Source: Escherichia phage vB_EcoD_Over9000. Taken from it: a stretch of 44,583 nt of DNA. Location: the sequence record NC_073079.1; one strand, 5' to 3'. This document shows, piece by piece, positions 1 through 44,583 of the stretch. The notes beneath the pieces were generated by a model, which searched no databases, had not been told where the DNA came from, and was given only the letters and a program-made list of their open reading frames with translations. Positions within the stretch are counted from its first letter, which is position 1; each line of letters starts with the position of its first letter. The position numbers and the translations under genes were made by a program.

Positions 1-54
1 TATAATCCCCTTAGATGGCAGGGCCGTCTCCTATGTTGCCGATGGTCGGCGCAT

Positions 55-627
55 ATGAACAAAAGGGCTTATATCATGGCAGAAATTAAAGTTAAGGGCC
101 GTCGCGCCAAACTGGACGGACGAGTGGCAGTAACCCCGCGCCGTAAACCAGGCGAGCAAACCGAGCATACCAATCTCGGACCTGAGATCGAGTACGGCAA
201 GCGCCGTAAAGGCGGCAAATGTGGACGCCCTACTGACTACCGATCTGTTTACTGCGACCAGCTTCGTCGCTATTTTGCCGATGCCGTAGCCTGGCAGGTC
301 AATTACTCCGATAAAGGCGCTGCGCAGGTAATCCCTCGCAACAAAATGCCAACCTTCGGCAGATTTGCCGCGGAAATCGGTGTGGGCGTCGCTTGCCTGT
401 ATCGCTGGGCGCGCGCACATGAGGAGTTCGCCGAGGCTATGGCGGACGCAATGGAGTTGCAGAAAACTTTCCTGATGGAAGCTGGCGGCGTGACTATCGC
501 GGCAGGCTTCGCGACCTTCCTGCTCAAAGCCAACCACGGCGTACGCGACGATATCCCACTGGATGACGACGAAGATGATAACGGCGACGTCGTTGTCGAA
601 CCTACCGGCAAAGGCCAGGGCGAATAA
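55..627 (+). CDS. terminase small subunit (putative)
   Basis: 190 aa ORF immediately upstream of and stop/start overlapping the large terminase (TAATG at 625-629); basic N-terminus, acidic C-terminal tail; position typical of TerS. Alternative start at 76. Confidence 0.55.
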   Translation: MNKRAYIMAEIKVKGRRAKLDGRVAVTPRRKPGEQTEHTNLGPEIEYGKRRKGGKCGRPTDYRSVYCDQLRRYFADAVAWQVNYSDKGAAQVIPRNKMPTFGRFAAEIGVGVACLYRWARAHEEFAEAMADAMELQKTFLMEAGGVTIAAGFATFLLKANHGVRDDIPLDDDEDDNGDVVVEPTGKGQGE

Positions 628-2012
628 TGCGTAACTATGCTGCAGAACACCGCGCACTGGAACGCGCGATCGCGAAGCGCAACCGACCACCGCGCCCGAC
701 ACGCGTTGCGCAGGCGGTGCGGCTTTACCAGCCTGATTGCCTACCGCACCAGGTCGAACTACTGCGGGACACGAAGACTAAAATCCTCGGCCTGTGTTCC
801 GGCTTCGGCGGCGGCAAGTCATGGGTCGCAGCCCGTAAGGTAATCCAGCTTTTAACCCTGAACCCGGGTCATGATGGCATCGTTACCGAACCGACTATTC
901 CACTCCTGGTTAAAATCATGTATCCGGAATTGGAAAAGGCTTTCGACGAGGCTGGCTTCCGGTGGAAGTTCAACAAGCAGGACAAGATCTATAGCGTTCT
1001 GGTGAAAGGCAAATGGACCCGCGTGATCTGTGAATCAATGGAGAACTATACCCGCCTGATCGGGGTCAACGCCGCGTGGATTGTTGCCGACGAGTTCGAC
1101 ACCACGAAACAAGACGTCGCGCTGGCGGCATATCACAAATTGCTAGGTCGTCTGCGTGCGGGCTTCGTCCGCCAGTTCGTCATCGTATCCACGCCTGAAG
1201 GCTACCGGGCGATGTATCAAATTTTCGAGGTGGAGAAGGATAGCCAAAAGCGCCTGATCCGGGCGAAGACCACCGACAACCACCATTTACCGGCAGACTT
1301 TATCGACACGCTGCGCAGTCAGTACCCGGCTAACCTGATTGATGCGTACCTGAACGGCCTGTTTGTTAACCTTACGTCGGGCGCGGTGTACAAGATGTTC
1401 AACCGAGAGGAGAACGCCAGCACCGAAGAAGTGCAGCCGGACGACACGCTGATTATCGGTATGGACTTTAACGTCACTAAGATGGCGGCGGTTGTGTACG
1501 TCAGACGGCAGCGAGTCACCGAGAACAAGGAGTTCCGCGACGAGATTCACGCGGTGGATGAATTTGTGGACCTGTTTGATACCCCGGCTATGATTGAGGC
1601 GATCGAGGAGCGCTACCCCGAACATTGTGCCGCCGGCCGTGTTGTCGTCTACCCGGATAGCAGCGGCAAATCCCGCAAAACGGTCAACGCGTCGTCGTCC
1701 GATATCGCGCAACTGGAAGATGCTGGCTTCGAGGTGGAGTACGACAGCGTTAACCCACCTGTGAAAGACCGATTGATCGCGATGAATACGATGATGTGCA
1801 ACTCGAAGGGCGTGCGCCAGTATTTTGTCAACCTGGATAAATGCCCTACACTAGCGAAATGTCTGGAACAGCAGGTTTACGACCTGAAGAAAGGCGAGCC
1901 GGATAAAACCGCCGGGGTGGACCACATGAACGATGCCGCGGGCTATCCAATTGCGCACCTGTTCCCAGTGATTCGCCCAATCGCCGTTGTTCCAACTGTA
2001 GACTTCTACTAA
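627..2012 (+). CDS. terminase large subunit
   Basis: 461 aa; Walker A-like GFGGGKSW and Walker B-like WIVADEFD motifs; followed directly by the portal gene. Confidence 0.85.
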   Translation: MRNYAAEHRALERAIAKRNRPPRPTRVAQAVRLYQPDCLPHQVELLRDTKTKILGLCSGFGGGKSWVAARKVIQLLTLNPGHDGIVTEPTIPLLVKIMYPELEKAFDEAGFRWKFNKQDKIYSVLVKGKWTRVICESMENYTRLIGVNAAWIVADEFDTTKQDVALAAYHKLLGRLRAGFVRQFVIVSTPEGYRAMYQIFEVEKDSQKRLIRAKTTDNHHLPADFIDTLRSQYPANLIDAYLNGLFVNLTSGAVYKMFNREENASTEEVQPDDTLIIGMDFNVTKMAAVVYVRRQRVTENKEFRDEIHAVDEFVDLFDTPAMIEAIEERYPEHCAAGRVVVYPDSSGKSRKTVNASSSDIAQLEDAGFEVEYDSVNPPVKDRLIAMNTMMCNSKGVRQYFVNLDKCPTLAKCLEQQVYDLKKGEPDKTAGVDHMNDAAGYPIAHLFPVIRPIAVVPTVDFY

Positions 2013-2022
2013 GGAAACGACC

Positions 2023-3543
2023 ATGACCGTTAACGTTGATAACCAGCACCCACTTTATGCGCGCATCGCGCCAGAGTGGAAGATGATCCGCGATTGTGTA
2101 GCAGGGGAGCGCGCCGTGAAGGCGTGCGGCCCCTTGTACCTGCCTCATCCCGCCAGTGGCGACAATACGGACCCGAAAGCACGGGCGCGGTATAAGGCGT
2201 ACAAGCAACGCGCTGTATTCCTGAACGCCACCGCCCGCACACTTAACGCGCTGTTAGGCGTTGCCTTTGCTAAACCGGTAAGTCTGGACCTTTCCGGGGC
2301 GATGGCGGACCTGATTGACGACGTAGACGGTAGCGGTATGCCGCTACCGCAACTCCTGCGCGGTGCTATGTCTGAAGTTCTGCAATCAGGCCGTGCGGGC
2401 TTTATGGTCGACTACGACCGCCAGGCGCATTTTGATGAACTTGGTAATGTAGTGCCGCAGACAGCCGCCGAGATGGCGTCACACCGCCCGCTTATCCGCC
2501 TGTACACGGCAGAACAGATCATCAACTGGCGGCAGACCCACGGCGTCGATACGCTGATTGTGCTGAAGGAAACGGACGAAATCAGCACCGAAGACCCGGA
2601 CGATTTCGCAAACCACGAAGTAACAATCTGGACCGAGCTTCGCATGATTAACGGTGCGGCACACGCCCGCCGCTGGTTTTACAACGCTGACACGTCCGAA
2701 GTGCAAATGGACTTGCCGCGTGGATTCACCCGCACCGACCTTGTTCCGCTGGTGGATGCTGCCGGTCGTGCGCTTACTCAACTTCCGTTTTGCTGGTGTG
2801 GCGCGGTGGACAACAACGCAACGCCTGACGCCGCTCCGCTGGCGGATATCGCATCCATCAACATTAAGCACTACAACGCCGAAGCGGACGTCGCCGAGAT
2901 TGCGCACATTGTGGGCCAGCCGACCCTTGTTGCTACGGGCCTGACTCAATCATGGGCAGACAAAAACCTGAAGGGTGGCATTGCTCTCGGCGCGACTAAG
3001 GGCGTTATCCTGGGCCAGAACATGGACGCTAAACTTATTCAGGCCGAGGAGCGCAACTTGTCTGTCGCTCTTTGTGAGCGCCGCGAATTGCAAATGGCTA
3101 AACTGGGCGCGGCCCTGGTCGAGAAGGGGACCGCACCTAAGACGGCAACCGAGGCGGCCTATGATGCACAGACTGATAACAGTATCCTGTCACTGATTGC
3201 CGGTAACGTCGAGAAGGCTTTCAACCGTGCGCTGCAAATCGTCAAGCTGTTCACGGGCGACACCGCAGATCAACGCGTAACGCTGAATAAGTTCTACACC
3301 GAAATCACGGTTGACGCACAGCTTATGACCGCAATGATGGCGGGTGTGCAGACCGGTACGGTCCGTCTGGCGGACTTTATCAAGTGGATGATGGCCCAGG
3401 GCGTTATTGATGACTCGCAAACCGTCGAGCAGGTGGAAGACGAACTGCGAAATCAGAACCCATTGCCTCAAATGTCCCCGGATGCGGTAGAATCTACCGA
3501 AGAAGACCAGGGCAAGGTAGCGGACGATGGCGAGAACAATTAA
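2023..3543 (+). CDS. portal protein
   Basis: 506 aa ORF between terminase and head-morphogenesis gene; RBS AAGGAAA upstream; acidic C-terminus; size and position typical of portal. Confidence 0.75.
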   Translation: MTVNVDNQHPLYARIAPEWKMIRDCVAGERAVKACGPLYLPHPASGDNTDPKARARYKAYKQRAVFLNATARTLNALLGVAFAKPVSLDLSGAMADLIDDVDGSGMPLPQLLRGAMSEVLQSGRAGFMVDYDRQAHFDELGNVVPQTAAEMASHRPLIRLYTAEQIINWRQTHGVDTLIVLKETDEISTEDPDDFANHEVTIWTELRMINGAAHARRWFYNADTSEVQMDLPRGFTRTDLVPLVDAAGRALTQLPFCWCGAVDNNATPDAAPLADIASINIKHYNAEADVAEIAHIVGQPTLVATGLTQSWADKNLKGGIALGATKGVILGQNMDAKLIQAEERNLSVALCERRELQMAKLGAALVEKGTAPKTATEAAYDAQTDNSILSLIAGNVEKAFNRALQIVKLFTGDTADQRVTLNKFYTEITVDAQLMTAMMAGVQTGTVRLADFIKWMMAQGVIDDSQTVEQVEDELRNQNPLPQMSPDAVESTEEDQGKVADDGENN

Positions 3544-4630
3544 TCAATATATGGCGGATCGCATGATCCGCCGTCACATCTTCACCCAGCGCCTGAGCAA
3601 TGACCAGGCGCGGAGGGTGCTGGCTATGTGGGAGAAGTTCCGGCCCACGTTACTGGGTAAGCTGACCGAGTTACTTGATGGCAAAAAGTCCATGAATAAC
3701 AAAGCACTTACCACACTGTTAACGCAACTCGACAAGACCGTCAAAACGGAACTGCGCACCGAGTTTAAGGCGTTGGCTGAAAGCCTTCAGGAGTTCGCCG
3801 ACACCGAGGCTGATTATCTCGCCGACACATTAACGGCAGCGATCCAGCCGGTGGTCGCCGTACCTGCGGTCGAGGTGGTTGGTGTAGTGACCGGTGCGCA
3901 GATCGCAGCGACGGCTATGAAAAACCCGTTCCAGGGTAATACTATGATGCAATGGCCTGACTCACTTTCTGAGTGGACCAGGACGCAGATCGGTAACCAG
4001 GTGCGAGCGGGATTCATCCAGGGCAAGCCAACGATGGAAATTATCGCGGACGTGAGGCGCGCGCTAGGCGGTCGTAGTGCGCAAGCTATCTCGAGCGTTG
4101 TTAAGTCCGCAGTCAACCACTATGCGGCGACAGCCCGCGAATTAATGGTAAAAGCTAATGACGATATTCTCGAAGGTCGCCAATGGTTATCTACATTGGA
4201 CACGCATACTTCTCCCATGTGCCAGCTACGCGATCGCCTGTTTTATCCGGTTGATGTTACTCCCGACACCAAAGGAAAGCGCGGCGGGAAAGTGGTGGCT
4301 GGGTCACAATATGGCGCTGGTCCGGGCAAGCTGCATTATTGCTGCCGGTCGACGGAGACGTGGAAAGTTAAGGGCATGGAAGATTGGCCCAGTGGTAAGC
4401 GTCCGGCACTGAAGGCTGACGCGGGTAGATTGCTGAGTGAGCAGGTAGACGCGCAGACTGATTTCTTCTCATGGGTGCAGCGCCAGCCGCGCCATATCCT
4501 GGAAGAACTATACGGAGTGCAACGCGCCGACCAGATTATGCGCGGCGTGAAAGTGCCGAAGATGTTCACCGATTCAGGTGAACTGATGACTATCGCACAG
4601 CTTAAAAACCGGGGGTTATGGCGTGATTAA
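3527..4630 (+). CDS. head morphogenesis protein (SPP1 gp7 / Mu F-like)
   Basis: 367 aa ORF overlapping the portal 3' end; conserved position after portal. Confidence 0.55.
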   Translation: MARTINQYMADRMIRRHIFTQRLSNDQARRVLAMWEKFRPTLLGKLTELLDGKKSMNNKALTTLLTQLDKTVKTELRTEFKALAESLQEFADTEADYLADTLTAAIQPVVAVPAVEVVGVVTGAQIAATAMKNPFQGNTMMQWPDSLSEWTRTQIGNQVRAGFIQGKPTMEIIADVRRALGGRSAQAISSVVKSAVNHYAATARELMVKANDDILEGRQWLSTLDTHTSPMCQLRDRLFYPVDVTPDTKGKRGGKVVAGSQYGAGPGKLHYCCRSTETWKVKGMEDWPSGKRPALKADAGRLLSEQVDAQTDFFSWVQRQPRHILEELYGVQRADQIMRGVKVPKMFTDSGELMTIAQLKNRGLWRD

Positions 4631-4952
4631 ATATGCATCGATTGGACTGGTTATCGGTCTGGCGGTAGGATTCTGGCTAGGTGACTCCTATCGCGCTGGC
4701 GTAGTGGCGGAGGCGGCGCAAGAAGCGCAAGCCAAAGCCCAACGGCAGCAAACTAAAGTTGTGGAGCGCTCCGTGCAGGCCGAACAGGCCCGCGACGTGG
4801 AATACCGGACTATCACGAAAGAGGTTGTTAAATATGTTACGCGCCCTAACCGCCCTGATTGTAGTTTTGATGCTGAGCGCGTGCGGATCAAGCAACGCGC
4901 CGTTGATGCCGCTAACGGAGTCGGCACTGCGACCGCCGTGCAAGTTCGATAG
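4623..4952 (+). CDS. i-spanin (Rz-like, type II inner-membrane protein)
   Basis: 109 aa; N-terminal transmembrane helix IGLVIGLAVGFWL followed by Ala/Gln/Glu-rich coiled-coil region; overlapped out of frame by a lipoprotein ORF. Confidence 0.6.
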   Translation: MIKYASIGLVIGLAVGFWLGDSYRAGVVAEAAQEAQAKAQRQQTKVVERSVQAEQARDVEYRTITKEVVKYVTRPNRPDCSFDAERVRIKQRAVDAANGVGTATAVQVR

Positions 4953-5064
4953 CCCGTCCGCAGACCCCGACGAGGATTTGATGATTGACGTGAAAAATAT
5001 GGAATGCGGGGCGAAGCTAAGGGCGCAGGTGCTGGAGTTGCAGCAAATAATTAAGGGGCCGTAA
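4834..5064 (+). CDS. o-spanin (Rz1-like outer-membrane lipoprotein)
   Basis: Starts inside the Rz ORF in another frame at ATG 4834 (RBS GAGG at 4821); signal peptide with lipobox LSAC; Pro-rich mature part; about 76 aa. Confidence 0.6.
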   Translation: MLRALTALIVVLMLSACGSSNAPLMPLTESALRPPCKFDSPSADPDEDLMIDVKNMECGAKLRAQVLELQQIIKGP

Positions 5065-5078
5065 TGGCCCCTTTTTCG
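5053..5078. terminator. bidirectional intrinsic terminator
   Basis: GGGGCC-GTAAT-GGCCCC hairpin (5055-5071) followed by TTTTT; sits between convergent Rz1 (+) and the reverse-strand gene ending at 5079. Confidence 0.7.
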
Positions 5079-5843
5079 TTAGCGCGGAATACCGCAAATC
5101 TCGTTGAGAGTTTTCACATCCAGCGCCACCGCCGTGGATTTTGGCTTGTCCGGGTAAGGGATGAATTGCTCAACTTCAGGCCATGCCTTAATCAGCTTCT
5201 TATCGGTATTGTGCATGTCCAGCACACCGGTAACGGTCAACTTGAATGCGTCATACTTAGCACGCAACTCACGGCGGGCCTTGTCGTTACGGTCAAGGCG
5301 CTTGCAGAAGTCATGATCTGCCGGGAAATCCGCACGGCAGCGTGGCTTATAGATCGGCAGCGATTTTCCGTCCTCGTCCACTTCACACACTGAAGCCAAC
5401 ATAACTGTCTCGAACCCCGGAACGATATCGCCGAGATCAGGCGAGAGCTTATTCATATATTTCTCTTCCCAGTATCCGCGATGTACGCGGTATTGGCGAC
5501 CGTCACCGCTCAAGGACAAGATGCGAACATTGCCGCCTGCGTTGATTTCAAAGGTGGCGTCGTAAACGCTGCCGATACCCTTCGGGCGATCTGTGTCATA
5601 GCGATATGTTGCCTTGTTGGTGTATACGCTGACGCTGTACATCTGCGACTGGTCGTCGCGGATTGCCTTGATATGCTCGCGGAGCGCTGCGAACGTGCGA
5701 ATGCCTTCCGGCATACAGTCCAGCGTGATTGCGTACGCCAGGTCGCGAGAGTCCATCATGATTGTTTTGGCTTCGGTAGCGATTTCGTGGTCGCGCAGGA
5801 TGTTAGCCAGGATCTGATTTTTAATGTCTTTCGTCAGTCTCAT
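5079..5843 (-). CDS. hypothetical protein (reverse-strand insert in head module)
   Basis: 254 aa ORF on the opposite strand to all flanking structural genes; ends at a bidirectional terminator (5053-5078); no motif recognised by eye. Confidence 0.6.
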   Translation of the reverse strand: MRLTKDIKNQILANILRDHEIATEAKTIMMDSRDLAYAITLDCMPEGIRTFAALREHIKAIRDDQSQMYSVSVYTNKATYRYDTDRPKGIGSVYDATFEINAGGNVRILSLSGDGRQYRVHRGYWEEKYMNKLSPDLGDIVPGFETVMLASVCEVDEDGKSLPIYKPRCRADFPADHDFCKRLDRNDKARRELRAKYDAFKLTVTGVLDMHNTDKKLIKAWPEVEQFIPYPDKPKSTAVALDVKTLNEICGIPR

Positions 5844-5882
5844 TTTTATGTCCTCATTTTAGGGGCTTTCGCCCCGATTGGT

Positions 5883-6197
5883 TTAGTTGAATTTGATGTT
5901 GCCACCGGTGGAAGTTAAGCGGGCACATACAGCTTCAACGGCATCGACGCACATGAAATCGTTAAAGGCTTCGACCAGGGCGTTTATGAAAGATGCCGGA
6001 ACCAGGCCGCAAGCCGGATTATCGAATGTTGCGGAGTTGATCGCCGCTTTTGCCGCTTCAGAAGCATTCATGCTCTGGCACAGATTCAGCGCTTCCGCGT
6101 TACGCATTGCGTGAAAGGTAAAGGTATTCACTACGGTAGCTTTATTGAAACGGGCCATTGCGGCGTCTACTGGAGTTGCTACGGTCATGTTAGTCAT
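5883..6197 (-). CDS. hypothetical protein (first gene of reverse-strand insert operon)
   Basis: About 105 aa from ATG at 6197 with RBS AAGGAAAAC upstream (reverse strand); the longer ORF start at 6320 lacks an RBS; promoter-like region 6198-6300. Confidence 0.5.
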   Translation of the reverse strand: MTNMTVATPVDAAMARFNKATVVNTFTFHAMRNAEALNLCQSMNASEAAKAAINSATFDNPACGLVPASFINALVEAFNDFMCVDAVEAVCARLTSTGGNIKFN

Positions 6198-6337
6198 TTT
6201 GTTTTCCTTCATATCTCTGTTGGTGTGCAACCAACATACGCAATGCAAGCGAATTTTGCGATTATTTTTATCGCTGATAATATTAAGGCGTGAAGTCAAG
6301 CGGGTGGCCCGCTTTGCCACAATCCCAGGGGGATAGC

Positions 6338-7039
6338 ATGAAACTTACTAAAGCAGAATATGACGCGTTGCCAGAAGGTATGAAGGCGCTTTTTGTTGCC
6401 GATGGCGATGGGTATAAATCAACCTTCATGACCGCAGAAGAGGTACAGGCGGAAATCAAGGGTCTGAAAGACAATAACGCGAAGCTGGTGAGCGAGAAGA
6501 AAGCAGAAGCTGAACGCCGCGCCGAAGCCGAGCGCCTTGCGAAAGAGAAAGAGGAAGCCGCCGCGCGCAAAAATGGCGACCTCGAAGCGATCGATAAGTC
6601 CTGGAAAGATAAGTTTGCAAAACACGAAGCAGACACATCGGGAAAAATCGAAGCCTACCGCAAGCAGATCCACGATCTAACCATCGGCAGCGCTGCCAAA
6701 GACCTGGCGTCGAAGCTGTTCGGTAAGAATGCGGGTATCATGCAACGCCACGTAATGGACCGCCTGACGCTGGAAGACGGCGAAGACGGCAGCTTGAAAG
6801 TGCGTGTCTTGCAGGATGGCAAACCGTCCGCGCTGACTATGGAAGAGCTTGAAAAAGAGTTCCGTAATAACGCCGATTTTGCATCTGTTCTGGCTGGCAC
6901 GCCCGCCGGTGGCGCGCCGAGCAAACCGACGCATGTTGTCGAAGATATGAAGTCGAAAATCACTATGGGACACAGCTTCGGCATCACCGACCTGACGAAA
7001 CAGGCGGGTGAAATCATCGCTAAAATGGGCGACGAGTAA
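6338..7039 (+). CDS. head scaffolding protein (putative)
   Basis: 233 aa from ATG 6338 (RBS AGGGGGAT); strongly charged Ala/Glu/Lys/Arg-rich coiled-coil segment; immediately upstream of the major capsid gene. Confidence 0.5.
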   Translation: MKLTKAEYDALPEGMKALFVADGDGYKSTFMTAEEVQAEIKGLKDNNAKLVSEKKAEAERRAEAERLAKEKEEAAARKNGDLEAIDKSWKDKFAKHEADTSGKIEAYRKQIHDLTIGSAAKDLASKLFGKNAGIMQRHVMDRLTLEDGEDGSLKVRVLQDGKPSALTMEELEKEFRNNADFASVLAGTPAGGAPSKPTHVVEDMKSKITMGHSFGITDLTKQAGEIIAKMGDE

Positions 7040-7136
7040 GCACATTGCCCGCGAAAGCGGGCGATTTTGCGAGCGCGTAAATCTAAGGTAACATTAACGG
7101 TACTGGGCGAATGCTCACAACTCAAAGGATTTCGAT

Positions 7137-8255
7137 ATGTCATTAACAGTGTTCCAGCGTAAACTCGTTACCGCGGTTACGCAAATGATCCCCGACAACC
7201 TGAACGTGTTCAACGCTGCCGCAAATGGCGCTGTTGTTCTCGGTACTGGTGAAGTGCTGAAGGATGTTGTAGAAAAAATGTCCGTAGGCTTGATCGCCAA
7301 CCTCGTTACCGACCGTAACGCCTACGCCCCTGTCGGCACTCCGGCAACCGCGAAAGTGCTGGCGCGTATGCTGACCAACTCGGTTAACCTTTCCGCAAAA
7401 GTGGGTCCGGTAGCAATCACTAAGGCTATGATGGCTAAGATCGAAACCAACGTTAACAGCGTTGCGGCTGAGATTGCGGCACAGGCTACTCAAGCGATTA
7501 TGCTGCACTACCTGAAAGCGGGTATCGGCGCAAGTAAAGCGGCGATCGAAAGCAACGAAGCGGCAAAATACACCCAACCGGCGCGCGTTGATGGCGTTGG
7601 CGGTCGTACCTTCCCGACCCTGGCAGACTTCCCGCTGGCGGCTTCTAAGTTCGGCGATCAGGCGTCTTTGATTAAATCCTGGTTTATGGACGGCGTTACC
7701 TGGGCAAACTTCATTGCCTACCAGGCGCTACCGTCTGCCGAGCAGGTATTCGCGATCGGCGATCTGCAGGTAATGGGTGATGGCCTGGGCCGTCGTTTCA
7801 TTATCTCCGATGCCGCTGCCGATGCTATGGGTAAGGGTATCATGCTGGGTCTGGTGCCTGGCGCTGTTGCGGTTACCACCAACGGCCTTGATATGCTGGC
7901 GCAGGAGAAAGGCGGTAACGAGAACATCGAACGTTGGTGGCAGGGCGAGTTCGACTTCAACGTGGCTGTTAAAGGCTACCGTCTGAAGGCGTCCGCTCGT
8001 ACCCAGATCGAAGGTGTGCGCTCGTTCACACTGAGCGATATCACCACCTCCGCGAACTGGGAACTGGACCAGGGCCAGGTAGACAACGCACCGGCAACCG
8101 TTCAGGACGTTGGCGCTGTGGGCGCTGTGGGCGATGGTGATACTAAAGGCCGTCGTAAGACACAGGCTGCGCAGGAAGTGCCGACCCGTCACATCAAGGA
8201 AACCGCTGGCGTACTGGTTACGCTGAAGGCGACTACCGCGACTACCGCGTCTTAA
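7137..8255 (+). CDS. major capsid protein
   Basis: 372 aa; RBS AAAGGA; follows scaffold and is followed by a strong intrinsic terminator, as expected for a highly expressed structural gene. Confidence 0.75.
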   Translation: MSLTVFQRKLVTAVTQMIPDNLNVFNAAANGAVVLGTGEVLKDVVEKMSVGLIANLVTDRNAYAPVGTPATAKVLARMLTNSVNLSAKVGPVAITKAMMAKIETNVNSVAAEIAAQATQAIMLHYLKAGIGASKAAIESNEAAKYTQPARVDGVGGRTFPTLADFPLAASKFGDQASLIKSWFMDGVTWANFIAYQALPSAEQVFAIGDLQVMGDGLGRRFIISDAAADAMGKGIMLGLVPGAVAVTTNGLDMLAQEKGGNENIERWWQGEFDFNVAVKGYRLKASARTQIEGVRSFTLSDITTSANWELDQGQVDNAPATVQDVGAVGAVGDGDTKGRRKTQAAQEVPTRHIKETAGVLVTLKATTATTAS

Positions 8256-8272
8256 CGGGCGCACATCCCAAA

Positions 8273-8301
8273 TGGGCGGGCTTATGCCCGCCTTTTTTTT
8301 A
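8273..8301 (+). terminator. intrinsic terminator after major capsid gene
   Basis: GGCGGGC-TTAT-GCCCGCC hairpin followed by eight T. Confidence 0.85.
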
Positions 8302-8306
8302 TAGGA

Positions 8307-8816
8307 GTGAATGAAATGTATGGCGACCCGCAAACATTTGTCGATTATGCCGCGGCGCGAGGCGTTGAAGTCACGCTGAGCGATGCAACGCGACACCTTA
8401 CCGTAGTTAATGACTTCCTTAACGGCATCAACTGGATCGGAGAACCCGCAGACCAGACCGGAATCGACGCATGGCCCCGCATAAATTACCCATCGGACGG
8501 TAAGCCGGTGCGCGACACTCTCACTGAAGTTGTGGCAGTAGTGCCTGCAGGGCAGATCGTAGATTTTGCATCAATCCCCATTGCCGTCGAGCAAGCCGTT
8601 TACAGGTTGGCGATGTTGGTGGCGGACGAGGTCGATATTTCTCCTGTTGGCAGTGGTAAGGAGACTATCCGCGAAACTGTTGGCCCGATCACGATGGAAT
8701 ATGACCCTGCGACGATTGGTAGCGGTGTCTCGTTCCCGTGGTGGGATGGCTTGCTGGGCCACTGGATTGACTCCGACGGCAACGCAGCGGGTAATTTTGA
8801 CGTATTCCGGGGGTGA
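8307..8816 (+). CDS. head completion / head-tail connector protein (putative)
   Basis: 169 aa ORF first after the capsid terminator; position equivalent to neck genes; no specific motif. Confidence 0.4.
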   Translation: MNEMYGDPQTFVDYAAARGVEVTLSDATRHLTVVNDFLNGINWIGEPADQTGIDAWPRINYPSDGKPVRDTLTEVVAVVPAGQIVDFASIPIAVEQAVYRLAMLVADEVDISPVGSGKETIRETVGPITMEYDPATIGSGVSFPWWDGLLGHWIDSDGNAAGNFDVFRG

Positions 8817-8817
8817 T

Positions 8818-8934
8818 ATGAATCCTGCATTACTGGCGGCTATTATCGCCGCAAATACTAAACGCCAACCAGAACCGGAGCCAGCACCAGAACCAGAACC
8901 ACCGGTACAGGAGGATGATAATGGCGGGCTTTAA
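8818..8934 (+). CDS. small Pro/Glu-rich protein (uncertain)
   Basis: 38 aa ORF (MNPALLAAIIAANTKRQPEPEPAPEPEPP...) starting 2 bp after the upstream stop; may be non-coding. Confidence 0.2.
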   Translation: MNPALLAAIIAANTKRQPEPEPAPEPEPPVQEDDNGGL

Positions 8935-9274
8935 TTACGCAGGATTAAAGCGGAAAGTGAATCCGCTGATTAAAAAATTCGGCATGACCGTTACGGTTAC
9001 GCGTCCGGGGTCGGTTGACCGCGTAGACGGCGACGAAGTGGTAATCCCGCCAACGTCGTTCGACGTCATAGGTCTTCGCGAGGAGTACAAGCCTAGCGAG
9101 ATCGACGGAACGCGTATCGTTACCGGTGATGTGAAGTTTTTATGTCGGGCGGTTGAGCAATTGCGGGTGGGCGACCTTGTCAACCTGAACGGCACTGACT
9201 ACCGTGTCGTTAACCCTAACCCACTGCAACCGGCGGGGACGACCATGCTGTTTCAACTACAGCTAAGGGGCTAA
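8921..9274 (+). CDS. head-tail joining protein (FII-like, putative)
   Basis: 117 aa from ATG 8921 preceded by AGGAGG (8910-8915); position in the neck module. Confidence 0.45.
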   Translation: MAGFNYAGLKRKVNPLIKKFGMTVTVTRPGSVDRVDGDEVVIPPTSFDVIGLREEYKPSEIDGTRIVTGDVKFLCRAVEQLRVGDLVNLNGTDYRVVNPNPLQPAGTTMLFQLQLRG

Positions 9275-9275
9275 C

Positions 9276-9869
9276 GTGGCTGAAGTCTACTCATTCGCCG
9301 CCACTATTGCTACGTGGGTGGATAAGACGAAGGAGAACAACGATAAGGCGGTGCGGGCGTACGGGATGCAAATACTCGGACGCCTTATTGAGATCTCCCC
9401 GGTGGGCGACCCTCGCCGGTGGAAAATTAACAGGGCTTACGCGCTGGCCCGCCAGCACGCGAACAAGGTGAACGCCGCGCAGCGTCGCAAGAATGGTGGC
9501 AAACTGAAGCGCGGGCAGAAAAAGCACGCCAGCGTGCTGGTATCATTCAAGACTAAAAACGGCAACGTCACGTTCCGCCAGCGTGGCTGGGCTGCGAAGA
9601 ATTACACCGGCGGACGCTTCCGGGGGAACTGGCAGGTTACGTTCGACCGACCGGCGGTTGGCGCTATCGACCGCGTGGACAAGGCCGGAACGGCAACATT
9701 AGCCGCTGGGCGTGAAGTGTTGGCGCACTATGATTCGAGTGAATACGGGTCGATCTGGTTTACTAACAATGTGCCGTATGCGCAGCGACTTGAGTATGGC
9801 TGGAGTAAACAAGCGCCCGCGGGGATTGTTCGCGTCGTAGCGGCAGAAATTAATTCAAAGGTGAAATAA
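9276..9869 (+). CDS. tail completion protein (Z-like, putative)
   Basis: 197 aa ORF with GTG start at 9276 (RBS AAGGGG); neck-module position between head-tail joining and tail terminator genes. Confidence 0.4.
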   Translation: MAEVYSFAATIATWVDKTKENNDKAVRAYGMQILGRLIEISPVGDPRRWKINRAYALARQHANKVNAAQRRKNGGKLKRGQKKHASVLVSFKTKNGNVTFRQRGWAAKNYTGGRFRGNWQVTFDRPAVGAIDRVDKAGTATLAAGREVLAHYDSSEYGSIWFTNNVPYAQRLEYGWSKQAPAGIVRVVAAEINSKVK

Positions 9870-10291
9870 TGAGCAATACTCTAATCCGCAAGGCGCTTAA
9901 CAGCGTAGTAGAAGAATTATCGGTAAGCCTGAGCACTAGCACGCGCCCGATAAAGGTTAACTGGGAGAACGTGAGCGGCGACCACGCAAAAGGCAGCGGT
10001 GTCTACCTGGAACCGTACCTGCTTCCGGCCCCTACCCAGTTTGTGGGCTTCCAGCAGAAGGGCCGTATCTATGCCGGTGTGTATCAGGTTGCCGTGGTGT
10101 TTCCTGCAGGCACTGGCACACAGTATGCGAGCGAACTGGCGGACGCCATCGCGACGTCTGACAAGTGGCAGGCCGTAAGGCTTACCGGCGCAGCGTTCCA
10201 GCTTCAGGACGCGCCATACACCAGTTCGGTGATTGAGGATGTTGATCGCGCCCGCATCGTGGTTACAGTGCCCTATTCCTGTTGTGCCTGA
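9869..10291 (+). CDS. tail terminator protein (U-like, putative)
   Basis: 140 aa; ATGA start/stop overlap with the upstream gene; directly precedes the major tail gene. Confidence 0.4.
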   Translation: MSNTLIRKALNSVVEELSVSLSTSTRPIKVNWENVSGDHAKGSGVYLEPYLLPAPTQFVGFQQKGRIYAGVYQVAVVFPAGTGTQYASELADAIATSDKWQAVRLTGAAFQLQDAPYTSSVIEDVDRARIVVTVPYSCCA

Positions 10292-10351
10292 TTTGGCGCA
10301 ATTCTGCGCGTGCTGTATCATTAAACCGTATATCTAAACAGGAGCTTTATT

Positions 10352-11077
10352 ATGGGTTATCAACTCCCCAACGGGTCCAGCGTCCAGATCGGGTCCGTAT
10401 TAGACAGCGGCATCGCTGTTACGGCAGCTACCAACGCCACCGCATCAATCTCTGTCCTTACGCAAGGTTGCGTAATTACCTGCGCGGCATCGCATGGCCT
10501 GGTTGTTGGCGACGTTGTTATGTTCACTAAAACCCCGTGGGTCCGAGCGCTTAACCGCGCATTCATCGTGGGTAAAGTAGCCGAGAACGACGTGACGCTG
10601 GCGCGCTTCGACTCCTCTGACGTCACAAAATACCCTACCGGCGCTTTCAGCGAAGGCACTCCGGGCGAAGTGGTGAAGGTGTCGGGCTTTATCGACTTCC
10701 CTTTCATTACTAACGTTGCCGTGTCGGGTGGCGACCAGCAGACTACTACCTTCCAGCCGTTGCAGGTGAACACCGCGATCAGTCTGAACACCACGAAAAA
10801 CCCGTTGGTCCAGACTTACACCTTCACCCACGACGAAGAAGACCCGATCCGCCCAATCCTGGAAGACCTGGACGACACACAGAAAACCACTGTGATTAAG
10901 TTCACTAACCCGGCAGCGGCAAGCGGCAAAGGTGAGATCCGTATTTACCCGGCAAAGGTATCTTTCCAGAAGATTCCTTCCGCTGAAGTAAACAACGTGG
11001 AAACGGTACAGTCCACTCTGACCATGCAGTCTGATATGGTTATCTACCGTAAGGATCTGGTCGAGGCGTTGTCTTGA
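10352..11077 (+). CDS. major tail protein (tail tube)
   Basis: 241 aa; RBS CAGGAG; followed by intrinsic terminator 11105-11131; immediately upstream of the G/GT chaperone pair. Confidence 0.65.
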   Translation: MGYQLPNGSSVQIGSVLDSGIAVTAATNATASISVLTQGCVITCAASHGLVVGDVVMFTKTPWVRALNRAFIVGKVAENDVTLARFDSSDVTKYPTGAFSEGTPGEVVKVSGFIDFPFITNVAVSGGDQQTTTFQPLQVNTAISLNTTKNPLVQTYTFTHDEEDPIRPILEDLDDTQKTTVIKFTNPAAASGKGEIRIYPAKVSFQKIPSAEVNNVETVQSTLTMQSDMVIYRKDLVEALS

Positions 11078-11104
11078 TTTGGTCGCTTAAATAGCGAGTG
11101 TTAA

Positions 11105-11131
11105 TATGGGGCCAGCACGGCCCCTTTTTTA
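11105..11131 (+). terminator. intrinsic terminator after major tail gene
   Basis: GGGGCC-AGCAC-GGCCCC hairpin followed by seven T. Confidence 0.8.
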
Positions 11132-11146
11132 TTGGAGAATACTACA

Positions 11147-11509
11147 ATGGCTAAAGCACCACTCTTCACACTTGACCCAAAGCCGACCTTTAAGCTGCCG
11201 ATTGAGATCCCGCGCCCTGGTGAGAACGAACCTGGCAAGATGACGTTTACCGTCCGCCACCGCCCTATCGACGAATTTTCGCAAACCATGCAGGACACAG
11301 AACGGAAGCTGTCGGAATATGACGACAATGACCCGGACGGCTTTAACGTTATGGTCGAGGCCATCATGCACGTCGCGGAAGGCTGGAATCTGCCAGACGA
11401 ATTTAACGCGGAGAACGTCCGCCGCCTGGTGGTCAACTATCCACGCGCGTTCGGGGTGTTCCATACGTCGTACTATCTCGAACTGATGGGATTGCGTGAA
11501 AAAAACTAA
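11147..11509 (+). CDS. tail assembly chaperone (G-like)
   Basis: 120 aa from ATG 11147 (RBS GGAGAA); acidic; sits between major tail and tape measure genes; ends just after an A_AAA_AAC slippery heptamer. Confidence 0.65.
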   Translation: MAKAPLFTLDPKPTFKLPIEIPRPGENEPGKMTFTVRHRPIDEFSQTMQDTERKLSEYDDNDPDGFNVMVEAIMHVAEGWNLPDEFNAENVRRLVVNYPRAFGVFHTSYYLELMGLREKN

Positions 11510-11823
11510 TTGAGGCGGCGCGACGCTTTTATGGCCCGCCGCCACCCTCCGAAGATTTAGCCGCGAGTTTATGGGGTGCGGCCCCTGAAGATGTTTGTCC
11601 GCCTGTTGCGCTATGGCCTGACAACGCGAAGATAGTCGCAGTCTTCACAGATTGCTCCACGCAATGGCGCACCGGTTTTGGTGGCGCATACGGCATCGAC
11701 TACGGCGTGCTGGAGTGGCTATTTAAGATGCACGGTATCGAAAACGAGCAGCGCGCGTTTAAAGATATCAAGCTAATGGAGCGAATCGCGCTTGATGAGA
11801 TGGCGCAGCAGAACCCCGCATAA
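11147..11823 (+). CDS. tail assembly chaperone frameshift fusion (GT-like), via -1 slip at 11500-11506
   Basis: The -1 frame is open from 11500 to TAA 11821-11823 with no ATG start (absent from the ORF track); encodes ...GIDYGVLEWLFKMHGIENEQRAFKDIKLMERIALDEM, resembling T-like chaperone extensions; slippery A_AAA_AAC at the junction. Confidence 0.5.
11500..11506 (+). promoter_or_regulatory. -1 programmed ribosomal frameshift slippery heptamer A_AAA_AAC
   Basis: Canonical X_XXY_YYZ heptamer 3 nt before the G-like stop codon; -1 frame is open for about 105 codons downstream. Confidence 0.55.
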
Positions 11824-12145
11824 TGAAGCGGGACAAGCGGGACGCCCCGTTTTGTCCCGCCCCTGTAAAACCGCATATCTAATCACTTTCATTGCATAAA
11901 CTCAAAGCGGGACAGGCGGGACGTCCCGTTTTGTCCCACCCCTGAAATGTGCATACCTATTCGAATTTCGTGCATAAAACAAACGGGACAGAAAGCGGGA
12001 CAAATGCGGGGCGGGACAAAGCGGGACAGCACCCCATCCCCACCAGTGCTGCCGCGGTTTTCAGCCGATCGGGACAGGCGGGACAAACCCCAGTCTTTCA
12101 GACTAGACGGGGGTCAACGGCCCCCCTCGTCTGAGACTGAATAAG
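11824..12145. repeat. iteron cluster (GCGGGACA boxes) plus conserved hairpin element, copy A
   Basis: About ten GCGGGAC(A/G) boxes, two ~80-bp tandem units (11826-11905, 11906-11985) each containing GCGGGAC-N10-GTCCC(G/A)C inverted repeats, then the ~50-bp element AGTCTTTCAGACTAGACGGGGGTCAACGGCCCCCCTCGTCTGAGACTGAATAA. Confidence 0.8.
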
Positions 12146-12207
12146 GTTTGTTTTAAAATCGCTGATACAATGTCAATCGGCAACTGCATAAAAAAGGGGA
12201 CTGCATA

Positions 12208-14850
12208 ATGGCAGATCAAGCGGCAGGCATCACGCTGAAGGCGGATGTCGCACAAATCAGAACGGCGAATACTGTGCTTGATTCATTCGCACAGAAATCC
12301 GAGAACACAGAAAACAAGGTTAAGAAATTAAACGACACCCTCGGCAAATCCAAAAAGGTGACGAGTGACGCCGCGGGCGGAATGGAGAAGCTGGCGACTG
12401 AATCGCAGCGCGCTGCCGATGGCATGACGAAACAGGAGCGACTTGCCAACAGGTTAGGCATGTCGACCAAAAACCTGGGCTTTGCCTCGCGTAACGCCGC
12501 ATTCCAGTTACAGGATATTGCGGTAACGCTTGAGATGGGTATGCCGGTGCACCGCGTTATGCTTCAGCAGTTACCACAGCTTACTGGGGCGTTCGGGGGA
12601 TTTGGTAACACGCTGCGTTATGTCGCGGGCGTCCTCGGTCCGGTAGGGATCGGCATTGCAGCACTAACGGCAACTTTAGGCGTAGGGGTGGCAATTACGT
12701 CCCGCGCAGAGAACCAGGTCTCAGCGCTTAACAAGACGCTGGCGCTGTCAGGTAACATTTCCGGCCTGACGGCAAACCAGATCCTGGTGCTATCCGAGAA
12801 CGCCGAGCGCATGGGCGGGTCGTTCCGCAAGACGCGTGACACAATCCAGTCGCTGGCGGCGGCGGGTGTGAAAGCGGGTGCGGACTTCGGCACGCTGGCG
12901 AAAGTGGTGAATGACTTTGCGAAGGTGTCCAGCCAGTCGATCGAGGATGTGGTCGCGGCGGTGGCAAAGTTGTCCACTGACCCAGTAGGCGGCTTGCGAG
13001 CATTGGCTGATAAGTATCACGTCGTAAACGAAGCGCAGATCCAGCAGGTACAATCCCTGGTGGATATGGGTCGTGAGACTGAAGCGGTGGCGCTGGCTAA
13101 TAAAACAGCCGCGGCGTCGTTCACCACCATGACCAACGATATTAAGTCCAACATGGGAACGCTCGAGCGGTCGATGAACGTCGTCACATCGGCAGCGAAA
13201 TCTATGTGGGATGCAATCCTGGATGTGGGCCGCGCGCAGTCCTCAAATGAGTCCGAGATGAAGGCGCGAGAGTCCTTACAGCGTCTGACAACGGCTTACT
13301 ATGCCGAGATGAAAGCGGTCAACGCTGCCGGTGGGGTAATGACAGAGGCGCAGAAAGCACGTATTAACATGCTTTACAGCGAACTGGTCGCACAGGAAAA
13401 AGTAGTGGCATCGCTCACCCTGCGTAACCGTGCAGAGCGAGACAACGCCCGCGCCGCGGACGAATCCGCGAAGGCGAACGAGGAGGCCAACCGCACCGCC
13501 CGTGACCGCGCCGCGTTCGAGAAGGAATACGCCACCAACGCTAAGAAGCGCGCCGACGAGATCGCCCGCCTCAATTTGCTGAATAAGCGCGGCGTGATCG
13601 ACGAGAAGGAACTGGCTGAGGCGGTGAAGCAGGTCAACGAGCGCTACAAAGACCCAGCACCGAAGAAGGCCGCGGCTGTTCGCGTGGATGCCGGTATGAA
13701 AATGCTGGAAGTCGCACGGAGCGAACTGGCCCAGCTTCGAGAATCCGGCAAGCAGATCGAAGCCAACGCGTCTACGCAGACCCGCACGCAACGCGCTCAA
13801 GCGGCCTTAAACAAGCTGATCGCCGACAATGAGCAGTTAATCGCTGCGAGCAAAGAAAGAGCGCTAACGGCAGCAGAAAAGCAGCAATTAGTCGAGTTCG
13901 GGCGCGTGAAGGAAGTCCGCGAGCAGATCGTCGAAGAAGCCAAATTGCTGGATGCGAAAGAGCAGCAGGTTAAGGCGCACGCGCAGATCGATGCCTTCGT
14001 TAAGAACCAGAACGCCGAACTAAAAGCCACCGCCGCGGGGTATGCGCTTTCCACTCGCGAAGCGGCAAACCTGCGCGAAGAATTGCAGCTAATTGACCGC
14101 CTGAAGCGGGTTGGCGCTAACGATACCGATATTGACAAGGCGGTGTCTAAGCTGCGAGAAGTGCAGGAAGCACAGACCGGCGCTAACGCCTCGTTATGGG
14201 ATGGATTCAGTCGCGGGCTTAAGGATAGCGTGGATGAAATGGGTAACGGATATACGCAGATGGCGTCTCTCACGAAATTCACATTCAGCGCTATGCAGGA
14301 CACGATGAACGAGTTTTTCGAGACTGGCAAGCTGAACGCAAAGGATATGGTTAAGTCCATCCTGAGCGAATTAATCAAGCTGGCTACATCGCAGGCGTTC
14401 AAGTCCATCGTTAGCGCTTTCGGGGGCGACGGCGGCAAAAACGGATTGTTCGGCGCTATCTTCTCCGGCCTCACTAAGAATGCGGACGGCGGAGCGTACG
14501 CAGGGGGCAATCTCGCGGCCTATTCGGGGCAGGTGGTAAGCCAGCCAACCTTTTTCAGTTATGGCGTCCAGGCGTTCGCTAAGGGCGCAGGATTGATGGG
14601 CGAGGCTGGTCCCGAGGCCATCATGCCGCTGAAGCGCGGGCCGGACGGGAAACTGGGCGTTGCCGCGTCTGGCGCAGGCGGTGGTATGGTCGTGACGACT
14701 AACGTTTACACGGGGACCGGTAAAACGGATACCAGTGTCAGCGGGCCGGATCCCCGTACCGCGCAGGCGTTCGGCAAGCAAATCACCGAGGCGGTGAAGG
14801 CCGAGATCGTGAAGGCGACGAAACCGGGTGGTGTACTTTACAAACGATGA
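12208..14850 (+). CDS. tail tape measure protein
   Basis: 880 aa, long Ala/Glu/Lys/Gln-rich helical region, central hydrophobic segment (VLGPVGIGIAALTATLGVGVAI), Gly-rich C-terminus; position after G/GT. Confidence 0.9.
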   Translation: MADQAAGITLKADVAQIRTANTVLDSFAQKSENTENKVKKLNDTLGKSKKVTSDAAGGMEKLATESQRAADGMTKQERLANRLGMSTKNLGFASRNAAFQLQDIAVTLEMGMPVHRVMLQQLPQLTGAFGGFGNTLRYVAGVLGPVGIGIAALTATLGVGVAITSRAENQVSALNKTLALSGNISGLTANQILVLSENAERMGGSFRKTRDTIQSLAAAGVKAGADFGTLAKVVNDFAKVSSQSIEDVVAAVAKLSTDPVGGLRALADKYHVVNEAQIQQVQSLVDMGRETEAVALANKTAAASFTTMTNDIKSNMGTLERSMNVVTSAAKSMWDAILDVGRAQSSNESEMKARESLQRLTTAYYAEMKAVNAAGGVMTEAQKARINMLYSELVAQEKVVASLTLRNRAERDNARAADESAKANEEANRTARDRAAFEKEYATNAKKRADEIARLNLLNKRGVIDEKELAEAVKQVNERYKDPAPKKAAAVRVDAGMKMLEVARSELAQLRESGKQIEANASTQTRTQRAQAALNKLIADNEQLIAASKERALTAAEKQQLVEFGRVKEVREQIVEEAKLLDAKEQQVKAHAQIDAFVKNQNAELKATAAGYALSTREAANLREELQLIDRLKRVGANDTDIDKAVSKLREVQEAQTGANASLWDGFSRGLKDSVDEMGNGYTQMASLTKFTFSAMQDTMNEFFETGKLNAKDMVKSILSELIKLATSQAFKSIVSAFGGDGGKNGLFGAIFSGLTKNADGGAYAGGNLAAYSGQVVSQPTFFSYGVQAFAKGAGLMGEAGPEAIMPLKRGPDGKLGVAASGAGGGMVVTTNVYTGTGKTDTSVSGPDPRTAQAFGKQITEAVKAEIVKATKPGGVLYKR

Positions 14851-14883
14851 TAAAATGGCCCTCACTACAACGTGGGGGCTTTT

Positions 14884-15483
14884 ATGTCACAAGGTACAAT
14901 CACACTAACGAAAGGAAGTAAGACCGTCACGGGCGCGGGAACGGCGTTCCTTAGCGAGATCGGGAAGGTACTCGTATTCGCCCGCATCGACGGCAACGAC
15001 TACACCGGCAAAATTGCGGCATTCAACTCGAACACGGTCATTACTCTGAAAGATAACTGGGCTGGGCCAACGAAATCCGGTGCGACATATGAGCTAATCG
15101 AAGCACACGACCCGCGATCAAACGAATGGCCCTATTACTGGCACATGCAATTGCAGGGCGGTGGCGACGTGCAGTTAGCTTTCCGGTCGGAGGAATTGCA
15201 ATTCGGTAATGGCTACGGACAGAACATCGCGGACGGCCCGAACGCCGAAACGAAACAGTTCCCCGTGCAATTCGTCGGGCTGACTACGGACAAGTGGTGC
15301 AACCCTAAACTGGTTTACAACTTCCTTCGCGGGCACTTCGTCAAGCCGTTTGTCGTCACCGCGCCGGATGGCGAAACAGGTTTATTCGTGGTCGAGCGTT
15401 CGAGCTTGTCGTACACGGACAACGGACACCTCACGGCAACCGTATCCGCCACCCTTAAGACTGCTATTGGATTCGTAAGATGA
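14884..15483 (+). CDS. minor tail protein (M-like)
   Basis: About 199 aa from ATG 14884 (GGGGG RBS); the ORF-track start at 14872 is GTG; first gene after the tape measure. Confidence 0.65.
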   Translation: MSQGTITLTKGSKTVTGAGTAFLSEIGKVLVFARIDGNDYTGKIAAFNSNTVITLKDNWAGPTKSGATYELIEAHDPRSNEWPYYWHMQLQGGGDVQLAFRSEELQFGNGYGQNIADGPNAETKQFPVQFVGLTTDKWCNPKLVYNFLRGHFVKPFVVTAPDGETGLFVVERSSLSYTDNGHLTATVSATLKTAIGFVR

Positions 15484-16268
15484 ATAAACTTTATCGCGAG
15501 GCGACGCGCTTTGACCCATCGGGTCGCGTTCGACTGATTCACATTGACGCGCAGGACGTGGAACCAGGCGACGGTGCGATCGGCGCGGGCCATCACTATT
15601 TCCACTACTGCTTTATTCCGCACACTGCCGAGGATATTGCTGCCGCCGGTGGTGACGAGGATAAGCTAAAACCTAAATCAATCTTCTTCGGCGGGCAGGA
15701 GTTCGAATTTTGGCCCTTCGATTTGTCCGGCCTTAACTTCTCCACATCGACGGCGGCAGAACCGCAACTAACAATCGTCGATATTGGCGGCATAATAACC
15801 CGGCTGTCGCTGAACCACGACCAGCTACTTGGCGCGAAGGTTGAGATCATTGATACGTTCGCGAAGTTCCTGGATAACGGGACAGATCCAGACCCGACGC
15901 AAAAACGTGTCCAGGAGTATTACATCGACTCACAGGTCGGGCGCAATCCTGGCAAGCAAATAACCTTCGCATTATCCTCACCCGCGGATATGGAGGGGCA
16001 AGTAGTTCCACGCCGCCAGATCATGAACATGTGCGAATGGGCGTTAAATGGGAAGTACGCCAGCGGGGACGGCTGCACGTGGAACCTTGCGAAGCCTGGT
16101 ATAAAGTATTATGACGAGCGAGGTAATGAAGTCATCGCGATGAACATGGACCGATGCGGCGGCTGTTTGTCAGACTGTTATCTTCGATTTGGGCAAGGGC
16201 TTGCGGACCCTAAAGCGGCGGTGCTGGACTTCGGCGGCTTTCCGGGGTCCAGATTAATTAAGGGGTAG
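15480..16268 (+). CDS. minor tail protein (L-like)
   Basis: 262 aa; ATGA overlap with upstream gene; Cys cluster (CGGCLSDC) near C-terminus; conserved M-L-K-I-J order. Confidence 0.75.
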   Translation: MNKLYREATRFDPSGRVRLIHIDAQDVEPGDGAIGAGHHYFHYCFIPHTAEDIAAAGGDEDKLKPKSIFFGGQEFEFWPFDLSGLNFSTSTAAEPQLTIVDIGGIITRLSLNHDQLLGAKVEIIDTFAKFLDNGTDPDPTQKRVQEYYIDSQVGRNPGKQITFALSSPADMEGQVVPRRQIMNMCEWALNGKYASGDGCTWNLAKPGIKYYDERGNEVIAMNMDRCGGCLSDCYLRFGQGLADPKAAVLDFGGFPGSRLIKG

Positions 16269-16270
16269 TT

Positions 16271-17011
16271 ATGTTAACGAAAAAGGTTAAAAGCGATATC
16301 GCCGCACACGTCGCGGCGTGTCTGCCGGAAGAAGCCTGCGGCCTTGTCGTCATGGTGGGCCGTAAGCAAGTATTCGTCCCGTGCCTTAACGTGTTTGAAG
16401 ACCCGACCGGCGTGCGCTCACGCAAAGACGCTTTCACGATTAGCGATATGGCCTGGATGGATGCCGAGGATATGGGCGACGTAGTGCGCGTAGTCCACTC
16501 GCACCCAGGTCAGCGCGAGTTAACCCCGTCGTTGGGCGACGTTAACGGATGCAACGGCAGCGGCGTCGTCTGGACCATCACTAACGAATATGGCGACTTT
16601 ATCGAGATAGACCCGGAAGACCCGCCGCTGGTGGGTCGCCGATTTGTTCTCGGAATTACGGATTGTTATGGCCTCGTTATGGACTGGCACAAAAAGCAGG
16701 GAGTAAATTTGCCAGACTTCCGCGTGCCGTACAACTGGTGGGAGACCGGGGAGAACCTGTACATGGATAACTGGTACGGTGCAGGCTTCAGGGAATGCGA
16801 GGAGAATACGCCTGGGGCGATGGTCATCATGCAGATTAGCGCGCCAGTGCCTAACCATGCCGGAATCTACCTTCCGGGCAACCAACTACTACACCATATC
16901 TACGGCAGCCTGTCGAGCGTGATACCCTTCCGGGCAGGATTTTTCCGCGACAATGTGGTTAAATGGGTACGTCATAAAGACCTACCGGGGAATATCACAG
17001 AATGGCAATGA
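16271..17011 (+). CDS. tail assembly protein (K-like; JAMM/MPN plus NlpC/P60-type)
   Basis: 246 aa; HSHP motif (VVRVVHSHPGQ) characteristic of JAB/MPN metalloproteases found in lambda K-like proteins. Confidence 0.75.
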   Translation: MLTKKVKSDIAAHVAACLPEEACGLVVMVGRKQVFVPCLNVFEDPTGVRSRKDAFTISDMAWMDAEDMGDVVRVVHSHPGQRELTPSLGDVNGCNGSGVVWTITNEYGDFIEIDPEDPPLVGRRFVLGITDCYGLVMDWHKKQGVNLPDFRVPYNWWETGENLYMDNWYGAGFRECEENTPGAMVIMQISAPVPNHAGIYLPGNQLLHHIYGSLSSVIPFRAGFFRDNVVKWVRHKDLPGNITEWQ

Positions 17012-17619
17012 CCACATTTAAATTGTACGGCGTCTTAGGACGTCGTTTTGGTAAAGTGCATAAGCTGGACTGCTTCACACCGGGCGAGGGTATCACCGGC
17101 CTGTGCGTGAAGTTACCCGGCTTACAGGACTTTCTAATGTCGGCCCACCTGGACAACATGATGTTCAAAGTGCGCAAGGGCGACCACACGATGACCGGCT
17201 ATGATGAGCTGGGTGAGTTCCACGGCAACCGCGTCGTCACCATCGCGCCGGTTATGACTGGCGCAAAAAGAGGGTTGGGACAATTGCTGGCGGGTGTCGC
17301 GATCGTAGTGGCGTCGTTCTATACGGGCGGACTTGCTACTGCTGCTTTCGGGGCTTCGGCTGCAACCGCTGCCGCTATCGGGACGGCGACGTTTTCGTTC
17401 GGGATGTCGATGGCGCTGGGTGGCGTTATGCAATTGCTATCTCCGCAACCGAAAGGATTGCAGACACGGCAGGATGTGGATAACAAGGCGTCGTATGCGT
17501 TCGGCGGCCCAGTAAACACTACCGCGCAAGGCACGGCTCTTGGTGTATTATGGGGCGAGCGTGAGATCGGCGGCGCTATTATTTCAGCCGGAATCGTAAC
17601 CGAGGACTTGAACGAATGA
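17002..17619 (+). CDS. tail assembly protein (I-like)
   Basis: 205 aa; overlaps the K-like gene; Gly/Ala-rich hydrophobic C-terminal half; position before the J-like gene. Confidence 0.65.
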   Translation: MAMTTFKLYGVLGRRFGKVHKLDCFTPGEGITGLCVKLPGLQDFLMSAHLDNMMFKVRKGDHTMTGYDELGEFHGNRVVTIAPVMTGAKRGLGQLLAGVAIVVASFYTGGLATAAFGASAATAAAIGTATFSFGMSMALGGVMQLLSPQPKGLQTRQDVDNKASYAFGGPVNTTAQGTALGVLWGEREIGGAIISAGIVTEDLNE

Positions 17620-20600
17620 CGATTATCTACGACGTCACAGGGCATAAAGGCGGCGGCGGCAAACAGCACACCCCACAGGAGACGCCAGATAGCCTGCATT
17701 CGCTGGCTAAAATCCGCATCTTGCTTGCGCTGGGGGAAGGGGAATTCGAAAGTATTACCAGCGCCAGCGAATTGCGGCAGCGTGTTTACCTGGATGGAAC
17801 GCCGATCCAGAACGCTGACTTGTCCGAAAACTTCCCTGGCGCGCGTGTGGAGTTCCGCCCCGGCACACAGCACCAGGATGTGATCCACGGATTTTCAGCG
17901 GTGGAAAGTGAGCAATCTGTCGGCGTAAAACTGGAAAACGGTACGCCGTGGGTACGCCAGATTAACGATACCAGTCTGGACGCCGTTCGCATTCGCATCG
18001 GAATTCCGGCCCTGTACACTAACGAAGATAATGGCGACCTGGTTGGCGGACGCATTGACTATAAGATCGTTGTGTATACGGATAACGCCGACCCGCGTGA
18101 GTTCAGATTCGCCGCCGTTGGTAAAACAATGTCGCTGTATGAGCGCGACCACCGCATCGAATTACCGCCGAACGTGAATACCGGCTGGCGCGTGGAGGTG
18201 CACCGCATAACGGCAGACTCCACATCGGCGAAAGTGGTTAATGATATCCGGGTGCAGTCCATCACTGAGATTATTGACGCCCGCCTGCGTTACCCGCTAA
18301 CCGCGCTGTTGTTTGTGGAGTTCGACGCCAAAGCGTTCCAGAACATCCCGCGCGTGTCCATCAAGTGCAAAGGTCGCAAAGTTCTAATACCGAACAACTA
18401 CGACCCGATCAATCATACCTATTCCGGGGACTGGGACGGCACGTTTAAACGCGCATGGACGGATAACCCTGCGTGGCACTGGTACGATATTTGTATTACT
18501 GAGCGCTTCGGCCTCGGTCGGCGTATCAAACCGCAAATGCTAAACCGATACGCGCTCTACCAGATTGCGCAGCGCTGCGATCAGTTGGTCAGCGACGGCA
18601 ACGGTGGTCGAGAAATCCGCTTTAAGAATGATATGTACATTCAGTCACAGACGGATGCCTGGACCGTGCTTAAGGATTTAGCCGCCATCTTCGCCGGAAT
18701 GACCTGGTGGGGCAACCAGATGTTTAATATCGTCAGTGACCAACCGGTCGCAGCAGTGTCGCACACTATCACCAACGCCTCGGTAATTGATGGGCGATTC
18801 GACTACGCATCTGGTAGCCAGAAAACGCGCTATTCCACATTCGCGGTAGCATACGGCAATCCGAAAAACCACTATGAAGATGCTATCGCAACGGGGCAAC
18901 GTGTCGAACTGGTACGCCGCCATAAGATTAACCGTCTTGATATTACGGCGATCGGCTGTACGCGCGAGTCAGAAGCGCAACGCCGGGGGCACTGGGCGCT
19001 AATCTCAAACCAGCTTGACCAGCAAGTTAGTTTTAAGGTGGGCATGGAGGGGTTATTCTTTATTCCTGGTAGCGTAGTCGCGATCGCGGACACAAACATT
19101 TCTGGCGGATTCGAGACTCGTGGCGGTCGCCTGTTGTCAGATCCGGGCACGCGTACCGTGCTGAACACGGACAGCGAAATCACGTTCCGTCCTGGCGATA
19201 AGTTCCTGGTTCGCACCGATAGCGGTAATGTGGAGACTCGCGAGATCGCCAGCGTCAACGGCAACAAGGTTACGCTAAAAACCGCACTTGACGCCGACCC
19301 GATTCCAGACCAGCCGTTTTGCGTTGATGGCGACGATATCCAGTTGCAAAAATTCCGCATCACCGACCTGGAATATGACGACTCTACTAGCACTTTCTCG
19401 GTGCGCGGGATTGAATACAACGATAGCAAATATGATGCCGTTGATAATGGCGCGCGCCTTGACCCAGGCATCTTTACGCAAGTGCCTGACGGGGTAATGA
19501 AGGGGCCGGAATCCGTGACCATCACCCCGTCGCAGATTTCATCGCAAGGGCAGCTAATCACCAACGTGGATATTGTATTCCCTCCGGTGAAGGATGCCGT
19601 GGTGTATGAAATCCAGTGGAGGCGTACCAGCCTTCAGAATATGGAAATCCAGTGGGGTAACGACTGGGTGAATATCCCACGCACGGCGTCGAATGGGGCG
19701 CACATCCCTAACGTGTTCTCCGGTAACTACCAGGCACGCGTCCGCGCGATCGGTATGGGCGAGATTTCATCTCCGTGGGTGTCGTCCGCCATCACGCCGG
19801 TGGAAGGTCGTCTCGGTGGGCTTAACGCACCAATCATCACCAACGCTATTTCGGGCCTTCACCAGATCTTGTGGAAGTGGAACCACAACAACGCCGCTAC
19901 TGATATCTCGTACACCGAGCTTGAAGTGCGCAAGACCGGTGAGACTGAATGGAAATTCCTTACCAACGTCCCATATCCGGGGGCGGAGTATGCGCAAACG
20001 TCGCTGGAGTTCGGCATATACCAGCAGTTGCGCGCCCGTGTAGCGGATAAAATCGGCAACCTGTCGGACTGGTCCGCCCCGTTTGAAGGCCAGGTGAGTG
20101 ACAAAGTTGACGAGTATATGAAGGGGCTTGATGACGAGTTCTTGACTTCCGAGGATGGTAAACGCTTCCAGGAAGCAATCAACACGATCCCGCAAGGCAT
20201 TTATGAGTCAATGCTCACCGACGCCCAGCAGCTATTCAACGCCCGCGCCGAGTACAAAGGGATTTATGCGGAAATCAAGGTAGCGTATAACGTGGCGGCG
20301 GATGCCCACCAGGCGGTGGCGCAACTGGAAACGTTGATCGGCACTCGTCTTGACGATGCTGAAGCGGCAATCCATACGTTGCAGACAGCGCAGAGTACGC
20401 AGGAACAAGCGTTCGCCCAGTACCAGCAAACTGTCGCCGCTAAGTTTTCGGAACAGGAAGCCGCCATCCAGTCAGTGCAAACGGCAACGGCTGACGTAGC
20501 TGGCGCGCTGGCGGAGTACAAGACCCAGGTCGCGGCACAGTTCGGGCAGCAGTCCGCCGCAATCGAGCAGAAGATGACGTCCACGTTTAACCACTCCGGT

Positions 20601-21035
20601 GGTAGCGCCACATACAGCCTTAAAGCTGGCGTGACGTATAACGGGACTTACTACGACGCCGGTATGCAGCTTTCCGTTGTGACGTCTGGCAGCGCGGTTA
20701 AATCCCGCATCGCGTTCAAGGCGGACCAGTTCTACATCATGCATCCGTCCAATGGGACGCTGTCGTCTGCGTTTATTGTGGACGGTGGCGCGGTGTATAT
20801 CGACACGGCACGCATCAAGAACGCGTCCATCAACTTCGCGCAGATCACAGACACGCTGCAATCGAATAACTACGACGGCAGCACGCGCGGATGGCGCTTA
20901 GGGAAAGATGGAACGTTTATCAACCTGGGCACCGGTAGCGGCGGCGGGATGAAACAGACGAACACAAGAATCAGCGTGAAGGACGGAAACGGCGTTCTCC
21001 GCGTGCAGATTGGTGAGCTTACTGGTAGCTGGTAG
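17616..21035 (+). CDS. tail tip / host specificity protein (J-like)
   Basis: 1139 aa; the largest tail gene, following M-L-K-I; followed by terminator 21038-21060. Confidence 0.85.
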   Translation: MTIIYDVTGHKGGGGKQHTPQETPDSLHSLAKIRILLALGEGEFESITSASELRQRVYLDGTPIQNADLSENFPGARVEFRPGTQHQDVIHGFSAVESEQSVGVKLENGTPWVRQINDTSLDAVRIRIGIPALYTNEDNGDLVGGRIDYKIVVYTDNADPREFRFAAVGKTMSLYERDHRIELPPNVNTGWRVEVHRITADSTSAKVVNDIRVQSITEIIDARLRYPLTALLFVEFDAKAFQNIPRVSIKCKGRKVLIPNNYDPINHTYSGDWDGTFKRAWTDNPAWHWYDICITERFGLGRRIKPQMLNRYALYQIAQRCDQLVSDGNGGREIRFKNDMYIQSQTDAWTVLKDLAAIFAGMTWWGNQMFNIVSDQPVAAVSHTITNASVIDGRFDYASGSQKTRYSTFAVAYGNPKNHYEDAIATGQRVELVRRHKINRLDITAIGCTRESEAQRRGHWALISNQLDQQVSFKVGMEGLFFIPGSVVAIADTNISGGFETRGGRLLSDPGTRTVLNTDSEITFRPGDKFLVRTDSGNVETREIASVNGNKVTLKTALDADPIPDQPFCVDGDDIQLQKFRITDLEYDDSTSTFSVRGIEYNDSKYDAVDNGARLDPGIFTQVPDGVMKGPESVTITPSQISSQGQLITNVDIVFPPVKDAVVYEIQWRRTSLQNMEIQWGNDWVNIPRTASNGAHIPNVFSGNYQARVRAIGMGEISSPWVSSAITPVEGRLGGLNAPIITNAISGLHQILWKWNHNNAATDISYTELEVRKTGETEWKFLTNVPYPGAEYAQTSLEFGIYQQLRARVADKIGNLSDWSAPFEGQVSDKVDEYMKGLDDEFLTSEDGKRFQEAINTIPQGIYESMLTDAQQLFNARAEYKGIYAEIKVAYNVAADAHQAVAQLETLIGTRLDDAEAAIHTLQTAQSTQEQAFAQYQQTVAAKFSEQEAAIQSVQTATADVAGALAEYKTQVAAQFGQQSAAIEQKMTSTFNHSGGSATYSLKAGVTYNGTYYDAGMQLSVVTSGSAVKSRIAFKADQFYIMHPSNGTLSSAFIVDGGAVYIDTARIKNASINFAQITDTLQSNNYDGSTRGWRLGKDGTFINLGTGSGGGMKQTNTRISVKDGNGVLRVQIGELTGSW

Positions 21036-21037
21036 TA

Positions 21038-21060
21038 TAGGGGCTTCGGCCCCTTTTTAA
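21038..21060 (+). terminator. intrinsic terminator after J-like gene
   Basis: GGGGC-TTCG-GCCCC hairpin (UUCG tetraloop) followed by TTTTT. Confidence 0.75.
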
Positions 21061-21071
21061 CGAGGTTATTT

Positions 21072-21374
21072 ATGGCATTCGGTATCGCAACGTGGGACGC
21101 GCAAGGACGCCCAAACAACTACGGCATTAAACCGGTAAGCGTGATCGGAAGGATTCATCTTGCGGAAGGACAAAAATCAGGCGCATGGTCATTCCCTGTA
21201 CCGGCGGGGATGAAGGTCGGATACGTGGTCGCACTGGATAAAGGCGCGGTCGGGCCAGGCCGCAGAATAACCGCCAGCGGGAACACTATCACGGTTTCCG
21301 CGGCAAGTGCGGTAGGTGGCGGGGTTTACTCCGCATCTGAATGTGACGTTATTGTTTTTGTGGAGCGAGCATAA
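21072..21374 (+). CDS. hypothetical protein (tail-associated?)
   Basis: 100 aa Gly/Ala/Val-rich ORF after the J-like gene. Confidence 0.45.
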   Translation: MAFGIATWDAQGRPNNYGIKPVSVIGRIHLAEGQKSGAWSFPVPAGMKVGYVVALDKGAVGPGRRITASGNTITVSAASAVGGGVYSASECDVIVFVERA

Positions 21375-22048
21375 TGGCTAATTACGGCGCGTTGATTGAC
21401 TTACCAAACGGCAACCCGTTTATCACGCCAGAATCGACGCCGTTTTGTCTATTCCGCCGTGTGGTTGTTGGGTCTTCGGCTAACGGCACTGCGCAGTCGG
21501 CGGCTGCCGATATTAATTTGGGCGGTGACTACCCCGCAATAGCGTTTGTGAAAACTACGCACACCGCCCAGCCGACCGTCGTAGGGTCTTCTCGCGTTGG
21601 TAATGTGGTGAAGGTGAGCGCCAGCAATCCATTCGGGCGGGGCTTCACGATGACGGCTTACATCTTTGCTATATTCCCACAGTCCCTTCCGCGGTGGGGC
21701 TTCGCTATTTGGGATAAGACGGGGAAGCTAGTGCTTACTAATGAGAGTCGCGTACTAAGTGATTTAGTTACCGTCGGATCGCCAGGCGCTAACGGGGGGA
21801 TTAACATTGACCAGACGCTAAACGGCAGCTACGCCGTCGCTCCGGGCATATTGGGGTCTACGCTGATCCGGTTTTTTGTGCAGGGCCAGCCGCAAGTAAT
21901 ATCGGTAACGGCGTACACGGGGGCCAGATTTGATGGGTCGCGAACGCGTATATCGGCAGCGTCGGCGGGGAACGCCACGGGGAGTGTGGTGGGGTATACT
22001 AACAACGGCAACGCGATTATGGCGATTAACACCGCCAATTATGATTGA
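21374..22048 (+). CDS. hypothetical protein (tail-associated?)
   Basis: 224 aa Gly/Ser/Thr/Ala-rich ORF, start overlapping upstream stop; ends at a bidirectional terminator. Confidence 0.45.
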   Translation: MANYGALIDLPNGNPFITPESTPFCLFRRVVVGSSANGTAQSAAADINLGGDYPAIAFVKTTHTAQPTVVGSSRVGNVVKVSASNPFGRGFTMTAYIFAIFPQSLPRWGFAIWDKTGKLVLTNESRVLSDLVTVGSPGANGGINIDQTLNGSYAVAPGILGSTLIRFFVQGQPQVISVTAYTGARFDGSRTRISAASAGNATGSVVGYTNNGNAIMAINTANYD

Positions 22049-22049
22049 A

Positions 22050-22075
22050 GAAAGCCCCGAAAGGGGCTTATTTGC
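22050..22075. terminator. bidirectional intrinsic terminator
   Basis: AAGCCCC-GAAA-GGGGCTT hairpin between convergent + gene (ends 22048) and the reverse-strand lipoprotein gene (ends 22068); T-rich on both flanks. Confidence 0.65.
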
Positions 22076-22286
22076 AGGTTGTGCTTTTGAAGTGGTCGAC
22101 CGACACATACTGGAAGTTGAATGGGTATCCCGCCCGTAACATTTTATGACCGCTAACGTCTGCAACCCCAAACACAGGGACGGAATACTCCACGCCACTA
22201 TTCATGTATGTCGCGTCGCAGACTTTAGTCGGCATGTTGGCACAACCCGACAAAAGAACCCCACAAATCATAATTAAAGTTTTCAT
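22068..22286 (-). CDS. outer-membrane lipoprotein, Cor/Llp-like superinfection-exclusion candidate
   Basis: 72 aa from ATG 22286 (RBS AGGAGAT on reverse strand); signal peptide MKTLIMICGVLLSGC with lipobox LSGC; reverse-strand gene wedged between tail tip and tail fiber genes. Confidence 0.55.
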   Translation of the reverse strand: MKTLIMICGVLLSGCANMPTKVCDATYMNSGVEYSVPVFGVADVSGHKMLRAGYPFNFQYVSVDHFKSTTCK

Positions 22287-22366
22287 GGTATCATCTCCTG
22301 TATTTGGTCGAGTTTTAGTATCGCACCGCTCGACCAGGATTGCAACCAATTTAAGAGGATTCAGCT

Positions 22367-24175
22367 ATGGCAGCGGGTACACTATCCGTAACGAATAACA
22401 GCAAGGCGGTTGTCGGGGTCGGCACAACGTTTACGGCGTTTAAAGCGGGCGACTTCTTAACGCTGGTGGTGGGTCAAGTCCCCTACACCGTAGCGATCGC
22501 GTCCGTTGAAAGTGCAACCGCGCTAACGCTGGTGCTGCCGTTCGACGGCCCTACGGCAACCGGCCTAGCGTGGGATGGCGTTAAGCGCGACACCATGTCG
22601 CTGGCGACGATGGGCGTAACCGTCCAGGCACAGAAAGCGTTGCGCTTGATGATCGCAGATGAAAACAACTGGCGTGCAATCTTCGGCGACGCTGAAGAAA
22701 TCACAGTGACGTTACCTAACGGGCAGGTTATGCAGGGTATGTCATGGGGCTACCTGTCGTCTTTGCTGAAGGAAGTAGACCCCGTTGAGATGCGCAACCT
22801 TCAACAACAGGCCGAGACGGCGAAAAACCAAGCTGTTACCGCAAAAGGCCAGGCCGAATCCGCGCGCGACGCCGCTAATACTGCGAAGACCGGAGCAGAG
22901 AACGCTCGCAACCAGGCGCAAGGCTACCGTGATGAGGCGGAAGGTTTTAAAAACCAGATTAACCCTGCACTATTCGTGCAGAAGTCCCAAAACCTGAATG
23001 ACGTTGCCGATAAAGCTGAGGCGCGCGCTAACTTGCAAGTTTTATTTGCGTCAAACTCTAACCTGGGGGCTACCGACCTCAACACGCTCAACAGCACGAA
23101 GGAAGGGCGTTATTACCAGACCACATCGGTGAACGCTACACCAGAGCGTAACTACCCGTTTCAGGAAGCCGGTTGTCTTACCGTGTTTAAAACCGGCGGG
23201 GGTAGTGTGGAGGCTTGCATCCAGGAGTACACCACGTTTTCAAGCCTGCGTCGGTTCGTCCGTTCGCTCGCTGGGGCGGTGTGGACGGAGTGGAAGGAGA
23301 TCTACCTGCAAGGGTCGTCCCCAACATACGAAAATATCGACTCGACAGGACGAGTTAGATCTGAAAAGGCATATCCAGCGTTCGAGTGGGTGTCGACGAG
23401 AGTAGCCGACGATTTCATCGGTAAGCGAGTCAGCATTGAGAACGACACAGGCGTTAATATGTATATGTTCTTCATGCAGAAAGACACAACCGCAAACAGA
23501 CGTGTCGTAGCGTTCGCAAGGCCAAACTCTACTGTTTTCCACTTCGTAGGGTATAACGGCGGGCTACCTACAGACGGCAACAGCGCCCCGTCGAATAACG
23601 TTAACTTTAACACGCAACCGCAAGGCTGGCGTATGGTGTCCGGCGGCTGGCAAAATGCTCCGCTCGCGGGTAATAACTACGGGACTTTATTCACGCAGTG
23701 TGTGCAAGGTGTGTCGCAGGGGGATTCTAAAGACAGCGGCACTTCTGGCCTATGGTACTCACAGCGATATTTTAATACAGAATCGCGGGTGTTTATCCGA
23801 AATCAAACAAGCAACGCCGCCTGGGGCGGGTGGTATGAATTTACTAAAACGGCAGTCTCGGATGAACGCCTGAAGAATGTAAAAGGTAATTTGAATGTTG
23901 AAGGTGCGCTCGATAACATCAACCGCATGGAATTTAAAGTATTCTCGTTTAAGGATGAGAAGGCCGGTAAGGGGTATCGTCGCGGTGTTATCTCGCAGCA
24001 GATTCGCCAGATCGATAAAGAGTACACGAAGGAGATCGGCGGGTACTATCACCTCGACCAGACACCAATGCTACTGGACGCCCTAGCGGCAATTAAGGCG
24101 TTGCGTGCGCGTGACGAGGCTAATAAAGCAGAGATTGCAGAACTGAAGGCGGCTATTGCCGAATTGAAGAAATAA
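22367..24175 (+). CDS. tail fiber protein with C-terminal intramolecular chaperone (peptidase S74-like) domain
   Basis: 602 aa; RBS AAGAGGA; C-terminal SDERLKNVKG...coiled coil resembles the auto-cleaving chaperone domain of endosialidase / L-shaped tail fibers. Confidence 0.75.
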   Translation: MAAGTLSVTNNSKAVVGVGTTFTAFKAGDFLTLVVGQVPYTVAIASVESATALTLVLPFDGPTATGLAWDGVKRDTMSLATMGVTVQAQKALRLMIADENNWRAIFGDAEEITVTLPNGQVMQGMSWGYLSSLLKEVDPVEMRNLQQQAETAKNQAVTAKGQAESARDAANTAKTGAENARNQAQGYRDEAEGFKNQINPALFVQKSQNLNDVADKAEARANLQVLFASNSNLGATDLNTLNSTKEGRYYQTTSVNATPERNYPFQEAGCLTVFKTGGGSVEACIQEYTTFSSLRRFVRSLAGAVWTEWKEIYLQGSSPTYENIDSTGRVRSEKAYPAFEWVSTRVADDFIGKRVSIENDTGVNMYMFFMQKDTTANRRVVAFARPNSTVFHFVGYNGGLPTDGNSAPSNNVNFNTQPQGWRMVSGGWQNAPLAGNNYGTLFTQCVQGVSQGDSKDSGTSGLWYSQRYFNTESRVFIRNQTSNAAWGGWYEFTKTAVSDERLKNVKGNLNVEGALDNINRMEFKVFSFKDEKAGKGYRRGVISQQIRQIDKEYTKEIGGYYHLDQTPMLLDALAAIKALRARDEANKAEIAELKAAIAELKK

Positions 24176-24180
24176 ATAGA

Positions 24181-24206
24181 AGGGGCCGTATGGCCCCTTT
24201 TTTAGT
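24181..24206 (+). terminator. intrinsic terminator after tail fiber gene
   Basis: AGGGGCC-GTAT-GGCCCCT hairpin followed by TTTTTT; marks the end of the + strand structural block. Confidence 0.8.
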
Positions 24207-24777
24207 TTGAGTTTTCCCAGTCCATTTTGCGCCGCACTAGCGGGCTTTCGTAATACTCCTTCCCATCCACTTCCACTAAGGGCCAGTCATTAACAATGAC
24301 GTAAGGCTCTGCGATATCCTCGATCACGCCGTGCGCGCTATGTTGTCCGAAATCTACGCCCACCAGGATAACCCCGGCAACGCGACGAGTGAGATACTCG
24401 CGAGCGCAACGGGCCTCGACCAGTCCTCGACGTATGCCGCTGGTGGCCTTAACCTCGTAGGTCCAGACGGCATCGATCACATGTTCGCGGAAGTCGGGAC
24501 CGGATTTTACCTTGCGCTTGCCGACCATGATAATATCGCCGCGGTCGATAGTGTTAGCGCTAAACAGGCCGGTACGCATGAGTAAGCCTTGCGGGATACA
24601 GCTACGCCCACCCGTCTGCCCTTCGAGGTACATGCCTGCAAACATTTCGCCCAGCACACCGACGAGTCTGCTTTGCTTGCACGCGTCGGACTTATACCGC
24701 CACTGGTCAAACTCGATGCTTGCGATCATTGCCGCCAGGTGGAATTGTTTACCTGATATTTCATATTCGCCGTACAT
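24202..24777 (-). CDS. hypothetical protein (possible PD-(D/E)xK-like nuclease)
   Basis: 191 aa; RBS GGGGGAT; D...EVK arrangement (GDIIMV ... WTYEVK) weakly suggestive of a restriction-endonuclease-like fold; unverified. Confidence 0.5.
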   Translation of the reverse strand: MYGEYEISGKQFHLAAMIASIEFDQWRYKSDACKQSRLVGVLGEMFAGMYLEGQTGGRSCIPQGLLMRTGLFSANTIDRGDIIMVGKRKVKSGPDFREHVIDAVWTYEVKATSGIRRGLVEARCAREYLTRRVAGVILVGVDFGQHSAHGVIEDIAEPYVIVNDWPLVEVDGKEYYESPLVRRKMDWENSN

Positions 24778-24819
24778 TGTGAATCCCCCATTGCCGCGGG
24801 CCGAAGCCCGCGATTAGTT

Positions 24820-25341
24820 TTATTTCAGCGCGCTACGTACCAGTGTTTTTTCCATGTTGCGGAAGTCTTCCGGCGTCATGAGGATTTTGGACCCGTCTTC
24901 GCCGGTGAGCACGACCATAGGCTGGACGTCCTGGTCTACGACGCCGAAATTGGCGGCTTTGACAGTCTTGCCCGCCGATGCCGAAGGATGCCACGCCCCT
25001 GCGGTGGCGATGGGCCAACCTTTAAGGCTATCGTATTGCGCTGCCGTTGTATCGATCTGAATCTCATCATGCACGGTCATGTAAGACTCGCCCAGCAGGG
25101 CGGCATACGCCACCAGATCCACGATGTTATCTTCCTGGTGCTTACGGTGCTGGCGCACCAGCTTCAGGCAGATCAGGAAGGTCCAGGCTTCTTGCTCTGT
25201 CAGGTCGCGACCGGTAAGCGCGTTAAACACGGCAGCGATTTGCTTAGCGCTGCGCTCCTCTTTCGCGTTGTCATAGCCATTCTCTTTCCCGCGCTGTTCC
25301 ATAGTGGTGGCGGCGTTTTTGCAGTATTCGTATGCTTTCAT
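24820..25341 (-). CDS. hypothetical protein (weak MazG-like helical signature)
   Basis: 173 aa; RBS AAGGAAA; N-terminal helices with EQEAW and EDNIVDLVAYAALL patterns reminiscent of MazG-type NTP pyrophosphohydrolases; speculative. Confidence 0.5.
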   Translation of the reverse strand: MKAYEYCKNAATTMEQRGKENGYDNAKEERSAKQIAAVFNALTGRDLTEQEAWTFLICLKLVRQHRKHQEDNIVDLVAYAALLGESYMTVHDEIQIDTTAAQYDSLKGWPIATAGAWHPSASAGKTVKAANFGVVDQDVQPMVVLTGEDGSKILMTPEDFRNMEKTLVRSALK

Positions 25342-25403
25342 TATGTTTTCCTTTTTAGCGTGGGGCCATATTGCCCCGACGCGTTAACTATAGTGCAACC
25401 AAC

Positions 25404-25874
25404 CTAGTGGTTGCAAGTGAATTTTGCAACGTTTATTGCGTAAATTTTCGGTACCAAATCGCTGCACGCCCGACGAATTGCCGCGATGTTCTTCTCGCAG
25501 TCCTCAATGATGACCAGTTCAGACACGTCCGCGTAGCAGACCATTTTGAACACGGCGCACGCCTTAAACTCTGGCGGCGGGGTGTCGTCCAGCATGTGGC
25601 GCATGAATAACCGGCCTACAGGGAAGACTTCCAGTTGTTTAGCGGTGGTGTCCCAACATTCTCGCTGCCGGTTGGTCAGATACGCGATCTCGAAGCCTTG
25701 CTCTTTATACATGCGCAGTAGCGGCAGCATATCCATGTTCAGGTCTTCGCGGACGTGCGCCTTGTGCCACTTCGCCCAAAAGGTGGATTTAGTTTTTATG
25801 CCAGGCACCAGATCGGCACGCGCATCGCTTGAGCCGTTAATAACGCCATCCAAATCGCAAATCAGTAATTTCAT
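25404..25874 (-). CDS. HAD-superfamily phosphatase (nucleotidase / polynucleotide phosphatase-like)
   Basis: 156 aa; N-terminal LICDLDGV matches the HAD DxDG(T/V) catalytic motif. Confidence 0.6.
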   Translation of the reverse strand: MKLLICDLDGVINGSSDARADLVPGIKTKSTFWAKWHKAHVREDLNMDMLPLLRMYKEQGFEIAYLTNRQRECWDTTAKQLEVFPVGRLFMRHMLDDTPPPEFKACAVFKMVCYADVSELVIIEDCEKNIAAIRRACSDLVPKIYAINVAKFTCNH

Positions 25875-26095
25875 TTTAAGCTCTCAATAAGTGTCTGTCG
25901 GGCGCTTCGCGCAGTAAAGGAGTTGCATACGAAATGGCAACGCCGAGTTATGACAAGCCAACCGGTGAGGTCAAGGCCCATGATGCGTCCGGGATGGGAC
26001 GCGCGCACCACATGATTGCGGCGTGGGTCGATGCAGAAGTCTTTTTGCATTTGGTCTACTACCGCGGGGTCGCGGTCAACGATTAAGATATTCAT
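25871..26095 (-). CDS. small hypothetical protein
   Basis: About 74 aa; stop overlaps the start of the HAD gene (ATGA coupling); overlaps the Dam 3' end by about 20 bp. Confidence 0.3.
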   Translation of the reverse strand: MNILIVDRDPAVVDQMQKDFCIDPRRNHVVRASHPGRIMGLDLTGWLVITRRCHFVCNSFTARSARQTLIESLK

Positions 26096-26561
26096 GTAGC
26101 TCACTCTCGCTCATTATTTCAATTTGTGCGCTGCCGCATGGCGGCGCTTCGTCAAATATTATCAATTGCTGGCACTTGTTATTGCTCGGCCCGACTTCAC
26201 CGGTTACAGCATGTATGAATCGGATCCGCCAGTCCAGAAGAATTATCAGGTTTGCAGTCTTCCTGGCCAGCTTCGCCCACTTCGTCGACGTGTCCTGATT
26301 CAGTAGCATGACCGTCCGGCGTCCGTGCGCTGCGCACTCTACCCACGGCAGCGGATCGGAATACGGCGGATTGCACCACTTCCACCCTTTCAACTCGGAC
26401 CAGTCCACATCAAGCGCGCTGTGTTCCGCCGTGAAGTAACGTGGTAGCAGATGATTGGTGTCGCTTGCCGCCATATCGTAACGGAATCGGTATTTCCGAC
26501 GAAGCGGTTTAAATAAAGCTGGCGGCGTGCGCCAGCTATCTTTTTGCTCATTCTCCGTCAT
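26076..26561 (-). CDS. DNA N6-adenine methyltransferase (phage Dam family)
   Basis: 161 aa; WRTPP...DMAAS...WCNPPYSD matches the phage T1-type Dam family signature including the catalytic NPPY motif. Confidence 0.85.
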   Translation of the reverse strand: MTENEQKDSWRTPPALFKPLRRKYRFRYDMAASDTNHLLPRYFTAEHSALDVDWSELKGWKWCNPPYSDPLPWVECAAHGRRTVMLLNQDTSTKWAKLARKTANLIILLDWRIRFIHAVTGEVGPSNNKCQQLIIFDEAPPCGSAQIEIMSESELHEYLNR

Positions 26562-27006
26562 AGTCGGGATCTATCGCATACAGGGCGGTTTTCTTGCCAC
26601 TGGATAGCACGCGTTGGACTCGGGATAGCTCCGCCCTACTGAGCGGTCGGCTATCGGAATAGTAGCTGCCGTTTGCACGCCACGCTATACGCACCAGTCC
26701 TTTCCGCGGGATCGAAGACTGGCTGCCCTTCGGACGGACGTACTCCTCGGCCAGTTTGCAATGCTCGCGCAGACCTTCGGCAGTGATGCGGTTTAGCGCG
26801 ACGGTGGTTGTGTACCCGGTGCGCTGCATAATACCCATCAACTCATACAGCAGTTCGAAGCGCTCCTCTAACTCCTTGCGCGCCTTCTCCTCGCCTTCAT
26901 AGCTCGCCAGGTAGGTGTCCGCCAGCGCGTTCGCCCGTTCGACCTGTTCGCGGGCTTCGAGGCATTGCGCGGCCCAGTAATTTTTCTCTTCTTGTAAAAT
27001 TTTCAT
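26548..27006 (-). CDS. hypothetical protein (coiled-coil N-terminus)
   Basis: 152 aa; Glu/Lys/Ala-rich helical N-terminal half; promoter-like ATTGGTTGCAT copies upstream (27056-27085). Confidence 0.5.
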   Translation of the reverse strand: MKILQEEKNYWAAQCLEAREQVERANALADTYLASYEGEEKARKELEERFELLYELMGIMQRTGYTTTVALNRITAEGLREHCKLAEEYVRPKGSQSSIPRKGLVRIAWRANGSYYSDSRPLSRAELSRVQRVLSSGKKTALYAIDPDYDGE

Positions 27007-27087
27007 CGTGTTGTCTCCAGGTATTAAAAAAGGCGTCCAAACCGGACACCCTTAAGATAATGCAACCAATATGATTATGCAACCAAT

Positions 27088-27411
27088 TTACGAATAAAAA
27101 TTTGGGTCGCGTGCAACGTCTACTAGATACAGGTTACTCATGCGATTGCCGTAGTGCCCCGGTGTGCGCTGGCGGCACACAACGGCGAAGCCTGGTGGAA
27201 TTGTATTGCCCGTCTCGATAATCCACGCCACGCGTGCGCCAGACAGCGTCTTGCCGTTGTATTCGATGCGCGTGCCACCATCGGCAGTGTTAAGGTTGCC
27301 AATCTTACATCCTGTGGACTTCAGGCGAATGACACCGGTCTTGCTGTCGTAGGAAAAAAGCTGATTGGTCATTGCCACTGAAAAGTCGATTGCGTCGAAT
27401 GCAGTATTCAT
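27088..27411 (-). CDS. HNH_3-like small protein (possibly degenerate homing-endonuclease relative)
   Basis: 107 aa; layout GK...ARVAWIIETGNTIPPGFAVVCR...HYGNRMSNLYLV parallels the HNH_3 pattern GK..HRLxW...G.IP.G..IDHI.G...DNR..NLRL, but canonical His positions appear substituted; by-eye alignment. Confidence 0.4.
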   Translation of the reverse strand: MNTAFDAIDFSVAMTNQLFSYDSKTGVIRLKSTGCKIGNLNTADGGTRIEYNGKTLSGARVAWIIETGNTIPPGFAVVCRQRTPGHYGNRMSNLYLVDVARDPNFYS

Positions 27412-28103
27412 TTTAAATTTTCCTCGTTAACCGCTATCGCGAAGCCGCGCGGGGTGAGTGAGCGGATTAATTTTGTACGAGCGGATTTACCACCGAGGCG
27501 ACTATACTGCTTCGAGTACCCTTTTTCAACGAAAACAGGTTTCTTCTCTGGCATACGGAAGCCGTTTCCAGTCCATAAGCAGGTCAGCTTCGGATATGAA
27601 TCGCGGGCGTTGATGTATTCAGGGAACAACGGATGTACGTCATCCTCCGGCAGATATCCCCCATACTCCCACGGGTCGAACGAGTGATCAGGCTTGCGCC
27701 ACTGGGTGGAAAGCACACTGCGCGGATTCTCAATCATATATGGCACTTCGAAGAAGTCACCCAGGTAAGCGGCGATCTTCGCGGTTCGCACCGCCTTAAG
27801 CTGAAAGGCGGGGTCTTTTGCACGCTTGCGCGGGAAAGCTGGCGCGCCGCTCACTGCCAGATCCGTACACGGAGGGAACGCATAGATTATATCCGGCGTA
27901 CCGAAATCGCCATTCATCGCGCGGTCCACGAAGTCCAGGTCGATAAACTCATTGCGATACCGTATTCCGCGACCATAAATCCGGTAGTCAAGGTACGACC
28001 CGTGATCGGCTTCGGAGTAGTTAAAACAGTAGCACTTATGCCCCATCTCGGCAGCACGCTCAATCATCAAGCCGCTGCCGTCAAACAATGACCAGATTAT
28101 CAT
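27408..28103 (-). CDS. DNA cytosine-5 methyltransferase-like protein (compact, no obvious target-recognition domain)
   Basis: 231 aa; motif I SLFDGSG, motif IV AFPPCTDLAVSG (Pro-Cys catalytic dipeptide), motif VI-like IENP; unusually short for a C5-MTase. Confidence 0.65.
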   Translation of the reverse strand: MIIWSLFDGSGLMIERAAEMGHKCYCFNYSEADHGSYLDYRIYGRGIRYRNEFIDLDFVDRAMNGDFGTPDIIYAFPPCTDLAVSGAPAFPRKRAKDPAFQLKAVRTAKIAAYLGDFFEVPYMIENPRSVLSTQWRKPDHSFDPWEYGGYLPEDDVHPLFPEYINARDSYPKLTCLWTGNGFRMPEKKPVFVEKGYSKQYSRLGGKSARTKLIRSLTPRGFAIAVNEENLK

Positions 28104-29524
28104 TTGCGCGCCTTCTTAGCTTTCATGTATTCCATCAAGTCGTCCTGAATGTCTCGCTTACTGTCGCGACGCTCGGCGACCAATTCGTCCAGTGTCCCGC
28201 GAGCCTGGATAATGTAGACGAATACTGGTCGAGGGTGTCCGGCTTGCATCTGGCGAACCGGCCCGATACGTTCAACGATCTGCGAAAAATGCTCAAAGTT
28301 CCATGTATCGGAGAAGATTGCCAGGTGATGACCGCCGTCCTGCAAGTTAAGGCCGTGGCCTGCCGATGCCGGGTGCGCAAACATGATGGGGATCTCGCCC
28401 CTGTTCCATGCTTCCATATCCTTATTGCCCTGCTTACCTTTACCCAACGCAACGCCGTGCGGGAATTTCTTCTTGAGACGTGCCAGATCATGCTTGTACT
28501 GATAGGCAACGAGCAACGGTGCGCCGTTCAACTCCTCCACGATACTTTCCAGCGCGTCCAGTTTAGCGTCGTGAATTTTCACCCATTCGTCGGTGCGCTC
28601 GCCGTCTTCGTCGACCTTATACACGGCCCCGGAAGCAAGCTGAAGGCACTTAATAGTCTTCGAAGCAGCGTTCGCCGCCTCCACCGTTCCGCTTTCCAGT
28701 TCGGCAAATAGCTCCGCTTCGAATTGGTCATAAATCTTGCGGGCTTTTTTCGGCAGGTCCACAACAACCGGCGTATAGATTGGCTTGTCACACCCGAAGT
28801 ATTCAGCCGCATCAACGGTTAGCGACACGTCGGACAGTCGTTGTTGTATTTCTTTCTCGGAGTTCTTAAGCGGGGCGTGCTGCATCGTGAAGCTGCCAGG
28901 CTTAACAGGCTTGCTAATAAACCAGCGGTCCGTGAACGCCTTATAGCTACTGCCGAGACGTTCGCCGCCGTCGACAAACCACGTCTGACCCCATAGGTCT
29001 TTCAGCCCGTTCGGTGCGGGTGTGCCAGTCAGGTTAATCCAGCGCTTGACGTGCTTATGTGCAATCGCTGCCAGCGCACGGGCGCGCTTACTTCCCTGCT
29101 TGCTTCTATAGCCTTTCAGCTTAGTGGATTCATCGGCAACAACGACCGTAAAGGGCCACTCGTCGCCGCAATACTCTACAAGCCACTCAACCACATCATA
29201 GTTAACACAAACCACGTTAGCGTCGCTCTCAAGCGCAGCGATGCGGTCCTTCTCTGGTCCGGTGCCGTCTACTACCAGCAGGGCAGGGAAGCGCCATTTT
29301 TCTTGCTCCGGAGGCCATGTACCGGACGCAACGCGCAGCGGGGCCAGCACCAGTACGCGGTCCTCCTGGTTGGATAGGATGCCGGTCTGGAACATTTTAT
29401 TCAGCGCCCACATAGTCGCGCCGGTTTTACCCGACCCCATTGTCGCCCAAATATTGCAGCGCTTATGCTTGAGGATGAACGCGGTTATCAACTTCTGATA
29501 TTCGCGACGTCGGAAACGTGCCAT
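28100..29524 (-). CDS. SF2 DNA helicase (SNF2/DEAD-like)
   Basis: Walker A GSGKTG and DExx-type box VVVADESTKLK; start placed at ATG 29524 (MARFRR...) to avoid an 86-bp overlap with the upstream small gene; the ORF-track start is 29614. Confidence 0.8.
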   Translation of the reverse strand: MARFRRREYQKLITAFILKHKRCNIWATMGSGKTGATMWALNKMFQTGILSNQEDRVLVLAPLRVASGTWPPEQEKWRFPALLVVDGTGPEKDRIAALESDANVVCVNYDVVEWLVEYCGDEWPFTVVVADESTKLKGYRSKQGSKRARALAAIAHKHVKRWINLTGTPAPNGLKDLWGQTWFVDGGERLGSSYKAFTDRWFISKPVKPGSFTMQHAPLKNSEKEIQQRLSDVSLTVDAAEYFGCDKPIYTPVVVDLPKKARKIYDQFEAELFAELESGTVEAANAASKTIKCLQLASGAVYKVDEDGERTDEWVKIHDAKLDALESIVEELNGAPLLVAYQYKHDLARLKKKFPHGVALGKGKQGNKDMEAWNRGEIPIMFAHPASAGHGLNLQDGGHHLAIFSDTWNFEHFSQIVERIGPVRQMQAGHPRPVFVYIIQARGTLDELVAERRDSKRDIQDDLMEYMKAKKARK

Positions 29525-29528
29525 ATCT

Positions 29529-29747
29529 TTATTCCGCCTTTTTCCAGACTTCGGTTTCACTGTTCCAGTTCCTTTTTGTAGCGTCGTAGTTGGTGGCGTG
29601 TCCGATGTGCACACCCGTCGCCCGGAAGCTCTTAAATTTTTGCCAGCATACCGTCAACGGCAGCGGGTCATTCATGCCCGCGATAAACCATACTCGATCG
29701 CCCGGTTTACATTCGCCCAGCTTGGTGAGTCGGTAATGATCTTTCAT
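29529..29747 (-). CDS. small hypothetical protein
   Basis: About 72 aa from ATG 29747 (RBS GGGAGAC); ends 4 bp before the proposed helicase start. Confidence 0.4.
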   Translation of the reverse strand: MKDHYRLTKLGECKPGDRVWFIAGMNDPLPLTVCWQKFKSFRATGVHIGHATNYDATKRNWNSETEVWKKAE

Positions 29748-29790
29748 CGTCATGTCTCCCAAAAATGGCGGGACAAGCCCGCCGTATTAA

Positions 29791-29964
29791 TTATTTTTGC
29801 TCTGCGCGGTAGCGGCGCTGCCGTTCGCGCTCTTTTTTATTGCGGCACGATTTGCACTCGGCCCGATACCCGTCCGGGCTGCGTGCAGTCTTACCAGTGT
29901 ATTTATGGAACTGGGATAGCGGTTTAATGCAGCCGCAATTACTGCAACGTTTTTCTTCAATCAT
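29791..29964 (-). CDS. small zinc-ribbon protein (putative)
   Basis: 57 aa from ATG 29964 (RBS GAGGG); CxxC...CxxC (CSNCGC ... CKSC) and basic C-terminal tail. Confidence 0.4.
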   Translation of the reverse strand: MIEEKRCSNCGCIKPLSQFHKYTGKTARSPDGYRAECKSCRNKKERERQRRYRAEQK

Positions 29965-30004
29965 CTCTAAAACCCTCGATATTGCTAACCGGCACACTAT
30001 ACCG

Positions 30005-30283
30005 CTATGCGACCAATTCAGCAACCAATAAATCACAGTCGGCGATGTTGTCTATAACGCGAACGTCAGCGCCGCGGCGGGCCATCCGCTCATGTTCACG
30101 TACCTGGTGCGGCTTCGGTTTTCCTCCGGGGCGCTTCACTTCGACGAACACTATTTTGCCGTTGATGATAATAATCAGGTCGGGAGCACCTGCGCGCCCC
30201 TCCCATGCCAGTTTTCTGCAGAATCCGCCGACCTCTTTAACCCGTTTCATAAGGTGACGCTGCACCTTGCCTTCGGGTGTCAT
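30005..30283 (-). CDS. VRR-NUC domain nuclease
   Basis: 92 aa; GAPDLIIIINGKIVFVEVKRPGGKPKPHQ matches the VRR-NUC PD-(D/E)xK signature (PD...EVK...Q). Confidence 0.8.
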   Translation of the reverse strand: MTPEGKVQRHLMKRVKEVGGFCRKLAWEGRAGAPDLIIIINGKIVFVEVKRPGGKPKPHQVREHERMARRGADVRVIDNIADCDLLVAELVA

Positions 30284-30471
30284 TTAGTTTGCAATTCCAC
30301 GTTACGCAGACGAAGGTCTACCGGTATATCCGATCGACCGGTTAGCGCCAGCGCCAGGTTTTCAGGCGTGACAAGTGCCGTAATGGTCTTGCCACGTTCC
30401 AGTCTAATGACGATTCGAATCTCGTCGTTTTCCGCCGCGCCAGCGCGCATAATGCTCATTTCTGCTTTCAT
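30280..30471 (-). CDS. small hypothetical protein
   Basis: 63 aa from ATG 30471 (RBS AGGAAG), 4 bp after the polymerase stop; ATGA coupling with the VRR-NUC gene. Confidence 0.4.
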   Translation of the reverse strand: MKAEMSIMRAGAAENDEIRIVIRLERGKTITALVTPENLALALTGRSDIPVDLRLRNVELQTK

Positions 30472-30475
30472 AATC

Positions 30476-32767
30476 TTACTTCCTGTACCTGTACATAATG
30501 TCGCCTTCGGCGGCAAGTGGGAAGCCTTTCGCCCAAATAGGCAGGTCGCACATCAGCGCGCAAAGCTCCTCTGTCGTGTAGTCGTCGGTGTCCGGCACTT
30601 CTGTGATCAATTCATCATGCACCGATAGAACGATTTCATAGCCCGCAGCTTCAACGCCAGGCATTGACCAGGCGAGAATATCACGGCACAACGCCTGTAC
30701 TATGTTCTCCGTCAGTTTGCCGCCGTAGGTATACTGGAAGCCCCACTGGCGCGTCGTCTGATTCTCGCCCTGATATTTAATGCGGGTGCTGGTGCGTTTC
30801 TTGCCGGTATCTTCGTCGATCTCGGTCGTCACTGACAGCGCAATGCCTGGATAACTCATAATACGCCCCGACGGCAACTCAATTTTCAACCACCACCCCG
30901 CGGCGTTCGGGTCGTCGCGTTCCTCGTCGAAGGTTGGGTCATGCTTCGCCTTCGTGCGGACTATCTTGAGCGCTTTCTTACCATCCGGGCGAACGTTCGC
31001 GCCAGCCCAGTACGCTTTGCCAGGATTGCGGATTGCACACAACACCGCGTCCTCAAGCTCGGCCCAAAAGGCTACCGTCTTCGGGTGAGCCTCGCGCCAC
31101 ATGCGTTTAATCGCATCACACGTAAGCCATACGTTTTTCGGCAGTATGTAAGTCGGGCGCTCGTCCTTCTTGCCAGGCTTTGGCGGTCGCTTCGCTTCGT
31201 TAATGCGGGCGTACTCATAACCCCGTTTAGCCGCTGCCCAAATGTGATCGGGGAATGTGCCCTTCATGACGTCCGCCATCGCGTAAAGGTCGAGGCCCAG
31301 GTTTTTAGCGAACTGCAAGAACGCCGCGACGCCGCCACCATAGCCCAGTCCCAATTCACACGCCTTACCGATCTGGCGCAAGTCTTTGCGGTTGGCTTTA
31401 ATGTAGTCCGGGTCCAGGCCGAACATCTTACCGGCAGTCTCACAATAGATATCGCGACCGGCCCTAAACACCATTAGCGCGGTTTTCTCGCCCGCGATCC
31501 AGGCAAGTCCACGCCCTTCCACGTTGGAGTAGTCCGCTACGACAAACTTCTTGCCCTTAGCCGGGATAATGCACCCGCGAACGGTAGAGGCTGTTAGCTT
31601 AGATATGTCATACGCCCAGTGCGCGGTCCCGCGTAACAGGGAATTGATGCCGTTGGTGAGCATGTGCGACCGGACCCAAAAAGCAACGTCGCTCTCGCCT
31701 TCGCGGCGCTTAATCTTCCCTTCGTGATCGTCGCTATACTCGCCGCGTGCCAGGTTTTGAGGCTGGAAGCCTTTACCCGCCCAGCGCAGCGTGCGCTTTG
31801 CGCCGCCATACTGAAGACACCCACGGCGGCGACCATCTGCGGATAAGCCGTTAACTAGCGGATTGTACTTAGTCGATGCCGTTGATGACGCACCGAGGCG
31901 CATTTCGATAAGCGCTTTGCCTTCGTCGGGGAAGTCCGGGTCTTCAAGCAGGTCGTTAAGTGTGGATTTCTGCGCGTTGTGGATTGTGAACGCCGGGGCG
32001 ATATCACGCAGGATTGGCAGGAAGTCATTGCCTGTCAGTTTACCGCCAAATCGCTCCCAGGCTTCCTCCTTCAATTCTTCCTTATGCGCCTGCACCGCTT
32101 TGATCGCGGCGCGCGCCAGGTCAACGTCCACATAGAAGCCGCGGTCATTGATCAACTGGTCAATAAGCAGGATTTCGTCTTCCTTCGGCGTGTTACCCCA
32201 GTCCGGTATGCGCCAGTATACTTCCCTCATCGCTATAATATCCAGCGCGGCATAGCGCAGGAATTTAGCCCACTCCTCGGGGTGCGTCTCGCGCGTGTAG
32301 CGGCGGATTTTGTATGTCTTAGGGGTTGGCTTACAGAATCGTTTGATCAGCGCCTTGCCCGCCTTATCCTTCGCGTGCTCTGCGTCGACGCCCAACACCT
32401 GGCACTGCATATCGAGGCTACCCGGCAGCGCGTGTCGAAAGGCCATAATCATGGTGTCTTCGATCTGGCACACCGGCAGATCTATACCCCACTTCTCGCG
32501 AATAACAAGGCGGTCAAACAGGAGGCCGTTAGCCATCACTATTTTTGCTTTCTTGCGGGATACACGGCGGAGCGCCTTGCGCAGTTCACGCGGCATTGTT
32601 GGGGATTCAGTGGCATCCCATGTCTGCACGCGGCCCTCGTCGATGGCGTATGTGCAAATCATAATCTCGGTGGTTGGGTGCTCTGCGTAGGCGTACGCCC
32701 CAACCTTCTTTAGGTCCACCCCGCTAAATGTCTCGGTGTCGAGAAACAGACGTTCGAAGTCTTTCAT
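30476..32767 (-). CDS. DNA polymerase I (family A) with 3'-5' exonuclease domain
   Basis: 763 aa; exo motifs FLDTETF and YAALD; polymerase motif A VVADYSNVEGR, motif B RKDLRQIGKACELGLGYGGG, motif C VLSVHDELI. Confidence 0.9.
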   Translation of the reverse strand: MKDFERLFLDTETFSGVDLKKVGAYAYAEHPTTEIMICTYAIDEGRVQTWDATESPTMPRELRKALRRVSRKKAKIVMANGLLFDRLVIREKWGIDLPVCQIEDTMIMAFRHALPGSLDMQCQVLGVDAEHAKDKAGKALIKRFCKPTPKTYKIRRYTRETHPEEWAKFLRYAALDIIAMREVYWRIPDWGNTPKEDEILLIDQLINDRGFYVDVDLARAAIKAVQAHKEELKEEAWERFGGKLTGNDFLPILRDIAPAFTIHNAQKSTLNDLLEDPDFPDEGKALIEMRLGASSTASTKYNPLVNGLSADGRRRGCLQYGGAKRTLRWAGKGFQPQNLARGEYSDDHEGKIKRREGESDVAFWVRSHMLTNGINSLLRGTAHWAYDISKLTASTVRGCIIPAKGKKFVVADYSNVEGRGLAWIAGEKTALMVFRAGRDIYCETAGKMFGLDPDYIKANRKDLRQIGKACELGLGYGGGVAAFLQFAKNLGLDLYAMADVMKGTFPDHIWAAAKRGYEYARINEAKRPPKPGKKDERPTYILPKNVWLTCDAIKRMWREAHPKTVAFWAELEDAVLCAIRNPGKAYWAGANVRPDGKKALKIVRTKAKHDPTFDEERDDPNAAGWWLKIELPSGRIMSYPGIALSVTTEIDEDTGKKRTSTRIKYQGENQTTRQWGFQYTYGGKLTENIVQALCRDILAWSMPGVEAAGYEIVLSVHDELITEVPDTDDYTTEELCALMCDLPIWAKGFPLAAEGDIMYRYRK

Positions 32768-32934
32768 TGCTTTATCCTCACTACGGCGTCAGCGCTGCCG
32801 ATCATGGAGAAGATGCCGTCTGACAGGGCGATCTCTTCGCCGTTGTTGCGAATCTCGGCAACTGTGAAATATTCCCCCAGTAGCTTGGACCATACTTGCA
32901 TTCCGACTTTTACTTCGCTGGCTTTAATACGCAT
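32764..32934 (-). CDS. small hypothetical protein (uncertain)
   Basis: 56 aa ORF (MRIKASEVKVGMQVWSKLLGEYFTV...) whose TGA stop overlaps the polymerase ATG (ATGA); below the ORF-track size cutoff. Confidence 0.3.
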   Translation of the reverse strand: MRIKASEVKVGMQVWSKLLGEYFTVAEIRNNGEEIALSDGIFSMIGSADAVVRIKQ

Positions 32935-32992
32935 TTTTCATTGTCCTATTAAAAAGCCCGCATTAAGCGGGCTTGAATAGTGGGCTTTGCCC

Positions 32993-33775
32993 TTAACGGC
33001 GGCGACGTTTACGTGGCGCTTCGTCTTCGTCGTCGTCCTCATCTTCGTCATCGCGTGGCTTACGACGTTTGCGAGGTTTTTCATCTTCCTCATCGTCGTC
33101 GTCATCGCGGCGCTTGGATTTCTTGGACTTGCGCGGCTTGTCATCTTCATCATCGTCATCACGACGTTTTGACTTTTTGGACTTGCGCGGTGCTTCGTCT
33201 TCGTCGTCGTTGTCCAGGTCTTCATCGGAGCAAGAAGACCCGCCACCTCCGAAGGCTTCGCCGTCTTCACGGAATCGCAGACCCAGCAAGCCAGCACCGA
33301 GTCCCTTACCGTTGGTGTTGTTCCACGCCCAAATATCCAGTGACACGTTGCAATAACAACCGGAATAGATTTCCTGGCCTTCGATCTCGTCGCCTTCTAC
33401 GGTCAGACCTTGCTCGGTCTGCTTCTCGCCCAGTGACGTTTGGATGTTAGGCTGTTTGAACGATTTGGCGTTGATGTACAACATGCCTTCGAACTCTTCG
33501 GTTACTTCGTCGCGCTCGTCACCGTCGCGAACTGCGCATTCCTTAGAATCCTGGGCGTAGTGGCGGTCCATCCACTTATCGGCATTCTTCTCGGATTTCA
33601 GCTTGTCGGTGAGCACTGCGCGCGCTGCCGCTTCCACTTTGTCCACCTGCGGATCTTCTTTATCCAGAAGAATCACTGCACGGTATGCCGGTTTTTGTCC
33701 ATCCTGTTTAGGGGTATCGCGTTCCCAAATTTTCAGGAAACATACGCGCACATTTTTCAGGTTGACTTTAGCCAT
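32993..33775 (-). CDS. ssDNA-binding protein-like (DUF2815-type) with zwitterionic repeat C-terminal tail
   Basis: 260 aa from ATG 33775 (RBS GAGGAA); N-terminus MAKVNLKNVRVCF... resembles DUF2815 phage SSB-like proteins; C-terminus has three repeats of acidic run plus KPRKSKKSKRR-type basic run. Confidence 0.55.
   Translation of the reverse strand: MAKVNLKNVRVCFLKIWERDTPKQDGQKPAYRAVILLDKEDPQVDKVEAAARAVLTDKLKSEKNADKWMDRHYAQDSKECAVRDGDERDEVTEEFEGMLYINAKSFKQPNIQTSLGEKQTEQGLTVEGDEIEGQEIYSGCYCNVSLDIWAWNNTNGKGLGAGLLGLRFREDGEAFGGGGSSCSDEDLDNDDEDEAPRKSKKSKRRDDDDEDDKPRKSKKSKRRDDDDDEEDEKPRKRRKPRDDEDEDDDEDEAPRKRRRR
33040..33230. repeat. imperfect tandem repeats within the SSB-like gene 3' end
   Basis: About 57-bp units (...TTGGACTTGCGCGG...TCATCTTCATCATCGTCATC...) encoding the alternating acidic/basic protein repeats. 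Confidence 0.6.
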
Positions 33776-33865
33776 TTTCCAATTCCTCATTTTCACATGT
33801 ATCGGGGTTATTGGAAGCCACCCCGTTCGGCTTGGTTGCAAATTTACTCGGTTGCGCCTAAGCGG

Positions 33866-34108
33866 TCAAGCATTTTCATCAAAAAGATTTCGGGTCACGT
33901 AATTGGTTGCGTTCTCGATCCAGCTTAACGGCGGGCGGTCGATGTTCTTTTCCACCCAATCGACGGCAACTTCGCTATAGCCGTCATCCAGCCAGCGGGT
34001 CGGATGGCGAATCATCCACGCCACCATTAACACGCCGTGCACGCAATGCAGGATAAAGCCCAGCGCGCCGAGCAAAAACATCAATAAGATTGCGAATACT
34101 TTATTCAT
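33866..34108 (-). CDS. small membrane protein
   Basis: 80 aa; N-terminal hydrophobic helix FAILLMFLLGALGFILHCV; overlaps the upstream nuclease gene by 8 bp. Confidence 0.4.
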   Translation of the reverse strand: MNKVFAILLMFLLGALGFILHCVHGVLMVAWMIRHPTRWLDDGYSEVAVDWVEKNIDRPPLSWIENATNYVTRNLFDENA

Positions 34109-35531
34109 TGCTTAAGTCCTCGTCAGTAGCTTCCGACCACGCAGGGCGAGGGTCGTCGATTGGGGCTAACACCGGTTTGGCTGGTGCGCGCGTGATTTTA
34201 GCACACAGCTTCGCCCACACTTTCGGCTTTTCGTCCTTCAGTACCTTCTCGGCATCCGTAGGGCTGAGCAATGTTTCTTTGTACATCACATCGCGCTTGA
34301 TCCGGGCCTTCGTGAAGATTTCAATAACTTCGCTCTCGTCCGCCCACTTACGGATCCCTTCCTTACCGGCAACCATCTTGAGGCCCAGCGATTCACCATC
34401 ACCCGCCATTACAGCCTTAAATACCGCGGACTCGATCGCTTTGATGTGCTGGCGCATTGCGTCCAGACCTTCATAAGCCTTGCGCAGTTCCGCAGCGCTC
34501 ATAGCGCCTGGGGCCGCTTCTTTCTTACCGCGCTTCGCACGTCGTGCCGCCTTCCTGGCTTCGCGGGCCATATTGCGGTCGTGATTGGCGCATTCTTCCT
34601 CGGTCGCCACGCTCACGTCGTCGCCCAGGTCTTCGTCGGTTGCCGTTGGAGGTGTCATCGTGTCGATTGCGGCCTTAGCGCGGGCACTACACTGATCCGC
34701 AAATCGACACCACTGGCACGCATCAACGCTGGGCCGGAAGTCTGCGCGGGTGAGTCCCTTCTTGCCTCGGGAATACGCCTCCAGTGCGGCAATAGCGCGC
34801 TTGGATGCAAACTTCGCGAATATCTCCAGCGCTTCTACCGAAATATCCCACTCCGACGCCCCGCCGCAATACGGCTGGAAGATAACCAGTCGCACGGTTG
34901 TAATGTCGTACATAGTTTGCAGCTTGCGCAGCAGTCCGAGCGCGTACAACATAAGCTGTTTGTTCTCTTTCGCCTCGACCTTATGCCGCCCGGTCTTCAG
35001 GTCGCCAACAATCAGCATGTACGTTCCATCGGTCTTTTTCATTACCATGACCATATCGGCAGTACCGAACGTTTTAATCCTGTTGCCGTCGATCTCGTAG
35101 CCTGAGTGAAGGACGCGGGTCAGATCGGCGCGCATCTCAAGCTGGACAAACTCCGCCACTTCGAGGAGCGGTCGCCAGTGGTCGATGTACGCGTCGCACT
35201 GTTTCACCATGTCGTCGTTGACCAGTACGCCGCCTTTCGGTGCTTTAGGGTGTGCCTTTACTGGCCCCTTGCCTTCGTTCTCGACGTAGCACCCTTTATA
35301 CGCCTTCGCGGTTATCAGCTTTTCCCCAGCAATGATGCGGTTTAGCACGACCTCTGATACAGTGTGCATACTTGTACCGTTAATCGCAGCTTGCCCGGAT
35401 TCGTTCGGGATATCTTTTTCGACCACCAGGGCGGCAGGGCAACCCATCCATTTTTTAGCACCGGACGGTCCGAGTAATGAGTGTTCCGTATTGCTACCGG
35501 ATTGCGTTTTACGTTTTGGTTTAATCGCCAT
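34101..35531 (-). CDS. Cas4-like PD-(D/E)xK nuclease (DUF2800 family)
   Basis: 476 aa; N-terminal LLGPSGAKKWMGCP...NGTSMHTV matches the DUF2800 start signature; Cys cluster CQWCRFADQC; charged C-terminal extension. Confidence 0.7.
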   Translation of the reverse strand: MAIKPKRKTQSGSNTEHSLLGPSGAKKWMGCPAALVVEKDIPNESGQAAINGTSMHTVSEVVLNRIIAGEKLITAKAYKGCYVENEGKGPVKAHPKAPKGGVLVNDDMVKQCDAYIDHWRPLLEVAEFVQLEMRADLTRVLHSGYEIDGNRIKTFGTADMVMVMKKTDGTYMLIVGDLKTGRHKVEAKENKQLMLYALGLLRKLQTMYDITTVRLVIFQPYCGGASEWDISVEALEIFAKFASKRAIAALEAYSRGKKGLTRADFRPSVDACQWCRFADQCSARAKAAIDTMTPPTATDEDLGDDVSVATEEECANHDRNMAREARKAARRAKRGKKEAAPGAMSAAELRKAYEGLDAMRQHIKAIESAVFKAVMAGDGESLGLKMVAGKEGIRKWADESEVIEIFTKARIKRDVMYKETLLSPTDAEKVLKDEKPKVWAKLCAKITRAPAKPVLAPIDDPRPAWSEATDEDLSNE

Positions 35532-35719
35532 TATTCCACCCTTGAAAACTGAGCAATGTAATAATCATGTTCAACATTGGCCCGCTTAGCGGCATTGTTC
35601 ATGGTAGCCGCCAGTCCTCGGGCTTGCATCCAGCAGCAATTCCAGTTTTGATTCATAACAATTTCCGGTTGCTCGTCGCCGGTAATACGGCAACGAAATA
35701 AAACAAAGAAGATAGCCAT
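35531..35719 (-). CDS. small hypothetical protein
   Basis: 62 aa ORF tightly packed between neighbouring reverse-strand genes. Confidence 0.3.
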   Translation of the reverse strand: MAIFFVLFRCRITGDEQPEIVMNQNWNCCWMQARGLAATMNNAAKRANVEHDYYIAQFSRVE

Positions 35720-35971
35720 TTATTTTGTCTCCCAGCGGTCAATTGTTCTTGCTTCGGATGCAACTGCGAAGCGAACATATTCCAGATTGGAATCCGCCCA
35801 AATATAAAAATCGGGGTTAGTAAAGGTGGTGCGCTTAATTTGCGCGGGGGTGTTGCGGCGTTTATCTATTACGGCAACTCGCGACTGAAAGCTGCCGATG
35901 CGTTCGAACAGCCAATAGTACGGGCGCTGGTCGCGGGAGTCCACCGCCTCGATTAGCGTGAAGCGTGCCAT
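35720..35971 (-). CDS. small hypothetical protein
   Basis: 83 aa ORF; start 10 bp downstream (in transcript direction) of terminator 35982-36011. Confidence 0.4.
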   Translation of the reverse strand: MARFTLIEAVDSRDQRPYYWLFERIGSFQSRVAVIDKRRNTPAQIKRTTFTNPDFYIWADSNLEYVRFAVASEARTIDRWETK

Positions 35972-35981
35972 TGTCTCGTCC

Positions 35982-36011
35982 TCTAAAAAGAGGCCCGCTA
36001 ATCTGCGGGCC
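35982..36011 (-). terminator. intrinsic terminator (reverse strand) after the acidic-protein gene
   Basis: GGCCCGC-AGATTA-GCGGGCC hairpin on the reverse strand followed by CTTTTTAG. Confidence 0.6.
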
Positions 36012-36019
36012 GGAATATA

Positions 36020-36535
36020 TTAATCTTCCAGTTCGAAATAGGTTTCGACGATTTCTTTTAGCTCTTTGTGGAAGTCTTCGACGTCGTCATCTTCCAGCTT
36101 GGCGATTGATTTGATCTCGAACGATTCCAGCAGGTCGTCGAATTCGTCGTTCGCATCGTCGTCATCGCCACCGGCGATAATCGCGGCATACTGTTTGATT
36201 TCGTCGCGCATCTCTGCCAGCGGGTCGGCATCTTTCTTACCTTTGCCTTTCGCCGGTGCTTTCTTAGACTTAGCCGGTTTTTCGTCTTCGGCATCGTCGT
36301 CGTCATCTTCTACGACTTCTTTTTTAGCCTTACCTTTCGCCGGGGCTTTTTTAGATTTAGCCGGTTTTTCGTCTTCGGCGTCATCGTCGTCATCTTCGAC
36401 AACTTCTTTTTTGGCCTTAGACGGCTTCTTGTCTTCCTGTTTACCAACGGCAGCGCCAACGGTTTCATAATGCTTTGCAATGGTTTCCAGTGCTACTACG
36501 CCGCGAGTGATCAGGTTTACGATTTGCTCAAACAT
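36020..36535 (-). CDS. highly acidic protein with tandem repeats (DNA-mimic / anti-restriction candidate)
   Basis: 171 aa from ATG 36535 (RBS GGAG); two 28-aa repeats KKEVVEDDDDDAEDEKPAKSKKAPAKGK; acidic C-terminus; own terminator 35982-36011; first gene of the reverse block. Confidence 0.55.
   Translation of the reverse strand: MFEQIVNLITRGVVALETIAKHYETVGAAVGKQEDKKPSKAKKEVVEDDDDDAEDEKPAKSKKAPAKGKAKKEVVEDDDDDAEDEKPAKSKKAPAKGKGKKDADPLAEMRDEIKQYAAIIAGGDDDDANDEFDDLLESFEIKSIAKLEDDDVEDFHKELKEIVETYFELED
36248..36415. repeat. 84-bp tandem repeat (2 copies) within the acidic-protein gene
   Basis: Near-identical units ...CTTTCGCCGG(T/G)GCTTT(C/T)TTAGA(C/T)TTAGCCGGTTTTTCGTCTTCGGC(A/G)TC(G/A)TCGTCGTCATCTTC... 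Confidence 0.7.
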
Positions 36536-36771
36536 GGTATATCTCCGATTGGTTAAGTTTAGGTGTCGGCAGTTAACTTCGTCGGTGGCCTTAACATATT
36601 GCCAGGTTACGCGTTCTCCCGTTCGGGTAGTGGACCTGGTTATATAATCACGGTTGGGAATCCTGACACTTCGATCCGGCCCCTGCGTTGCCCCTCTCCA
36701 GTTTGCGTCCTGCATCCTGTCGACGGGGTGAATATTAGATTGGTTGCATGTGGGGTGTCAACAACTAATTT

Positions 36772-36807
36772 CAAAAAAAAAGCGCCGAGGCAAAATGCGG
36801 CGGCGCT
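36772..36807 (-). terminator. orphan intrinsic terminator (reverse strand) in the early intergenic region
   Basis: GC-rich hairpin (36781-36807) followed on the reverse strand by nine T (A-run 36773-36781 on +); no reverse-strand ORF upstream of it. Confidence 0.5.
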
Positions 36808-36877
36808 AACCAATAAGAGACAATGAGACGGGAATTATTATTACACGCGTGCGCGCCCGTTTCAATATCCAAAGAAT

Positions 36878-36906
36878 TTGACACCGTGCAGTTTTGGGTG
36901 TAGTTT
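36878..36906 (+). promoter_or_regulatory. sigma70-like promoter upstream of HTH regulator gene
   Basis: Perfect -35 TTGACA (36878-36883), 17-bp spacer, weak -10 TAGTTT (36901-36906). Confidence 0.4.
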
Positions 36907-36937
36907 CGTTGGTCATTAACCAGCTGAGGGCAGAGCA

Positions 36938-37267
36938 ATGAATGTAAACGACGCAATCGAAATGTTAACGAAGACTGTTTGCAGTGAGACAAGCCGGTCA
37001 TGGGCATACACCGATGCCGTGGGGGCTGTGTTATTTGAAATCGAACGACTGCGGCTTACCGAAAAAGAATTGCGCGCCAGGCTGGAACTACTCAACGGTA
37101 CAGCAGCAAGCAAGCTGCAAAAACACAATGAAGAAATGGAAGAATACAAAAAGCAGGTTATCCGTTTGCGCGCCGAGGGTAAATCATGGGCGATGATTGC
37201 CGAGTTGACCGGAATTAATCAGAGCACAGTGCGCTCCTGGGTACGCAATAATAAAACTTCTAAGTAA
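36938..37267 (+). CDS. helix-turn-helix DNA-binding protein (putative transcriptional regulator)
   Basis: 109 aa; C-terminal GKSWAMIAELTGINQSTVRSWVRN is an HTH; promoter-like TTGACA-17-TAGTTT at 36878-36906; RBS GAGGG. Confidence 0.6.
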   Translation: MNVNDAIEMLTKTVCSETSRSWAYTDAVGAVLFEIERLRLTEKELRARLELLNGTAASKLQKHNEEMEEYKKQVIRLRAEGKSWAMIAELTGINQSTVRSWVRNNKTSK

Positions 37268-37277
37268 GGCCACGGCA

Positions 37278-39515
37278 ATGAGCTTGATTAAATTCGCTGT
37301 AACAAAACCCGCTAAAAAAGGCGAAAAAGCCAGGGCGGAAAACTTCCAGATGACGACCGATGAGTTTTTCGAATTTATCAAAGATGCGAAAGAAATCTCC
37401 TCGGTGCATATCAACAAGACGGAAGATAAAGCCGAGTACGCGCGCCGCAAGCGTAAGGCCGATGGCATCGTGGCGTATACCAGTGACGGATTGCGTCGTA
37501 AGACCAGTGCGGTGGACCGCTCGATCCTGTTCTTCGATATCGACCGTACCGACACCCGCACCTTACGCCGCTGCCGTAAGGCGTTCATCGACGCGGGACT
37601 GGAGCACGTCTTCCACACCACCACCGGCGACCGCCACCCGCTGAAGGGCGGCACGCGTTGCGCCCGTTTCCTGGTGCTCACTGACAAGCCTGTACCGGCT
37701 GAAGACCTGGGCCGCGTCCAGTATGCACTATTACACCAACTGGGTCTGTCAGATGTGGCCTTCGACGATTGCACGAAAGACACAAACCGCCTGATGTACC
37801 TGCCACACCAGCAGTCTGTTATTAAGTGCCACTACGGCAAGCGTGCCCGCGTCCGTCGTCTGCTTCGCCTGGCGGATAAGTTGGGCGTGGAGAAGGAGGA
37901 AGTACGCCGCGAGCTTACCCAGGGCGACGACGCAGTGGCAGACGGCATTCTGGACTGGTGCTTCCAGGCAGGATTCGAGGAGTTATCCTCCGGTCGCGGT
38001 TATGAAGTGCCGTGCCCGAACGAACATCTGCACAGCGGCGAAGGGTCGACGGCTATCATGGTCAAGGATGGCGAGATCCGTTTCAAGTGTATGCACACCG
38101 GCAACGAGTGTTGCTCGGAACTGAACAGACACCAGCACCTAGCACTACGTCTTATCGGAATCCCGGACCACCTGAACGTCGAACCGCACAACATGTCACG
38201 TAAGCAAATCGCCGCCATCCTGCCAGGTCTGGACGACGAGGAAGTGGAATCGTGCTATGCGCATATAGTTGATGCGGTCGGTGACGGCGACGAGTACGGC
38301 GTATGTACCGACGCGGACCTGGATAACGAACCGGTCGCACTGTTCAGTAAGCACGACCCGATAATCGAGGGGTTGATTAACTTTAAATCGACCTGGTACA
38401 TGGCTGGCGAGTCGAACATCGGTAAATCGTTCTACGTGCTTGGCCAAATGGGCGCGGTTGCCGCAGGTATTCCGTTCGGCGGTGCGAAGGTCGTCCAGTC
38501 GCATTGCTTCTATTTCGATGCGGAAGGTGGCGAAGCCTCCAACCAGCGTAAGGAAGCATTGCAGATCAAATATGAGCACGATCTCGACAAGCTGCACATT
38601 ATCGACCTGCAATCTCGCGGCTGGGATATCACCAGCAAATCCGGCTTGCGTGAAGTTATCAGCTTCATCAACCGCACCGCTAACGGCGAACCGGTTGGCC
38701 TGGTGGCGTTCGACTCACTCAACCAGACTGTTGCGCTGCGGTCCGCCGATGCAAAACCGTTCGACGAGAACAACGCCAGCGATATGGGTGAAGTGGTCAA
38801 AGCGCTGAAGGCCATTGCGGAAAATACAGGCGGCAGTGCGGGCGTCATCCACCACCCGGCTAAAGGTGCAAACGGCAGCAGATCCCCCCGCGGGTCCGGC
38901 GCGCTGCATGGTGCTGTCGATTCTGCGTTCTTCCTGGAGCAGCCTGACGACAACCAGCCAGGACAACTGAACCTGTATCACGAAAAGGCGCGTAATGGCA
39001 TCAAGCAAGCGCCGCGCGGCTTCGTCCTGCTCAAGTGCAAGGTTAAGGTTGATCTCCGCAAGTCCGAGGCGTTCGAAGCCCACCAGTCCACCAGCACTGG
39101 TCCTGACTTCGGCGATGTGGTTGCCGGTTGGGACGTAAAGCCAATCGCATCCACGCCACGCGACGAGACTCTTTACCTCGTACCGGTCGCCCTGGCGCCG
39201 TTCGCTATCGAACAGGCAAAGGCCGCTGGCAAAGCAGCAGTTAAGGAAGAGAACGCCGCAGGCCCGCGCAACGAAAAAGAGAAAGTGCTTTATGCGGCAC
39301 TGGAAAAACTGATGGAAGATAACCCGGACCATACCGGATTCAGTAAATCGGCAATTGTCCGCCAGGCGGGACTGGCGAAAGGTGGCACCTCGACGAAGGC
39401 AATCGACGATATGGTCGAGCGCGGAGTGTTAGGTTTTTATACCGATCCGCGCACCGGGGCCATCTATGGGTCGTCGAATATCGTCATCAAAACGAATATA
39501 CCCATCACGCTTTAA
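37278..39515 (+). CDS. DNA primase / replicative helicase (AAA_25 / DnaB-RepA-like ATPase with N-terminal primase-like domain)
   Basis: 745 aa; Walker A GESNIGKS and Walker B LVAFDSL in C-terminal half; Cys/His cluster CPNEHLH...CMHTGNECC in N-terminal half; followed by an ori-like repeat region. Confidence 0.75.
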   Translation: MSLIKFAVTKPAKKGEKARAENFQMTTDEFFEFIKDAKEISSVHINKTEDKAEYARRKRKADGIVAYTSDGLRRKTSAVDRSILFFDIDRTDTRTLRRCRKAFIDAGLEHVFHTTTGDRHPLKGGTRCARFLVLTDKPVPAEDLGRVQYALLHQLGLSDVAFDDCTKDTNRLMYLPHQQSVIKCHYGKRARVRRLLRLADKLGVEKEEVRRELTQGDDAVADGILDWCFQAGFEELSSGRGYEVPCPNEHLHSGEGSTAIMVKDGEIRFKCMHTGNECCSELNRHQHLALRLIGIPDHLNVEPHNMSRKQIAAILPGLDDEEVESCYAHIVDAVGDGDEYGVCTDADLDNEPVALFSKHDPIIEGLINFKSTWYMAGESNIGKSFYVLGQMGAVAAGIPFGGAKVVQSHCFYFDAEGGEASNQRKEALQIKYEHDLDKLHIIDLQSRGWDITSKSGLREVISFINRTANGEPVGLVAFDSLNQTVALRSADAKPFDENNASDMGEVVKALKAIAENTGGSAGVIHHPAKGANGSRSPRGSGALHGAVDSAFFLEQPDDNQPGQLNLYHEKARNGIKQAPRGFVLLKCKVKVDLRKSEAFEAHQSTSTGPDFGDVVAGWDVKPIASTPRDETLYLVPVALAPFAIEQAKAAGKAAVKEENAAGPRNEKEKVLYAALEKLMEDNPDHTGFSKSAIVRQAGLAKGGTSTKAIDDMVERGVLGFYTDPRTGAIYGSSNIVIKTNIPITL

Positions 39516-39534
39516 CGGCGACCGATGACGACCT

Positions 39535-39654
39535 GAAAGATTAAATTTTGCGCGCATTGGTTGCCGATATGGGAATCCCCATATCGCTAAAAGATTAAAT
39601 TTTGCGCGCATTGGTTGCCATTTTGAGTGTTTTTAGTCGGTCGCATTGGTTGCC
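39535..39654. repeat. direct repeats with intervening inverted repeat (ori-like region downstream of primase/helicase)
   Basis: 31-bp direct repeat (G/A)AAAGATTAAATTTTGCGCGCATTGGTTGCC at 39535-39565 and 39589-39619, partial third copy CGCATTGGTTGCC at 39642-39654; hairpin GATATGGG-AATC-CCCATATC between; AT-rich stretch follows. Confidence 0.7.
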
Positions 39655-39689
39655 GTGTAGTGTAAATATAATGAATAGTTATGCAGTTT

Positions 39690-39870
39690 TATTGCATAAA
39701 GTAAGCGGGACAAAAAGCGGGACAAACTTAGGGCGGGACAAAGCGGGACAGCACCCCCGTCCCGCCCCGGATGACGCGGCTTCCAGAGGAGCGGGACAGC
39801 GGGACAGCACCCCAGTCTTTCAGACTAGACGGGGGTCAGTGGCCCCCCTCGTCTGAGACTGAATAAAATC
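39690..39870. repeat. iteron cluster (GCGGGACA boxes) plus conserved hairpin element, copy B
   Basis: About 190 bp roughly 85-90 percent identical (by eye) to 11975-12145, including the same ~50-bp hairpin element with only loop changes (TCAACGG vs TCAGTGG). Confidence 0.8.
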
Positions 39871-40021
39871 CGGGATTGCAAAATACACGGCAGCATGACG
39901 CGAAGTGCGGTCGCGGATGAACTAGGCAACCAATGCGAGTTACATTATGCTGAGTGAAAAATGCGGTTTGCAGTCACAGCTGATAGCGATCAACTTTTTC
40001 ATGCGCGTGATTAATATTGGT

Positions 40022-40050
40022 TGCATCCAGCCGGGCACCCTGCTATATTG
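40022..40050 (+). promoter_or_regulatory. sigma70-like promoter upstream of gene 40078
   Basis: TTGCAT (40022-40027), 17-bp spacer, TATATT (40045-40050); followed by palindromic element TTGGTTGCACACCAA and RBS AGGAGGG. Confidence 0.5.
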
Positions 40051-40077
40051 GTTGCACACCAACAGGAGGGCGGAACA

Positions 40078-40256
40078 TGAAAACCGAAATGGTTAATAAG
40101 CGCGAAATCAAGATCGGCGATACGGTAGTACACAACGGGGAGCTTCGCACTGTGTGCAAGCGAGCGTTTAGCATCGATGAATTTATGGGCCTGCTACTTT
40201 GGGGCGACAGCTATCGTTTAGGGCATAAACTGGTTGAGAGGGTTACGGAACTATGA
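40078..40256 (+). CDS. small hypothetical protein
   Basis: 59 aa from ATG 40078 with strong RBS AGGAGGG and a sigma70-like promoter (40022-40050). Confidence 0.5.
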
Positions 40257-40579
40257 AAGCGATTATCTGGAATTACGCAATGGCTATGGCGGCGGCGCAA
40301 GAAGCGGCGGAGTTCGCCGGTGAAGGAGCGGAAGCGGTCGAAAGACTATCGGCAGCGTGGTCCGTTGTTCGCGTCACGCAGCAGGCCATCGCCTGTATGC
40401 TTGAGCGCCGCTTCGACACGATGGCGGAGATCCAGCCGTTGGCGAACGCAATACAGGACTACGCGCTTGCATTTGCCCGTGAGCGCCTGGCGTATCGCTT
40501 CGGGGTCGGTGAGACGGCAGCGACAAACATCGCCCGGATTAAAGCCCAGCGCGAACTATTCGCCCAGCTTGCGAAATAA
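40253..40579 (+). CDS. hypothetical protein
   Basis: 108 aa Ala-rich ORF; ATGA coupling with upstream gene. Confidence 0.5.
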   Translation: MKAIIWNYAMAMAAAQEAAEFAGEGAEAVERLSAAWSVVRVTQQAIACMLERRFDTMAEIQPLANAIQDYALAFARERLAYRFGVGETAATNIARIKAQRELFAQLAK

Positions 40580-40588
40580 GGGGCCAAA

Positions 40589-40861
40589 ATGGACCGCAGA
40601 CGAGCTAAACAGCTTTCGTGGCATATTCCACTGCATTGCATACGAATATGGGCTAAGAATGCGATTGATGGTGATTCTGTGTTCTGGAGCTATCGCGACG
40701 ATGTGAAGCCACTAACGCAGACTCGCTATCTGCACCAGTTCGCCAGGGAGCACGGATTCGCCGTCAAAACATCCTTGCAACCAATTGGCATCCGTATTAC
40801 ATTACGCCGGAAGCCCGCCGTTGAGCGGGTAGGCAAACACTGGAGACTGAGCAAATGTTGA
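40589..40861 (+). CDS. hypothetical protein
   Basis: 90 aa basic ORF. Confidence 0.45.
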   Translation: MDRRRAKQLSWHIPLHCIRIWAKNAIDGDSVFWSYRDDVKPLTQTRYLHQFAREHGFAVKTSLQPIGIRITLRRKPAVERVGKHWRLSKC

Positions 40862-40989
40862 TAGGCGAATTCTCGCAGGAGTTTATCGACCTGCATATGT
40901 GCGAACTTGACTACGAACAAAACGGCATCGCTACGGTATGCGATGGCGACACGAAGACTATCGAAGAAATTGAGGAGACAGAGCAATGA
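40855..40989 (+). CDS. small acidic protein (uncertain)
   Basis: 44 aa ORF (MLIGEFSQEFIDLHMCELDYEQNG...) coupled at both ends (ATGTTGA upstream, ATGA downstream); below the ORF-track cutoff. Confidence 0.3.
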   Translation: MLIGEFSQEFIDLHMCELDYEQNGIATVCDGDTKTIEEIEETEQ

Positions 40990-41543
40990 AATTACTATTC
41001 CGCCGTAAGCACGATGGTCGTATCATGAAGCCGATCCAGACCCTGGATTCCTACGTCCGCCTACAAAACGCGGCAGGCAATCGGGTATGGCGGGCACCGA
41101 AACACACGCTGCCGCAGTTCTTCGACGTACTCACTCACGATATCGAGCGCGGAGATGTGCTGCGTGATATTCGCGACGGTAGTATGTGGATCGTTGAATA
41201 TGTCGGTCTTCATGGCCTGTGTATGCAATCCCGCAAGGATGGCGTAGCAGGTATGACTTACTTCGGGCTGGTCAACTACGAGCGAGTGGGCCGAAAATAC
41301 TGCCTTCGTGACCGCCAGCCGCATGAGCGCGTTGAGTTCCGCAAGTCACAGCCAGCCTACGCAACCTACGACGCCCACCAGGTGCAGGCGAGGATGAAAC
41401 GCACCGCGCACGAAATCGTCAATCGCTTTGATGCCGTGACAAACGCACAGCGCCATGCGCAGGAATACGGCGTTGGATTCATCCGGGTGGAACGAGACGG
41501 CAGCATGAAGGCCATCGACCCGCGCTCGGTGATTCTGAAATGA
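40986..41543 (+). CDS. hypothetical protein
   Basis: 185 aa ORF; no motif recognised. Confidence 0.5.
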   Translation: MKLLFRRKHDGRIMKPIQTLDSYVRLQNAAGNRVWRAPKHTLPQFFDVLTHDIERGDVLRDIRDGSMWIVEYVGLHGLCMQSRKDGVAGMTYFGLVNYERVGRKYCLRDRQPHERVEFRKSQPAYATYDAHQVQARMKRTAHEIVNRFDAVTNAQRHAQEYGVGFIRVERDGSMKAIDPRSVILK

Positions 41544-41686
41544 GTGCGACGATCCGCGATATGCTTCAGCATAACCGCTTTGAGATAGGCGGTCGGGTAT
41601 TTCGCAATTACTTCGTGGCGCGGGCATGGGCGCGCCATATTGGCAAACCGGAAGGGGCAATTAGATGCTATACGTCTTCGCGGTAG
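41540..41686 (+). CDS. small hypothetical protein (uncertain)
   Basis: 48 aa ORF with ATGA coupling to the upstream gene. Confidence 0.3.
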   Translation: MSATIRDMLQHNRFEIGGRVFRNYFVARAWARHIGKPEGAIRCYTSSR

Positions 41687-41766
41687 TATGTGGCGGTAGT
41701 CTGGCGGCCCTGGTGCTGTTGGCGTCGGTTATTAATCTGGTTAAATACCTATGGGGCAGATTATGA
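41665..41766 (+). CDS. small hydrophobic peptide (uncertain)
   Basis: 33 aa single transmembrane helix (MLYVFAVVCGGSLAALVLLASVINLVKYLWGRL); RBS GGAAGGGG; stop overlaps the next start. Confidence 0.3.
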   Translation: MLYVFAVVCGGSLAALVLLASVINLVKYLWGRL

Positions 41767-42050
41767 TTCATGATGTGATTTATTGGTTTGGTATGGCAAG
41801 CATATTATGCCTGGTTACGGGAGCGCTGGGCGCGATATGGGTATTCCTGGTATGGCCCGCCGTGGAAGCCGCCAGCATTACCCGCATGACGTTCCAGATA
41901 TACAAGCGCCGTGGAATCACGGAGCACCCTACCAGGTTGCGCATGTGGTGGCTATGGTATCGCGATATGATCGGGGGTCGGATGTTCGAGGCCGTCCGAT
42001 CGGAAGGGTGGGAGTGGAAAGGCGTCGGCAAGTGGTCCATTTTCGATTAA
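41763..42050 (+). CDS. membrane protein (N-terminal TM helix)
   Basis: 95 aa from ATG 41763; hydrophobic helix followed by Trp/Arg-rich region. Confidence 0.45.
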   Translation: MIHDVIYWFGMASILCLVTGALGAIWVFLVWPAVEAASITRMTFQIYKRRGITEHPTRLRMWWLWYRDMIGGRMFEAVRSEGWEWKGVGKWSIFD

Positions 42051-42065
42051 TTATGCAAGCGTGAT

Positions 42066-42102
42066 ATAGTCCCAGTGAGCTAAAACTTACTGGGACTTTT
42101 TT
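42066..42102 (+). terminator. possible intrinsic terminator / attenuator before holin-like gene
   Basis: AGTCCCAG ... CTGGGACT inverted repeat with 14-nt loop followed by TTTTTT; the ATG at 42103 follows immediately. Confidence 0.35.
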
Positions 42103-42393
42103 ATGGATAAGCTAAACGAGTGGTTATTTGCCCTCGCATGTCTGGCTGGCGGCTTCGTAGGCGCACGCATTCATGGCGAGGCTACGAAAGGACCGCTAAA
42201 CTTCGTTTTATATATCGTGGTCGGCTTCTTGTGTGCCATCTTTGGTGCGCCAGCTATCGCCGAGTGGGCTGGCTTATCTGGCGAGCGCACAGTCGCCGGT
42301 TTGGGCTTCGTAACTGCAATCTTCTGGATGCCAATAGCCGCCCGGATCAGGGAGACTATTGAGTCGTTCCGACTTCCGGGGGGTGCAAAATGA
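42103..42393 (+). CDS. holin-like membrane protein
   Basis: 96 aa with about three predicted hydrophobic helices; two genes upstream of the lysozyme. Confidence 0.5.
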   Translation: MDKLNEWLFALACLAGGFVGARIHGEATKGPLNFVLYIVVGFLCAIFGAPAIAEWAGLSGERTVAGLGFVTAIFWMPIAARIRETIESFRLPGGAK

Positions 42394-42635
42394 TTATCAC
42401 CGTCCTGTTGTTTGTTATCATAGGGGCTTCGTCCCTGTTTAACGTGTATGCGCCGTCCGTTCAGGATGGCTTCTTCGGTCGGGTGTTATATCTGCTAACG
42501 GCAATGACCTGTATTGTCGGTCTGTTGCAAACGGGAGACGTATCTGACGCCACCTGGACCGCGTTAATCTGGCTGTTTGCATTGCGCACACTGCGTAATG
42601 CTGTTTTGAATGGGGTAAAACATGCGATTCAGTGA
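42390..42635 (+). CDS. holin/antiholin-like membrane protein
   Basis: 81 aa with two to three hydrophobic helices; ATGA coupling upstream; overlaps the lysozyme start. Confidence 0.5.
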   Translation: MIITVLLFVIIGASSLFNVYAPSVQDGFFGRVLYLLTAMTCIVGLLQTGDVSDATWTALIWLFALRTLRNAVLNGVKHAIQ

Positions 42636-43113
42636 CAACGGTCTGAGATTTACGGCAGCATGGGAGCAATTCAGCCCAGTGCCGTATTTCGCGACTAAGA
42701 AAGAGCAGGCCCGCGGCCTGTATACCTGGGGCTATGGTCACACCGGCACTAATCCGCCGCGGAGCATTACCCGTGCGGAAGCACTGGAGCTACTCAAGCG
42801 CGACGTGGCGTATGCCGAAAACTGGGTGAACAAGTACGCACACCCGAGCATCAATCAGGCGCAATTCGACGCGCTGGTGGACCTGGTTATCAATGCCGGT
42901 CCTGGTCCGATCATGCCGGACGACGTCGCTGGTGACTTCGACGATGCGATCCGCCTGGGTGACTGGGCAAAAGTCCGTGCTACATTGCCACAATTCCGCA
43001 AGCAAGGCGGGGTGGTGCTCAAGGGGCTTGTCCGTCGTGCAATCGGCAGGCAGGCACTATTCGATGGTAAGCAGTGGGACGTTGCCGAGAAAATCGGGCG
43101 AAACGCCGCATAA
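42622..43113 (+). CDS. endolysin (T4-type lysozyme, glycoside hydrolase family 24)
   Basis: 163 aa; catalytic-region pattern ...FSDNGLRFTAAWEQFSPVPY...GLYTWGYGHT (Glu ... Thr-x-GYGHT) typical of phage lysozymes. Confidence 0.8.
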   Translation: MRFSDNGLRFTAAWEQFSPVPYFATKKEQARGLYTWGYGHTGTNPPRSITRAEALELLKRDVAYAENWVNKYAHPSINQAQFDALVDLVINAGPGPIMPDDVAGDFDDAIRLGDWAKVRATLPQFRKQGGVVLKGLVRRAIGRQALFDGKQWDVAEKIGRNAA

Positions 43114-43129
43114 TACGAGGAGACACAGT

Positions 43130-43291
43130 ATGTTAAAAAGCATTCTTGATCATAACGCCGACGCGCTCGCCGCGCTGGCTAAAACCGAAGACCCAGGCGC
43201 TCGCGCCATTATCGCGGACACTATCAGTCATGCTGGCGTATTTGACGCGAAGCTGCCGAGTCCGCCACCGCCCGCAGAGCCTGAAGAGTAA
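43130..43291 (+). CDS. small hypothetical protein
   Basis: 53 aa from ATG 43130 with strong RBS GAGGAGA; followed by intrinsic terminator 43298-43326. Confidence 0.4.
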   Translation: MLKSILDHNADALAALAKTEDPGARAIIADTISHAGVFDAKLPSPPPPAEPEE

Positions 43292-43297
43292 ACCACC

Positions 43298-43326
43298 AAG
43301 CCCGGAATTATCCGGGCTTTTTTATT
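43298..43326 (+). terminator. intrinsic terminator after lysis cassette
   Basis: AGCCCGGA-ATTA-TCCGGGCT hairpin followed by TTTTTTATTTATT. Confidence 0.8.
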
Positions 43327-43386
43327 TATTGCCCCAGTACCGTGGTATATTGCATCTAGGTCATCTCAATCTGGAAGTAAATTAAT

Positions 43387-44529
43387 ATGCACCCGCAAAC
43401 TAAAATTACCGATGAGCAATTGATCGCAGAATTGCAAGCAGGCACTACGTCGAAAGATATTGCTAAGAAATACGGGATTGCACTGCGCAATGTTTATATG
43501 CGCAAAGCCCGACTGGCGAAAAAGGGGATCGGGCACGGTAATGATGCCGTAATCCGTAAGCGCGTTGCCGACGGCTTCGGCGTGAAGCGCGTCTCGGCCC
43601 TGGTGCGTGGTAATGGCGAAGAGGTCATGTCGTGGGTTATCACCGAGCAGGACAAAGAGCGCCAACTAGAGGCAATGCGCGCCGTTGTCGAGGGGATGAA
43701 CAGCGAAATCACACCGGCAGCACCAGTAAGCGCCCCGCCGGTACCGATCCAGGCGCTTGACCTGCTCAACCTGTACACCGTGTCTGACTTCCACTTGGGA
43801 ATGCTGGCATGGGGCGAGGAGACTGGCGAAGACTGGGATATGGCAATCGCTGAAGATCTGTTCTACCGCTGGTTTGTCGAAGCATTCGCCCGCGCCCCGG
43901 ACGCGGGCACCGCCGTAATCAATATCCTCGGTGATATGGCGCACTTTGATAGCCTTGACGCAGTCACACCGGCAAGCGGTCACATCCTGGACGCGGATAC
44001 CCGATACCAGAAGTTGGTACGCTACATGATTCGCATGGTGCGCAACGTGGTGGAACTGGCGCTGCAAAAACACCACAAAATCAAACTGCTAATTGTCCAG
44101 GGCAATCATGACGAGTCTGGCATGATTTGGCTTGCGGAGATGTTCAATACTCTGTACGAGAACGAGCCGCGCGTCGATGTTGACACGTCACCGGACGTAT
44201 ACAAGATGGTGCAGCACGGTAAAACAACGCTGTTCTTCCACCACGGGCACAAAGCGCGCTTCGATGCTATCGAAACCGTCATGATTTCTAAATTCAGACA
44301 GGCTTTCGGGTCTAGCGAGTACAGCTACGCGCATGTCGGTCACTTGCACCACCAGAAGATTGTTGAATCCCGCAACATGATTGTTGAACAGCACCGGACC
44401 CTCGCAGCGAAAGACGCATATGCCAGCCGTGGTGGTTGGATGTCCGGTCGCAGTGCCAACGTAATCACCTATAGCGCCAACTACGGCGAAGTGGCGCGCT
44501 TAACCATTAGCCCGGAAATGTTGAAGTAA
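43387..44529 (+). CDS. HTH domain fused to calcineurin-like metallophosphoesterase (phosphatase or Mre11/SbcD-like nuclease)
   Basis: 380 aa; N-terminal HTH (TSKDIAKKYGIALRNVYMRKARL); phosphoesterase motifs SDFHLG, LGDMAHFD, QGNHDE, HHGH, HVGHLHH; last gene before the window end. Confidence 0.65.
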   Translation: MHPQTKITDEQLIAELQAGTTSKDIAKKYGIALRNVYMRKARLAKKGIGHGNDAVIRKRVADGFGVKRVSALVRGNGEEVMSWVITEQDKERQLEAMRAVVEGMNSEITPAAPVSAPPVPIQALDLLNLYTVSDFHLGMLAWGEETGEDWDMAIAEDLFYRWFVEAFARAPDAGTAVINILGDMAHFDSLDAVTPASGHILDADTRYQKLVRYMIRMVRNVVELALQKHHKIKLLIVQGNHDESGMIWLAEMFNTLYENEPRVDVDTSPDVYKMVQHGKTTLFFHHGHKARFDAIETVMISKFRQAFGSSEYSYAHVGHLHHQKIVESRNMIVEQHRTLAAKDAYASRGGWMSGRSANVITYSANYGEVARLTISPEMLK

Positions 44530-44540
44530 CGGCAACCCAT

Positions 44541-44577
44541 AAGCCTCCCAGCCTGCCGATTTGGTGGGCTTTTTTGT
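44541..44577 (+). terminator. possible intrinsic terminator at window end
   Basis: Imperfect GC-rich inverted repeat (AAGCCTCCCA ... TTGGTGGGCTT) followed by TTTTTTG after the phosphoesterase gene. Confidence 0.4.
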
Positions 44578-44583
44578 GCCTGT

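Follow-up and report, generated by a model that had tools for sequence, protein, structure and literature searches.

The DNA mimic Ocr is a fully folded rigid dimer and genes of its type are accessory, as anti-defence genes usually are patchy accessory genes. Inhibitors of RecBCD adjoin the recombination genes in lambda and T7. Two acidic proteins of this kind, T7 gp5.9 and lambda Gam, are described in 10.1101/2020.06.21.156273. In SSB-type proteins, acidic tails recruit partners and compete with DNA (PMC5686142). The duf2800-gp2.5-polA module, to which the gene studied here belongs, has already been recognised in the literature (PMC8093625). It is among the most widespread replication-recombination cassettes of tailed phages (its DUF2800 nuclease alone matches 1400 phage records), and its SSB and polymerase are known triggers of the retron Eco8, Borvo and Hachiman defences.

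The window, by which we mean the whole stretch of 44,583 nucleotides that was analysed, is the genome of a Dhillonvirus (HK578/SO-1-like coliphage). Its replication block encodes a primase-helicase, a DUF2800 PD-(D/E)XK exonuclease, a gp2.5/Enc34-type SSB-annealase, PolA and an SNF2 helicase. The gene for a small acidic protein opens the leftward block, divergent from the genes for an HTH protein and the primase-helicase, which agrees with its earlier placement as the first gene in the reverse block. The protein has a mass of 19.0 kDa and a pI of 4.47, with 52 Asp and Glu against 30 Lys and Arg residues and a net charge of -22. The locus carries the following features:

36732..36761, minus strand: sigma-70-type promoter-like site, TTGACA-18-TAATAT, with a T-run before it (consensus scan, 10/12 matches)
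36536..36731, minus strand: 5' leader of ~190 nt, in frame with the coding sequence of the acidic protein
36543..36546, minus strand: Shine-Dalgarno motif GGAG, 7 nt before the ATG (read from the sequence; invariant in alignment A7)
36020..36535, minus strand: coding sequence of the acidic protein, PHROG 3127 family (171 aa; ATG at 36535, stop codon 36022-36020)
36455..36535, minus strand: N-terminal amphipathic helix, aa 1-27 (AF2 helix 2-27)
36224..36454, minus strand: disordered block-polyampholyte tether, aa 28-104 (AF2 pLDDT ~40-45)
36329..36415, minus strand: repeat copy 1, aa 41-69, AKKEVVEDDDDDAEDEKPAKSKKAPAKGK (Tandem Repeats Finder and translation)
36242..36328, minus strand: repeat copy 2, aa 70-98, identical to copy 1 in protein (10 synonymous base differences)
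36023..36223, minus strand: acidic three-helix C-terminal domain, aa 105-171 (AF2 helices 105-122, 126-138 and 152-167)
35982..36011, minus strand: intrinsic-terminator-like hairpin, GGCCCGC-AGAUUA-GCGGGCC plus U-run, starting 8 nt past the stop codon

The putative promoter, known from its sequence, lies ~190 nt upstream of the ATG. Its -35 hexamer and T-run are invariant in five Dhillonviruses, while the -10 element reads TAATAT, TATTAT or TATCAT; of the whole upstream region, the distant P0104 contigs share the promoter part only. The leader is ~99-100% identical in the five phages (mean column identity 98% overall in alignment A7), and the surrounding 1.8-kb region is 94.7-97.6% identical to the other four phages of this comparison. 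A structured leader RNA was considered and rejected, since the leader folds no better than its shuffles (z = +0.83). An Rfam search of the whole window gave no match. Remote homologues do not have this leader. Because the leader is in frame with the coding sequence, 'long' annotations of 231 aa exist; the 231-aa version given by the ORF lister (start 36715) represents an open upstream frame. The remote homologues all begin at an aligned MFEQ/MLEK methionine, which supports ATG 36535 as the start.

The hairpin behind the gene consists of 7 bp, all GC, followed by UCUUUUU. The whole 56-nt segment folds with -20.1 kcal/mol (z = -3.1), and two of the checked Dhillonvirus loci have exactly this hairpin. 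A consensus scan between the hairpin and the next gene (ATG 35971) revealed no promoter-like site. The terminator therefore probably leaks or attenuates, as none was seen for the genes behind it. Thus, the first-pass annotation was right about a terminator of the gene's own, but the unit is probably not strictly monocistronic. The consensus-like promoter, the strong ribosome-binding site and the terminator before the enzyme genes were counted as signs of abundance, and expression is probably early. In cells infected with phage EE09, mass spectrometry detected only four phage proteins, among them the orthologue CDS56 and the SSB (CDS61); CDS56 was not one of the 24 proteins that cell-free EE09 lysates yielded (PMC10673088). 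Together with its 171 residues and its pI, these data uphold the original picture of a small, highly acidic protein, to which they add strong expression.

Structure prediction, a check that had been named at the outset, gave a helix, a disordered tether and a three-helix acidic domain. The N-terminal helix has a hydrophobic moment of 0.46, a value reached by 0.1% of shuffles; AF2 predicts it with moderate confidence and does not dock it confidently on the C-terminal domain (pLDDT ~50-70). Within the C-terminal domain, block-mean pLDDT is 92-95 across aa 111-160 and lower at both ends. The final 68 residues (aa 104-171) contain 26 acidic and 6 basic ones (net charge -20, 38% Asp/Glu), in line with the strongly acidic C-terminus noticed before. 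Both the helix and the domain hardly vary within the genus, and in the family as a whole the net charge of the domain has a median of -11 and a range of -21 to +4. For the domain, PDB fold searches returned generic three-helix-bundle matches only. The protein ends in ...TYFELED, inside a predicted helix; in remote family members the chain closes with an acidic tail whose last residue is hydrophobic (...DDDDI, ...DDEL, ...EEDDV). Judged by its composition, the domain would be acid enough for mimicry of DNA or for electrostatic mimicry. The earlier idea of an acidic DNA mimic hence fits the compact domain, but this rigid acidic body makes up only 40% of the chain, and 45% of the chain is disordered.

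By sequence, the protein is assigned to the uncharacterised family PHROG 3127 / pVOG VOG1545: it matches PHROG 3127 over its full length (E 4e-54, aa 1-171), and so do 43 of 61 remote relatives. Scans against Pfam, NCBIfam and PADLOC gave nothing significant; Pfam at E values up to 10 listed BUD22, DUF6669, DUF913, GET2 and RRN3, none of them significant, and a Pfam scan of the 61 relatives gave scattered low-complexity matches only. Sequence searches of the PDB, run with the protein and with two profiles, found compositional matches only (S20, H2B tails, APC). The gene was found in 153 phage records, nearly all of them Escherichia or Shigella phages or Dhillonvirus by name, and the members of the family form about 80 clusters. 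Remote homologues occur in Jerseyvirus, Chi-like and Burkholderia phages and on environmental contigs, links that rest partly on profiles including the bridging sequence P0106. The VOG1545 label is common to Welsh_33 and dunkel gp59, and BFVD structural matches to Edwardsiella phage eiAU Gp46 and MB78 Q9T1Z8 show a three-part layout like that of the acidic protein. Relatives of the remote group were not found in bacterial genomes, as would suit a family confined to virulent phages. A tblastn search of the remote member P0152 against GenBank phages gave no match.

Several candidates were considered and rejected. Staphylococcus phage phi2958PVL gp16 occupies the same position and looks similar by eye, but reached only 2.8% in profile comparison; Rhodobacter phage RcSalem gp3, also in the same position and alike by eye, matches in the N-helix alone (66%). 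Nor does the acidic protein correspond to either characterised small protein of Dhillonvirus, Ksap1 (74 aa) or anti-Tmn (ORF35), which are encoded by different genes.

Within the duf2800-gp2.5-polA module, the gene belongs to the core and keeps its synteny. Homologues lie on the same strand directly upstream of the DUF2800 nuclease, the gp2.5-type SSB and PolA, often followed by an SNF2 helicase, and are usually divergent from the primase-helicase. This gene order was found in 7/7 remote IMG/VR loci, and the module position is kept in the window and in loci L007-L014, L015 and L016. The same position is occupied in Jerseyvirus dunkel, by gp76 of Burkholderia phage AH2 (hhalign 89%, E 2e-6) and by gp72 of Chivirus BP12C (hhalign 74%, E 3e-5), and the synteny holds down to ~20-30% identity. 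Contig L010 encodes an SNF2-family helicase that carries the whole helix-tether-domain unit as an in-frame C-terminal fusion, and the fusion gene directly precedes the DUF2800 nuclease. The window carries its own SNF2 helicase gene in the same block as the acidic protein; the fusion was seen on a single contig, and its helicase is only distantly related to that of the window. A word-indexed search for further fusions, using a profile of the C-terminal domain only, returned close relatives only.

This arrangement bears on two names that circulate in database records. The UDS3lw record annotates the acidic protein as 'prohead core protein', and Jerseyvirus records use the MB78-derived name '13.88 kDa late protein'; the paper behind the latter was not found in a literature search. 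A role in head assembly, or as a late protein, would suit a protein that is abundant in cells and unreported from virion preparations, as scaffolds also are. Yet in every genome examined the gene lies in the replication block and not in the morphogenesis block, scans of Pfam, PHROG and NCBIfam gave no scaffold-family match, and the SNF2 helicase fusion in L010 points elsewhere. We consider a head-assembly role extremely improbable.

The core position at the head of replication-recombination genes makes a helper of that machinery likelier than an anti-restriction decoy, which had been the headline of the first-pass annotation. According to that proposal, the protein would mimic DNA in the manner of Ocr and thereby block type I restriction-modification, BREX or other DNA-targeting defences, as its small size, acidity, high expression and place as first gene behind a strong promoter-like site might suggest. 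However, it matches neither the Ocr or ArdA families nor PADLOC models and has no fold match; ArdA and KlcA gave no match in Pfam, NCBIfam, PADLOC or PDB sequence and fold searches. The chain is disordered over nearly half its length with a net neutral repeat region, and it does not have the elongated, fully folded, all-helical dimer of Ocr that traces bent B-DNA. Its gene is a core module member across distant phages. Finally, indirect evidence comes from public plating data: Bas15 PaulFeyerabend, whose two-repeat copy is intact, is restricted ~100-fold by the type I system EcoCFT_I, at a single site (EOP 0.006-0.014). With no relation to Ocr, ArdA or Gam, a repeat that is dispensable in nature, the core synteny and the restriction of Bas15, we hold the anti-restriction proposal to be highly improbable.

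As a separate observation, Dhillonvirus genomes contain 0-1 EcoKI or EcoCFT_I sites, and because of this, good plating of Dhillonviruses on EcoKI or EcoCFT_I hosts is uninformative either way.

The synteny with exonuclease and annealase fits a Gam-like protector of DNA ends equally well. Such a protein would be a host-directed DNA mimic that guards phage DNA ends or replication intermediates in the manner of lambda Gam or T7 gp5.9, its bundle filling the DNA-binding site of RecBCD or of a host DNA-end or nucleoid protein (HU, H-NS). Being first in an operon with an exonuclease and a gp2.5-type annealase, and expressed ahead of them, it would parallel gam-bet-exo; high expression suits stoichiometric inhibition, and the C-terminal domain is strongly acidic, with acidity kept family-wide in the median. 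Against this, the searches revealed no resemblance to Gam or a PDB entry in sequence or fold (lambda Gam and T7 gp5.9 gave no match in Pfam and PDB sequence and fold searches), and not all family members are acidic in this domain. The in-frame helicase fusion is hard to reconcile with a freely diffusing inhibitor, and the helix and the tether would be left unexplained. Both the general reading and its details, the RecBCD or nucleoid-protein target and the parallel to gam-bet-exo, are unlikely in our judgement. Retron Ec48 was also considered as a pointer to RecBCD inhibition by Dhillonviruses and set aside, as the text of 10.1101/2020.06.21.156273 leaves unnamed the siphophages that Ec48 blocks.

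The tether is the variable part of the protein. Tandem Repeats Finder reported a repeat at 36231-36419 with a period of 87 nt, 2.2 copies and 88% nucleotide match, corresponding to the 29-aa unit AKKEVVEDDDDDAEDEKPAKSKKAPAKGK. The 'two exact 28-aa tandem repeats' of the initial reading are indeed identical in amino acids, but the unit is 29 aa and not 28 aa long. The copies differ at 10/87 bases, all of them at third codon positions and all synonymous, a pattern with a probability of ~8e-8 under random substitution. Within aa 32-103, 23 acidic and 22 basic residues leave the tether net neutral, and its charge segregation exceeds that of 2000/2000 shuffles. Across the genus the tether comprises 17-81 aa with 0-3 acidic blocks, and its length varies over this range even between near-identical phages, as expected of a spacer and not of a binding surface. 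Some genus members lack any acidic block, on contigs of full genome length, which shows that natural phages can do without the repeat. The exact duplication of 29 aa and such extreme acidity characterise the Dhillonvirus lineage. The blocky acid/base style of disorder is also found in the tails of the module's SSBs and in the L010 fusion, where the charge segregation was reached by 0/2000 shuffles each. Some module SSBs (L008, L009) retain a canonical acidic tail ending in Phe; the idea that the acidic protein substitutes in trans for a missing SSB tail was dropped, as these tails occur beside a family member.

These charge patterns raise the possibility of a scaffold for a membrane-less replication or recombination compartment, or of a DNA-coating protein resembling histone H1. 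In the former case, the polyampholyte tether, the similar SSB tail and DNA would co-condense electrostatically, with repeat number as a tuning device. The charge blocks of tether, SSB tail and L010 fusion, each beyond all shuffles, are consistent with this, as are the abundance of the acidic protein and the SSB as non-structural species of infected cells, the preservation of the repeats in protein despite synonymous drift, and Lys/Ala/Pro blocks that are like histone tails in composition (H2B N-tail matches, E ~2-7). But this evidence is purely compositional. Natural variants have tethers of 17-26 aa with no acidic block, two of them on full-genome-length contigs, and because of these the blocks cannot be essential. 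A protein of this negative net charge with a net neutral tether is poorly suited to coating DNA; because of its net charge we do not regard it as a DNA-coating basic protein, and Pfam, NCBIfam and PDB fold searches detected no DNA-binding domain. The fallback to a histone-like or chaperone role, taken from the Lys-rich segments, pointed in the right direction, but the protein is not net basic and shows no DNA-binding fold. We rate the scaffold or H1-like role, and the co-condensation it would involve, as quite unlikely. Its most specific form is more doubtful still: here tether and gp2.5-type SSB tail would co-condense with DNA into a membrane-less replication-recombination compartment of small siphophages, the C-terminal domain and the N-helix being the 'stickers' and the repeat number a fast-evolving tuning knob.

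Our best explanation, which we put forward tentatively, is that the acidic protein serves as an abundant electrostatic adaptor, or hub, of the phage replication-recombination machinery. We infer this role and its partners from the three-part architecture, the conservation pattern, the synteny, the one SNF2 fusion and the abundance in infected cells. As a non-enzymatic accessory of a T7-like replication-recombination module, it would act as a two-headed tether: the N-helix would bind one partner, or itself, and the acidic three-helix bundle a second, basic surface. The two heads would be joined by the alternating acidic and Lys/Pro/Ala blocks, whose length may drift through gain and loss of 29-aa units. 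We suppose that the bundle attaches to replication or recombination proteins at their basic, DNA-binding surfaces; candidate partners are the polymerase, the helicases and the SSB tail of the phage with its Arg/Lys blocks. Such docking would resemble the action in cis of the acidic tails of T7 gp2.5 and bacterial SSB. In the complex, the N-helix would serve as the anchor; the tether would determine its reach and contribute weak multivalent contacts.

A conserved, abundant and largely disordered acidic protein that heads this module in many Gram-negative siphophages adds an unstudied player to it. Whether adaptor, DNA-end protector or condensate scaffold, it probably affects how efficiently these phages replicate and how they are sensed by defences. 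The genus provides a natural series of tether lengths (17-81 aa, 0-3 acidic blocks) and thereby a ready-made experiment on disordered linkers. If the protein were a host-directed DNA mimic, it would represent a new structural class of such mimics; if it formed condensates, its family would be a viral scaffold dedicated to condensates in bacteria, and the duf2800-gp2.5-polA module would have a fourth core component.

Compared with known systems, the acidic protein shares with Ocr and ArdA the small size, the very acidic composition, the strong expression and the promoter-first position, and the 38% acidic density of its C-terminal domain is within the range of DNA mimics. In contrast to the fully folded rigid dimer of Ocr, 45% of it is disordered and net neutral there, with no similarity in sequence or fold; Ocr-type genes are accessory, whereas its gene is core in a replication module and a carrier phage is restricted by a type I system. 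Lambda Gam and T7 gp5.9 are likewise small, acidic, helical proteins, promoter-proximal in a gene set with exonuclease and annealase, but there is no homology or fold match, and they have no counterpart of the extra helix and long tether. In histone H1 and H2B tails, the acidic tail of HMGB1 and the Pro-Lys/Pro-Glu spacers of TonB and TolA, Lys/Ala/Pro blocks alternate with Asp/Glu blocks as in the tether; the matches (H2B tails, the TonB polyproline region) are weak and compositional and do not indicate homology. True homologues in the same gene position are the PHROG 3127/VOG1545 relatives, namely the MB78 '13.88 kDa late protein', the gp59-type proteins of Jerseyvirus and eiAU Gp46. Their names 'late protein' and 'prohead core protein' are unsupported labels, and the 29-aa duplication belongs to the Dhillonvirus lineage. 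Unlike the acidic tails of T7 gp2.5, Enc34 ORF6 and bacterial SSB, the acidic protein stands alone, with an N-helix of its own and an acidic domain that folds into three helices, and is not appended to an OB fold. It shares with them a disordered linker followed by an acidic, putatively protein-binding element, in a T7-type replication system, and the acidic tails of its remote relatives, ending in a hydrophobic residue, resemble the tips of SSB.

More than 150 genomes list the gene of the acidic protein as "hypothetical", and none of its relatives has been characterised. A 1.8-kb query taken around it (35500-37300) matched ∼170 phage genomes (174 records) at 94-98% identity, almost all of them Dhillonvirus, the HK578/SO-1-like siphophages of E. 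coli. The window, at 44.6 kb, is as long as a full genome of this genus. The coding sequence and the signals predicted around it from the sequence are as follows:

ATG at 36535 to stop codon at 36022-36020, minus strand: coding sequence of the acidic protein, 171 aa
7 nt 5' of the ATG at 36535, minus strand: Shine-Dalgarno sequence GGAG
∼190 nt upstream of the acidic gene, minus strand: promoter-like site TTGACA-18-TAATAT
3' of the stop codon of the acidic gene, minus strand: 7-bp GC hairpin followed by a U-run

The product (19.0 kDa, pI 4.47) carries 26 acidic and 6 basic residues in its C-terminal 68 positions. Tandem Repeats Finder reported a repeat at 36231-36419 (87-nt period, 2.2 copies), and the protein contains two identical units, AKKEVVEDDDDDAEDEKPAKSKKAPAKGK, at aa 41-69 and aa 70-98. 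The first-pass annotation was thus right about an exact tandem repeat, but the real unit measures 29 aa instead of 28, the first Ala having been omitted. The DNA of the two copies differs at 10 of 87 positions, all of them third codon positions and all synonymous (p ∼8e-8 under random substitution). Hence this is no recent duplication, and its amino acid sequence, or at least the charge pattern, has been preserved. The gene had also been described as a monocistronic unit with its own terminator. The hairpin and U-run bear out the terminator. Since no further promoter-like site was found before the next gene, however, it most likely dampens transcription without stopping it. From the host-type promoter we infer early expression.

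Between promoter-like site and start codon lies a ∼190-nt leader (36536-36731, minus strand) that is ∼99-100% identical among five Dhillonviruses, compared to 94.7-97.6% identity to the same four phages for the wider 1.8-kb region. It is open in frame with the coding sequence, which explains the 231-aa ORF annotated in many GenBank records. We do not regard this ORF as the true gene, because the upstream frame is merely open and all distant relatives, which have a short leader instead, start at an aligned MFEQ/MLEK methionine. Neither excess RNA folding (z = +0.83) nor an Rfam match was found for the leader. It could be a DNA-level element, e.g. an operator, or an origin beside the primase-helicase gene.

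An AlphaFold2 model built on a 32-sequence alignment consists of an N-terminal helix (aa 2-27, pLDDT about 70), a stretch without structure (aa 28-104, pLDDT about 42), and a C-terminal domain of three helices within aa 105-167, with block-mean pLDDT values of 92-95 across aa 111-160 that fall off at the domain ends. The N-terminal helix is strongly amphipathic (hydrophobic moment 0.46, matched by 0.1% of shuffles). Since it was not confidently docked on the C-terminal domain even in the predicted structure of a natural 115-aa variant that almost lacks the linker, it probably acts on its own as an element for binding or self-association. Over aa 32-103, the linker has 23 acidic and 22 basic residues and is thus net neutral; its charges are sorted in blocks, and this segregation was reached by none of 2000 shuffles.

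The protein matches the profile of PHROG 3127 (function not assigned) at E 4e-54, and Pfam contains no family for it. Searched with a profile, 1.84 billion representatives yielded 80 clusters at E <= 1e-3, which all share the helix-tether-domain layout. Most of them measure 115-215 aa and match end to end. Over all of them, the median net charge is 0 for the linker and -11 for the C-terminal domain. An independent structure search of BFVD recovered Edwardsiella phage eiAU Gp46, Salmonella phage St162, and the "13.88 kDa late protein" of MB78. The most remote subgroup is connected through a single bridging sequence, P0106, which was found by single-sequence search (E 1.5e-4) and is included in both profiles compared. 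In P0113, P0116, P0117, and P0171 (208-215 aa) the three-helix domain occurs in two tandem copies, so not just the tether can be duplicated.

A search of 5.8 billion proteins gave 106 clusters, and many of those on long contigs come from contigs the size of a Dhillonvirus genome (42-46 kb). Across the genus, the N-terminal helix and the C-terminal domain are nearly invariant, and the linker spans 17 to 81 aa, with no acidic block in 6 clusters, one in 39, two in 47, and three in 5. Block-free variants lie on full-genome-sized contigs, e.g. P0082 (122 aa, contig of 44,774 bp). Judged from these variants, the 29-aa repeat is dispensable, and constraint acts on the two ends. Such viable short-tether variants weaken the case for a condensate scaffold or a DNA-coating protein, for which composition is the one argument, and we consider this role quite unlikely.

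Proteomics of the Dhillonvirus EE09 detected just four phage proteins in infected cells at 25 min, including CDS56 and CDS61, and 24 proteins in cell-free lysates, CDS56 not among them (PMC10673088). We confirmed CDS56 as the orthologue of the acidic protein; CDS61 is the gp2.5-type SSB. The acidic protein is therefore abundant and intracellular, and no virion preparation is reported to contain it, contrary to the label "prohead core protein" given in one record. We consider a function in head scaffolding extremely unlikely.

In all seven remote IMG/VR loci retrieved (31-59% best-segment identity to queries from subgroups that share about 20-50% identity with the acidic protein), the family gene is located on the same strand upstream of a DUF2800 PD-(D/E)XK nuclease, a gp2.5/Enc34-type SSB, and PolA. 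An SNF2 helicase follows further downstream in five of these loci, and a divergent primase-helicase lies upstream in four. The same gene order was found in Jerseyvirus dunkel, where the gene, like that of Dhillonvirus, is labelled VOG1545. Burkholderia phage AH2 (gp76; hhalign 89%, E 2e-6, full length) and the Chi-like phage BP12C (gp72; hhalign 74%, E 3e-5) share this order too. The duf2800-gp2.5-polA module has already been described, in an account that makes no mention of the upstream gene (PMC8093625). Moreover, in one locus (L010, IMG/VR UViG_3300040781_000154), the ORF just ahead of the DUF2800 nuclease (8387-10219, 610 aa) encodes an SNF2-family helicase (SNF2-rel_dom + Helicase_C) whose C-terminus continues in frame into a complete helix-tether-domain unit, with its own EEEE-KPKRRTRRSAKK repeats in the tether. 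The main rival explanation, a Gam/gp5.9-like DNA mimic that shields ends from RecBCD or another host protein, accounts for the position ahead of exonuclease and annealase, but leaves the helicase fusion and the extra parts of the protein unexplained; we consider it unlikely.

Some further observations concern gene neighbours. In L010, a carbamoyltransferase gene sits between primase-helicase and fusion ORF. The next gene downstream in the window (35720-35971, minus strand; 83 aa, PHROG 4965, VOG1544, function not assigned) accompanies the acidic gene in Jerseyvirus dunkel and three remote loci (L012-L014), and its product may be a functional partner. Staphylococcus phage phi2958PVL gp16 (L017, 2127-2489) and Rhodobacter phage RcSalem gp3 (L019, 1635-2102) occupy the same position upstream of a DUF2800 nuclease and also read as helix, short charged linker, and helical domain. 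Profile comparison did not support them as homologues (2.8% for gp16; 66% for gp3, N-terminal helix only), and they may be analogues, or relatives too distant to be recognised. Finally, ten copies of AGCGGGAC (1.4 expected by chance; ten attained in 0 of 100 shuffles) form two intergenic clusters, all on the plus strand, at 11827-12027, just before an 880-aa ORF (12208-14850, presumably the tape-measure gene), and at 39704-39805, ∼190 nt past the primase-helicase gene. They may be iterons or regulator-binding sites.

The first-pass annotation had proposed an Ocr-like DNA mimic directed against restriction. Ocr is a fully folded acidic rod, whereas a folded acidic body makes up only 40% of the acidic protein. 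An indirect in vivo test with the type I systems EcoKI and EcoCFT_I was available from the BASEL data set. Most Dhillonviruses have no sites for either system, so their plating on these hosts is uninformative. Bas15 PaulFeyerabend has one EcoKI and one EcoCFT_I site as well as an intact orthologue with two repeats; its efficiency of plating was 0.006-0.014 on EcoCFT_I and about 0.8 on EcoKI (BASEL). A phage with an effective Ocr-like protein should escape this 100-fold restriction. We consider Ocr-like anti-restriction very unlikely. Dhillonvirus relatives have 0-1 recognition sites for EcoKI and EcoCFT_I versus dozens for type II and III enzymes (BASEL S5 table), which suggests that type I evasion occurs via site avoidance, not an inhibitor.

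The best fit, which we propose tentatively, is a protein that serves the phage's own DNA machinery stoichiometrically, as adaptor or hub. This proposal is based on the deep synteny of a core gene, its one fusion to replication-recombination proteins, SSB-like abundance, and a freely varying tether between two conserved ends. In such an adaptor, the acidic bundle would dock on basic DNA-binding surfaces, and the N-terminal helix would contact a second partner or self-associate. The SSB tails of the module show the same blocky acid/Arg-Lys design as the tether. In the window this tail is:

32993-33250 (ORF 32993..33841), minus strand: gp2.5/Enc34-type SSB tail, three to four tandem units, each an Asp/Glu block and then Pro-Arg/Lys

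It repeats DDDDEDDKPRKSKKSKRR... with a 54-nt period and is not of the canonical purely acidic type, as it ends in basic ...DEDEAPRKRRRR (terminal APRKRRRR). Its charge segregation lies above that of 2000 of 2000 shuffles. SSBs of this module from other phages share the tail design; some end acidic with Phe, others basic.

Three aspects appear to be new: the conserved leading member of the duf2800-gp2.5-polA module, the helix-tether-acidic-bundle design, and the repeat tether with its natural variation. The way in which the protein likely acts, by electrostatic or DNA-mimic docking via an acidic element that a disordered linker carries, is of an already known kind. The acidic tails of T7 gp2.5, Enc34 ORF6, and bacterial SSB act likewise in cis (PMC5686142), whereas the acidic protein would, by analogy, dock as a separate protein.

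Follow-up and report, generated by a model that had tools for sequence, protein, structure and literature searches.

A predicted small RNA and a structured leader RNA in the putative early control region of a virulent Dhillonvirus

In Escherichia phage vB_EcoD_Over9000, a 400-bp gap separates two divergent early gene blocks; it contains three predicted sigma-70 promoters and two candidate non-coding RNA elements, and its assignment as the early control region of this virulent phage is, in our estimate, one with even chances. The window, i.e., the whole stretch of 44,583 nucleotides that was analysed (NC_073079.1), is a complete genome of a Dhillonvirus (HK578-like coliphage). According to the explanation proposed here, to which we give a probability of about 0.5, one element is a small RNA of ~57 nt that would pair with translation start regions on both sides of the gap, and the other is a structured leader of ~160 nt at the 5' end of the leftward early mRNA. 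All results were obtained in silico and concern sequence anatomy, conservation, covariation, and complementarity; from them we infer transcription, pairing in vivo, and effects on translation, stability, or termination. A literature search for the sequences and for Dhillonvirus transcriptomics found nothing.

The predicted small RNA (36773..36830, - strand) has the arrangement 5'-(C)GUCUCAUUGUCUCUUAUUGGUUA-hairpin-U9, with the 5' end placed from the position of the -10 element. Its promoter, P(-)1 (36837..36865, - strand), reads TTGAAA-17-(TGt)AATAAT and matches the consensus at 10 of 12 positions in the promoter scan, and a TG precedes the -10; its spacer contains, at 36843-36856, a tract of alternating purines and pyrimidines that is conserved and has a counterpart in L018, a diverged lineage. 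The fold consists of an unpaired 5' part and one hairpin (-15.2 kcal/mol). The single-stranded part, or seed (GUCUCAUUGUCUCUUAUUGGUUA, 23 nt, 36807..36829, - strand), includes two GUCUC anti-Shine-Dalgarno repeats, a CAUUG anti-start-codon core, and UUGGUUA, and it is followed by an intrinsic terminator (36773..36806, - strand) made of the hairpin 36806..36782 and nine T at 36781..36773. An earlier, sequence-only reading had listed this GC-rich hairpin with its nine T on the reverse strand, the reverse-strand TTGAAA-17-AATAAT (36865..36837), and a perfect -35 TTGACA on the + strand (36878-36883); the last lies where it was claimed, and the listed features exist, with small errors in coordinates. 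The RNA of about 55-60 nt which it derived from them is the reading best supported by the comparative evidence, and it is still a predicted one.

Consensus matching alone does not raise these features beyond chance. Three promoter-like sites were found against 2.2 +/- 1.6 expected, and four terminator-like sites against 3.5 +/- 1.6, and the 81-nt fold has z = -1.3. The features are judged real because they are conserved across ~190 phage records and show compensatory changes. P(-)1 is kept in 26 distinct Dhillonvirus versions, and in the same versions the body of the small RNA is unchanged, except for one U deleted in the L016/L022 lineage. Variable parts around it are the stretch of 5-7 nt that separates the -10 from the body, the internal loop of the terminator, and the length of the U-run; within the main group, the terminator differs only in its internal loop and in the length of the T-run (8-13 among relatives). 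The terminator stem GCGCCG/CGGCGC is replaced by UCCCCG/CGGGGA in L016 and L022 and by CCCCAG/CUGGGG in L018, both compensatory. L018, whose primase is 68% identical, retains the architecture and, of the seed, only CUCAUUGUCU; in the place of P(-)1 it has TTGCGC-17-TATTAT, weak by consensus and missed by the promoter scan. This lineage is one IMG/VR contig, and a GenBank search for L018-like phages found none. An exact search of IMG/VR with the terminator hairpin of the present genome gave no matches, because a C at one position of the internal loop is private to this genome. Two features that define Hfq-type small RNAs were found here in silico: an own promoter together with a Rho-independent terminator whose U tail has at least 6-7 residues, and, in silico only, a single-stranded seed that is conserved and can pair with the start regions of targets. 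The conserved promoter, invariant body, covarying terminator, non-conserved overlapping ORFs, and seed complementarity together argue, as the best supported reading, that a ~57-nt RNA is encoded.

The predicted targets lie in both early operons. On the left, the translation start region of L1 (171 aa, starting MFEQ; UUAACCAAUCGGAGAUAUACCAUG, 36533..36558, - strand) is a predicted target by complementarity: the inverted repeat 36542-36555 with 36807-36820 is 86% complementary, and the duplex with the small RNA reaches -16.6 kcal/mol, which was equalled by 1 of 300 shuffles. A PHROG profile covers L1 residues 1-171, supporting the use of this start codon. The start codon site of L2 (83 aa; GAGACAAUG, 35969..35977, - strand) is a perfect 9-mer complement of CAUUGUCUC and is kept in nearly all Dhillonviruses examined. 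On the right, the start region of R1, a 109-aa HTH protein (UUAACCAGCUGAGGGCAGAGCAAUGAAU, 36915..36943, + strand), gives a duplex of -17.8 to -21.9 kcal/mol, and at the start codon of the primase-helicase R2 (GGCAAUGAG, 37273..37281, + strand) an uninterrupted run of nine pairs, one of them G-U, is possible with the small RNA segment CUCAUUGUC. When 61 predicted start regions are ordered by pairing, the two flanking genes come 3rd and about 6th. The mean duplex energy of the five nearest genes is -16.8 kcal/mol vs -10.3 for the rest, a difference reached by 0 of 300 seed shuffles for a five-neighbour set that was picked after the ranking had been seen. For individual targets in this genome, the energy was reached by 1-20 of 300 shuffles, and a whole-genome duplex scan found ~20 sites elsewhere that pair equally well or better; the flanking start regions are thus good and not the best genome-wide, so energy alone is not decisive. 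With up to two mismatches, GAGACAATGAG occurs genome-wide 14 times vs 9 expected, which does not indicate a general start-codon motif.

The primase-helicase start site provides a perfect 12-mer in both L022 and L018. In L022, it is GAGACAAUGAGA, matching the small RNA (0 of 300 shuffles), and in L018, GACAAUGAGCAA pairs perfectly with the L018-specific 5' end UUGCUCAUUGUC (-28.7 kcal/mol, 0 of 300 shuffles). The ACUCCU of L018 also complements the Shine-Dalgarno AGGAGU of its own L1. In another relative, L023, the first rightward gene is non-homologous, yet it also begins with GACAAUGAG. These complementarities suggest a translational repressor of neighbouring early genes, a role for which we hold the arguments evenly balanced. 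It is proposed that P(-)1, which faces away from the adjacent rightward promoter P(+), transcribes the ~57-nt RNA, which would end at what had been called an orphan terminator and pair with the start regions of L1, L2, and L3 on the left and of R1 and the primase-helicase R2 on the right. As it accumulates, the small RNA would lower the translation of its targets and so provide early and replication genes with a feedback or a timer. Hfq would probably assist it, since the U tail is long.

The alternative that survives best, though unlikely, is that the act of transcription alone matters: P(-)1 and P(+) would form a divergent pair that interacts by coupled supercoiling or by competing for RNA polymerase, the RNA would be functionless, and the terminator would shield the leftward promoter P(-)2. 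P(+) (36878..36906, + strand; TTGACA-17-TAGTTT; predicted start near 36913) has a perfect -35 and a -10 with 3 of 6 matches. It is kept in all relatives carrying the R1 gene, as TTGACA-17-TAGTAT in HK578-type phages and TTGCAC-17-TATATT in L018, and the GenBank record of HK578 has a promoter annotated at this position, by consensus only. The -35 boxes of P(+) and P(-)1, placed back to back, are 12 bp apart, and in L018 they overlap. This arrangement fits such coupling, as does the alternating tract conserved in the P(-)1 spacer, in L018 as well, and a terminator right before P(-)2 would avert promoter occlusion. However, a functionless RNA should drift, whereas the 23-nt body is essentially invariant while its neighbours vary, and the seed persists in the diverged L018, where it matches lineage-specific targets.

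Next in probability, and likewise doubtful, is the possibility that the conserved block acts as DNA, with operators of the UAACCAAU/ATTGGTT type at 36548, 36739, 36808, and 36915 for a phage regulator, such as the adjacent 109-aa HTH protein R1, or for a host factor, and with the complementarity as a by-product of operators repeated in both orientations. The shared UAACCAAU..GAGA could be a DNA-level site, and the related ATTGGTTGC occurs 13 times vs 0.52 expected, and ATTGGTT 17 times vs 5.3, both in intergenic regions and in both orientations. One copy, ATTGGTTGCA (36739-36748), sits within the spacer of P(-)2; the sequence-only reading had noticed it, two bases off at 36741, and had listed beside promoter-like hexamers what is a genome-wide motif with 13 copies. 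An inverted repeat TTGGT-N4-ACCA (36909..36922, unstranded), TTGGT-N5-ACCAA in most relatives, lies over the predicted start of P(+) and may be an operator. The gene adjoining it, R1, encodes a small HTH protein with an HTH_23 / sigma-70 region 4-like domain. Against a purely DNA-level role, both the small RNA and the L1 start carry the word as ATTGGTTA instead of the genome-wide form ATTGGTTGC, and the pairing runs on into Shine-Dalgarno sequences and start codons, whose sequences (GAGACAAUG, GGCAAUGAG) do not resemble operator repeats. The conserved promoter and covarying terminator would also be left unexplained.

The sequence-only reading had offered a regulatory attenuator as the alternative to a small RNA, and this is quite improbable. 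P(-)1 transcripts would halt at the terminator until an antiterminator allows leftward read-through, as in the lambda PR'-6S RNA-tR' and Q system, whose layout of promoter, short transcript, strong terminator, and operon is indeed repeated here, with a structured leader immediately downstream. However, a second conserved promoter, P(-)2 (36732..36761, - strand; TTGACA-18-TAATAT; 10 of 12 in the scan), separates the terminator from the operon and makes read-through unnecessary. The fold offers no competing antiterminator pairing, and no Q- or N-like protein was seen in a scan of the neighbouring genes.

Still less probable is that the short transcript serves as a primer or activator RNA of a replication origin in the divergent region beside the primase-helicase gene. 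The unit adjoins replication genes, Kagunavirus-type relatives have a reverse-strand promoter-terminator unit directly upstream of the primase-helicase gene, and the minimum of the cumulative GC skew is at 36-37 kb. However, this minimum falls at the switch in gene orientation and is therefore not informative on the origin, the interval has no iterons or AT-rich unwinding element, and a repeat-dense non-coding region of 560 nt (39516-40080) is a better origin candidate. It is hardly credible that the region encodes a small protein, although a 36-aa reverse ORF (36916..36806) is an annotated CDS in the GenBank records GeorgBuechner, McMelon, and CHD5UKE2 and a 26-aa forward ORF from ATG 36824 has the start-region-like UAACCAAUAAGAGACAAUG, because the former is interrupted or frameshifted in relatives (premature stop in L014 and L008, middle out of frame in L006, L012, and L013, broken in L016 and L022), so that it is no gene, and the latter uses two different frames and ranges from 19 to 27 aa, with 4 aa in L003. 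Small proteins on both strands of the small RNA region were accordingly rejected, their frames not being conserved. The statement of the sequence-only reading that no reverse-strand ORF feeds the terminator is nevertheless literally wrong, as the 36-aa frame stops one base before the hairpin.

The second element, the leader, was missed by the sequence-only reading, which had rightly called the region structured. A covariance-model alignment of 37 distinct sequences defines a domain of ~160 nt (36565..36724, - strand) consisting of helix P1 (36724..36717 with 36572..36565), found in every lineage, hairpin P2 (36714..36704), helix P4 (about 36694..36690 with 36589..36584), P3 (36683..36656), and a P5a-P5b-P6 arm (36645..36596), all on the - strand. 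In the alignment, 87.5% of the cells are paired vs 33-47% in controls with slid partners, 19 pairs are changed on both sides vs 2-6, and the covariation score is 0.349 vs 0.03-0.07, a value reached by 0 of 500 shuffles. RNAalifold finds the same helices, and invariant G-U pairs fix the strand of the RNA. The TATAAT hexamer, which had been placed at 36634 as a promoter element, is present at 36643-36648; it lacks a -35 partner and is part of helix P5a, other lineages having GGCCGAAC or GGCCAGAA instead, and it was rejected as a promoter.

The leader occurs in Dhillonvirus, Drexlerviridae, Murrayvirus, and Sortsnevirus, as one copy per genome, behind a promoter and before unrelated genes. Some 70 of its positions do not change from one phage family to another, a constancy that points to a specific partner. 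It is absent from some Dhillonviruses (eight loci without leader), and other Dhillonviruses have a short variant, a hairpin of 14 nt, in its place; GeorgBuechner (Bas16) is among the phages with the leader, and rolling and Haito_Bas83 are among those without it. The -10 hexamer ends 6-10 nt before P1 in most lineages (6-7 nt between the P(-)2 -10 and the first helix here), and the linker from P1 to the Shine-Dalgarno sequence, 14-40 nt and mostly C/A-rich, differs in sequence and length between lineages. No extra or diverged copies were detected with nhmmer and the covariance model in this genome or around the primase genes of distantly related phages, and no homologues in E. coli chromosomes, prophages, or plasmids; the single match among bacterial genome contigs is a phage-sized MAG contig of 42.7 kb. 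Rfam 15 gave no covariance model match at gathering score in the whole genome, and at E<=10 only weak terminator-shaped matches at 36770-36866 (best ncS54, 17.9 bits vs a threshold of 43), with none over the leader here or over the leader copy of L030; an ARAGORN search of the whole genome for tRNA and tmRNA found none. The leader is a well-supported structured RNA family, not in Rfam and common to at least four phage groups.

Several functions of the leader were considered. After it, no terminator or Shine-Dalgarno-sequestering helix that could be a riboswitch expression platform is shared by the lineages compared. The promoter-proximal position and the terminator after L1 (36011..35992) would suit a put-like antitermination RNA; this terminator is present with or without the leader, including the eight leader-less Dhillonvirus loci, and the two are not correlated. 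A coding role was rejected: leader-less phages do not have the in-frame extension of L1 by 60 codons, and the PHROG profile covers the 171-aa form only. As CsrA sites, of the GGA motifs the P2 loop alone fits, the second GGA lying inside the covarying helix P3. A pseudoknot between the P3 loop (AGUGU) and ACACU is not favoured, because a G-to-A change in MQ-4 keeps P3 and breaks the pseudoknot. The proposed mechanism assumes that P(-)2, downstream of the small RNA terminator, begins the leftward mRNA, whose first ~160 nt would fold into the multi-helix domain a few nt from the 5' end (predicted ~36726), followed by an unstructured C/A-rich linker and the ribosome-binding site of L1. The leader would be a cis-acting 5'-terminal module that shields the end of the mRNA and attracts a conserved component of the host, and it may have been passed horizontally as one unit. 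A more far-reaching version is less probable: the leader would represent a new functional RNA class, binding a conserved enterobacterial machine or small molecule or being catalytic, and would move horizontally, as a cassette of promoter and leader, between virulent coliphage families that are not related to each other, beside a small RNA timer that throttles the phage's own primase-helicase and early genes. Examples for such a class are RNA-polymerase-modifying, ribosome-recruiting, nuclease-blocking, or anti-defence RNAs.

Both elements can be compared with known systems. Lambda oop is a 77-nt antisense RNA by the replication genes that overlaps the 3' end of cII in cis. Like oop, the predicted small RNA is short, has its own promoter of constitutive type and an intrinsic terminator, and, where the regulatory and replication modules meet, is read in the direction that leads away from the replication genes; Kagunavirus-type relatives carry a unit in exactly the oop position. 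Unlike oop, it shows no sequence similarity or Rfam match, and no opposite gene or conserved + strand ORF overlaps it (36773-36830; P(+) lies downstream), its predicted targets being 100-900 bp off on both sides. A weak candidate promoter on the + strand, TTGCAT-16-TAATTT, is seen at 36744-36771. The c4 RNA of P1/P7, CI of P4, and sar of P22 are short phage RNAs in which an exposed sequence pairs with nearby ribosome-binding regions; they belong to temperate phages and to immunity, c4 and CI being processed from longer transcripts and sar being cis-encoded. The predicted pairing with ribosome-binding regions of nearby genes is similar, whereas here the phage is virulent, the RNA has its own promoter and terminator, and the predicted targets are in both divergent early operons. 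DicF, lambda PreS/LPR1, LPR2, PR' 6S RNA, and StxS share with it an unstructured 5' seed, an A/U-rich stretch, a Rho-independent terminator, and a long U tail; however, these known RNAs are from temperate phages and mostly regulate host genes, whereas the best-supported predicted targets here are the phage's own early genes. Lambda 6S, a short promoter-proximal transcript, and PreS were found Hfq-bound, with targets (bioRxiv 10.1101/2024.10.31.621285).

The leader resembles HK022 put as a structured RNA directly behind an early phage promoter, in an operon with an internal terminator (36011..35992). However, put consists of two simple stem-loops of ~70 nt in contrast to the ~160-nt multi-branch domain, and leader-less Dhillonviruses keep the same terminator, so that an antitermination requirement is not indicated. 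As in 5' stabilisers of the ompA type, P1 lies a few nt from the predicted 5' end, as protection from 5'-end-dependent decay requires; a single hairpin suffices for such protection, whereas the leader has ~70 positions invariant across phage families. With the T4 PeSL cassettes it shares the arrangement of a promoter-associated structured element before varied genes, but it is present in one copy per genome and is not a dispersed repeat.

To our knowledge, regulation in virulent E. coli siphophages has been almost entirely ascribed to proteins and promoters, and base-pairing RNAs are known mainly from temperate phages. The results already correct annotation, as several GenBank records run L1 through the leader or place the 36-aa gene over the small RNA promoter. 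Dhillonvirus is a genus widely used in therapy and defence-system research; it includes BASEL phages (GeorgBuechner, TheodorHerzl, KarlBarth, and others) and SECphi4/18. Since the leader is naturally present or absent among near-identical Dhillonviruses, ready isogenic-like comparisons on E. coli K-12 are available. If the proposed explanation is correct, a virulent siphophage would possess an RNA timer, and early timing would also be controlled by RNA, through a small RNA acting on the starts of both early operons, a replication gene included.

The window is a complete genome of the genus Dhillonvirus (HK578-like virulent siphophages of E. coli), and across 36400-37100 about 125 GenBank phages of this genus share 94-99% identity with it. 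The interval holding a predicted small RNA and a leader RNA sits between two divergent early blocks. On the reverse strand these are L1 (171 aa, MFEQ start at 36535, preceded by the Shine-Dalgarno GGAG), a terminator, L2, L3, a DUF2800/PD-(D/E)XK nuclease and more replication genes; on the + strand, R1 (109 aa, HTH_23 / sigma-70 region 4-like) and R2, a 745-aa primase-helicase. The hexamers, hairpin and nine-T run listed in the sequence-only reading are all present, with TATAAT at 36643 instead of 36634 and the ATTGGTTGCA motif starting at 36739 instead of 36741. Consensus matching by itself is not above chance (three promoter-like sites vs 2.2 +/- 1.6 expected, four terminator-like sites vs 3.5 +/- 1.6), nor is the fold z-score of -1.3, so the case stands on comparison with relatives. 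In an alignment of 19 related loci, 36718-36925 is nearly invariant, even with flanking proteins down to 76% identity. Three promoters are conserved: the rightward early P(+) (TTGACA-17-TAGTTT, + strand); back to back with it, the small-RNA promoter P(-)1 (TTGAAA-17-TGtAATAAT, reverse strand); and, downstream of the terminator, the leftward early P(-)2 (TTGACA-18-TAATAT, reverse strand). In GenBank, the HK578 record has all three sites marked, purely on consensus. On the + strand, a sequence that might act as a weak promoter (TTGCAT-16-TAATTT, 36744-36771) overlaps P(-)2, and any transcript from it would run antisense to the entire small RNA.

P(-)1 and the terminator delimit an RNA of about 57 nt (36830..36773, reverse strand), of which 27 distinct versions were later gathered. 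Variation falls on the 5-7 nt that separate the -10 from the body, on the internal loop of the terminator and on the length of the U-run (8-13), and the 23-nt body GUCUCAUUGUCUCUUAUUGGUUA shows a one-base difference only, a U deleted in one lineage; such placement is as expected of a functional RNA. The terminator stem covaries, GCGCCG/CGGCGC becoming UCCCCG/CGGGGA in the Ioannina lineage (L016, L022). In a distant relative, the IMG/VR contig L018 (primase 68% identical), the stem is CCCCAG/CUGGGG and the layout of reverse promoter, ~70-nt RNA, hairpin and 13 U is kept, with CUCAUUGUCU alone in common with the window. A coding reading was rejected, as the 36-aa reverse and 26-aa forward ORFs are frameshifted, truncated or interrupted in relatives. 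The terminator had been called an orphan with no reverse-strand ORF feeding it. The 36-aa reverse-strand ORF does enter the hairpin, and the terminator is no orphan: it most likely closes a conserved small RNA. The short reverse-strand RNA suggested at the time gains a conserved promoter, an invariant body and a covarying stem, and the probability that a terminated short transcript is made is put at roughly four in five. No transcript data for the genus Dhillonvirus were found in the literature.

The 5' part of the small RNA is the reverse complement of start-region-like sequence, and 36807-36820 within it is the inverted-repeat partner of 36542-36555 at the L1 start. Of the 61 start regions predicted, R1 ranks third (-17.8 kcal/mol) and L1 about sixth (-16.6 kcal/mol), a placement of the flanking genes with a chance of ~0.008 by our own arithmetic. 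The five nearest genes (R1, R2, L1, L2, L3), a group picked after the ranking was seen, are all in the top nine, and their mean of -16.8 kcal/mol vs -10.3 for the rest is a gap reached by 0/300 composition-preserving seed shuffles. At the start codons, CUCAUUGUC can pair with GGCAAUGAG in R2 and CAUUGUCUC with GAGACAAUG in L2; single window targets are matched by 1-20 of 300 shuffles, and a whole-genome duplex scan gives ~20 chance sites equally good. The pairing relation appears to be kept in other lineages with sequences of their own. The Ioannina R2 start GAGACAAUGAGA offers a perfect 12-mer to the small RNA (0/300 shuffles), the L018 R2 start GACAAUGAGCAA perfectly matches the L018-specific small-RNA 5' end UUGCUCAUUGUC (-28.7 kcal/mol, 0/300), ACUCCU of L018 matches AGGAGU, its own L1 Shine-Dalgarno (1/300), and GACAAUGAG also opens the first rightward gene of CHD5UKE2, which is unrelated. 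That the small RNA acts by pairing with early start regions is given about even odds.

The locus could instead serve transcription only, as a supercoiling partner or insulator, which would fit the back-to-back promoters and a conserved alternating purine-pyrimidine tract in the P(-)1 spacer (36843-36856, GCGCGCACGCGTGT; ~2346-2357 in L018, TGCGCGCGTATA), which could form Z-DNA under negative supercoiling; the invariant body would then be left unexplained. The conserved words might also be DNA operators, since ATTGGTTGC occurs 13 times vs 0.52 expected, in both orientations, and an HTH gene adjoins. However, the copies in the small RNA and at L1 are another variant, ATTGGTTA, and the complementarity reaches into Shine-Dalgarno sequences and start codons. 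The ATTGGTTGC sites (22342, 27062, 27079, 30021, 33902, 36739, 39556, 39610, 39645, 39926, 40016, 40047, 40777) are mostly intergenic, several giving a TTGCAx -35-like hexamer 16-17 nt ahead of a -10-like hexamer, and may be regulator sites or promoter elements. An origin or primer role loses ground to a much stronger origin candidate elsewhere, a repeat-dense non-coding stretch of ~560 nt (39516-40080) directly 3' of the primase-helicase gene. This stretch carries three direct copies and one inverted copy of (CGC)ATTGGTTGCC, two of a 33-nt repeat, about six of AGCGGGAC and two of ATATTGGTTGCA, and is plausibly a replication origin or regulatory hub. An attenuator, the other option of the sequence-only reading, is unlikely because P(-)2 follows the terminator.

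By analogy, the mode of action of the small RNA would be nearest to Hfq-type seed-plus-terminator RNAs and to the ribosome-binding-site blockers c4, CI and sar. Lambda oop is alike in position, but it is a cis-antisense RNA, and the small RNA does not have the overlap with an opposite gene that defines this class. Kagunavirus-type relatives (primase-helicase 43-46% identical) carry, immediately ahead of the start codon of that gene, a promoter on the reverse strand (TTGACT-18-TATACT in Salmonella phage St162, L025 2340-2500; also L090, L091, L092, L095, L098, L104 and L106 at ~3370-3500) and, ~75-110 nt beyond it, a hairpin with 8-10 T, which gives this module an antisense unit like oop. We know of no RIL-seq data for virulent siphophages of the Dhillonvirus type. 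In lambda, a recent RIL-seq study recovered phage small RNAs bound to Hfq, the short PR' 6S transcript among them (10.1101/2024.10.31.621285).

Several annotations touch this interval. In the McMelon, GeorgBuechner, Ioannina and CHD5UKE2 records, L1 is prolonged upstream through the leader RNA (in Ioannina also across the small-RNA locus) and genes of 36-50 aa are called on top of the small-RNA promoter, all of which is probably mis-annotation. The 231-aa L1 frame of some GenBank records is unsupported, as PHROG family 3127 spans residues 1-171 and covers only the 171-aa form. L1 has no Pfam match and measures 138-172 aa among relatives; its coding region at 36066-36470, annotated as repeat_region in phage welsh, encodes an acidic protein in which DDDDDAEDEKPAKSKKAPAKGK.KK occurs two times as an internal tandem repeat. 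The L1/L2 terminator (35992-36011, GGCCCGC-loop-GCGGGCC) has two mirror loop forms, CAGATTAG and CTAATCTG, among the window and close relatives L001-L024, and seems to have been inverted repeatedly.

The structured character ascribed to the region is real and owed mainly to the leader RNA (36724..36565, reverse strand). An intergenic-only search matched 36577-36713 to otherwise unrelated phages at 74-94% identity, and in the alignment ~157 nt of the leader are swapped for a 14-nt hairpin in a subset of Dhillonviruses, loci L007, L009, L010, L016, L018 and L022-L024. Thirty-seven distinct copies from GenBank, IMG/VR and metagenomes define an element of ~160 nt with ~70 invariant positions. Its closing helix P1 differs in sequence in every lineage (e.g., GUCGaCAG/CUGcCGAC, GGGCGgCG/CGaCGCCC, GACGGGC/GCCCGUC, GGGaGGCG/CGCCaCCC) and encloses hairpin P2 (GGA in loop), helix P4, hairpin P3 and a P5a-P5b-P6 arm. 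On an alignment fitted to the covariance model, 87.5% of cells are paired (33-47% in slid-partner controls), 19 pairs are changed on both sides (2-6) and the covariation score is 0.349 (0.03-0.07), values reached by 0/500 shuffles. Helices P3-P6 are 93-100% paired, and the low values of P1 and P2 are due solely to misaligned Dhillonvirus rows. RNAalifold returns the same helices and two short extensions. Three P3 pairs are G-U, one of them in 37/37 sequences; read from the opposite strand they would be C-A, so the RNA sense is the window reverse strand, that of L1.

For most lineages, P1 comes 6-10 nt after the end of a -10-like hexamer, which places the leader at the very 5' end of its transcript; base pairing there is expected to guard against 5'-end-dependent decay, as established for E. 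coli mRNAs. On the 3' side of the leader, a linker that varies and is for the most part rich in C/A leads to the ribosome-binding site of genes that are unrelated to one another. The leader lacks a riboswitch-type expression platform, its presence does not correlate with the terminator after L1, and the constancy of its junction nucleotides speaks for a partner that is specific and conserved. It occurs once per genome, always co-oriented with its neighbours in a gap of ~230-260 nt (~710 nt in Alux-21), in Dhillonvirus, Drexlerviridae (Warwickvirus, Hanrivervirus, KMI8, Motto), Murrayvirus, Sortsnevirus and unclassified siphophages. The host labels of near-identical Dhillonvirus sequences filed as Campylobacter phage A144, Acinetobacter phage NJ01 and Sodalis phage SO-1, of the leader-bearing Drexlerviridae genome labelled Pseudomonas phage Motto and of a phage-sized contig inside a Cereibacter MAG look doubtful. 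The leader was found neither in Rfam nor in 5,426 complete E. coli genomes and 72,556 plasmids, and it fits into no family known so far, with put RNAs, 5' stabiliser hairpins and PeSL cassettes as analogies only. The leader RNA is predicted to be a previously undescribed structured element, shared horizontally, and both it and the small RNA are sequence-based predictions open to direct testing in E. coli K-12 with existing phages.

Follow-up and report, generated by a model that had tools for sequence, protein, structure and literature searches.

The Bacillus phage SPP1 carries two origin-type sites, oriL and oriR, in which the same initiator-binding repeats lie beside AT-rich DNA; of these, one adjoins the gene that encodes the initiator, the other sits among late genes. 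To our knowledge, no conserved hairpin has been described at oriL or oriR. The oriV of the IncQ replicon RSF1010 contains iterons, an AT-rich tract and hairpin-forming ssi sites where primase starts. In the satellite phage P4, the short iterons bound by the alpha protein are the same at two sites that lie apart, ori and crr; crr is located beside the alpha gene and consists of two long direct repeats carrying iterons. Alpha itself unites a primase, a helicase and a C-terminal DNA-binding domain of the winged-helix type in one polypeptide (PMC2777425). The origin of the Sulfolobus plasmid pRN1 features a stem-loop just 3' of the gene for the primase-helicase-winged-helix protein ORF904, and similar stem-loops have been reported 3' of such genes in bacteriophages (PMC4234260).

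Here, we compare these systems with a locus in the complete Dhillonvirus genome of the E. coli phage vB_EcoD_Over9000 (NC_073079.1, 44,583 nt), henceforth termed the window. Dhillonvirus and Guernseyvirinae are common phages of E. coli, Salmonella and Klebsiella and are used in therapy and in studies of defence systems. The locus corresponds to "region B" of Sodalis phage SO-1 (GenBank GQ502199), where it had earlier been annotated as a repeat region. The depositors of that record marked regions A and B as mutually similar repeat regions ('region A ... sequence similarity with region B'), an annotation that is purely descriptive; both are orthologous to the window's sequences at 93% identity. 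A literature search yielded no paper on Dhillonvirus origins, regions A and B or the GCGGGACA iteron, and no mapped origin for Dhillonvirus or related Guernseyvirinae. At region B, the early rightward operon gives way to the lysis and late genes, and the region lies upstream of small genes and lysis genes (gp56 lysozyme in SO-1), a position that leaves room for a transcriptional role.

A first-pass annotation had proposed a replication origin in a 560-bp non-coding region downstream of the primase-helicase gene, citing a long direct repeat, an inverted repeat, an AT-rich stretch, iterons, a hairpin and a promoter. All of these elements are present, at about the positions it had assigned (Table 1). 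An 84-codon TTG-start ORF (39602-39856) spans the repeats; a coding reading of it was rejected because the longest ORF of the core varies in strand, frame and length among 31 module copies, and the region is therefore treated as non-coding. The 560-bp extent, however, includes ca. 30 nt at its start that are coding in relatives, where they specify the primase-helicase's conserved acidic tail (...ITLSATDDDLKD*); the window has two extra bases that bring an early stop, and the protein is cut 9 codons short of this tail. The conserved core of ca. 210 bp comprises the AT-rich tract, seven copies of GCGGGACA (six direct, one inverted), an imperfect hairpin of 49 nt and ACGGCAGCA. What had been presented as a single site is in fact one of two, as the same ca. 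210-bp core recurs in a tail-gene cluster, region A. Judged from sequence, region B is most likely an iteron-type origin of replication, or else one of a pair of such sites, at which the primase-helicase of the phage itself would act; we put the probability of this reading at roughly one half.

Table 1. Features of regions A and B and of the neighbouring genes in the window (positions in NC_073079.1).
Feature	Position	Strand	Remarks
109-aa protein, sigma-70 region-4-like / HTH_23 helix-turn-helix	36938..37267	+	directly 5' of primase-helicase; Pfam HTH_23, Sigma70_r4_2
Primase-helicase, candidate initiator	37278..39515	+	
Two 33-nt direct repeats	39533-39565, 39587-39619	+	97% identical
Partial third repeat copy, CGCATTGGTTGCC	39642-39654	+	
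Palindrome between repeat copies, CGATATGGG/CCCATATCG	39565-39586		9-bp stem; DNA fold z = -5.4
Three direct CGCATTGGTTGCC boxes	39553-39565, 39607-39619, 39642-39654	+	members of dispersed TTGGTTGC motif
AT-rich tract, candidate DNA-unwinding element	39655-39704		contains TATAAT 39667-39672, AATAGTTATGCA 39674-39685, TTGCATAAA 39692-39700
GCGGGACA iteron array	39705-39806	+	direct 39705, 39717, 39733, 39743, 39791, 39799; inverted 39759-39766
Conserved 49-nt imperfect hairpin	39813-39861	+	RNA -28.4 kcal/mol, z = -4.6; DNA z = -3.6
ACGGCAGCA	39887..39895	+	25-50 nt 3' of hairpin, position conserved in all lineages
Inverted CGCATTGGTTGCC box	39925-39938	-	closes core on right side
Promoter-like site for downstream operon	40017-40055	+	TTGCAT 40021-40026, 17 nt, TATATT 40044-40049; read by eye
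Two ATATTGGTTGCA boxes	40014-40025, 40045-40056		overlap promoter-like site
Region A	11825..12207 (core about 11950-12145)	+	between tail chaperone and tape-measure genes
Region A palindromic double-iteron units	11828-11860, 11907-11939		
Region A iterons	11984, 11995, 12011, 12021, 12070, 12078		
Region A hairpin	12091-12139		same as that of region B
Region A extended -10, TGATACAAT	12163-12171		conserved

The AT-rich stretch directly adjoins the iterons and holds the least stable duplex of the genome. By nearest-neighbour energy, the 40-bp segment from 39663 ranks first in all 44.6 kb (-43.0 vs. a mean of -59.2 kcal/mol), whereas for region A the corresponding segment lies only within the top 1.5% for duplex instability; AATAGTTATGCA within this tract is also conserved in Cornellvirus Shemara. 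The iteron cluster, too, bears out its earlier description and lies far above chance: GCGGGACA occurs 16 times in the genome against 2.1 expected from shuffles, with 13 of the 16 copies in the two clusters. The spacings of 12, 16, 10 and 8 nt in region B are those of an iteron array, i.e., at least three to four short direct repeats at approximately helical spacing, and across the 31 module copies the iterons are conserved and the spacers variable. Host DnaA boxes occur in many iteron-type origins, not in all; none (TTATCCACA, up to one mismatch) was found in regions A and B. GC skew, suggested earlier as a check, turns at ca. 24 and ca. 36-37 kb, where gene orientation switches, and not at 39.8 kb. 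It follows gene orientation only and is uninformative on the origin.

Dhillonvirus, Cornellvirus, a Klebsiella phage of the Guernseyvirinae and six metagenomic lineages all retain a non-coding gap of 430-650 bp 3' of the primase-helicase gene; in each of them the gap holds the lineage's own short repeat and, after it, a long imperfect hairpin and ACGGCARC. Every related lineage examined with a long non-coding gap after the primase-helicase carries an iteron cluster. Seven further lineages show the same layout at the same position, six with other repeat types and one keeping GCGGGACA, and at least seven iteron types occur there (GCGGGACA, GTGTGGCA, GTGTGCCA, GGTGCCA, TTGCGAGT, GGGGGAGA and GTGCGGAA). 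Both modules of the Klebsiella phage VLCpiS11a (B and A2) have TTGCGAGT as their repeat, indicating that the two sites changed together. No iteron cluster follows the primase-helicase in Jerseyvirus and Kagunavirus relatives, whose primase-helicases are 32-45% identical, and the arrangement is thus not universal in the wider family. As in iteron-type origins such as lambda ori/O and those of iteron plasmids, the repeats adjoin an easily unwound segment and stay by the candidate initiator gene while their sequence changes. Iterons beside both the most easily melted DNA and the primase-helicase, together with repeat turnover at a fixed position, support the origin reading. To this extent the original proposal is supported, but two of the features that it cited are strain-specific and the core has its second copy in the tail genes.

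These two features are the long direct repeat, described as 31 bp in two full copies and a partial one and found here to span 33 nt, and the inverted repeat, whose stem is 9 rather than 8 bp. The second repeat copy and the palindrome constitute one 54-bp tandem duplication (39566-39619) that is present in the window and in five other sampled Dhillonvirus region-B copies and missing from the remainder. Repeat and palindrome carry a dispersed promoter/operator-type box and not origin iterons. In the window genome, ATTGGTTGC occurs 13 times against 0.5 expected, and at least nine of the 17 TTGGTTGC sites fall in the 6.6% of sequence outside ORFs; in L016/L143, the CGCATTGGTTGCC boxes occupy the same place in the opposite orientation. 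The geometry of the promoter-like site at 40017-40055 (box, 18-19 nt and TAnnnT hexamer) is repeated at 27079(-), 30021(-) and 36740(+). The sigma70-like promoter of the first description is readable by eye, but a promoter/terminator consensus scan of 39000-40600 called no promoter, as the -35 hexamer matches the consensus at only three of six positions, and reported terminator-like sites solely on the minus strand inside the helicase gene. The C-terminal ca. 60 residues of the 109-aa helix-turn-helix protein are almost invariant across lineages with four different iterons. For this reason it was rejected as reader of the iterons; it is a candidate reader of the conserved TTGGTTGC box instead. 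The flanking TTGGTTGCC boxes and the promoter at 40021-40049 would form a separate layer that controls transcription into and out of the origin, probably read by this small protein and host RNA polymerase.

The 109-aa protein, invariant across iteron types, is the only other DNA-binding protein near the primase-helicase. PDB sequence searches with the primase-helicase, as a single sequence and as a profile, gave only a marginal match to RepA (weak, 1G8Y), and fold prediction was therefore used. Residues ca. 1-340 are modelled as an AEP PrimPol fold with a Cys/His cluster (RepB'-like), residues ca. 357-531 correspond to a RepA-like helicase (Pfam PF13481), and a winged helix is predicted at the C-terminus (ca. 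665-745). As modelled, AEP primase, RepA-like helicase and winged helix are arranged as in self-contained initiators, among them P4 alpha and pRN1 ORF904. Between lineages with different iterons, the winged-helix region shows 47-60% identity vs. 68-78% for the rest of the protein. In two pairs of lineages its helix 2 follows the iteron type, reading SKSAI(V/L)(R/K)Q in the pair with GCGGGACA and SRRAIL in the pair with GTGTGGCA. Over the whole winged helix, the GCGGGACA pair is 56% identical, no more than lineages with different iterons are; overall identity does not track the iterons, and the link between protein and iterons thus rests on few residues.

The hairpin, correctly recognized at the outset as a conserved element, begins ca. 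300 nt 3' of the primase-helicase stop codon. Its stems are invariant and its loops variable within Dhillonvirus, and in its counterpart from the sister lineage 9 of 29 pairs show compensatory changes. Fixed stems, free loops and compensated pairs indicate that the structure is under selection. The ACGGCAGCA downstream of it is one copy of an octamer that is over-represented genome-wide; examined as a possible guide to fork direction, ACGGCA[AG]C shows a strong strand bias only within the window genome's late-gene block and a weaker one in relatives.

The main rival to the origin reading, which we consider unlikely while regarding it as a serious contender, is that region B, lying at the early/late boundary, works in transcription or as an RNA element. 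The hairpin would then act in the transcript, where it would be processed by an RNase III-type enzyme, stabilise the 3' end or act as a cis antiterminator (cf. HK022 put RNA), the iterons would bind a lineage-specific regulator of promoters 3' of each module, and region A would be a second such device within the long late operon. Consistent with this, each of the five modules seen (A and B of Dhillonvirus, B and A2 of VLCpiS11a, B of Shemara) has the same orientation as transcription and as its flanking genes, and a promoter-like site lies 3' of each module, i.e., TTGCAT-17-TATATT in B and the extended -10 TGATACAAT in A. Region B precedes small genes and lysis genes, and three strong intrinsic terminators of the plus strand (42068, 43298 and 44550) separate it from the terminase genes, so that read-through control would be useful. 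In the sister lineage, two C-G pairs of the hairpin have become U-G, a change tolerated on the sense strand only. Phage RNase III sites have a size range into which the ca. 20-bp imperfect stem fits. The hairpin energies in the window are the same on both strands and give no RNA-vs.-DNA asymmetry, which leaves the two U-G pairs of the sister lineage as the only hint of this kind.

Other observations argue against a role in the transcript. The hairpin lacks a T/U tract, being followed by GAATAAAATCC, and is thus no intrinsic terminator; the scan that called the three canonical terminators made no call here. Rfam 15 gave no match at the gathering score in the whole window and none even at E <= 1 within 39400-40200. 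The iterons occur in both orientations and, in some strains, as perfect palindromes (GCGGGACGTCCCGC), which suggests a protein that binds double-stranded DNA. No promoter is evident directly 5' of the iteron-hairpin core of region A, and no candidate lineage-specific regulator was found, the nearby helix-turn-helix protein being invariant across iteron types. Nor does a transcriptional role explain why the iterons lie next to the genome's least stable DNA. Should it nevertheless hold, the module would be an unrecognised late-gene control device in these phages.

The presence of two dispersed clusters with one short repeat would also suit some other two-site DNA-protein function: a centromere-like or condensation role, packaging recognition, or a decoy (sponge) for a host or defence protein. 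The second cluster lies in the tail genes in Dhillonvirus and in the head genes in VLCpiS11a, as if its precise location were unimportant. We judge such a function improbable, since no partition genes were noticed in annotated relatives, and the clusters are 11-12 kb (A) and ca. 5 kb (B) from the terminase small-subunit gene, in or beside which pac sites are usually found. Nor would it predict the tight, conserved linkage to the 3' end of the primase-helicase gene and to an unwinding-prone tract. Least credible of all is a selfish or neutral duplicated repeat without a function of its own, kept by A-B recombination, which would account for module copies at non-homologous intergenic sites in different lineages and for strain-level duplications inside region B, but not for the signatures of selection seen in a layout kept across genera while the iteron sequence is fully replaced, in compensatory hairpin changes and in invariant stems with free loops.

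Returning to the origin reading, the analysis shows the anatomy, its duplication, a conserved position at which the iterons turn over, the instability of the duplex and a protein predicted to have three domains; the binding and priming steps that follow, and replication function itself, we infer. The winged helix at the C-terminus of the primase-helicase would bind the GCGGGACA iterons, and oligomerization of the bound protein would open the adjacent AT-rich tract, onto which the RepA-like helicase ring could load. Upon unwinding, the 49-nt hairpin would form in single-stranded DNA and be recognized by the AEP primase domain, as RSF1010 RepB' does with ssi hairpins, and a primer started near ACGGCAGCA would be extended by the phage family-A DNA polymerase. 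Region A, with the same iterons and hairpin and without a comparably unstable tract, may be a second origin (cf. SPP1 oriR) or a cis enhancer (cf. P4 crr).

A wider reading, which we advance only tentatively and think rather doubtful as a whole, would join these elements into a self-contained two-site replication-start system of Dhillonviruses and part of the Guernseyvirinae. One AEP-primase/RepA-helicase/winged-helix protein would read fast-evolving, lineage-specific iterons and prime at a conserved hairpin, a phage counterpart of the IncQ ssi sites combined in a single protein; it would be possible for the whole origin cassette to be copied into other intergenic positions (region A, VLCpiS11a A2), and ACGGCA[AG]C would be the primase's recognition site for lagging-strand priming. 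If the origin model holds, a compact cis element and one protein may suffice to start replication, which would be useful for phage engineering and for understanding defences that target replication. Closely related phages would also offer a natural series in which initiator/iteron specificity switches, and phage replication would be tied to self-priming replicons of the IncQ, P4 and pRN1 families.

Compared with the described systems, the locus resembles SPP1 in that one phage genome has two sites, here putatively of origin type, with the same repeats. The SPP1 initiator G38P, however, is a separate origin-binding protein that works with a separate helicase loader and helicase, unlike the single protein of these phages. 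RSF1010 RepA belongs to the same helicase family (PF13481/RepA; weak sequence match, 1G8Y), but RepA, RepB' and RepC are separate proteins whereas the corresponding functions are fused in the phage; the iteron reader would accordingly be a putative winged helix on the helicase rather than a separate RepC. Each phage module has one hairpin, always on the same strand, while RSF1010 has two ssi sites on opposite strands. As in pRN1, a stem-loop that relatives conserve in structure rather than in sequence lies 3' of a gene for a primpol-helicase-winged-helix protein. The pRN1 helicase is of superfamily 3, whereas the phage protein matches only PF13481 (RecA-fold, RepA-like), and the pRN1 stem-loop is ca. 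100 nt long with no iteron array, compared with a 49-nt hairpin next to prominent iterons and an AT-rich tract here. Homology to P4 alpha is not apparent, the phage protein having an AEP PrimPol instead of a DnaG-type primase and a RepA-like (PF13481) instead of a superfamily 3 helicase; the phage module also includes a conserved long hairpin, unlike P4, and its sites are 17-28 kb apart vs. ca. 4.5 kb in P4. P4 and these phages nevertheless share the three-function layout in one polypeptide and two separated clusters of the same iteron (A and B here, two also in VLCpiS11a), with crr resembling region A in its build.

The window is a complete Dhillonvirus-type genome, and by megablast its 39300-40300 segment matches 156 phage records at 90-95% identity, nearly all of them Escherichia phages of the genus Dhillonvirus (HK578, JL1, SO-1 and others). 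Region B, the gap 3' of the primase-helicase gene, lies at the end of an early rightward operon (helix-turn-helix protein, primase-helicase) and the start of the small and lysis genes, with the SO-1 gp56 lysozyme on the lysis-gene side of this boundary. Its orthologue is already annotated in the GenBank record of Sodalis phage SO-1, and the module has been visible there, though unexplained, ever since that deposit. All elements listed in the first-pass annotation, from direct repeats to promoter, are found in region B, and its reading as a replication origin and regulatory hub is partly supported. GC skew, proposed there as a check on the origin, is uninformative on 39.8 kb: the cumulative curve climbs where genes are on the + strand and drops where they are on the - strand, turning at ~24 and ~36-37 kb, and is confounded with transcription. 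Its minimum coincides with a divergent control region (36732-36865) that holds two of the three sigma-70-like promoters rated best in the scanned 24.6-44.6 kb, both leftward on the - strand (TTGAAA-17-AATAAT and TTGACA-18-TAATAT, the latter with a TTGGTTGCA box in its spacer).

Positions of genes, modules and dispersed motifs (window coordinates unless another phage is named)
Feature	Position	Strand	Remark
Structural genes	1-24.2 kb	+	
DNA-metabolism genes	24.2-36.7 kb	-	
Rightward gene block	36.9 kb to window end		
Primase-helicase gene	37278-39515		left border of region B
59-codon ORF	40077-40256		right border of region B
Family-A DNA polymerase gene	30476-32767		
Region A	11825-12207		between tail assembly chaperone and tape-measure genes
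Extended -10 TGATACAAT	12163-12171		conserved, 3' of region A hairpin
VLCpiS11a modules	35660-35935 and 5036-5280		
TTGGTTGC box sites	6227, 22342, 25395, 27062, 27079, 30021, 33832, 33903, 36740, 39557-40055		
ACGGCA[AG]C example sites	4742, 13867, 20875, 38872, 39887, 41497, 42652		

The true core of region B is not its 31-bp direct repeat but the module of iterons (short repeats), AT tract and hairpin, together with its twin in region A. Alignment of region B with 11800-12210 delimits a common core of ~210 bp (~11950-12145 and 39673-39865) that comprises, from left to right, AT-rich DNA ending in TGCATAAA, four copies of GCGGGACA, an inverted copy, a spacer, two further GCGGGACA and an imperfect 49-nt hairpin, CAGTCTTTCAGACTAGACGGGGG-loop-CCCCCCTCGTCTGAGACTG. 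In a comparison of 31 distinct module copies taken from IMG/VR contigs, iterons and hairpin stems show essentially no change and the spacers and loop are freely variable; the exact hairpin sequence is confined to Dhillonvirus-type contigs, usually with two per contig. The least stable duplex of the entire genome is a 40-bp stretch from 39663 that abuts the first iteron on its left, and AATAGTTATGCA, part of this AT tract, is kept even in Cornellvirus Shemara despite its other iterons. In region A the tract is only moderately unstable, though iterons and hairpin are the same, and two additional upstream units of ~79 bp each form palindromes of four iterons. The tail chaperone and tape-measure genes of Shemara and Klebsiella phage VLCpiS11a abut without a gap of this kind. 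Neither region A nor region B contains a DnaA box.

At the left edge of region B, the primase-helicase of relatives continues for nine codons to end in ITLSATDDDLKD before the stop, an acidic tail in which D-D-L is nearly invariant among 39 homologues. Two added bases in the window (cttTAAcgg, within 39511-39545) create an early stop that removes the tail SATDDDLKD; the truncation is genuine or stems from an error in sequencing. The first ~30 nt of the supposedly non-coding region are therefore coding elsewhere; the remainder was treated as non-coding. Further in, the second copy of the direct repeat (33 nt) and a palindrome with a 9-bp stem make up a single 54-bp tandem duplication (39566-39619). 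It is polymorphic in Dhillonviruses, being present in the window and in L002, L003, L010, L012 and L013 and missing from the other sampled region-B copies, and thus cannot be essential.

The conserved part of the 33-nt repeat, CGCATTGGTTGCC, is a variant of a box that is dispersed over the genome. The window has 13 copies of ATTGGTTGC against 0.5 expected, and TTGGTTGC has 17 sites, mostly intergenic: at least nine fall within the 6.6% of the genome that ORFs do not cover, and six are in region B. At 40017, 27079(-), 30021(-) and 36740(+) the box precedes a TAnnnT hexamer by 18-19 nt, a spacing that puts its TTGCxx part at the -35 position; it often sits at -35 or overlaps -10/+1, and it is kept in relatives whose iterons differ. 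Judged from sequence, the box is a promoter/operator-type motif and not an origin iteron. The 31-bp repeat, which the first-pass annotation had counted towards an origin, is instead a strain-variable duplication carrying this putative motif; the label of regulatory hub is also fair, given the TTGGTTGC boxes and the promoter in region B. Directly upstream of the primase-helicase gene, 36938-37267 encodes a 109-aa helix-turn-helix protein (Pfam: HTH_23 / sigma-70 region 4-like). We rejected it as the determinant of iteron specificity because its DNA-binding half is almost invariant across four iteron types; it is a good candidate for the reader of the equally conserved TTGGTTGC box.

Relatives with a primase-helicase 45-70% identical to that of the window were the most informative. 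Each carries a 430-650-bp non-coding gap directly 3' of the gene in which the parts follow one another as in the window, and most have a different short repeat: GCGGGACA in Dhillonvirus and L016/L143, GTGTGGCA in L140 and L141, GTGTGCCA in L139, GGTGCCA in L142, TTGCGAGT in VLCpiS11a and L018-L024, GGGGGAGA in Shemara and GTGCGGAA in L138. In every lineage the array is followed by a hairpin that is long and imperfect, and by ACGGCA[AG]C in one or two copies. VLCpiS11a (L132, Guernseyvirinae) has a second module between head-morphogenesis and spanin genes, whose hairpin differs in sequence and is similar in shape; since TTGCGAGT is the iteron of both modules, both sites of one genome switch specificity together. 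In the hairpin of this lineage, 9 of the 29 predicted pairs carry double changes that are compensatory. Jerseyvirus and Kagunavirus (primase-helicase 32-45% identical, gene order different) have no iteron cluster at the post-primase-helicase position. Salmonella phage JD01 (L135) carries a tandem ~168-bp repeat (19500-19840) in a large intergenic region between the late/lysis and replication operons. Its units each contain a GCGCTTGCC-GTAA-GGCAAGTGCG hairpin as well as copies of ACGGCAA, and the repeat is possibly the equivalent of the module in Jerseyvirus.

The primase-helicase has a sole Pfam match, AAA_25 (PF13481, RepA helicase family; residues 357-531), and on modelling appears to join primase, helicase and DNA-binding domain in one polypeptide. 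Over six lineages with four iteron types, its C-terminal winged helix is 47-60% identical versus 68-78% for the rest of the protein. The two GCGGGACA lineages have SKSAI(V/L)(R/K)Q in helix 2, and the two GTGTGGCA lineages have SRRAIL there; by identity over the whole winged helix, lineages do not cluster according to iteron. A link between winged helix and iteron type is suggestive only.

The best single explanation of region B, to which we assign a probability of about 0.5, is an origin of the iteron type, coupled to an initiator of its own. The winged helix would bind the iterons, the AT tract would open and the helicase would be loaded; priming, guided by the hairpin, would occur near ACGGCAGCA, and the phage family-A polymerase would extend the primer. 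Region A would be either a further origin or an enhancer acting in cis. No oligonucleotide of the genome is more over-represented than the octamer ACGGCA[AG]C (51 copies, about one per 0.9 kb), with 40 copies on the + and 11 on the - strand where synonymous-codon shuffles predict 8.1 and 2.6. It is found in all three reading frames and is frequent in VLCpiS11a, Shemara and XY2 too; a primase might recognise it, or it might be an orienting signal of another kind.

The main rival, which we consider less likely, is that the module acts instead in the transcript, by processing, stabilisation or antitermination, or that its iterons are regulator sites. The location at an operon boundary, the shared direction of all five modules seen with transcription and the U-G tolerated at two pairs on the sense strand of the VLCpiS11a-lineage hairpin would suit such a role, yet the hairpin lacks a U tract and searches of RNA families gave no match. 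A promoter-like site follows each module, including the extended -10 in region A, but the iterons are found in either orientation and also as perfect palindromes, and no regulator specific to a lineage is apparent. On the + strand, the stretch from region B to the terminase genes contains three strong canonical intrinsic terminators (42068-42097, 43298-43319, 44550-44570). Late transcription coming from region B would have to depend on read-through control or on separate promoters, which also suits the rival; the extreme duplex instability beside the iterons is left unexplained by a transcript-level role. The origin and transcription readings are mutually compatible, and many origins sit inside transcription units and are activated by them.

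The proposed origin has several precedents. Phage P4 works with a pair of iteron sites (ori and crr), SPP1 carries the origins oriL and oriR, and oriV of RSF1010 contains iterons, an AT-rich tract and ssi hairpins, used with RepA, RepB' and RepC. The P4 alpha protein shares the three-function layout of the primase-helicase (PMC2777425). In pRN1, replication needs a stem-loop just 3' of the gene that encodes a primpol-helicase-winged-helix protein, and this stem-loop functions when moved; the authors of that work describe similar stem-loops beside such genes in phages (PMC4234260). The module described here unites features of the P4, IncQ, pRN1 and SPP1 origins, whereas the domain make-up of its putative initiator differs from theirs.

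Follow-up and report, generated by a model that had tools for sequence, protein, structure and literature searches.

A duplicated iteron and hairpin element of a Dhillonvirus genome as a probable origin-type binding site of the phage helicase-primase

Among the closest described systems, the SaPI Rep/PriRep origins carry short iterons (5–7 nt) directly downstream of the helicase ORF, which are read by a C-terminal winged helix; the protein and its origin are matched in specificity, and the primase is either fused to the helicase or encoded adjacent to it (PMC9371898). The ~44-kb Bacillus siphophage SPP1 has two similarly organised repeat-bearing origins, one in the replication module and the other in an extended intergenic stretch that splits the late structural genes. 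Both oriL and oriR of SPP1 are targeted by one origin-binding protein, and a fork stall at oriR was proposed to bring about the theta-to-sigma switch (PMC6316719, PMC3485210). In PMC4234260, which refers to Ziegelin & Lanka 1995 and Yeo et al. 2002, the alpha protein of P4 is described as a single polypeptide with primase, helicase and a C-terminal winged helix binding the short origin repeats, and RSF1010 is cited as a similar system. The ORF904 of pRN1 (prim-pol, helicase and winged helix) is accompanied by an essential ~100-nt stem-loop directly 3' of the gene, which works also when relocated, and stem-loops of this sort were recognised 3' of related genes in phages (PMC4234260).

The window, i.e. 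the whole 44,583-nt stretch of DNA analysed (NC_073079.1), is the complete or nearly complete genome of a Dhillonvirus, an HK578/SO-1-like E. coli siphophage. The gene layout was read by analogy with the collinear, well-annotated phage PaulFeyerabend.

55-24175, + strand: terminase through tail fibre genes
24202-36715, - strand: replication and recombination genes
36938-37267, + strand: small HTH gene
37278-39515, + strand: helicase-primase gene, 745 aa (Pfam AAA_25, 2.3e-19; PHROG 3228 'replicative helicase-primase')
39195-39512, + strand: last 106 residues of the helicase-primase, a predicted winged helix and proposed iteron reader
after 39515 to the genome end, + strand: small genes, holins, endolysin and one more gene

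A PD-(D/E)XK nuclease and a Gp2.5-like annealing protein are also encoded by the phage.

The original prediction that a ~190-bp segment near 39.7 kb is closely matched by a second one near 12.0 kb proved correct. The pairwise alignment resulted in a direct repeat of 195 nt with 79% ungapped identity, located at 11950-12144 (copy A) and 39672-39866 (copy B). The copies are in the same orientation with an offset of 27,722 nt, or 16.9 kb apart if the genome is a circle. The two segments had been placed correctly, but the homology starts ~20 nt further upstream, and two more iteron half-units (11826-11868 and 11905-11947) are also part of copy A. Both copies lie upstream of + strand transcription units, as had been stated: copy A ends 64 nt before the start of the tape-measure gene (12208), inside the 385 nt of non-coding DNA that separate the tail-chaperone genes from the tape-measure gene, and copy B begins ~190 nt past the helicase-primase stop and ends ~210 nt before the next ORF (ATG at ~40078).

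The word CGGGACA was found 19 times in the window, compared with 6.2 ± 2.6 expected, and none of the shuffles reached 19. Copy B contains six of these, 190–290 nt past the helicase-primase stop codon, copy A contains another six, and three are in the two half-units upstream of copy A. Altogether, 15 of the 19 are in or beside the two copies, 14 of those 15 on the + strand. The parts of copy B are as follows.

39650-39699, + strand: A+T-rich island (A+T of 0.70-0.77 over 30 nt, at or above the 99th percentile of the genome)
39671-39683, + strand: dyad box GAATAGTTATGCA, kept in the Guernseyvirinae relatives
39693-39699, + strand: TGCATAA, within the A+T-rich island
39706-39750, + strand: iterons 1-4, CGGGACA at 39706, 39718, 39734 and 39744
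39759-39767, - strand: inverted iteron GTCCCGCCC, which can pair with iteron 3
39792-39806, + strand: iterons 5-6, at 39792 and 39800
39813-39861, + strand: 49-nt imperfect hairpin or palindrome with the loop bases GT at 39839-39840
39862-39867, + strand: downstream box GAATAA
39885-39896, + strand: downstream box ACACGGCAGCAT

Copy A has the following parts.

11826-11868 and 11905-11947, + strand: two extra half-units, 91% identity
11940-11952, + strand: dyad box TGCATACCTATTC, an inverted variant of the copy B box
11971-11977, + strand: TGCATAA
11984-12028, + strand: iterons 1-4, at 11984, 11996, 12012 and 12022
12036-12044, - strand: degenerate inverted iteron ATCCCCACC
12070-12085, + strand: iterons 5-6, at 12070 and 12079
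12091-12139, + strand: 49-nt hairpin or palindrome with the loop bases AC at 12117-12118
12140-12191, + strand: downstream A+T-rich island with GAATAA (A+T of 0.73 over 30 nt, at or above the 99th percentile)
12163-12171, + strand: extended -10-like TGATACAAT, a promoter reading made by eye
12178-12184, + strand: CGGCAAC box
12185-12191, + strand: downstream TGCATAA, just before the tape-measure start

The dyad box varies as G(A/C)ATA-NN-TAT(T/G)C. Between the two sets of iterons, the centre is G+C-rich (A+T 0.2-0.33) with just one inverted iteron, and the A+T-rich islands are situated outside this core. The flanking islands (about 39650-39690 and 12130-12160) are candidate unwinding regions, and that of copy B is a candidate unwinding element or accessory-factor site; the downstream island of copy A was kept in all copy A flanks. 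A sigma-70-like promoter, TTGCAT-17-TATATT, was detected downstream of copy B at ~40020-40048, and such a promoter is present also after the homologs of the relatives. The inverted iteron which is degenerate in copy A of the window reads GTCCCCGCC or GTCCCGCC in other Dhillonviruses. Each half-unit consists of two direct iterons and inverted iteron(s) forming a hairpin (fold z of -5.2 and -2.7), and half-units were found upstream of copy A in seven of seven Dhillonvirus genomes. In the public record of CS16, the hairpin of iterons 3-4 and the inverted iteron of copy B is labelled 'terminator', and the same label is given to the first half-unit in the record of HK578.

The 49-nt hairpin (CAGTCTTTCAGACTAGACGGGGGTCA..GGCCCCCCTCGTCTGAGACTG) was identical in the two copies except for AC at 12117-12118 of copy A and GT at 39839-39840 of copy B, which bears out the claim that the copies of this element differ only in the predicted loop. 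Allowing 3 mismatches, the 28-nt core of the hairpin was found at two places only in the window, with 0 expected (100 shuffles). The same fold was obtained for both copies, with a z of about -3.9 as RNA and about -3.7 as DNA, the differing bases being in the apical loop. The hairpin is composed of a 5' mini-palindrome AGTCT-TTC-AGACT, a central G5/C6 stem and a 3' arm GTCTGAGACTG. Across the clade, the corresponding parts are a covarying 5' mini-palindrome (AGTCT/AGACT, TCCTC/GAGGA, CTCCT/AGGAG, ATCATC/GATGA), a central G-run/C-run stem and a 3' arm repeating the palindrome, and the loop is the least conserved part. An inverted iteron is found at the apex in L142 (TGTCGG), phiEap-2 (TGTCCG), L135 and copy B of Ioannina (TGTCCC) and L147 (ATCCCC); the hairpin apices of this window carry none. 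When the whole 181-nt element was folded as RNA, the iteron part gave no shared stable structure (z of -2.0 for copy B and -0.1 for copy A), and the only robust fold was the 3' hairpin. The stem is conserved and the loop has changed, as had been pointed out, but this pattern fits an RNA hairpin, a DNA hairpin or cruciform and a dyad-symmetric protein site equally well, and covariation does not separate these three since the palindromic units are self-complementary.

With a 600-nt query around the element, 157 phage records were matched at 80-99% identity. Exactly two copies in the same orientation were present in seven of seven complete Dhillonvirus genomes, and copy A was present in every Dhillonvirus genome examined. 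The positions of the iterons relative to the hairpin were invariant in the 14 copies of the seven genomes: -107, -95, -79, -69, -21 and -12/-13. The Guernseyvirinae have a single cluster after the helicase-primase gene and no gap before the tape-measure gene, which indicates that copy B is ancestral and copy A is a Dhillonvirus innovation. The spacer and the outer flanks now exist as stable A-type and B-type versions that have diverged from each other, and the duplication is therefore older than the radiation of the genus. The iterons and the hairpin arms stay essentially identical between the copies, referring to selection on these parts. The hairpin apex is AAC in copy A and AGT in copy B of the window, AGT and AAC, respectively, in PaulFeyerabend, and the same variant in both copies of JL1. 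As the apex variants move between the positions in close relatives, exchange between the copies is implied, in support of the earlier suggestion that they could drive recombination.

To find such arrays outside the genus, viral contigs were scanned for three closely spaced CGGGACA, resulting in more than 120 loci, almost all without nucleotide similarity to the window. Many of these share a common grammar, namely direct CGGGACA followed by a G+C-rich palindrome which is flanked by inverted TGTCCCG. All the ORFs within 4 kb of the arrays were clustered into families, and the largest cross-locus family was that of the window's helicase-primase, with 46 loci, one ORF in each and a median distance of 50 bp from the array. 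In practically all cases, the array was located downstream of the helicase-primase-family gene or at the 3' end of this gene, and arrays upstream of it were very rare; this geometry holds in 44 unrelated loci and in loci selected by protein. Relative to the upstream gene, both orientations of homologous arrays were observed. In a second class of 21 loci, the arrays are inside a ~255-aa gene matching 'replication initiation protein' PHROGs. The arrays were tied to one of these two replication-initiator genes at 65 of the 117 non-Dhillonvirus loci, without overlap between the classes. That the CGGGACA word is common to two unrelated initiator classes was counted against the element being an origin.

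In the reverse test, loci were picked by protein alone, which gave ten relatives with 37-46% identity. The layout of the window was found again right after the gene in three of the ten (L142, L143 and L147) and in the complete Guernseyvirinae genomes of Pantoea AH01, Hafnia TS33, Salmonella Shemara and Enterobacter phiEap-2. The layout starts with a GAATAGTTATGCA box, 3-4 direct iterons, an inverted iteron, a spacer and 2-3 more iterons, and ends with a long hairpin, a CACGGCA(A/G)C box and the sigma-70-like promoter of the next operon; the box after the hairpin is found in all the Guernseyvirinae relatives, and its counterpart after copy A is CGGCAAC. The iteron words are lineage-specific: CCGACA, GGGATAA, GGGGATGA, CGGACAA, AGGGAT and GGGGAGA. 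In six of the ten protein-picked relatives (L138-L141, L144, L145), the array 3' of the gene was absent and terminators and convergent genes were found there, so that the link between the array and the gene is frequent and not universal.

An unrelated Prim-Pol/AAA_25 subfamily, ~18% identical to the window protein, was examined at 38 protein-selected loci. At nearly all of them, the 510 nt 3' of the gene contained 5-9 copies of one 7-mer, compared with ~0-0.5 expected. The word drifted with the divergence of the protein: CGGGACA, CCGGACA, GGGGACA, GGAGACA, CCAGACA, CGCAACA, CGTGACA, CGTAACA, TGCAACA and CCGCACA. In PLSDB, no small plasmid built on a helicase-primase gene and an array was found that would indicate self-sufficiency of the two; the 15 records obtained were mostly very large replicons.

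The 745-aa helicase-primase consists of a diverged AEP-type primase N-terminus, an AAA_25 RepA/DnaB-like core and a predicted C-terminal winged helix. Residues 24-177 match a primase PHROG, and a Prim-Pol is carried by members of the family. In the Pfam scan, AAA+ families were not matched and AAA_25 (RecA/RepA-like) was assigned. The sequence search of the PDB resulted in a non-significant match to RSF1010 RepA only (1g8y, E 0.46), and the protein search with the C-terminal domain alone in 2 matches only. The winged-helix match is generic, as many transcription regulators score equally.

The small HTH protein (36938-37267) is encoded beside the helicase-primase in all relatives; 71 of its 72 residues are identical in AH01 and L142, phages with different iterons (CGGACAA and CCGACA, respectively), and it was excluded as the iteron binder. 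In the same pair, residues 1-640 of the helicase-primase are 92-100% identical, in contrast to 50-55% in the last ~120 residues. The identities of the core and the C-terminal domain were 86/40, 83/52 and 85/63% where the iteron differs. Within Dhillonvirus they were 87/93, 80/83 and 83/80%, the C-terminal domain being conserved to the same degree as the core. AH01 and phiEap-2, which share the iteron word, have in common a GGGN.RRR...RGL motif in the apparent recognition helix, and the others are without it. However, the C-terminal domains of AH01 and phiEap-2 are only 52% identical in spite of their common word, and the co-variation is therefore not perfectly clean. As the repeated word co-varies with a protein domain, the iterons behave as DNA-binding sites, and from these sequence comparisons we infer that the winged-helix C-terminal domain of the helicase-primase would be the part that reads them.

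Compared with the SaPI systems, the locus has similarly multiple short iterons immediately downstream of the helicase ORF, and a predicted C-terminal winged helix diverges in step with the iteron word, unlike the core and the HTH protein, a likeness of co-variation only. In contrast to the SaPI Reps, which are AAA+ proteins of the SF3/SF6 type, the core of the phage protein is of the AAA_25 RecA-type, RSF1010 RepA/DnaB-like. In the SaPI origins, opposed iterons flank an A+T-rich centre, such a centre being typical also of plasmid origins, whereas the phage element has mostly direct iterons, a G+C-rich centre and outer A+T islands, and its unit includes a long conserved hairpin. Considering the AAA_25 core and the lack of an A+T-rich centre with opposed iterons, the element appears to work like the origin of a self-loading initiator-helicase and not as a member of the SaPI Rep group.

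As in SPP1, one site is in the replication module and the other, copy A, in a gap within the tail gene block, the 385-nt gap being absent from the Guernseyvirinae. SPP1 employs an origin-binding gp38, a loader gp39 and a DnaB-type helicase gp40, whereas a single multifunctional protein is present here. In addition, SPP1 oriL is inside gene 38, no hairpin module is described for SPP1, and the two systems have no sequence relationship. The P4 alpha protein similarly combines a primase, a helicase and a winged helix (a predicted one in the phage protein) in one polypeptide, but its primase is Toprim-type and its helicase SF3, and the iteron word and arrangement are unrelated. P4 depends in addition on crr, a further cis site with iterons that lies a few kb away from ori; copy A resembles crr. 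The conserved 49-nt hairpin, ~300 nt 3' of the helicase-primase gene, is reminiscent of the pRN1 stem-loop; pRN1 is, however, an archaeal plasmid with an SF3 helicase and no iterons. The helicase core is of the RepA/AAA_25 type, as in RSF1010, and the logic of the proposed origin is similar to that of oriV of RSF1010, in which the iterons serve the initiator and the structured single-strand initiation hairpins ssiA and ssiB serve a dedicated primase. In RSF1010, RepC, RepA and RepB' are separate proteins, the iterons are 20-mers and the ssi sites lie on opposite strands, in contrast to the one protein of the phage.

The repeat, its conservation and geometry, the link with one gene family and the co-variation of the iteron word with the C-terminal domain were all observed directly, and they suggest that the element is probably an origin-type DNA binding site of the phage's own helicase-primase. 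The earlier proposal of a functional cis-acting element was thereby strengthened and, among the kinds it had named, a regulator binding site fits the iterons. By analogy with the systems described above, the six CGGGACA iterons would be double-stranded sites for the winged-helix C-terminal domain. Their binding would lead to self-assembly of the hexameric helicase beside the A+T-rich flanks and the 49-nt palindrome. The palindrome may extrude as a hairpin, the flanks and/or the palindrome would melt for the loading of the helicase, and the primase domain of the same protein would lay the first primer.

Copy B (39.7 kb), in the ancestral position, is likely the primary origin. Copy A (12.0 kb) probably serves the same protein as a second site of binding or firing; shared binding of both copies is plausible since the iteron words and spacing are identical. 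Copy A could be a second origin, or a bound roadblock which stalls the first fork and leads to recombination-dependent concatemer synthesis, as proposed for SPP1 oriR. The PD-(D/E)XK nuclease and the Gp2.5-like annealing protein could serve the recombination-dependent restart. Titration of the initiator or an influence on the transcription of the tail genes are other possible roles. The element is of a known kind, and an origin in Dhillonvirus or Guernseyvirinae is absent from the literature searched: the searches returned no binding, origin-mapping or replicon data for this protein family and nothing on the origin or these repeats in the two groups. The GC skew gave no origin signal; its extremes coincide with the strand switches (~24 kb and ~36 kb), and as the skew tracks transcription, it is silent on the origin.

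Alternatively, the iterons could be operator-like sites by which the helicase-primase or another phage protein controls the downstream operons, as a roadblock or a timing switch, the targets being the tape-measure and tail genes that follow copy A, and the lysis cassette together with the small genes that follow copy B. Such control is unlikely to be the main explanation, and as it is compatible with an origin, both could hold. Replication initiators often also repress transcription. The position of both copies just upstream of + strand gene blocks, the sigma-70-like promoter after copy B, the extended -10-like TGATACAAT after copy A and the constant neighbourhood of the small HTH gene are in agreement with such control. 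However, the arrays in unrelated phages follow the replication gene and not any set of downstream genes, and 21 further loci carry them inside initiator genes. Moreover, the small HTH protein is unchanged when the iteron changes, and the tail genes of the Guernseyvirinae are managed without an element before the tape-measure gene.

It had also been proposed that the hairpin acts as RNA, e.g. as a put/nut-like antitermination element or a processing site; a stability site or a decoy for an RNA-binding protein, serving the tail and lysis operons, would belong to the same kind. The results make this very improbable. In Rfam, the whole window at the gathering threshold and both copies at E<=10 gave chance-level matches only, and thus a described RNA family was not matched. 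Unlike with the lambdoid nut and HK022 put sites, the sigma-70 promoter scan gave no promoter directly preceding copy B; around copy A, the scan gave promoter-like matches only upstream of the half-units or inside or after the hairpin, and no boxA-like sequence was seen by eye in either copy. The conserved stem with two differences in the loop and its RNA fold (z of about -3.9) would suit an RNA, and the canonical terminators at 5052 and 11105 in the long + strand operon could be served by a read-through device. The covariation of the 5' mini-hairpin across the clade also agrees with an RNA but is equally expected for self-complementary DNA. Against an RNA, the upstream CGGGACA part is without a stable shared fold (z of -0.1 in copy A), homologous arrays are found in both orientations relative to transcription, and the apex in several relatives is an inverted iteron, a protein-site word. 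DNA is favoured over RNA because of the link with a DNA-binding domain, the variable orientation of the arrays, and the lack of an Rfam match, an upstream promoter and a U-tract.

The hairpins were also considered as factor-dependent or non-canonical terminators or attenuators closing the early helicase-primase transcript and reducing the flow into the tail genes, which is improbable to a similar degree. In contrast to an intrinsic terminator, the G+C-rich stem-loop has no U-tract directly after it, the 49-nt hairpin being followed by GAATAA, and the scan gave no + strand terminator at either copy. The real terminators of the phage differ (GGGGCC..GGCCCCTTTTT at 5052, 11105 and 24179). The position right after the gene end and the terminator labels of the CS16 and HK578 records agree with this explanation, but a terminator before the essential tape-measure gene would be counter-productive, and the six phased iterons and their co-variation with a protein domain would be left unexplained.

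The lowest probability was assigned to copy A being a neutral leftover of a duplication or illegitimate recombination with no function of its own. Its absence from the Guernseyvirinae and its degenerate inverted iteron in the window are consistent with this, but copy A is carried by every complete Dhillonvirus genome (157 records with 354 places), the iterons, spacing and hairpin of copy A are near-identical to those of copy B, and its spacer and flanks are in the stable A-type form. This pattern corresponds to selection on specific sub-elements, which disfavours neutral decay. A rolling-circle origin of an HUH-Rep, which the layout of iterons beside a hairpin had suggested, was excluded, as the annotated relatives have no HUH/Rep-endonuclease gene and the hairpin loop is variable.

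A wider version of the origin reading, considered tentative and rather doubtful, is that the module represents a separate type of origin architecture, common among uncultivated phages, and that copy A acts as a programmed theta-to-concatemer fork barrier. In such an architecture, one polypeptide of primase, AAA_25 helicase and winged helix would read mostly NNNN-ACA words, and the palindrome, often with an inverted iteron at its tip, would be a structured loading or priming signal. If so, the SPP1 oriR hypothesis would become testable in genetically tractable E. coli phages, several of which are in the BASEL collection, and origins and initiator specificity would be predictable from sequence in many phage genomes. 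The co-variation of the iteron word with the C-terminal domain over hundreds of contigs is a data set for the recognition code of winged helices.

Phages of Dhillonvirus and Guernseyvirinae are often considered for use in phage therapy and biocontrol. If the proposed assignment of the element to the helicase-primase as an origin-type site is right, a sequence-level origin prediction would be available for both groups and the specificity domain of their helicase-primase would be identified. The unusual presence of 385 nt of non-coding DNA within the block of tail genes would be explained, and the small 'hypothetical proteins' and 'terminators' placed over the element in public records would be probable mis-annotations. 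The phage would then be a second, genetically tractable example of a siphophage with two origins, and suitable for testing the part proposed for the second origin in the theta-to-sigma switch.

The motif TTGGTTGC was found 17 times in the window, compared with 1.9 expected occurrences. The majority of the sites are intergenic, and the majority have the same orientation as the adjacent genes. The following positions are examples:

6227, 22342, 25395, 27062/27079, 30021 and 39926, - strand, TTGGTTGC sites
36740, 39557/39611/39646 and 40017/40048, + strand, TTGGTTGC sites

At several sites, the TTGC(A/T) half is followed by a TAtAnT hexamer at a distance of 17 nt, so that TTGGTTGC looks like a sigma-70-type promoter motif of the phage's own. 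Copy B of the iteron-plus-hairpin repeat, situated at about 39.7 kb, is preceded by three direct TTGGTTGC sites and followed by one inverted and two direct ones. The analogous motif of the Guernseyvirinae, relatives with a single iteron cluster after the helicase-primase gene, is TGTTGGCTG, and in locus L146 the space downstream of this gene is filled with arrays of TGCAACCAAC (reverse complement). The 109-aa product of the neighbouring gene (36938-37267) contains an HTH resembling sigma-70 region 4, and this protein is a candidate binder of the TTGGTTGC motif.

Two further features lie near the element, one directly after the helicase-primase stop codon and the other about 25–45 nt downstream of the hairpin:

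39533-39619, 54-nt tandem duplication
12178-12184 (copy A, at about 12.0 kb) and 39885-39896 (copy B), CGGCA(A/G)C box

The 33-nt cores of the duplication, CT(G/A)AAAGATTAAATTTTGCGCGCATTGGTTGCC, are 97% identical, and a small hairpin, GATATGGGAATCCCCATATC, lies between the two copies. The 54-nt unit is single in HK578 (L134) and in the related locus L135. The CGGCA(A/G)C box follows the hairpin in both window copies and in all Guernseyvirinae homologs; its role as a candidate primase start site or accessory-factor site is pure speculation.

Small genes annotated as 'hypothetical protein' overlap copy A or B in public records, and small ORFs run across the element in the window:

MZ501097, bas15_0018 and bas15_0052; OQ589852, 11586-11732; NC_019419, D873_gp15 and gp47: annotated small genes
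11947-12144 (copy A) and 39602-39856 (copy B): small window ORFs

Close relatives are separated by 1-nt indels within these ORFs, e.g. CGGGACAGCGGGACA vs CGGGACAGGCGGGACA, and the conservation over both copies tracks the iteron/hairpin grammar and not the reading frame. The small genes are therefore probably not real, judging from the sequence comparison. The 'terminator' feature of CS16 covers iterons 3-4 together with the inverted iteron, and that of HK578 covers the first half-unit, one of the extra iteron groups upstream of copy A; both correspond to hairpins formed by iterons, with no U-tract. A terminator of the canonical intrinsic type (GGGGCC-loop-GGCCCCTTTTT) is present in three copies:

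5052-5076, 11105-11129 and 24179-24203, intrinsic terminator

Two of the three fall within the long structural operon of the + strand, one behind the spanin genes and the other behind the gene for the major tail protein; thus the downstream tail genes need read-through or a promoter of their own. The conserved TGATACAAT after copy A may be relevant to this need.

Internally repeated coding DNA with 45-, 54- and 87-nt units (families D1, D3, D4) was detected in two - strand genes:

33009-33227, in the gene 32993-33841
36123-36428, in the gene 36020-36715

GAC/GAA/AAG-type codons are abundant on the coding strand of these repeats, which encode acidic/lysine-rich low-complexity stretches in a Gp2.5-like SSB homolog and a hypothetical protein.

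The copy of the element in OQ221563.1 (Acinetobacter phage NJ01) is 88% identical to that of the window. This record is a typical Dhillonvirus genome with Acinetobacter baumannii as the deposited host, which is an unusual label for this genus of E. coli phages. The Dhillonvirus matches also include a single 'Campylobacter' and a single 'Salmonella' record.

In one clade of related IMG/VR contigs (L138-L141, L144, L145), whose helicase-primases are 43–45% identical, no iteron array was found downstream of the helicase-primase gene. The gene is followed only by 1–2 canonical terminators and convergent genes; the origin of these phages, if of iteron type, must be elsewhere.

The same 7-mer, CGGGACA, is common to two unrelated initiator classes. 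In the second one (PHROG 270, 'replication initiation protein'; ~250-350 aa), CGGGACA arrays are located within the gene's own coding sequence; this class comprises 21 IMG/VR loci, including:

L005, L029, L032, L037, L038, L039, L047, L061, L065, L076, L096, L103, L108, L114

These in-gene arrays encode SGT/AGQ-rich linker peptides, and the layout, with the origin inside the initiator gene, corresponds to the one in lambda O and in gene 38 of SPP1. In the Prim-Pol/AAA_25 subfamily of distant helicase-primase homologs (IMG/VR L157-L235), the iteron words downstream of the gene are:

CGGGACA, CCGGACA, GGGGACA, GGAGACA, CCAGACA, CGCAACA, CGTGACA, CGTAACA, TGCAACA, CCGCACA

The ACA tail is mostly retained and the first four bases vary, which suggests that the iteron recognition surface of this subfamily would consist of a constant and a variable part.
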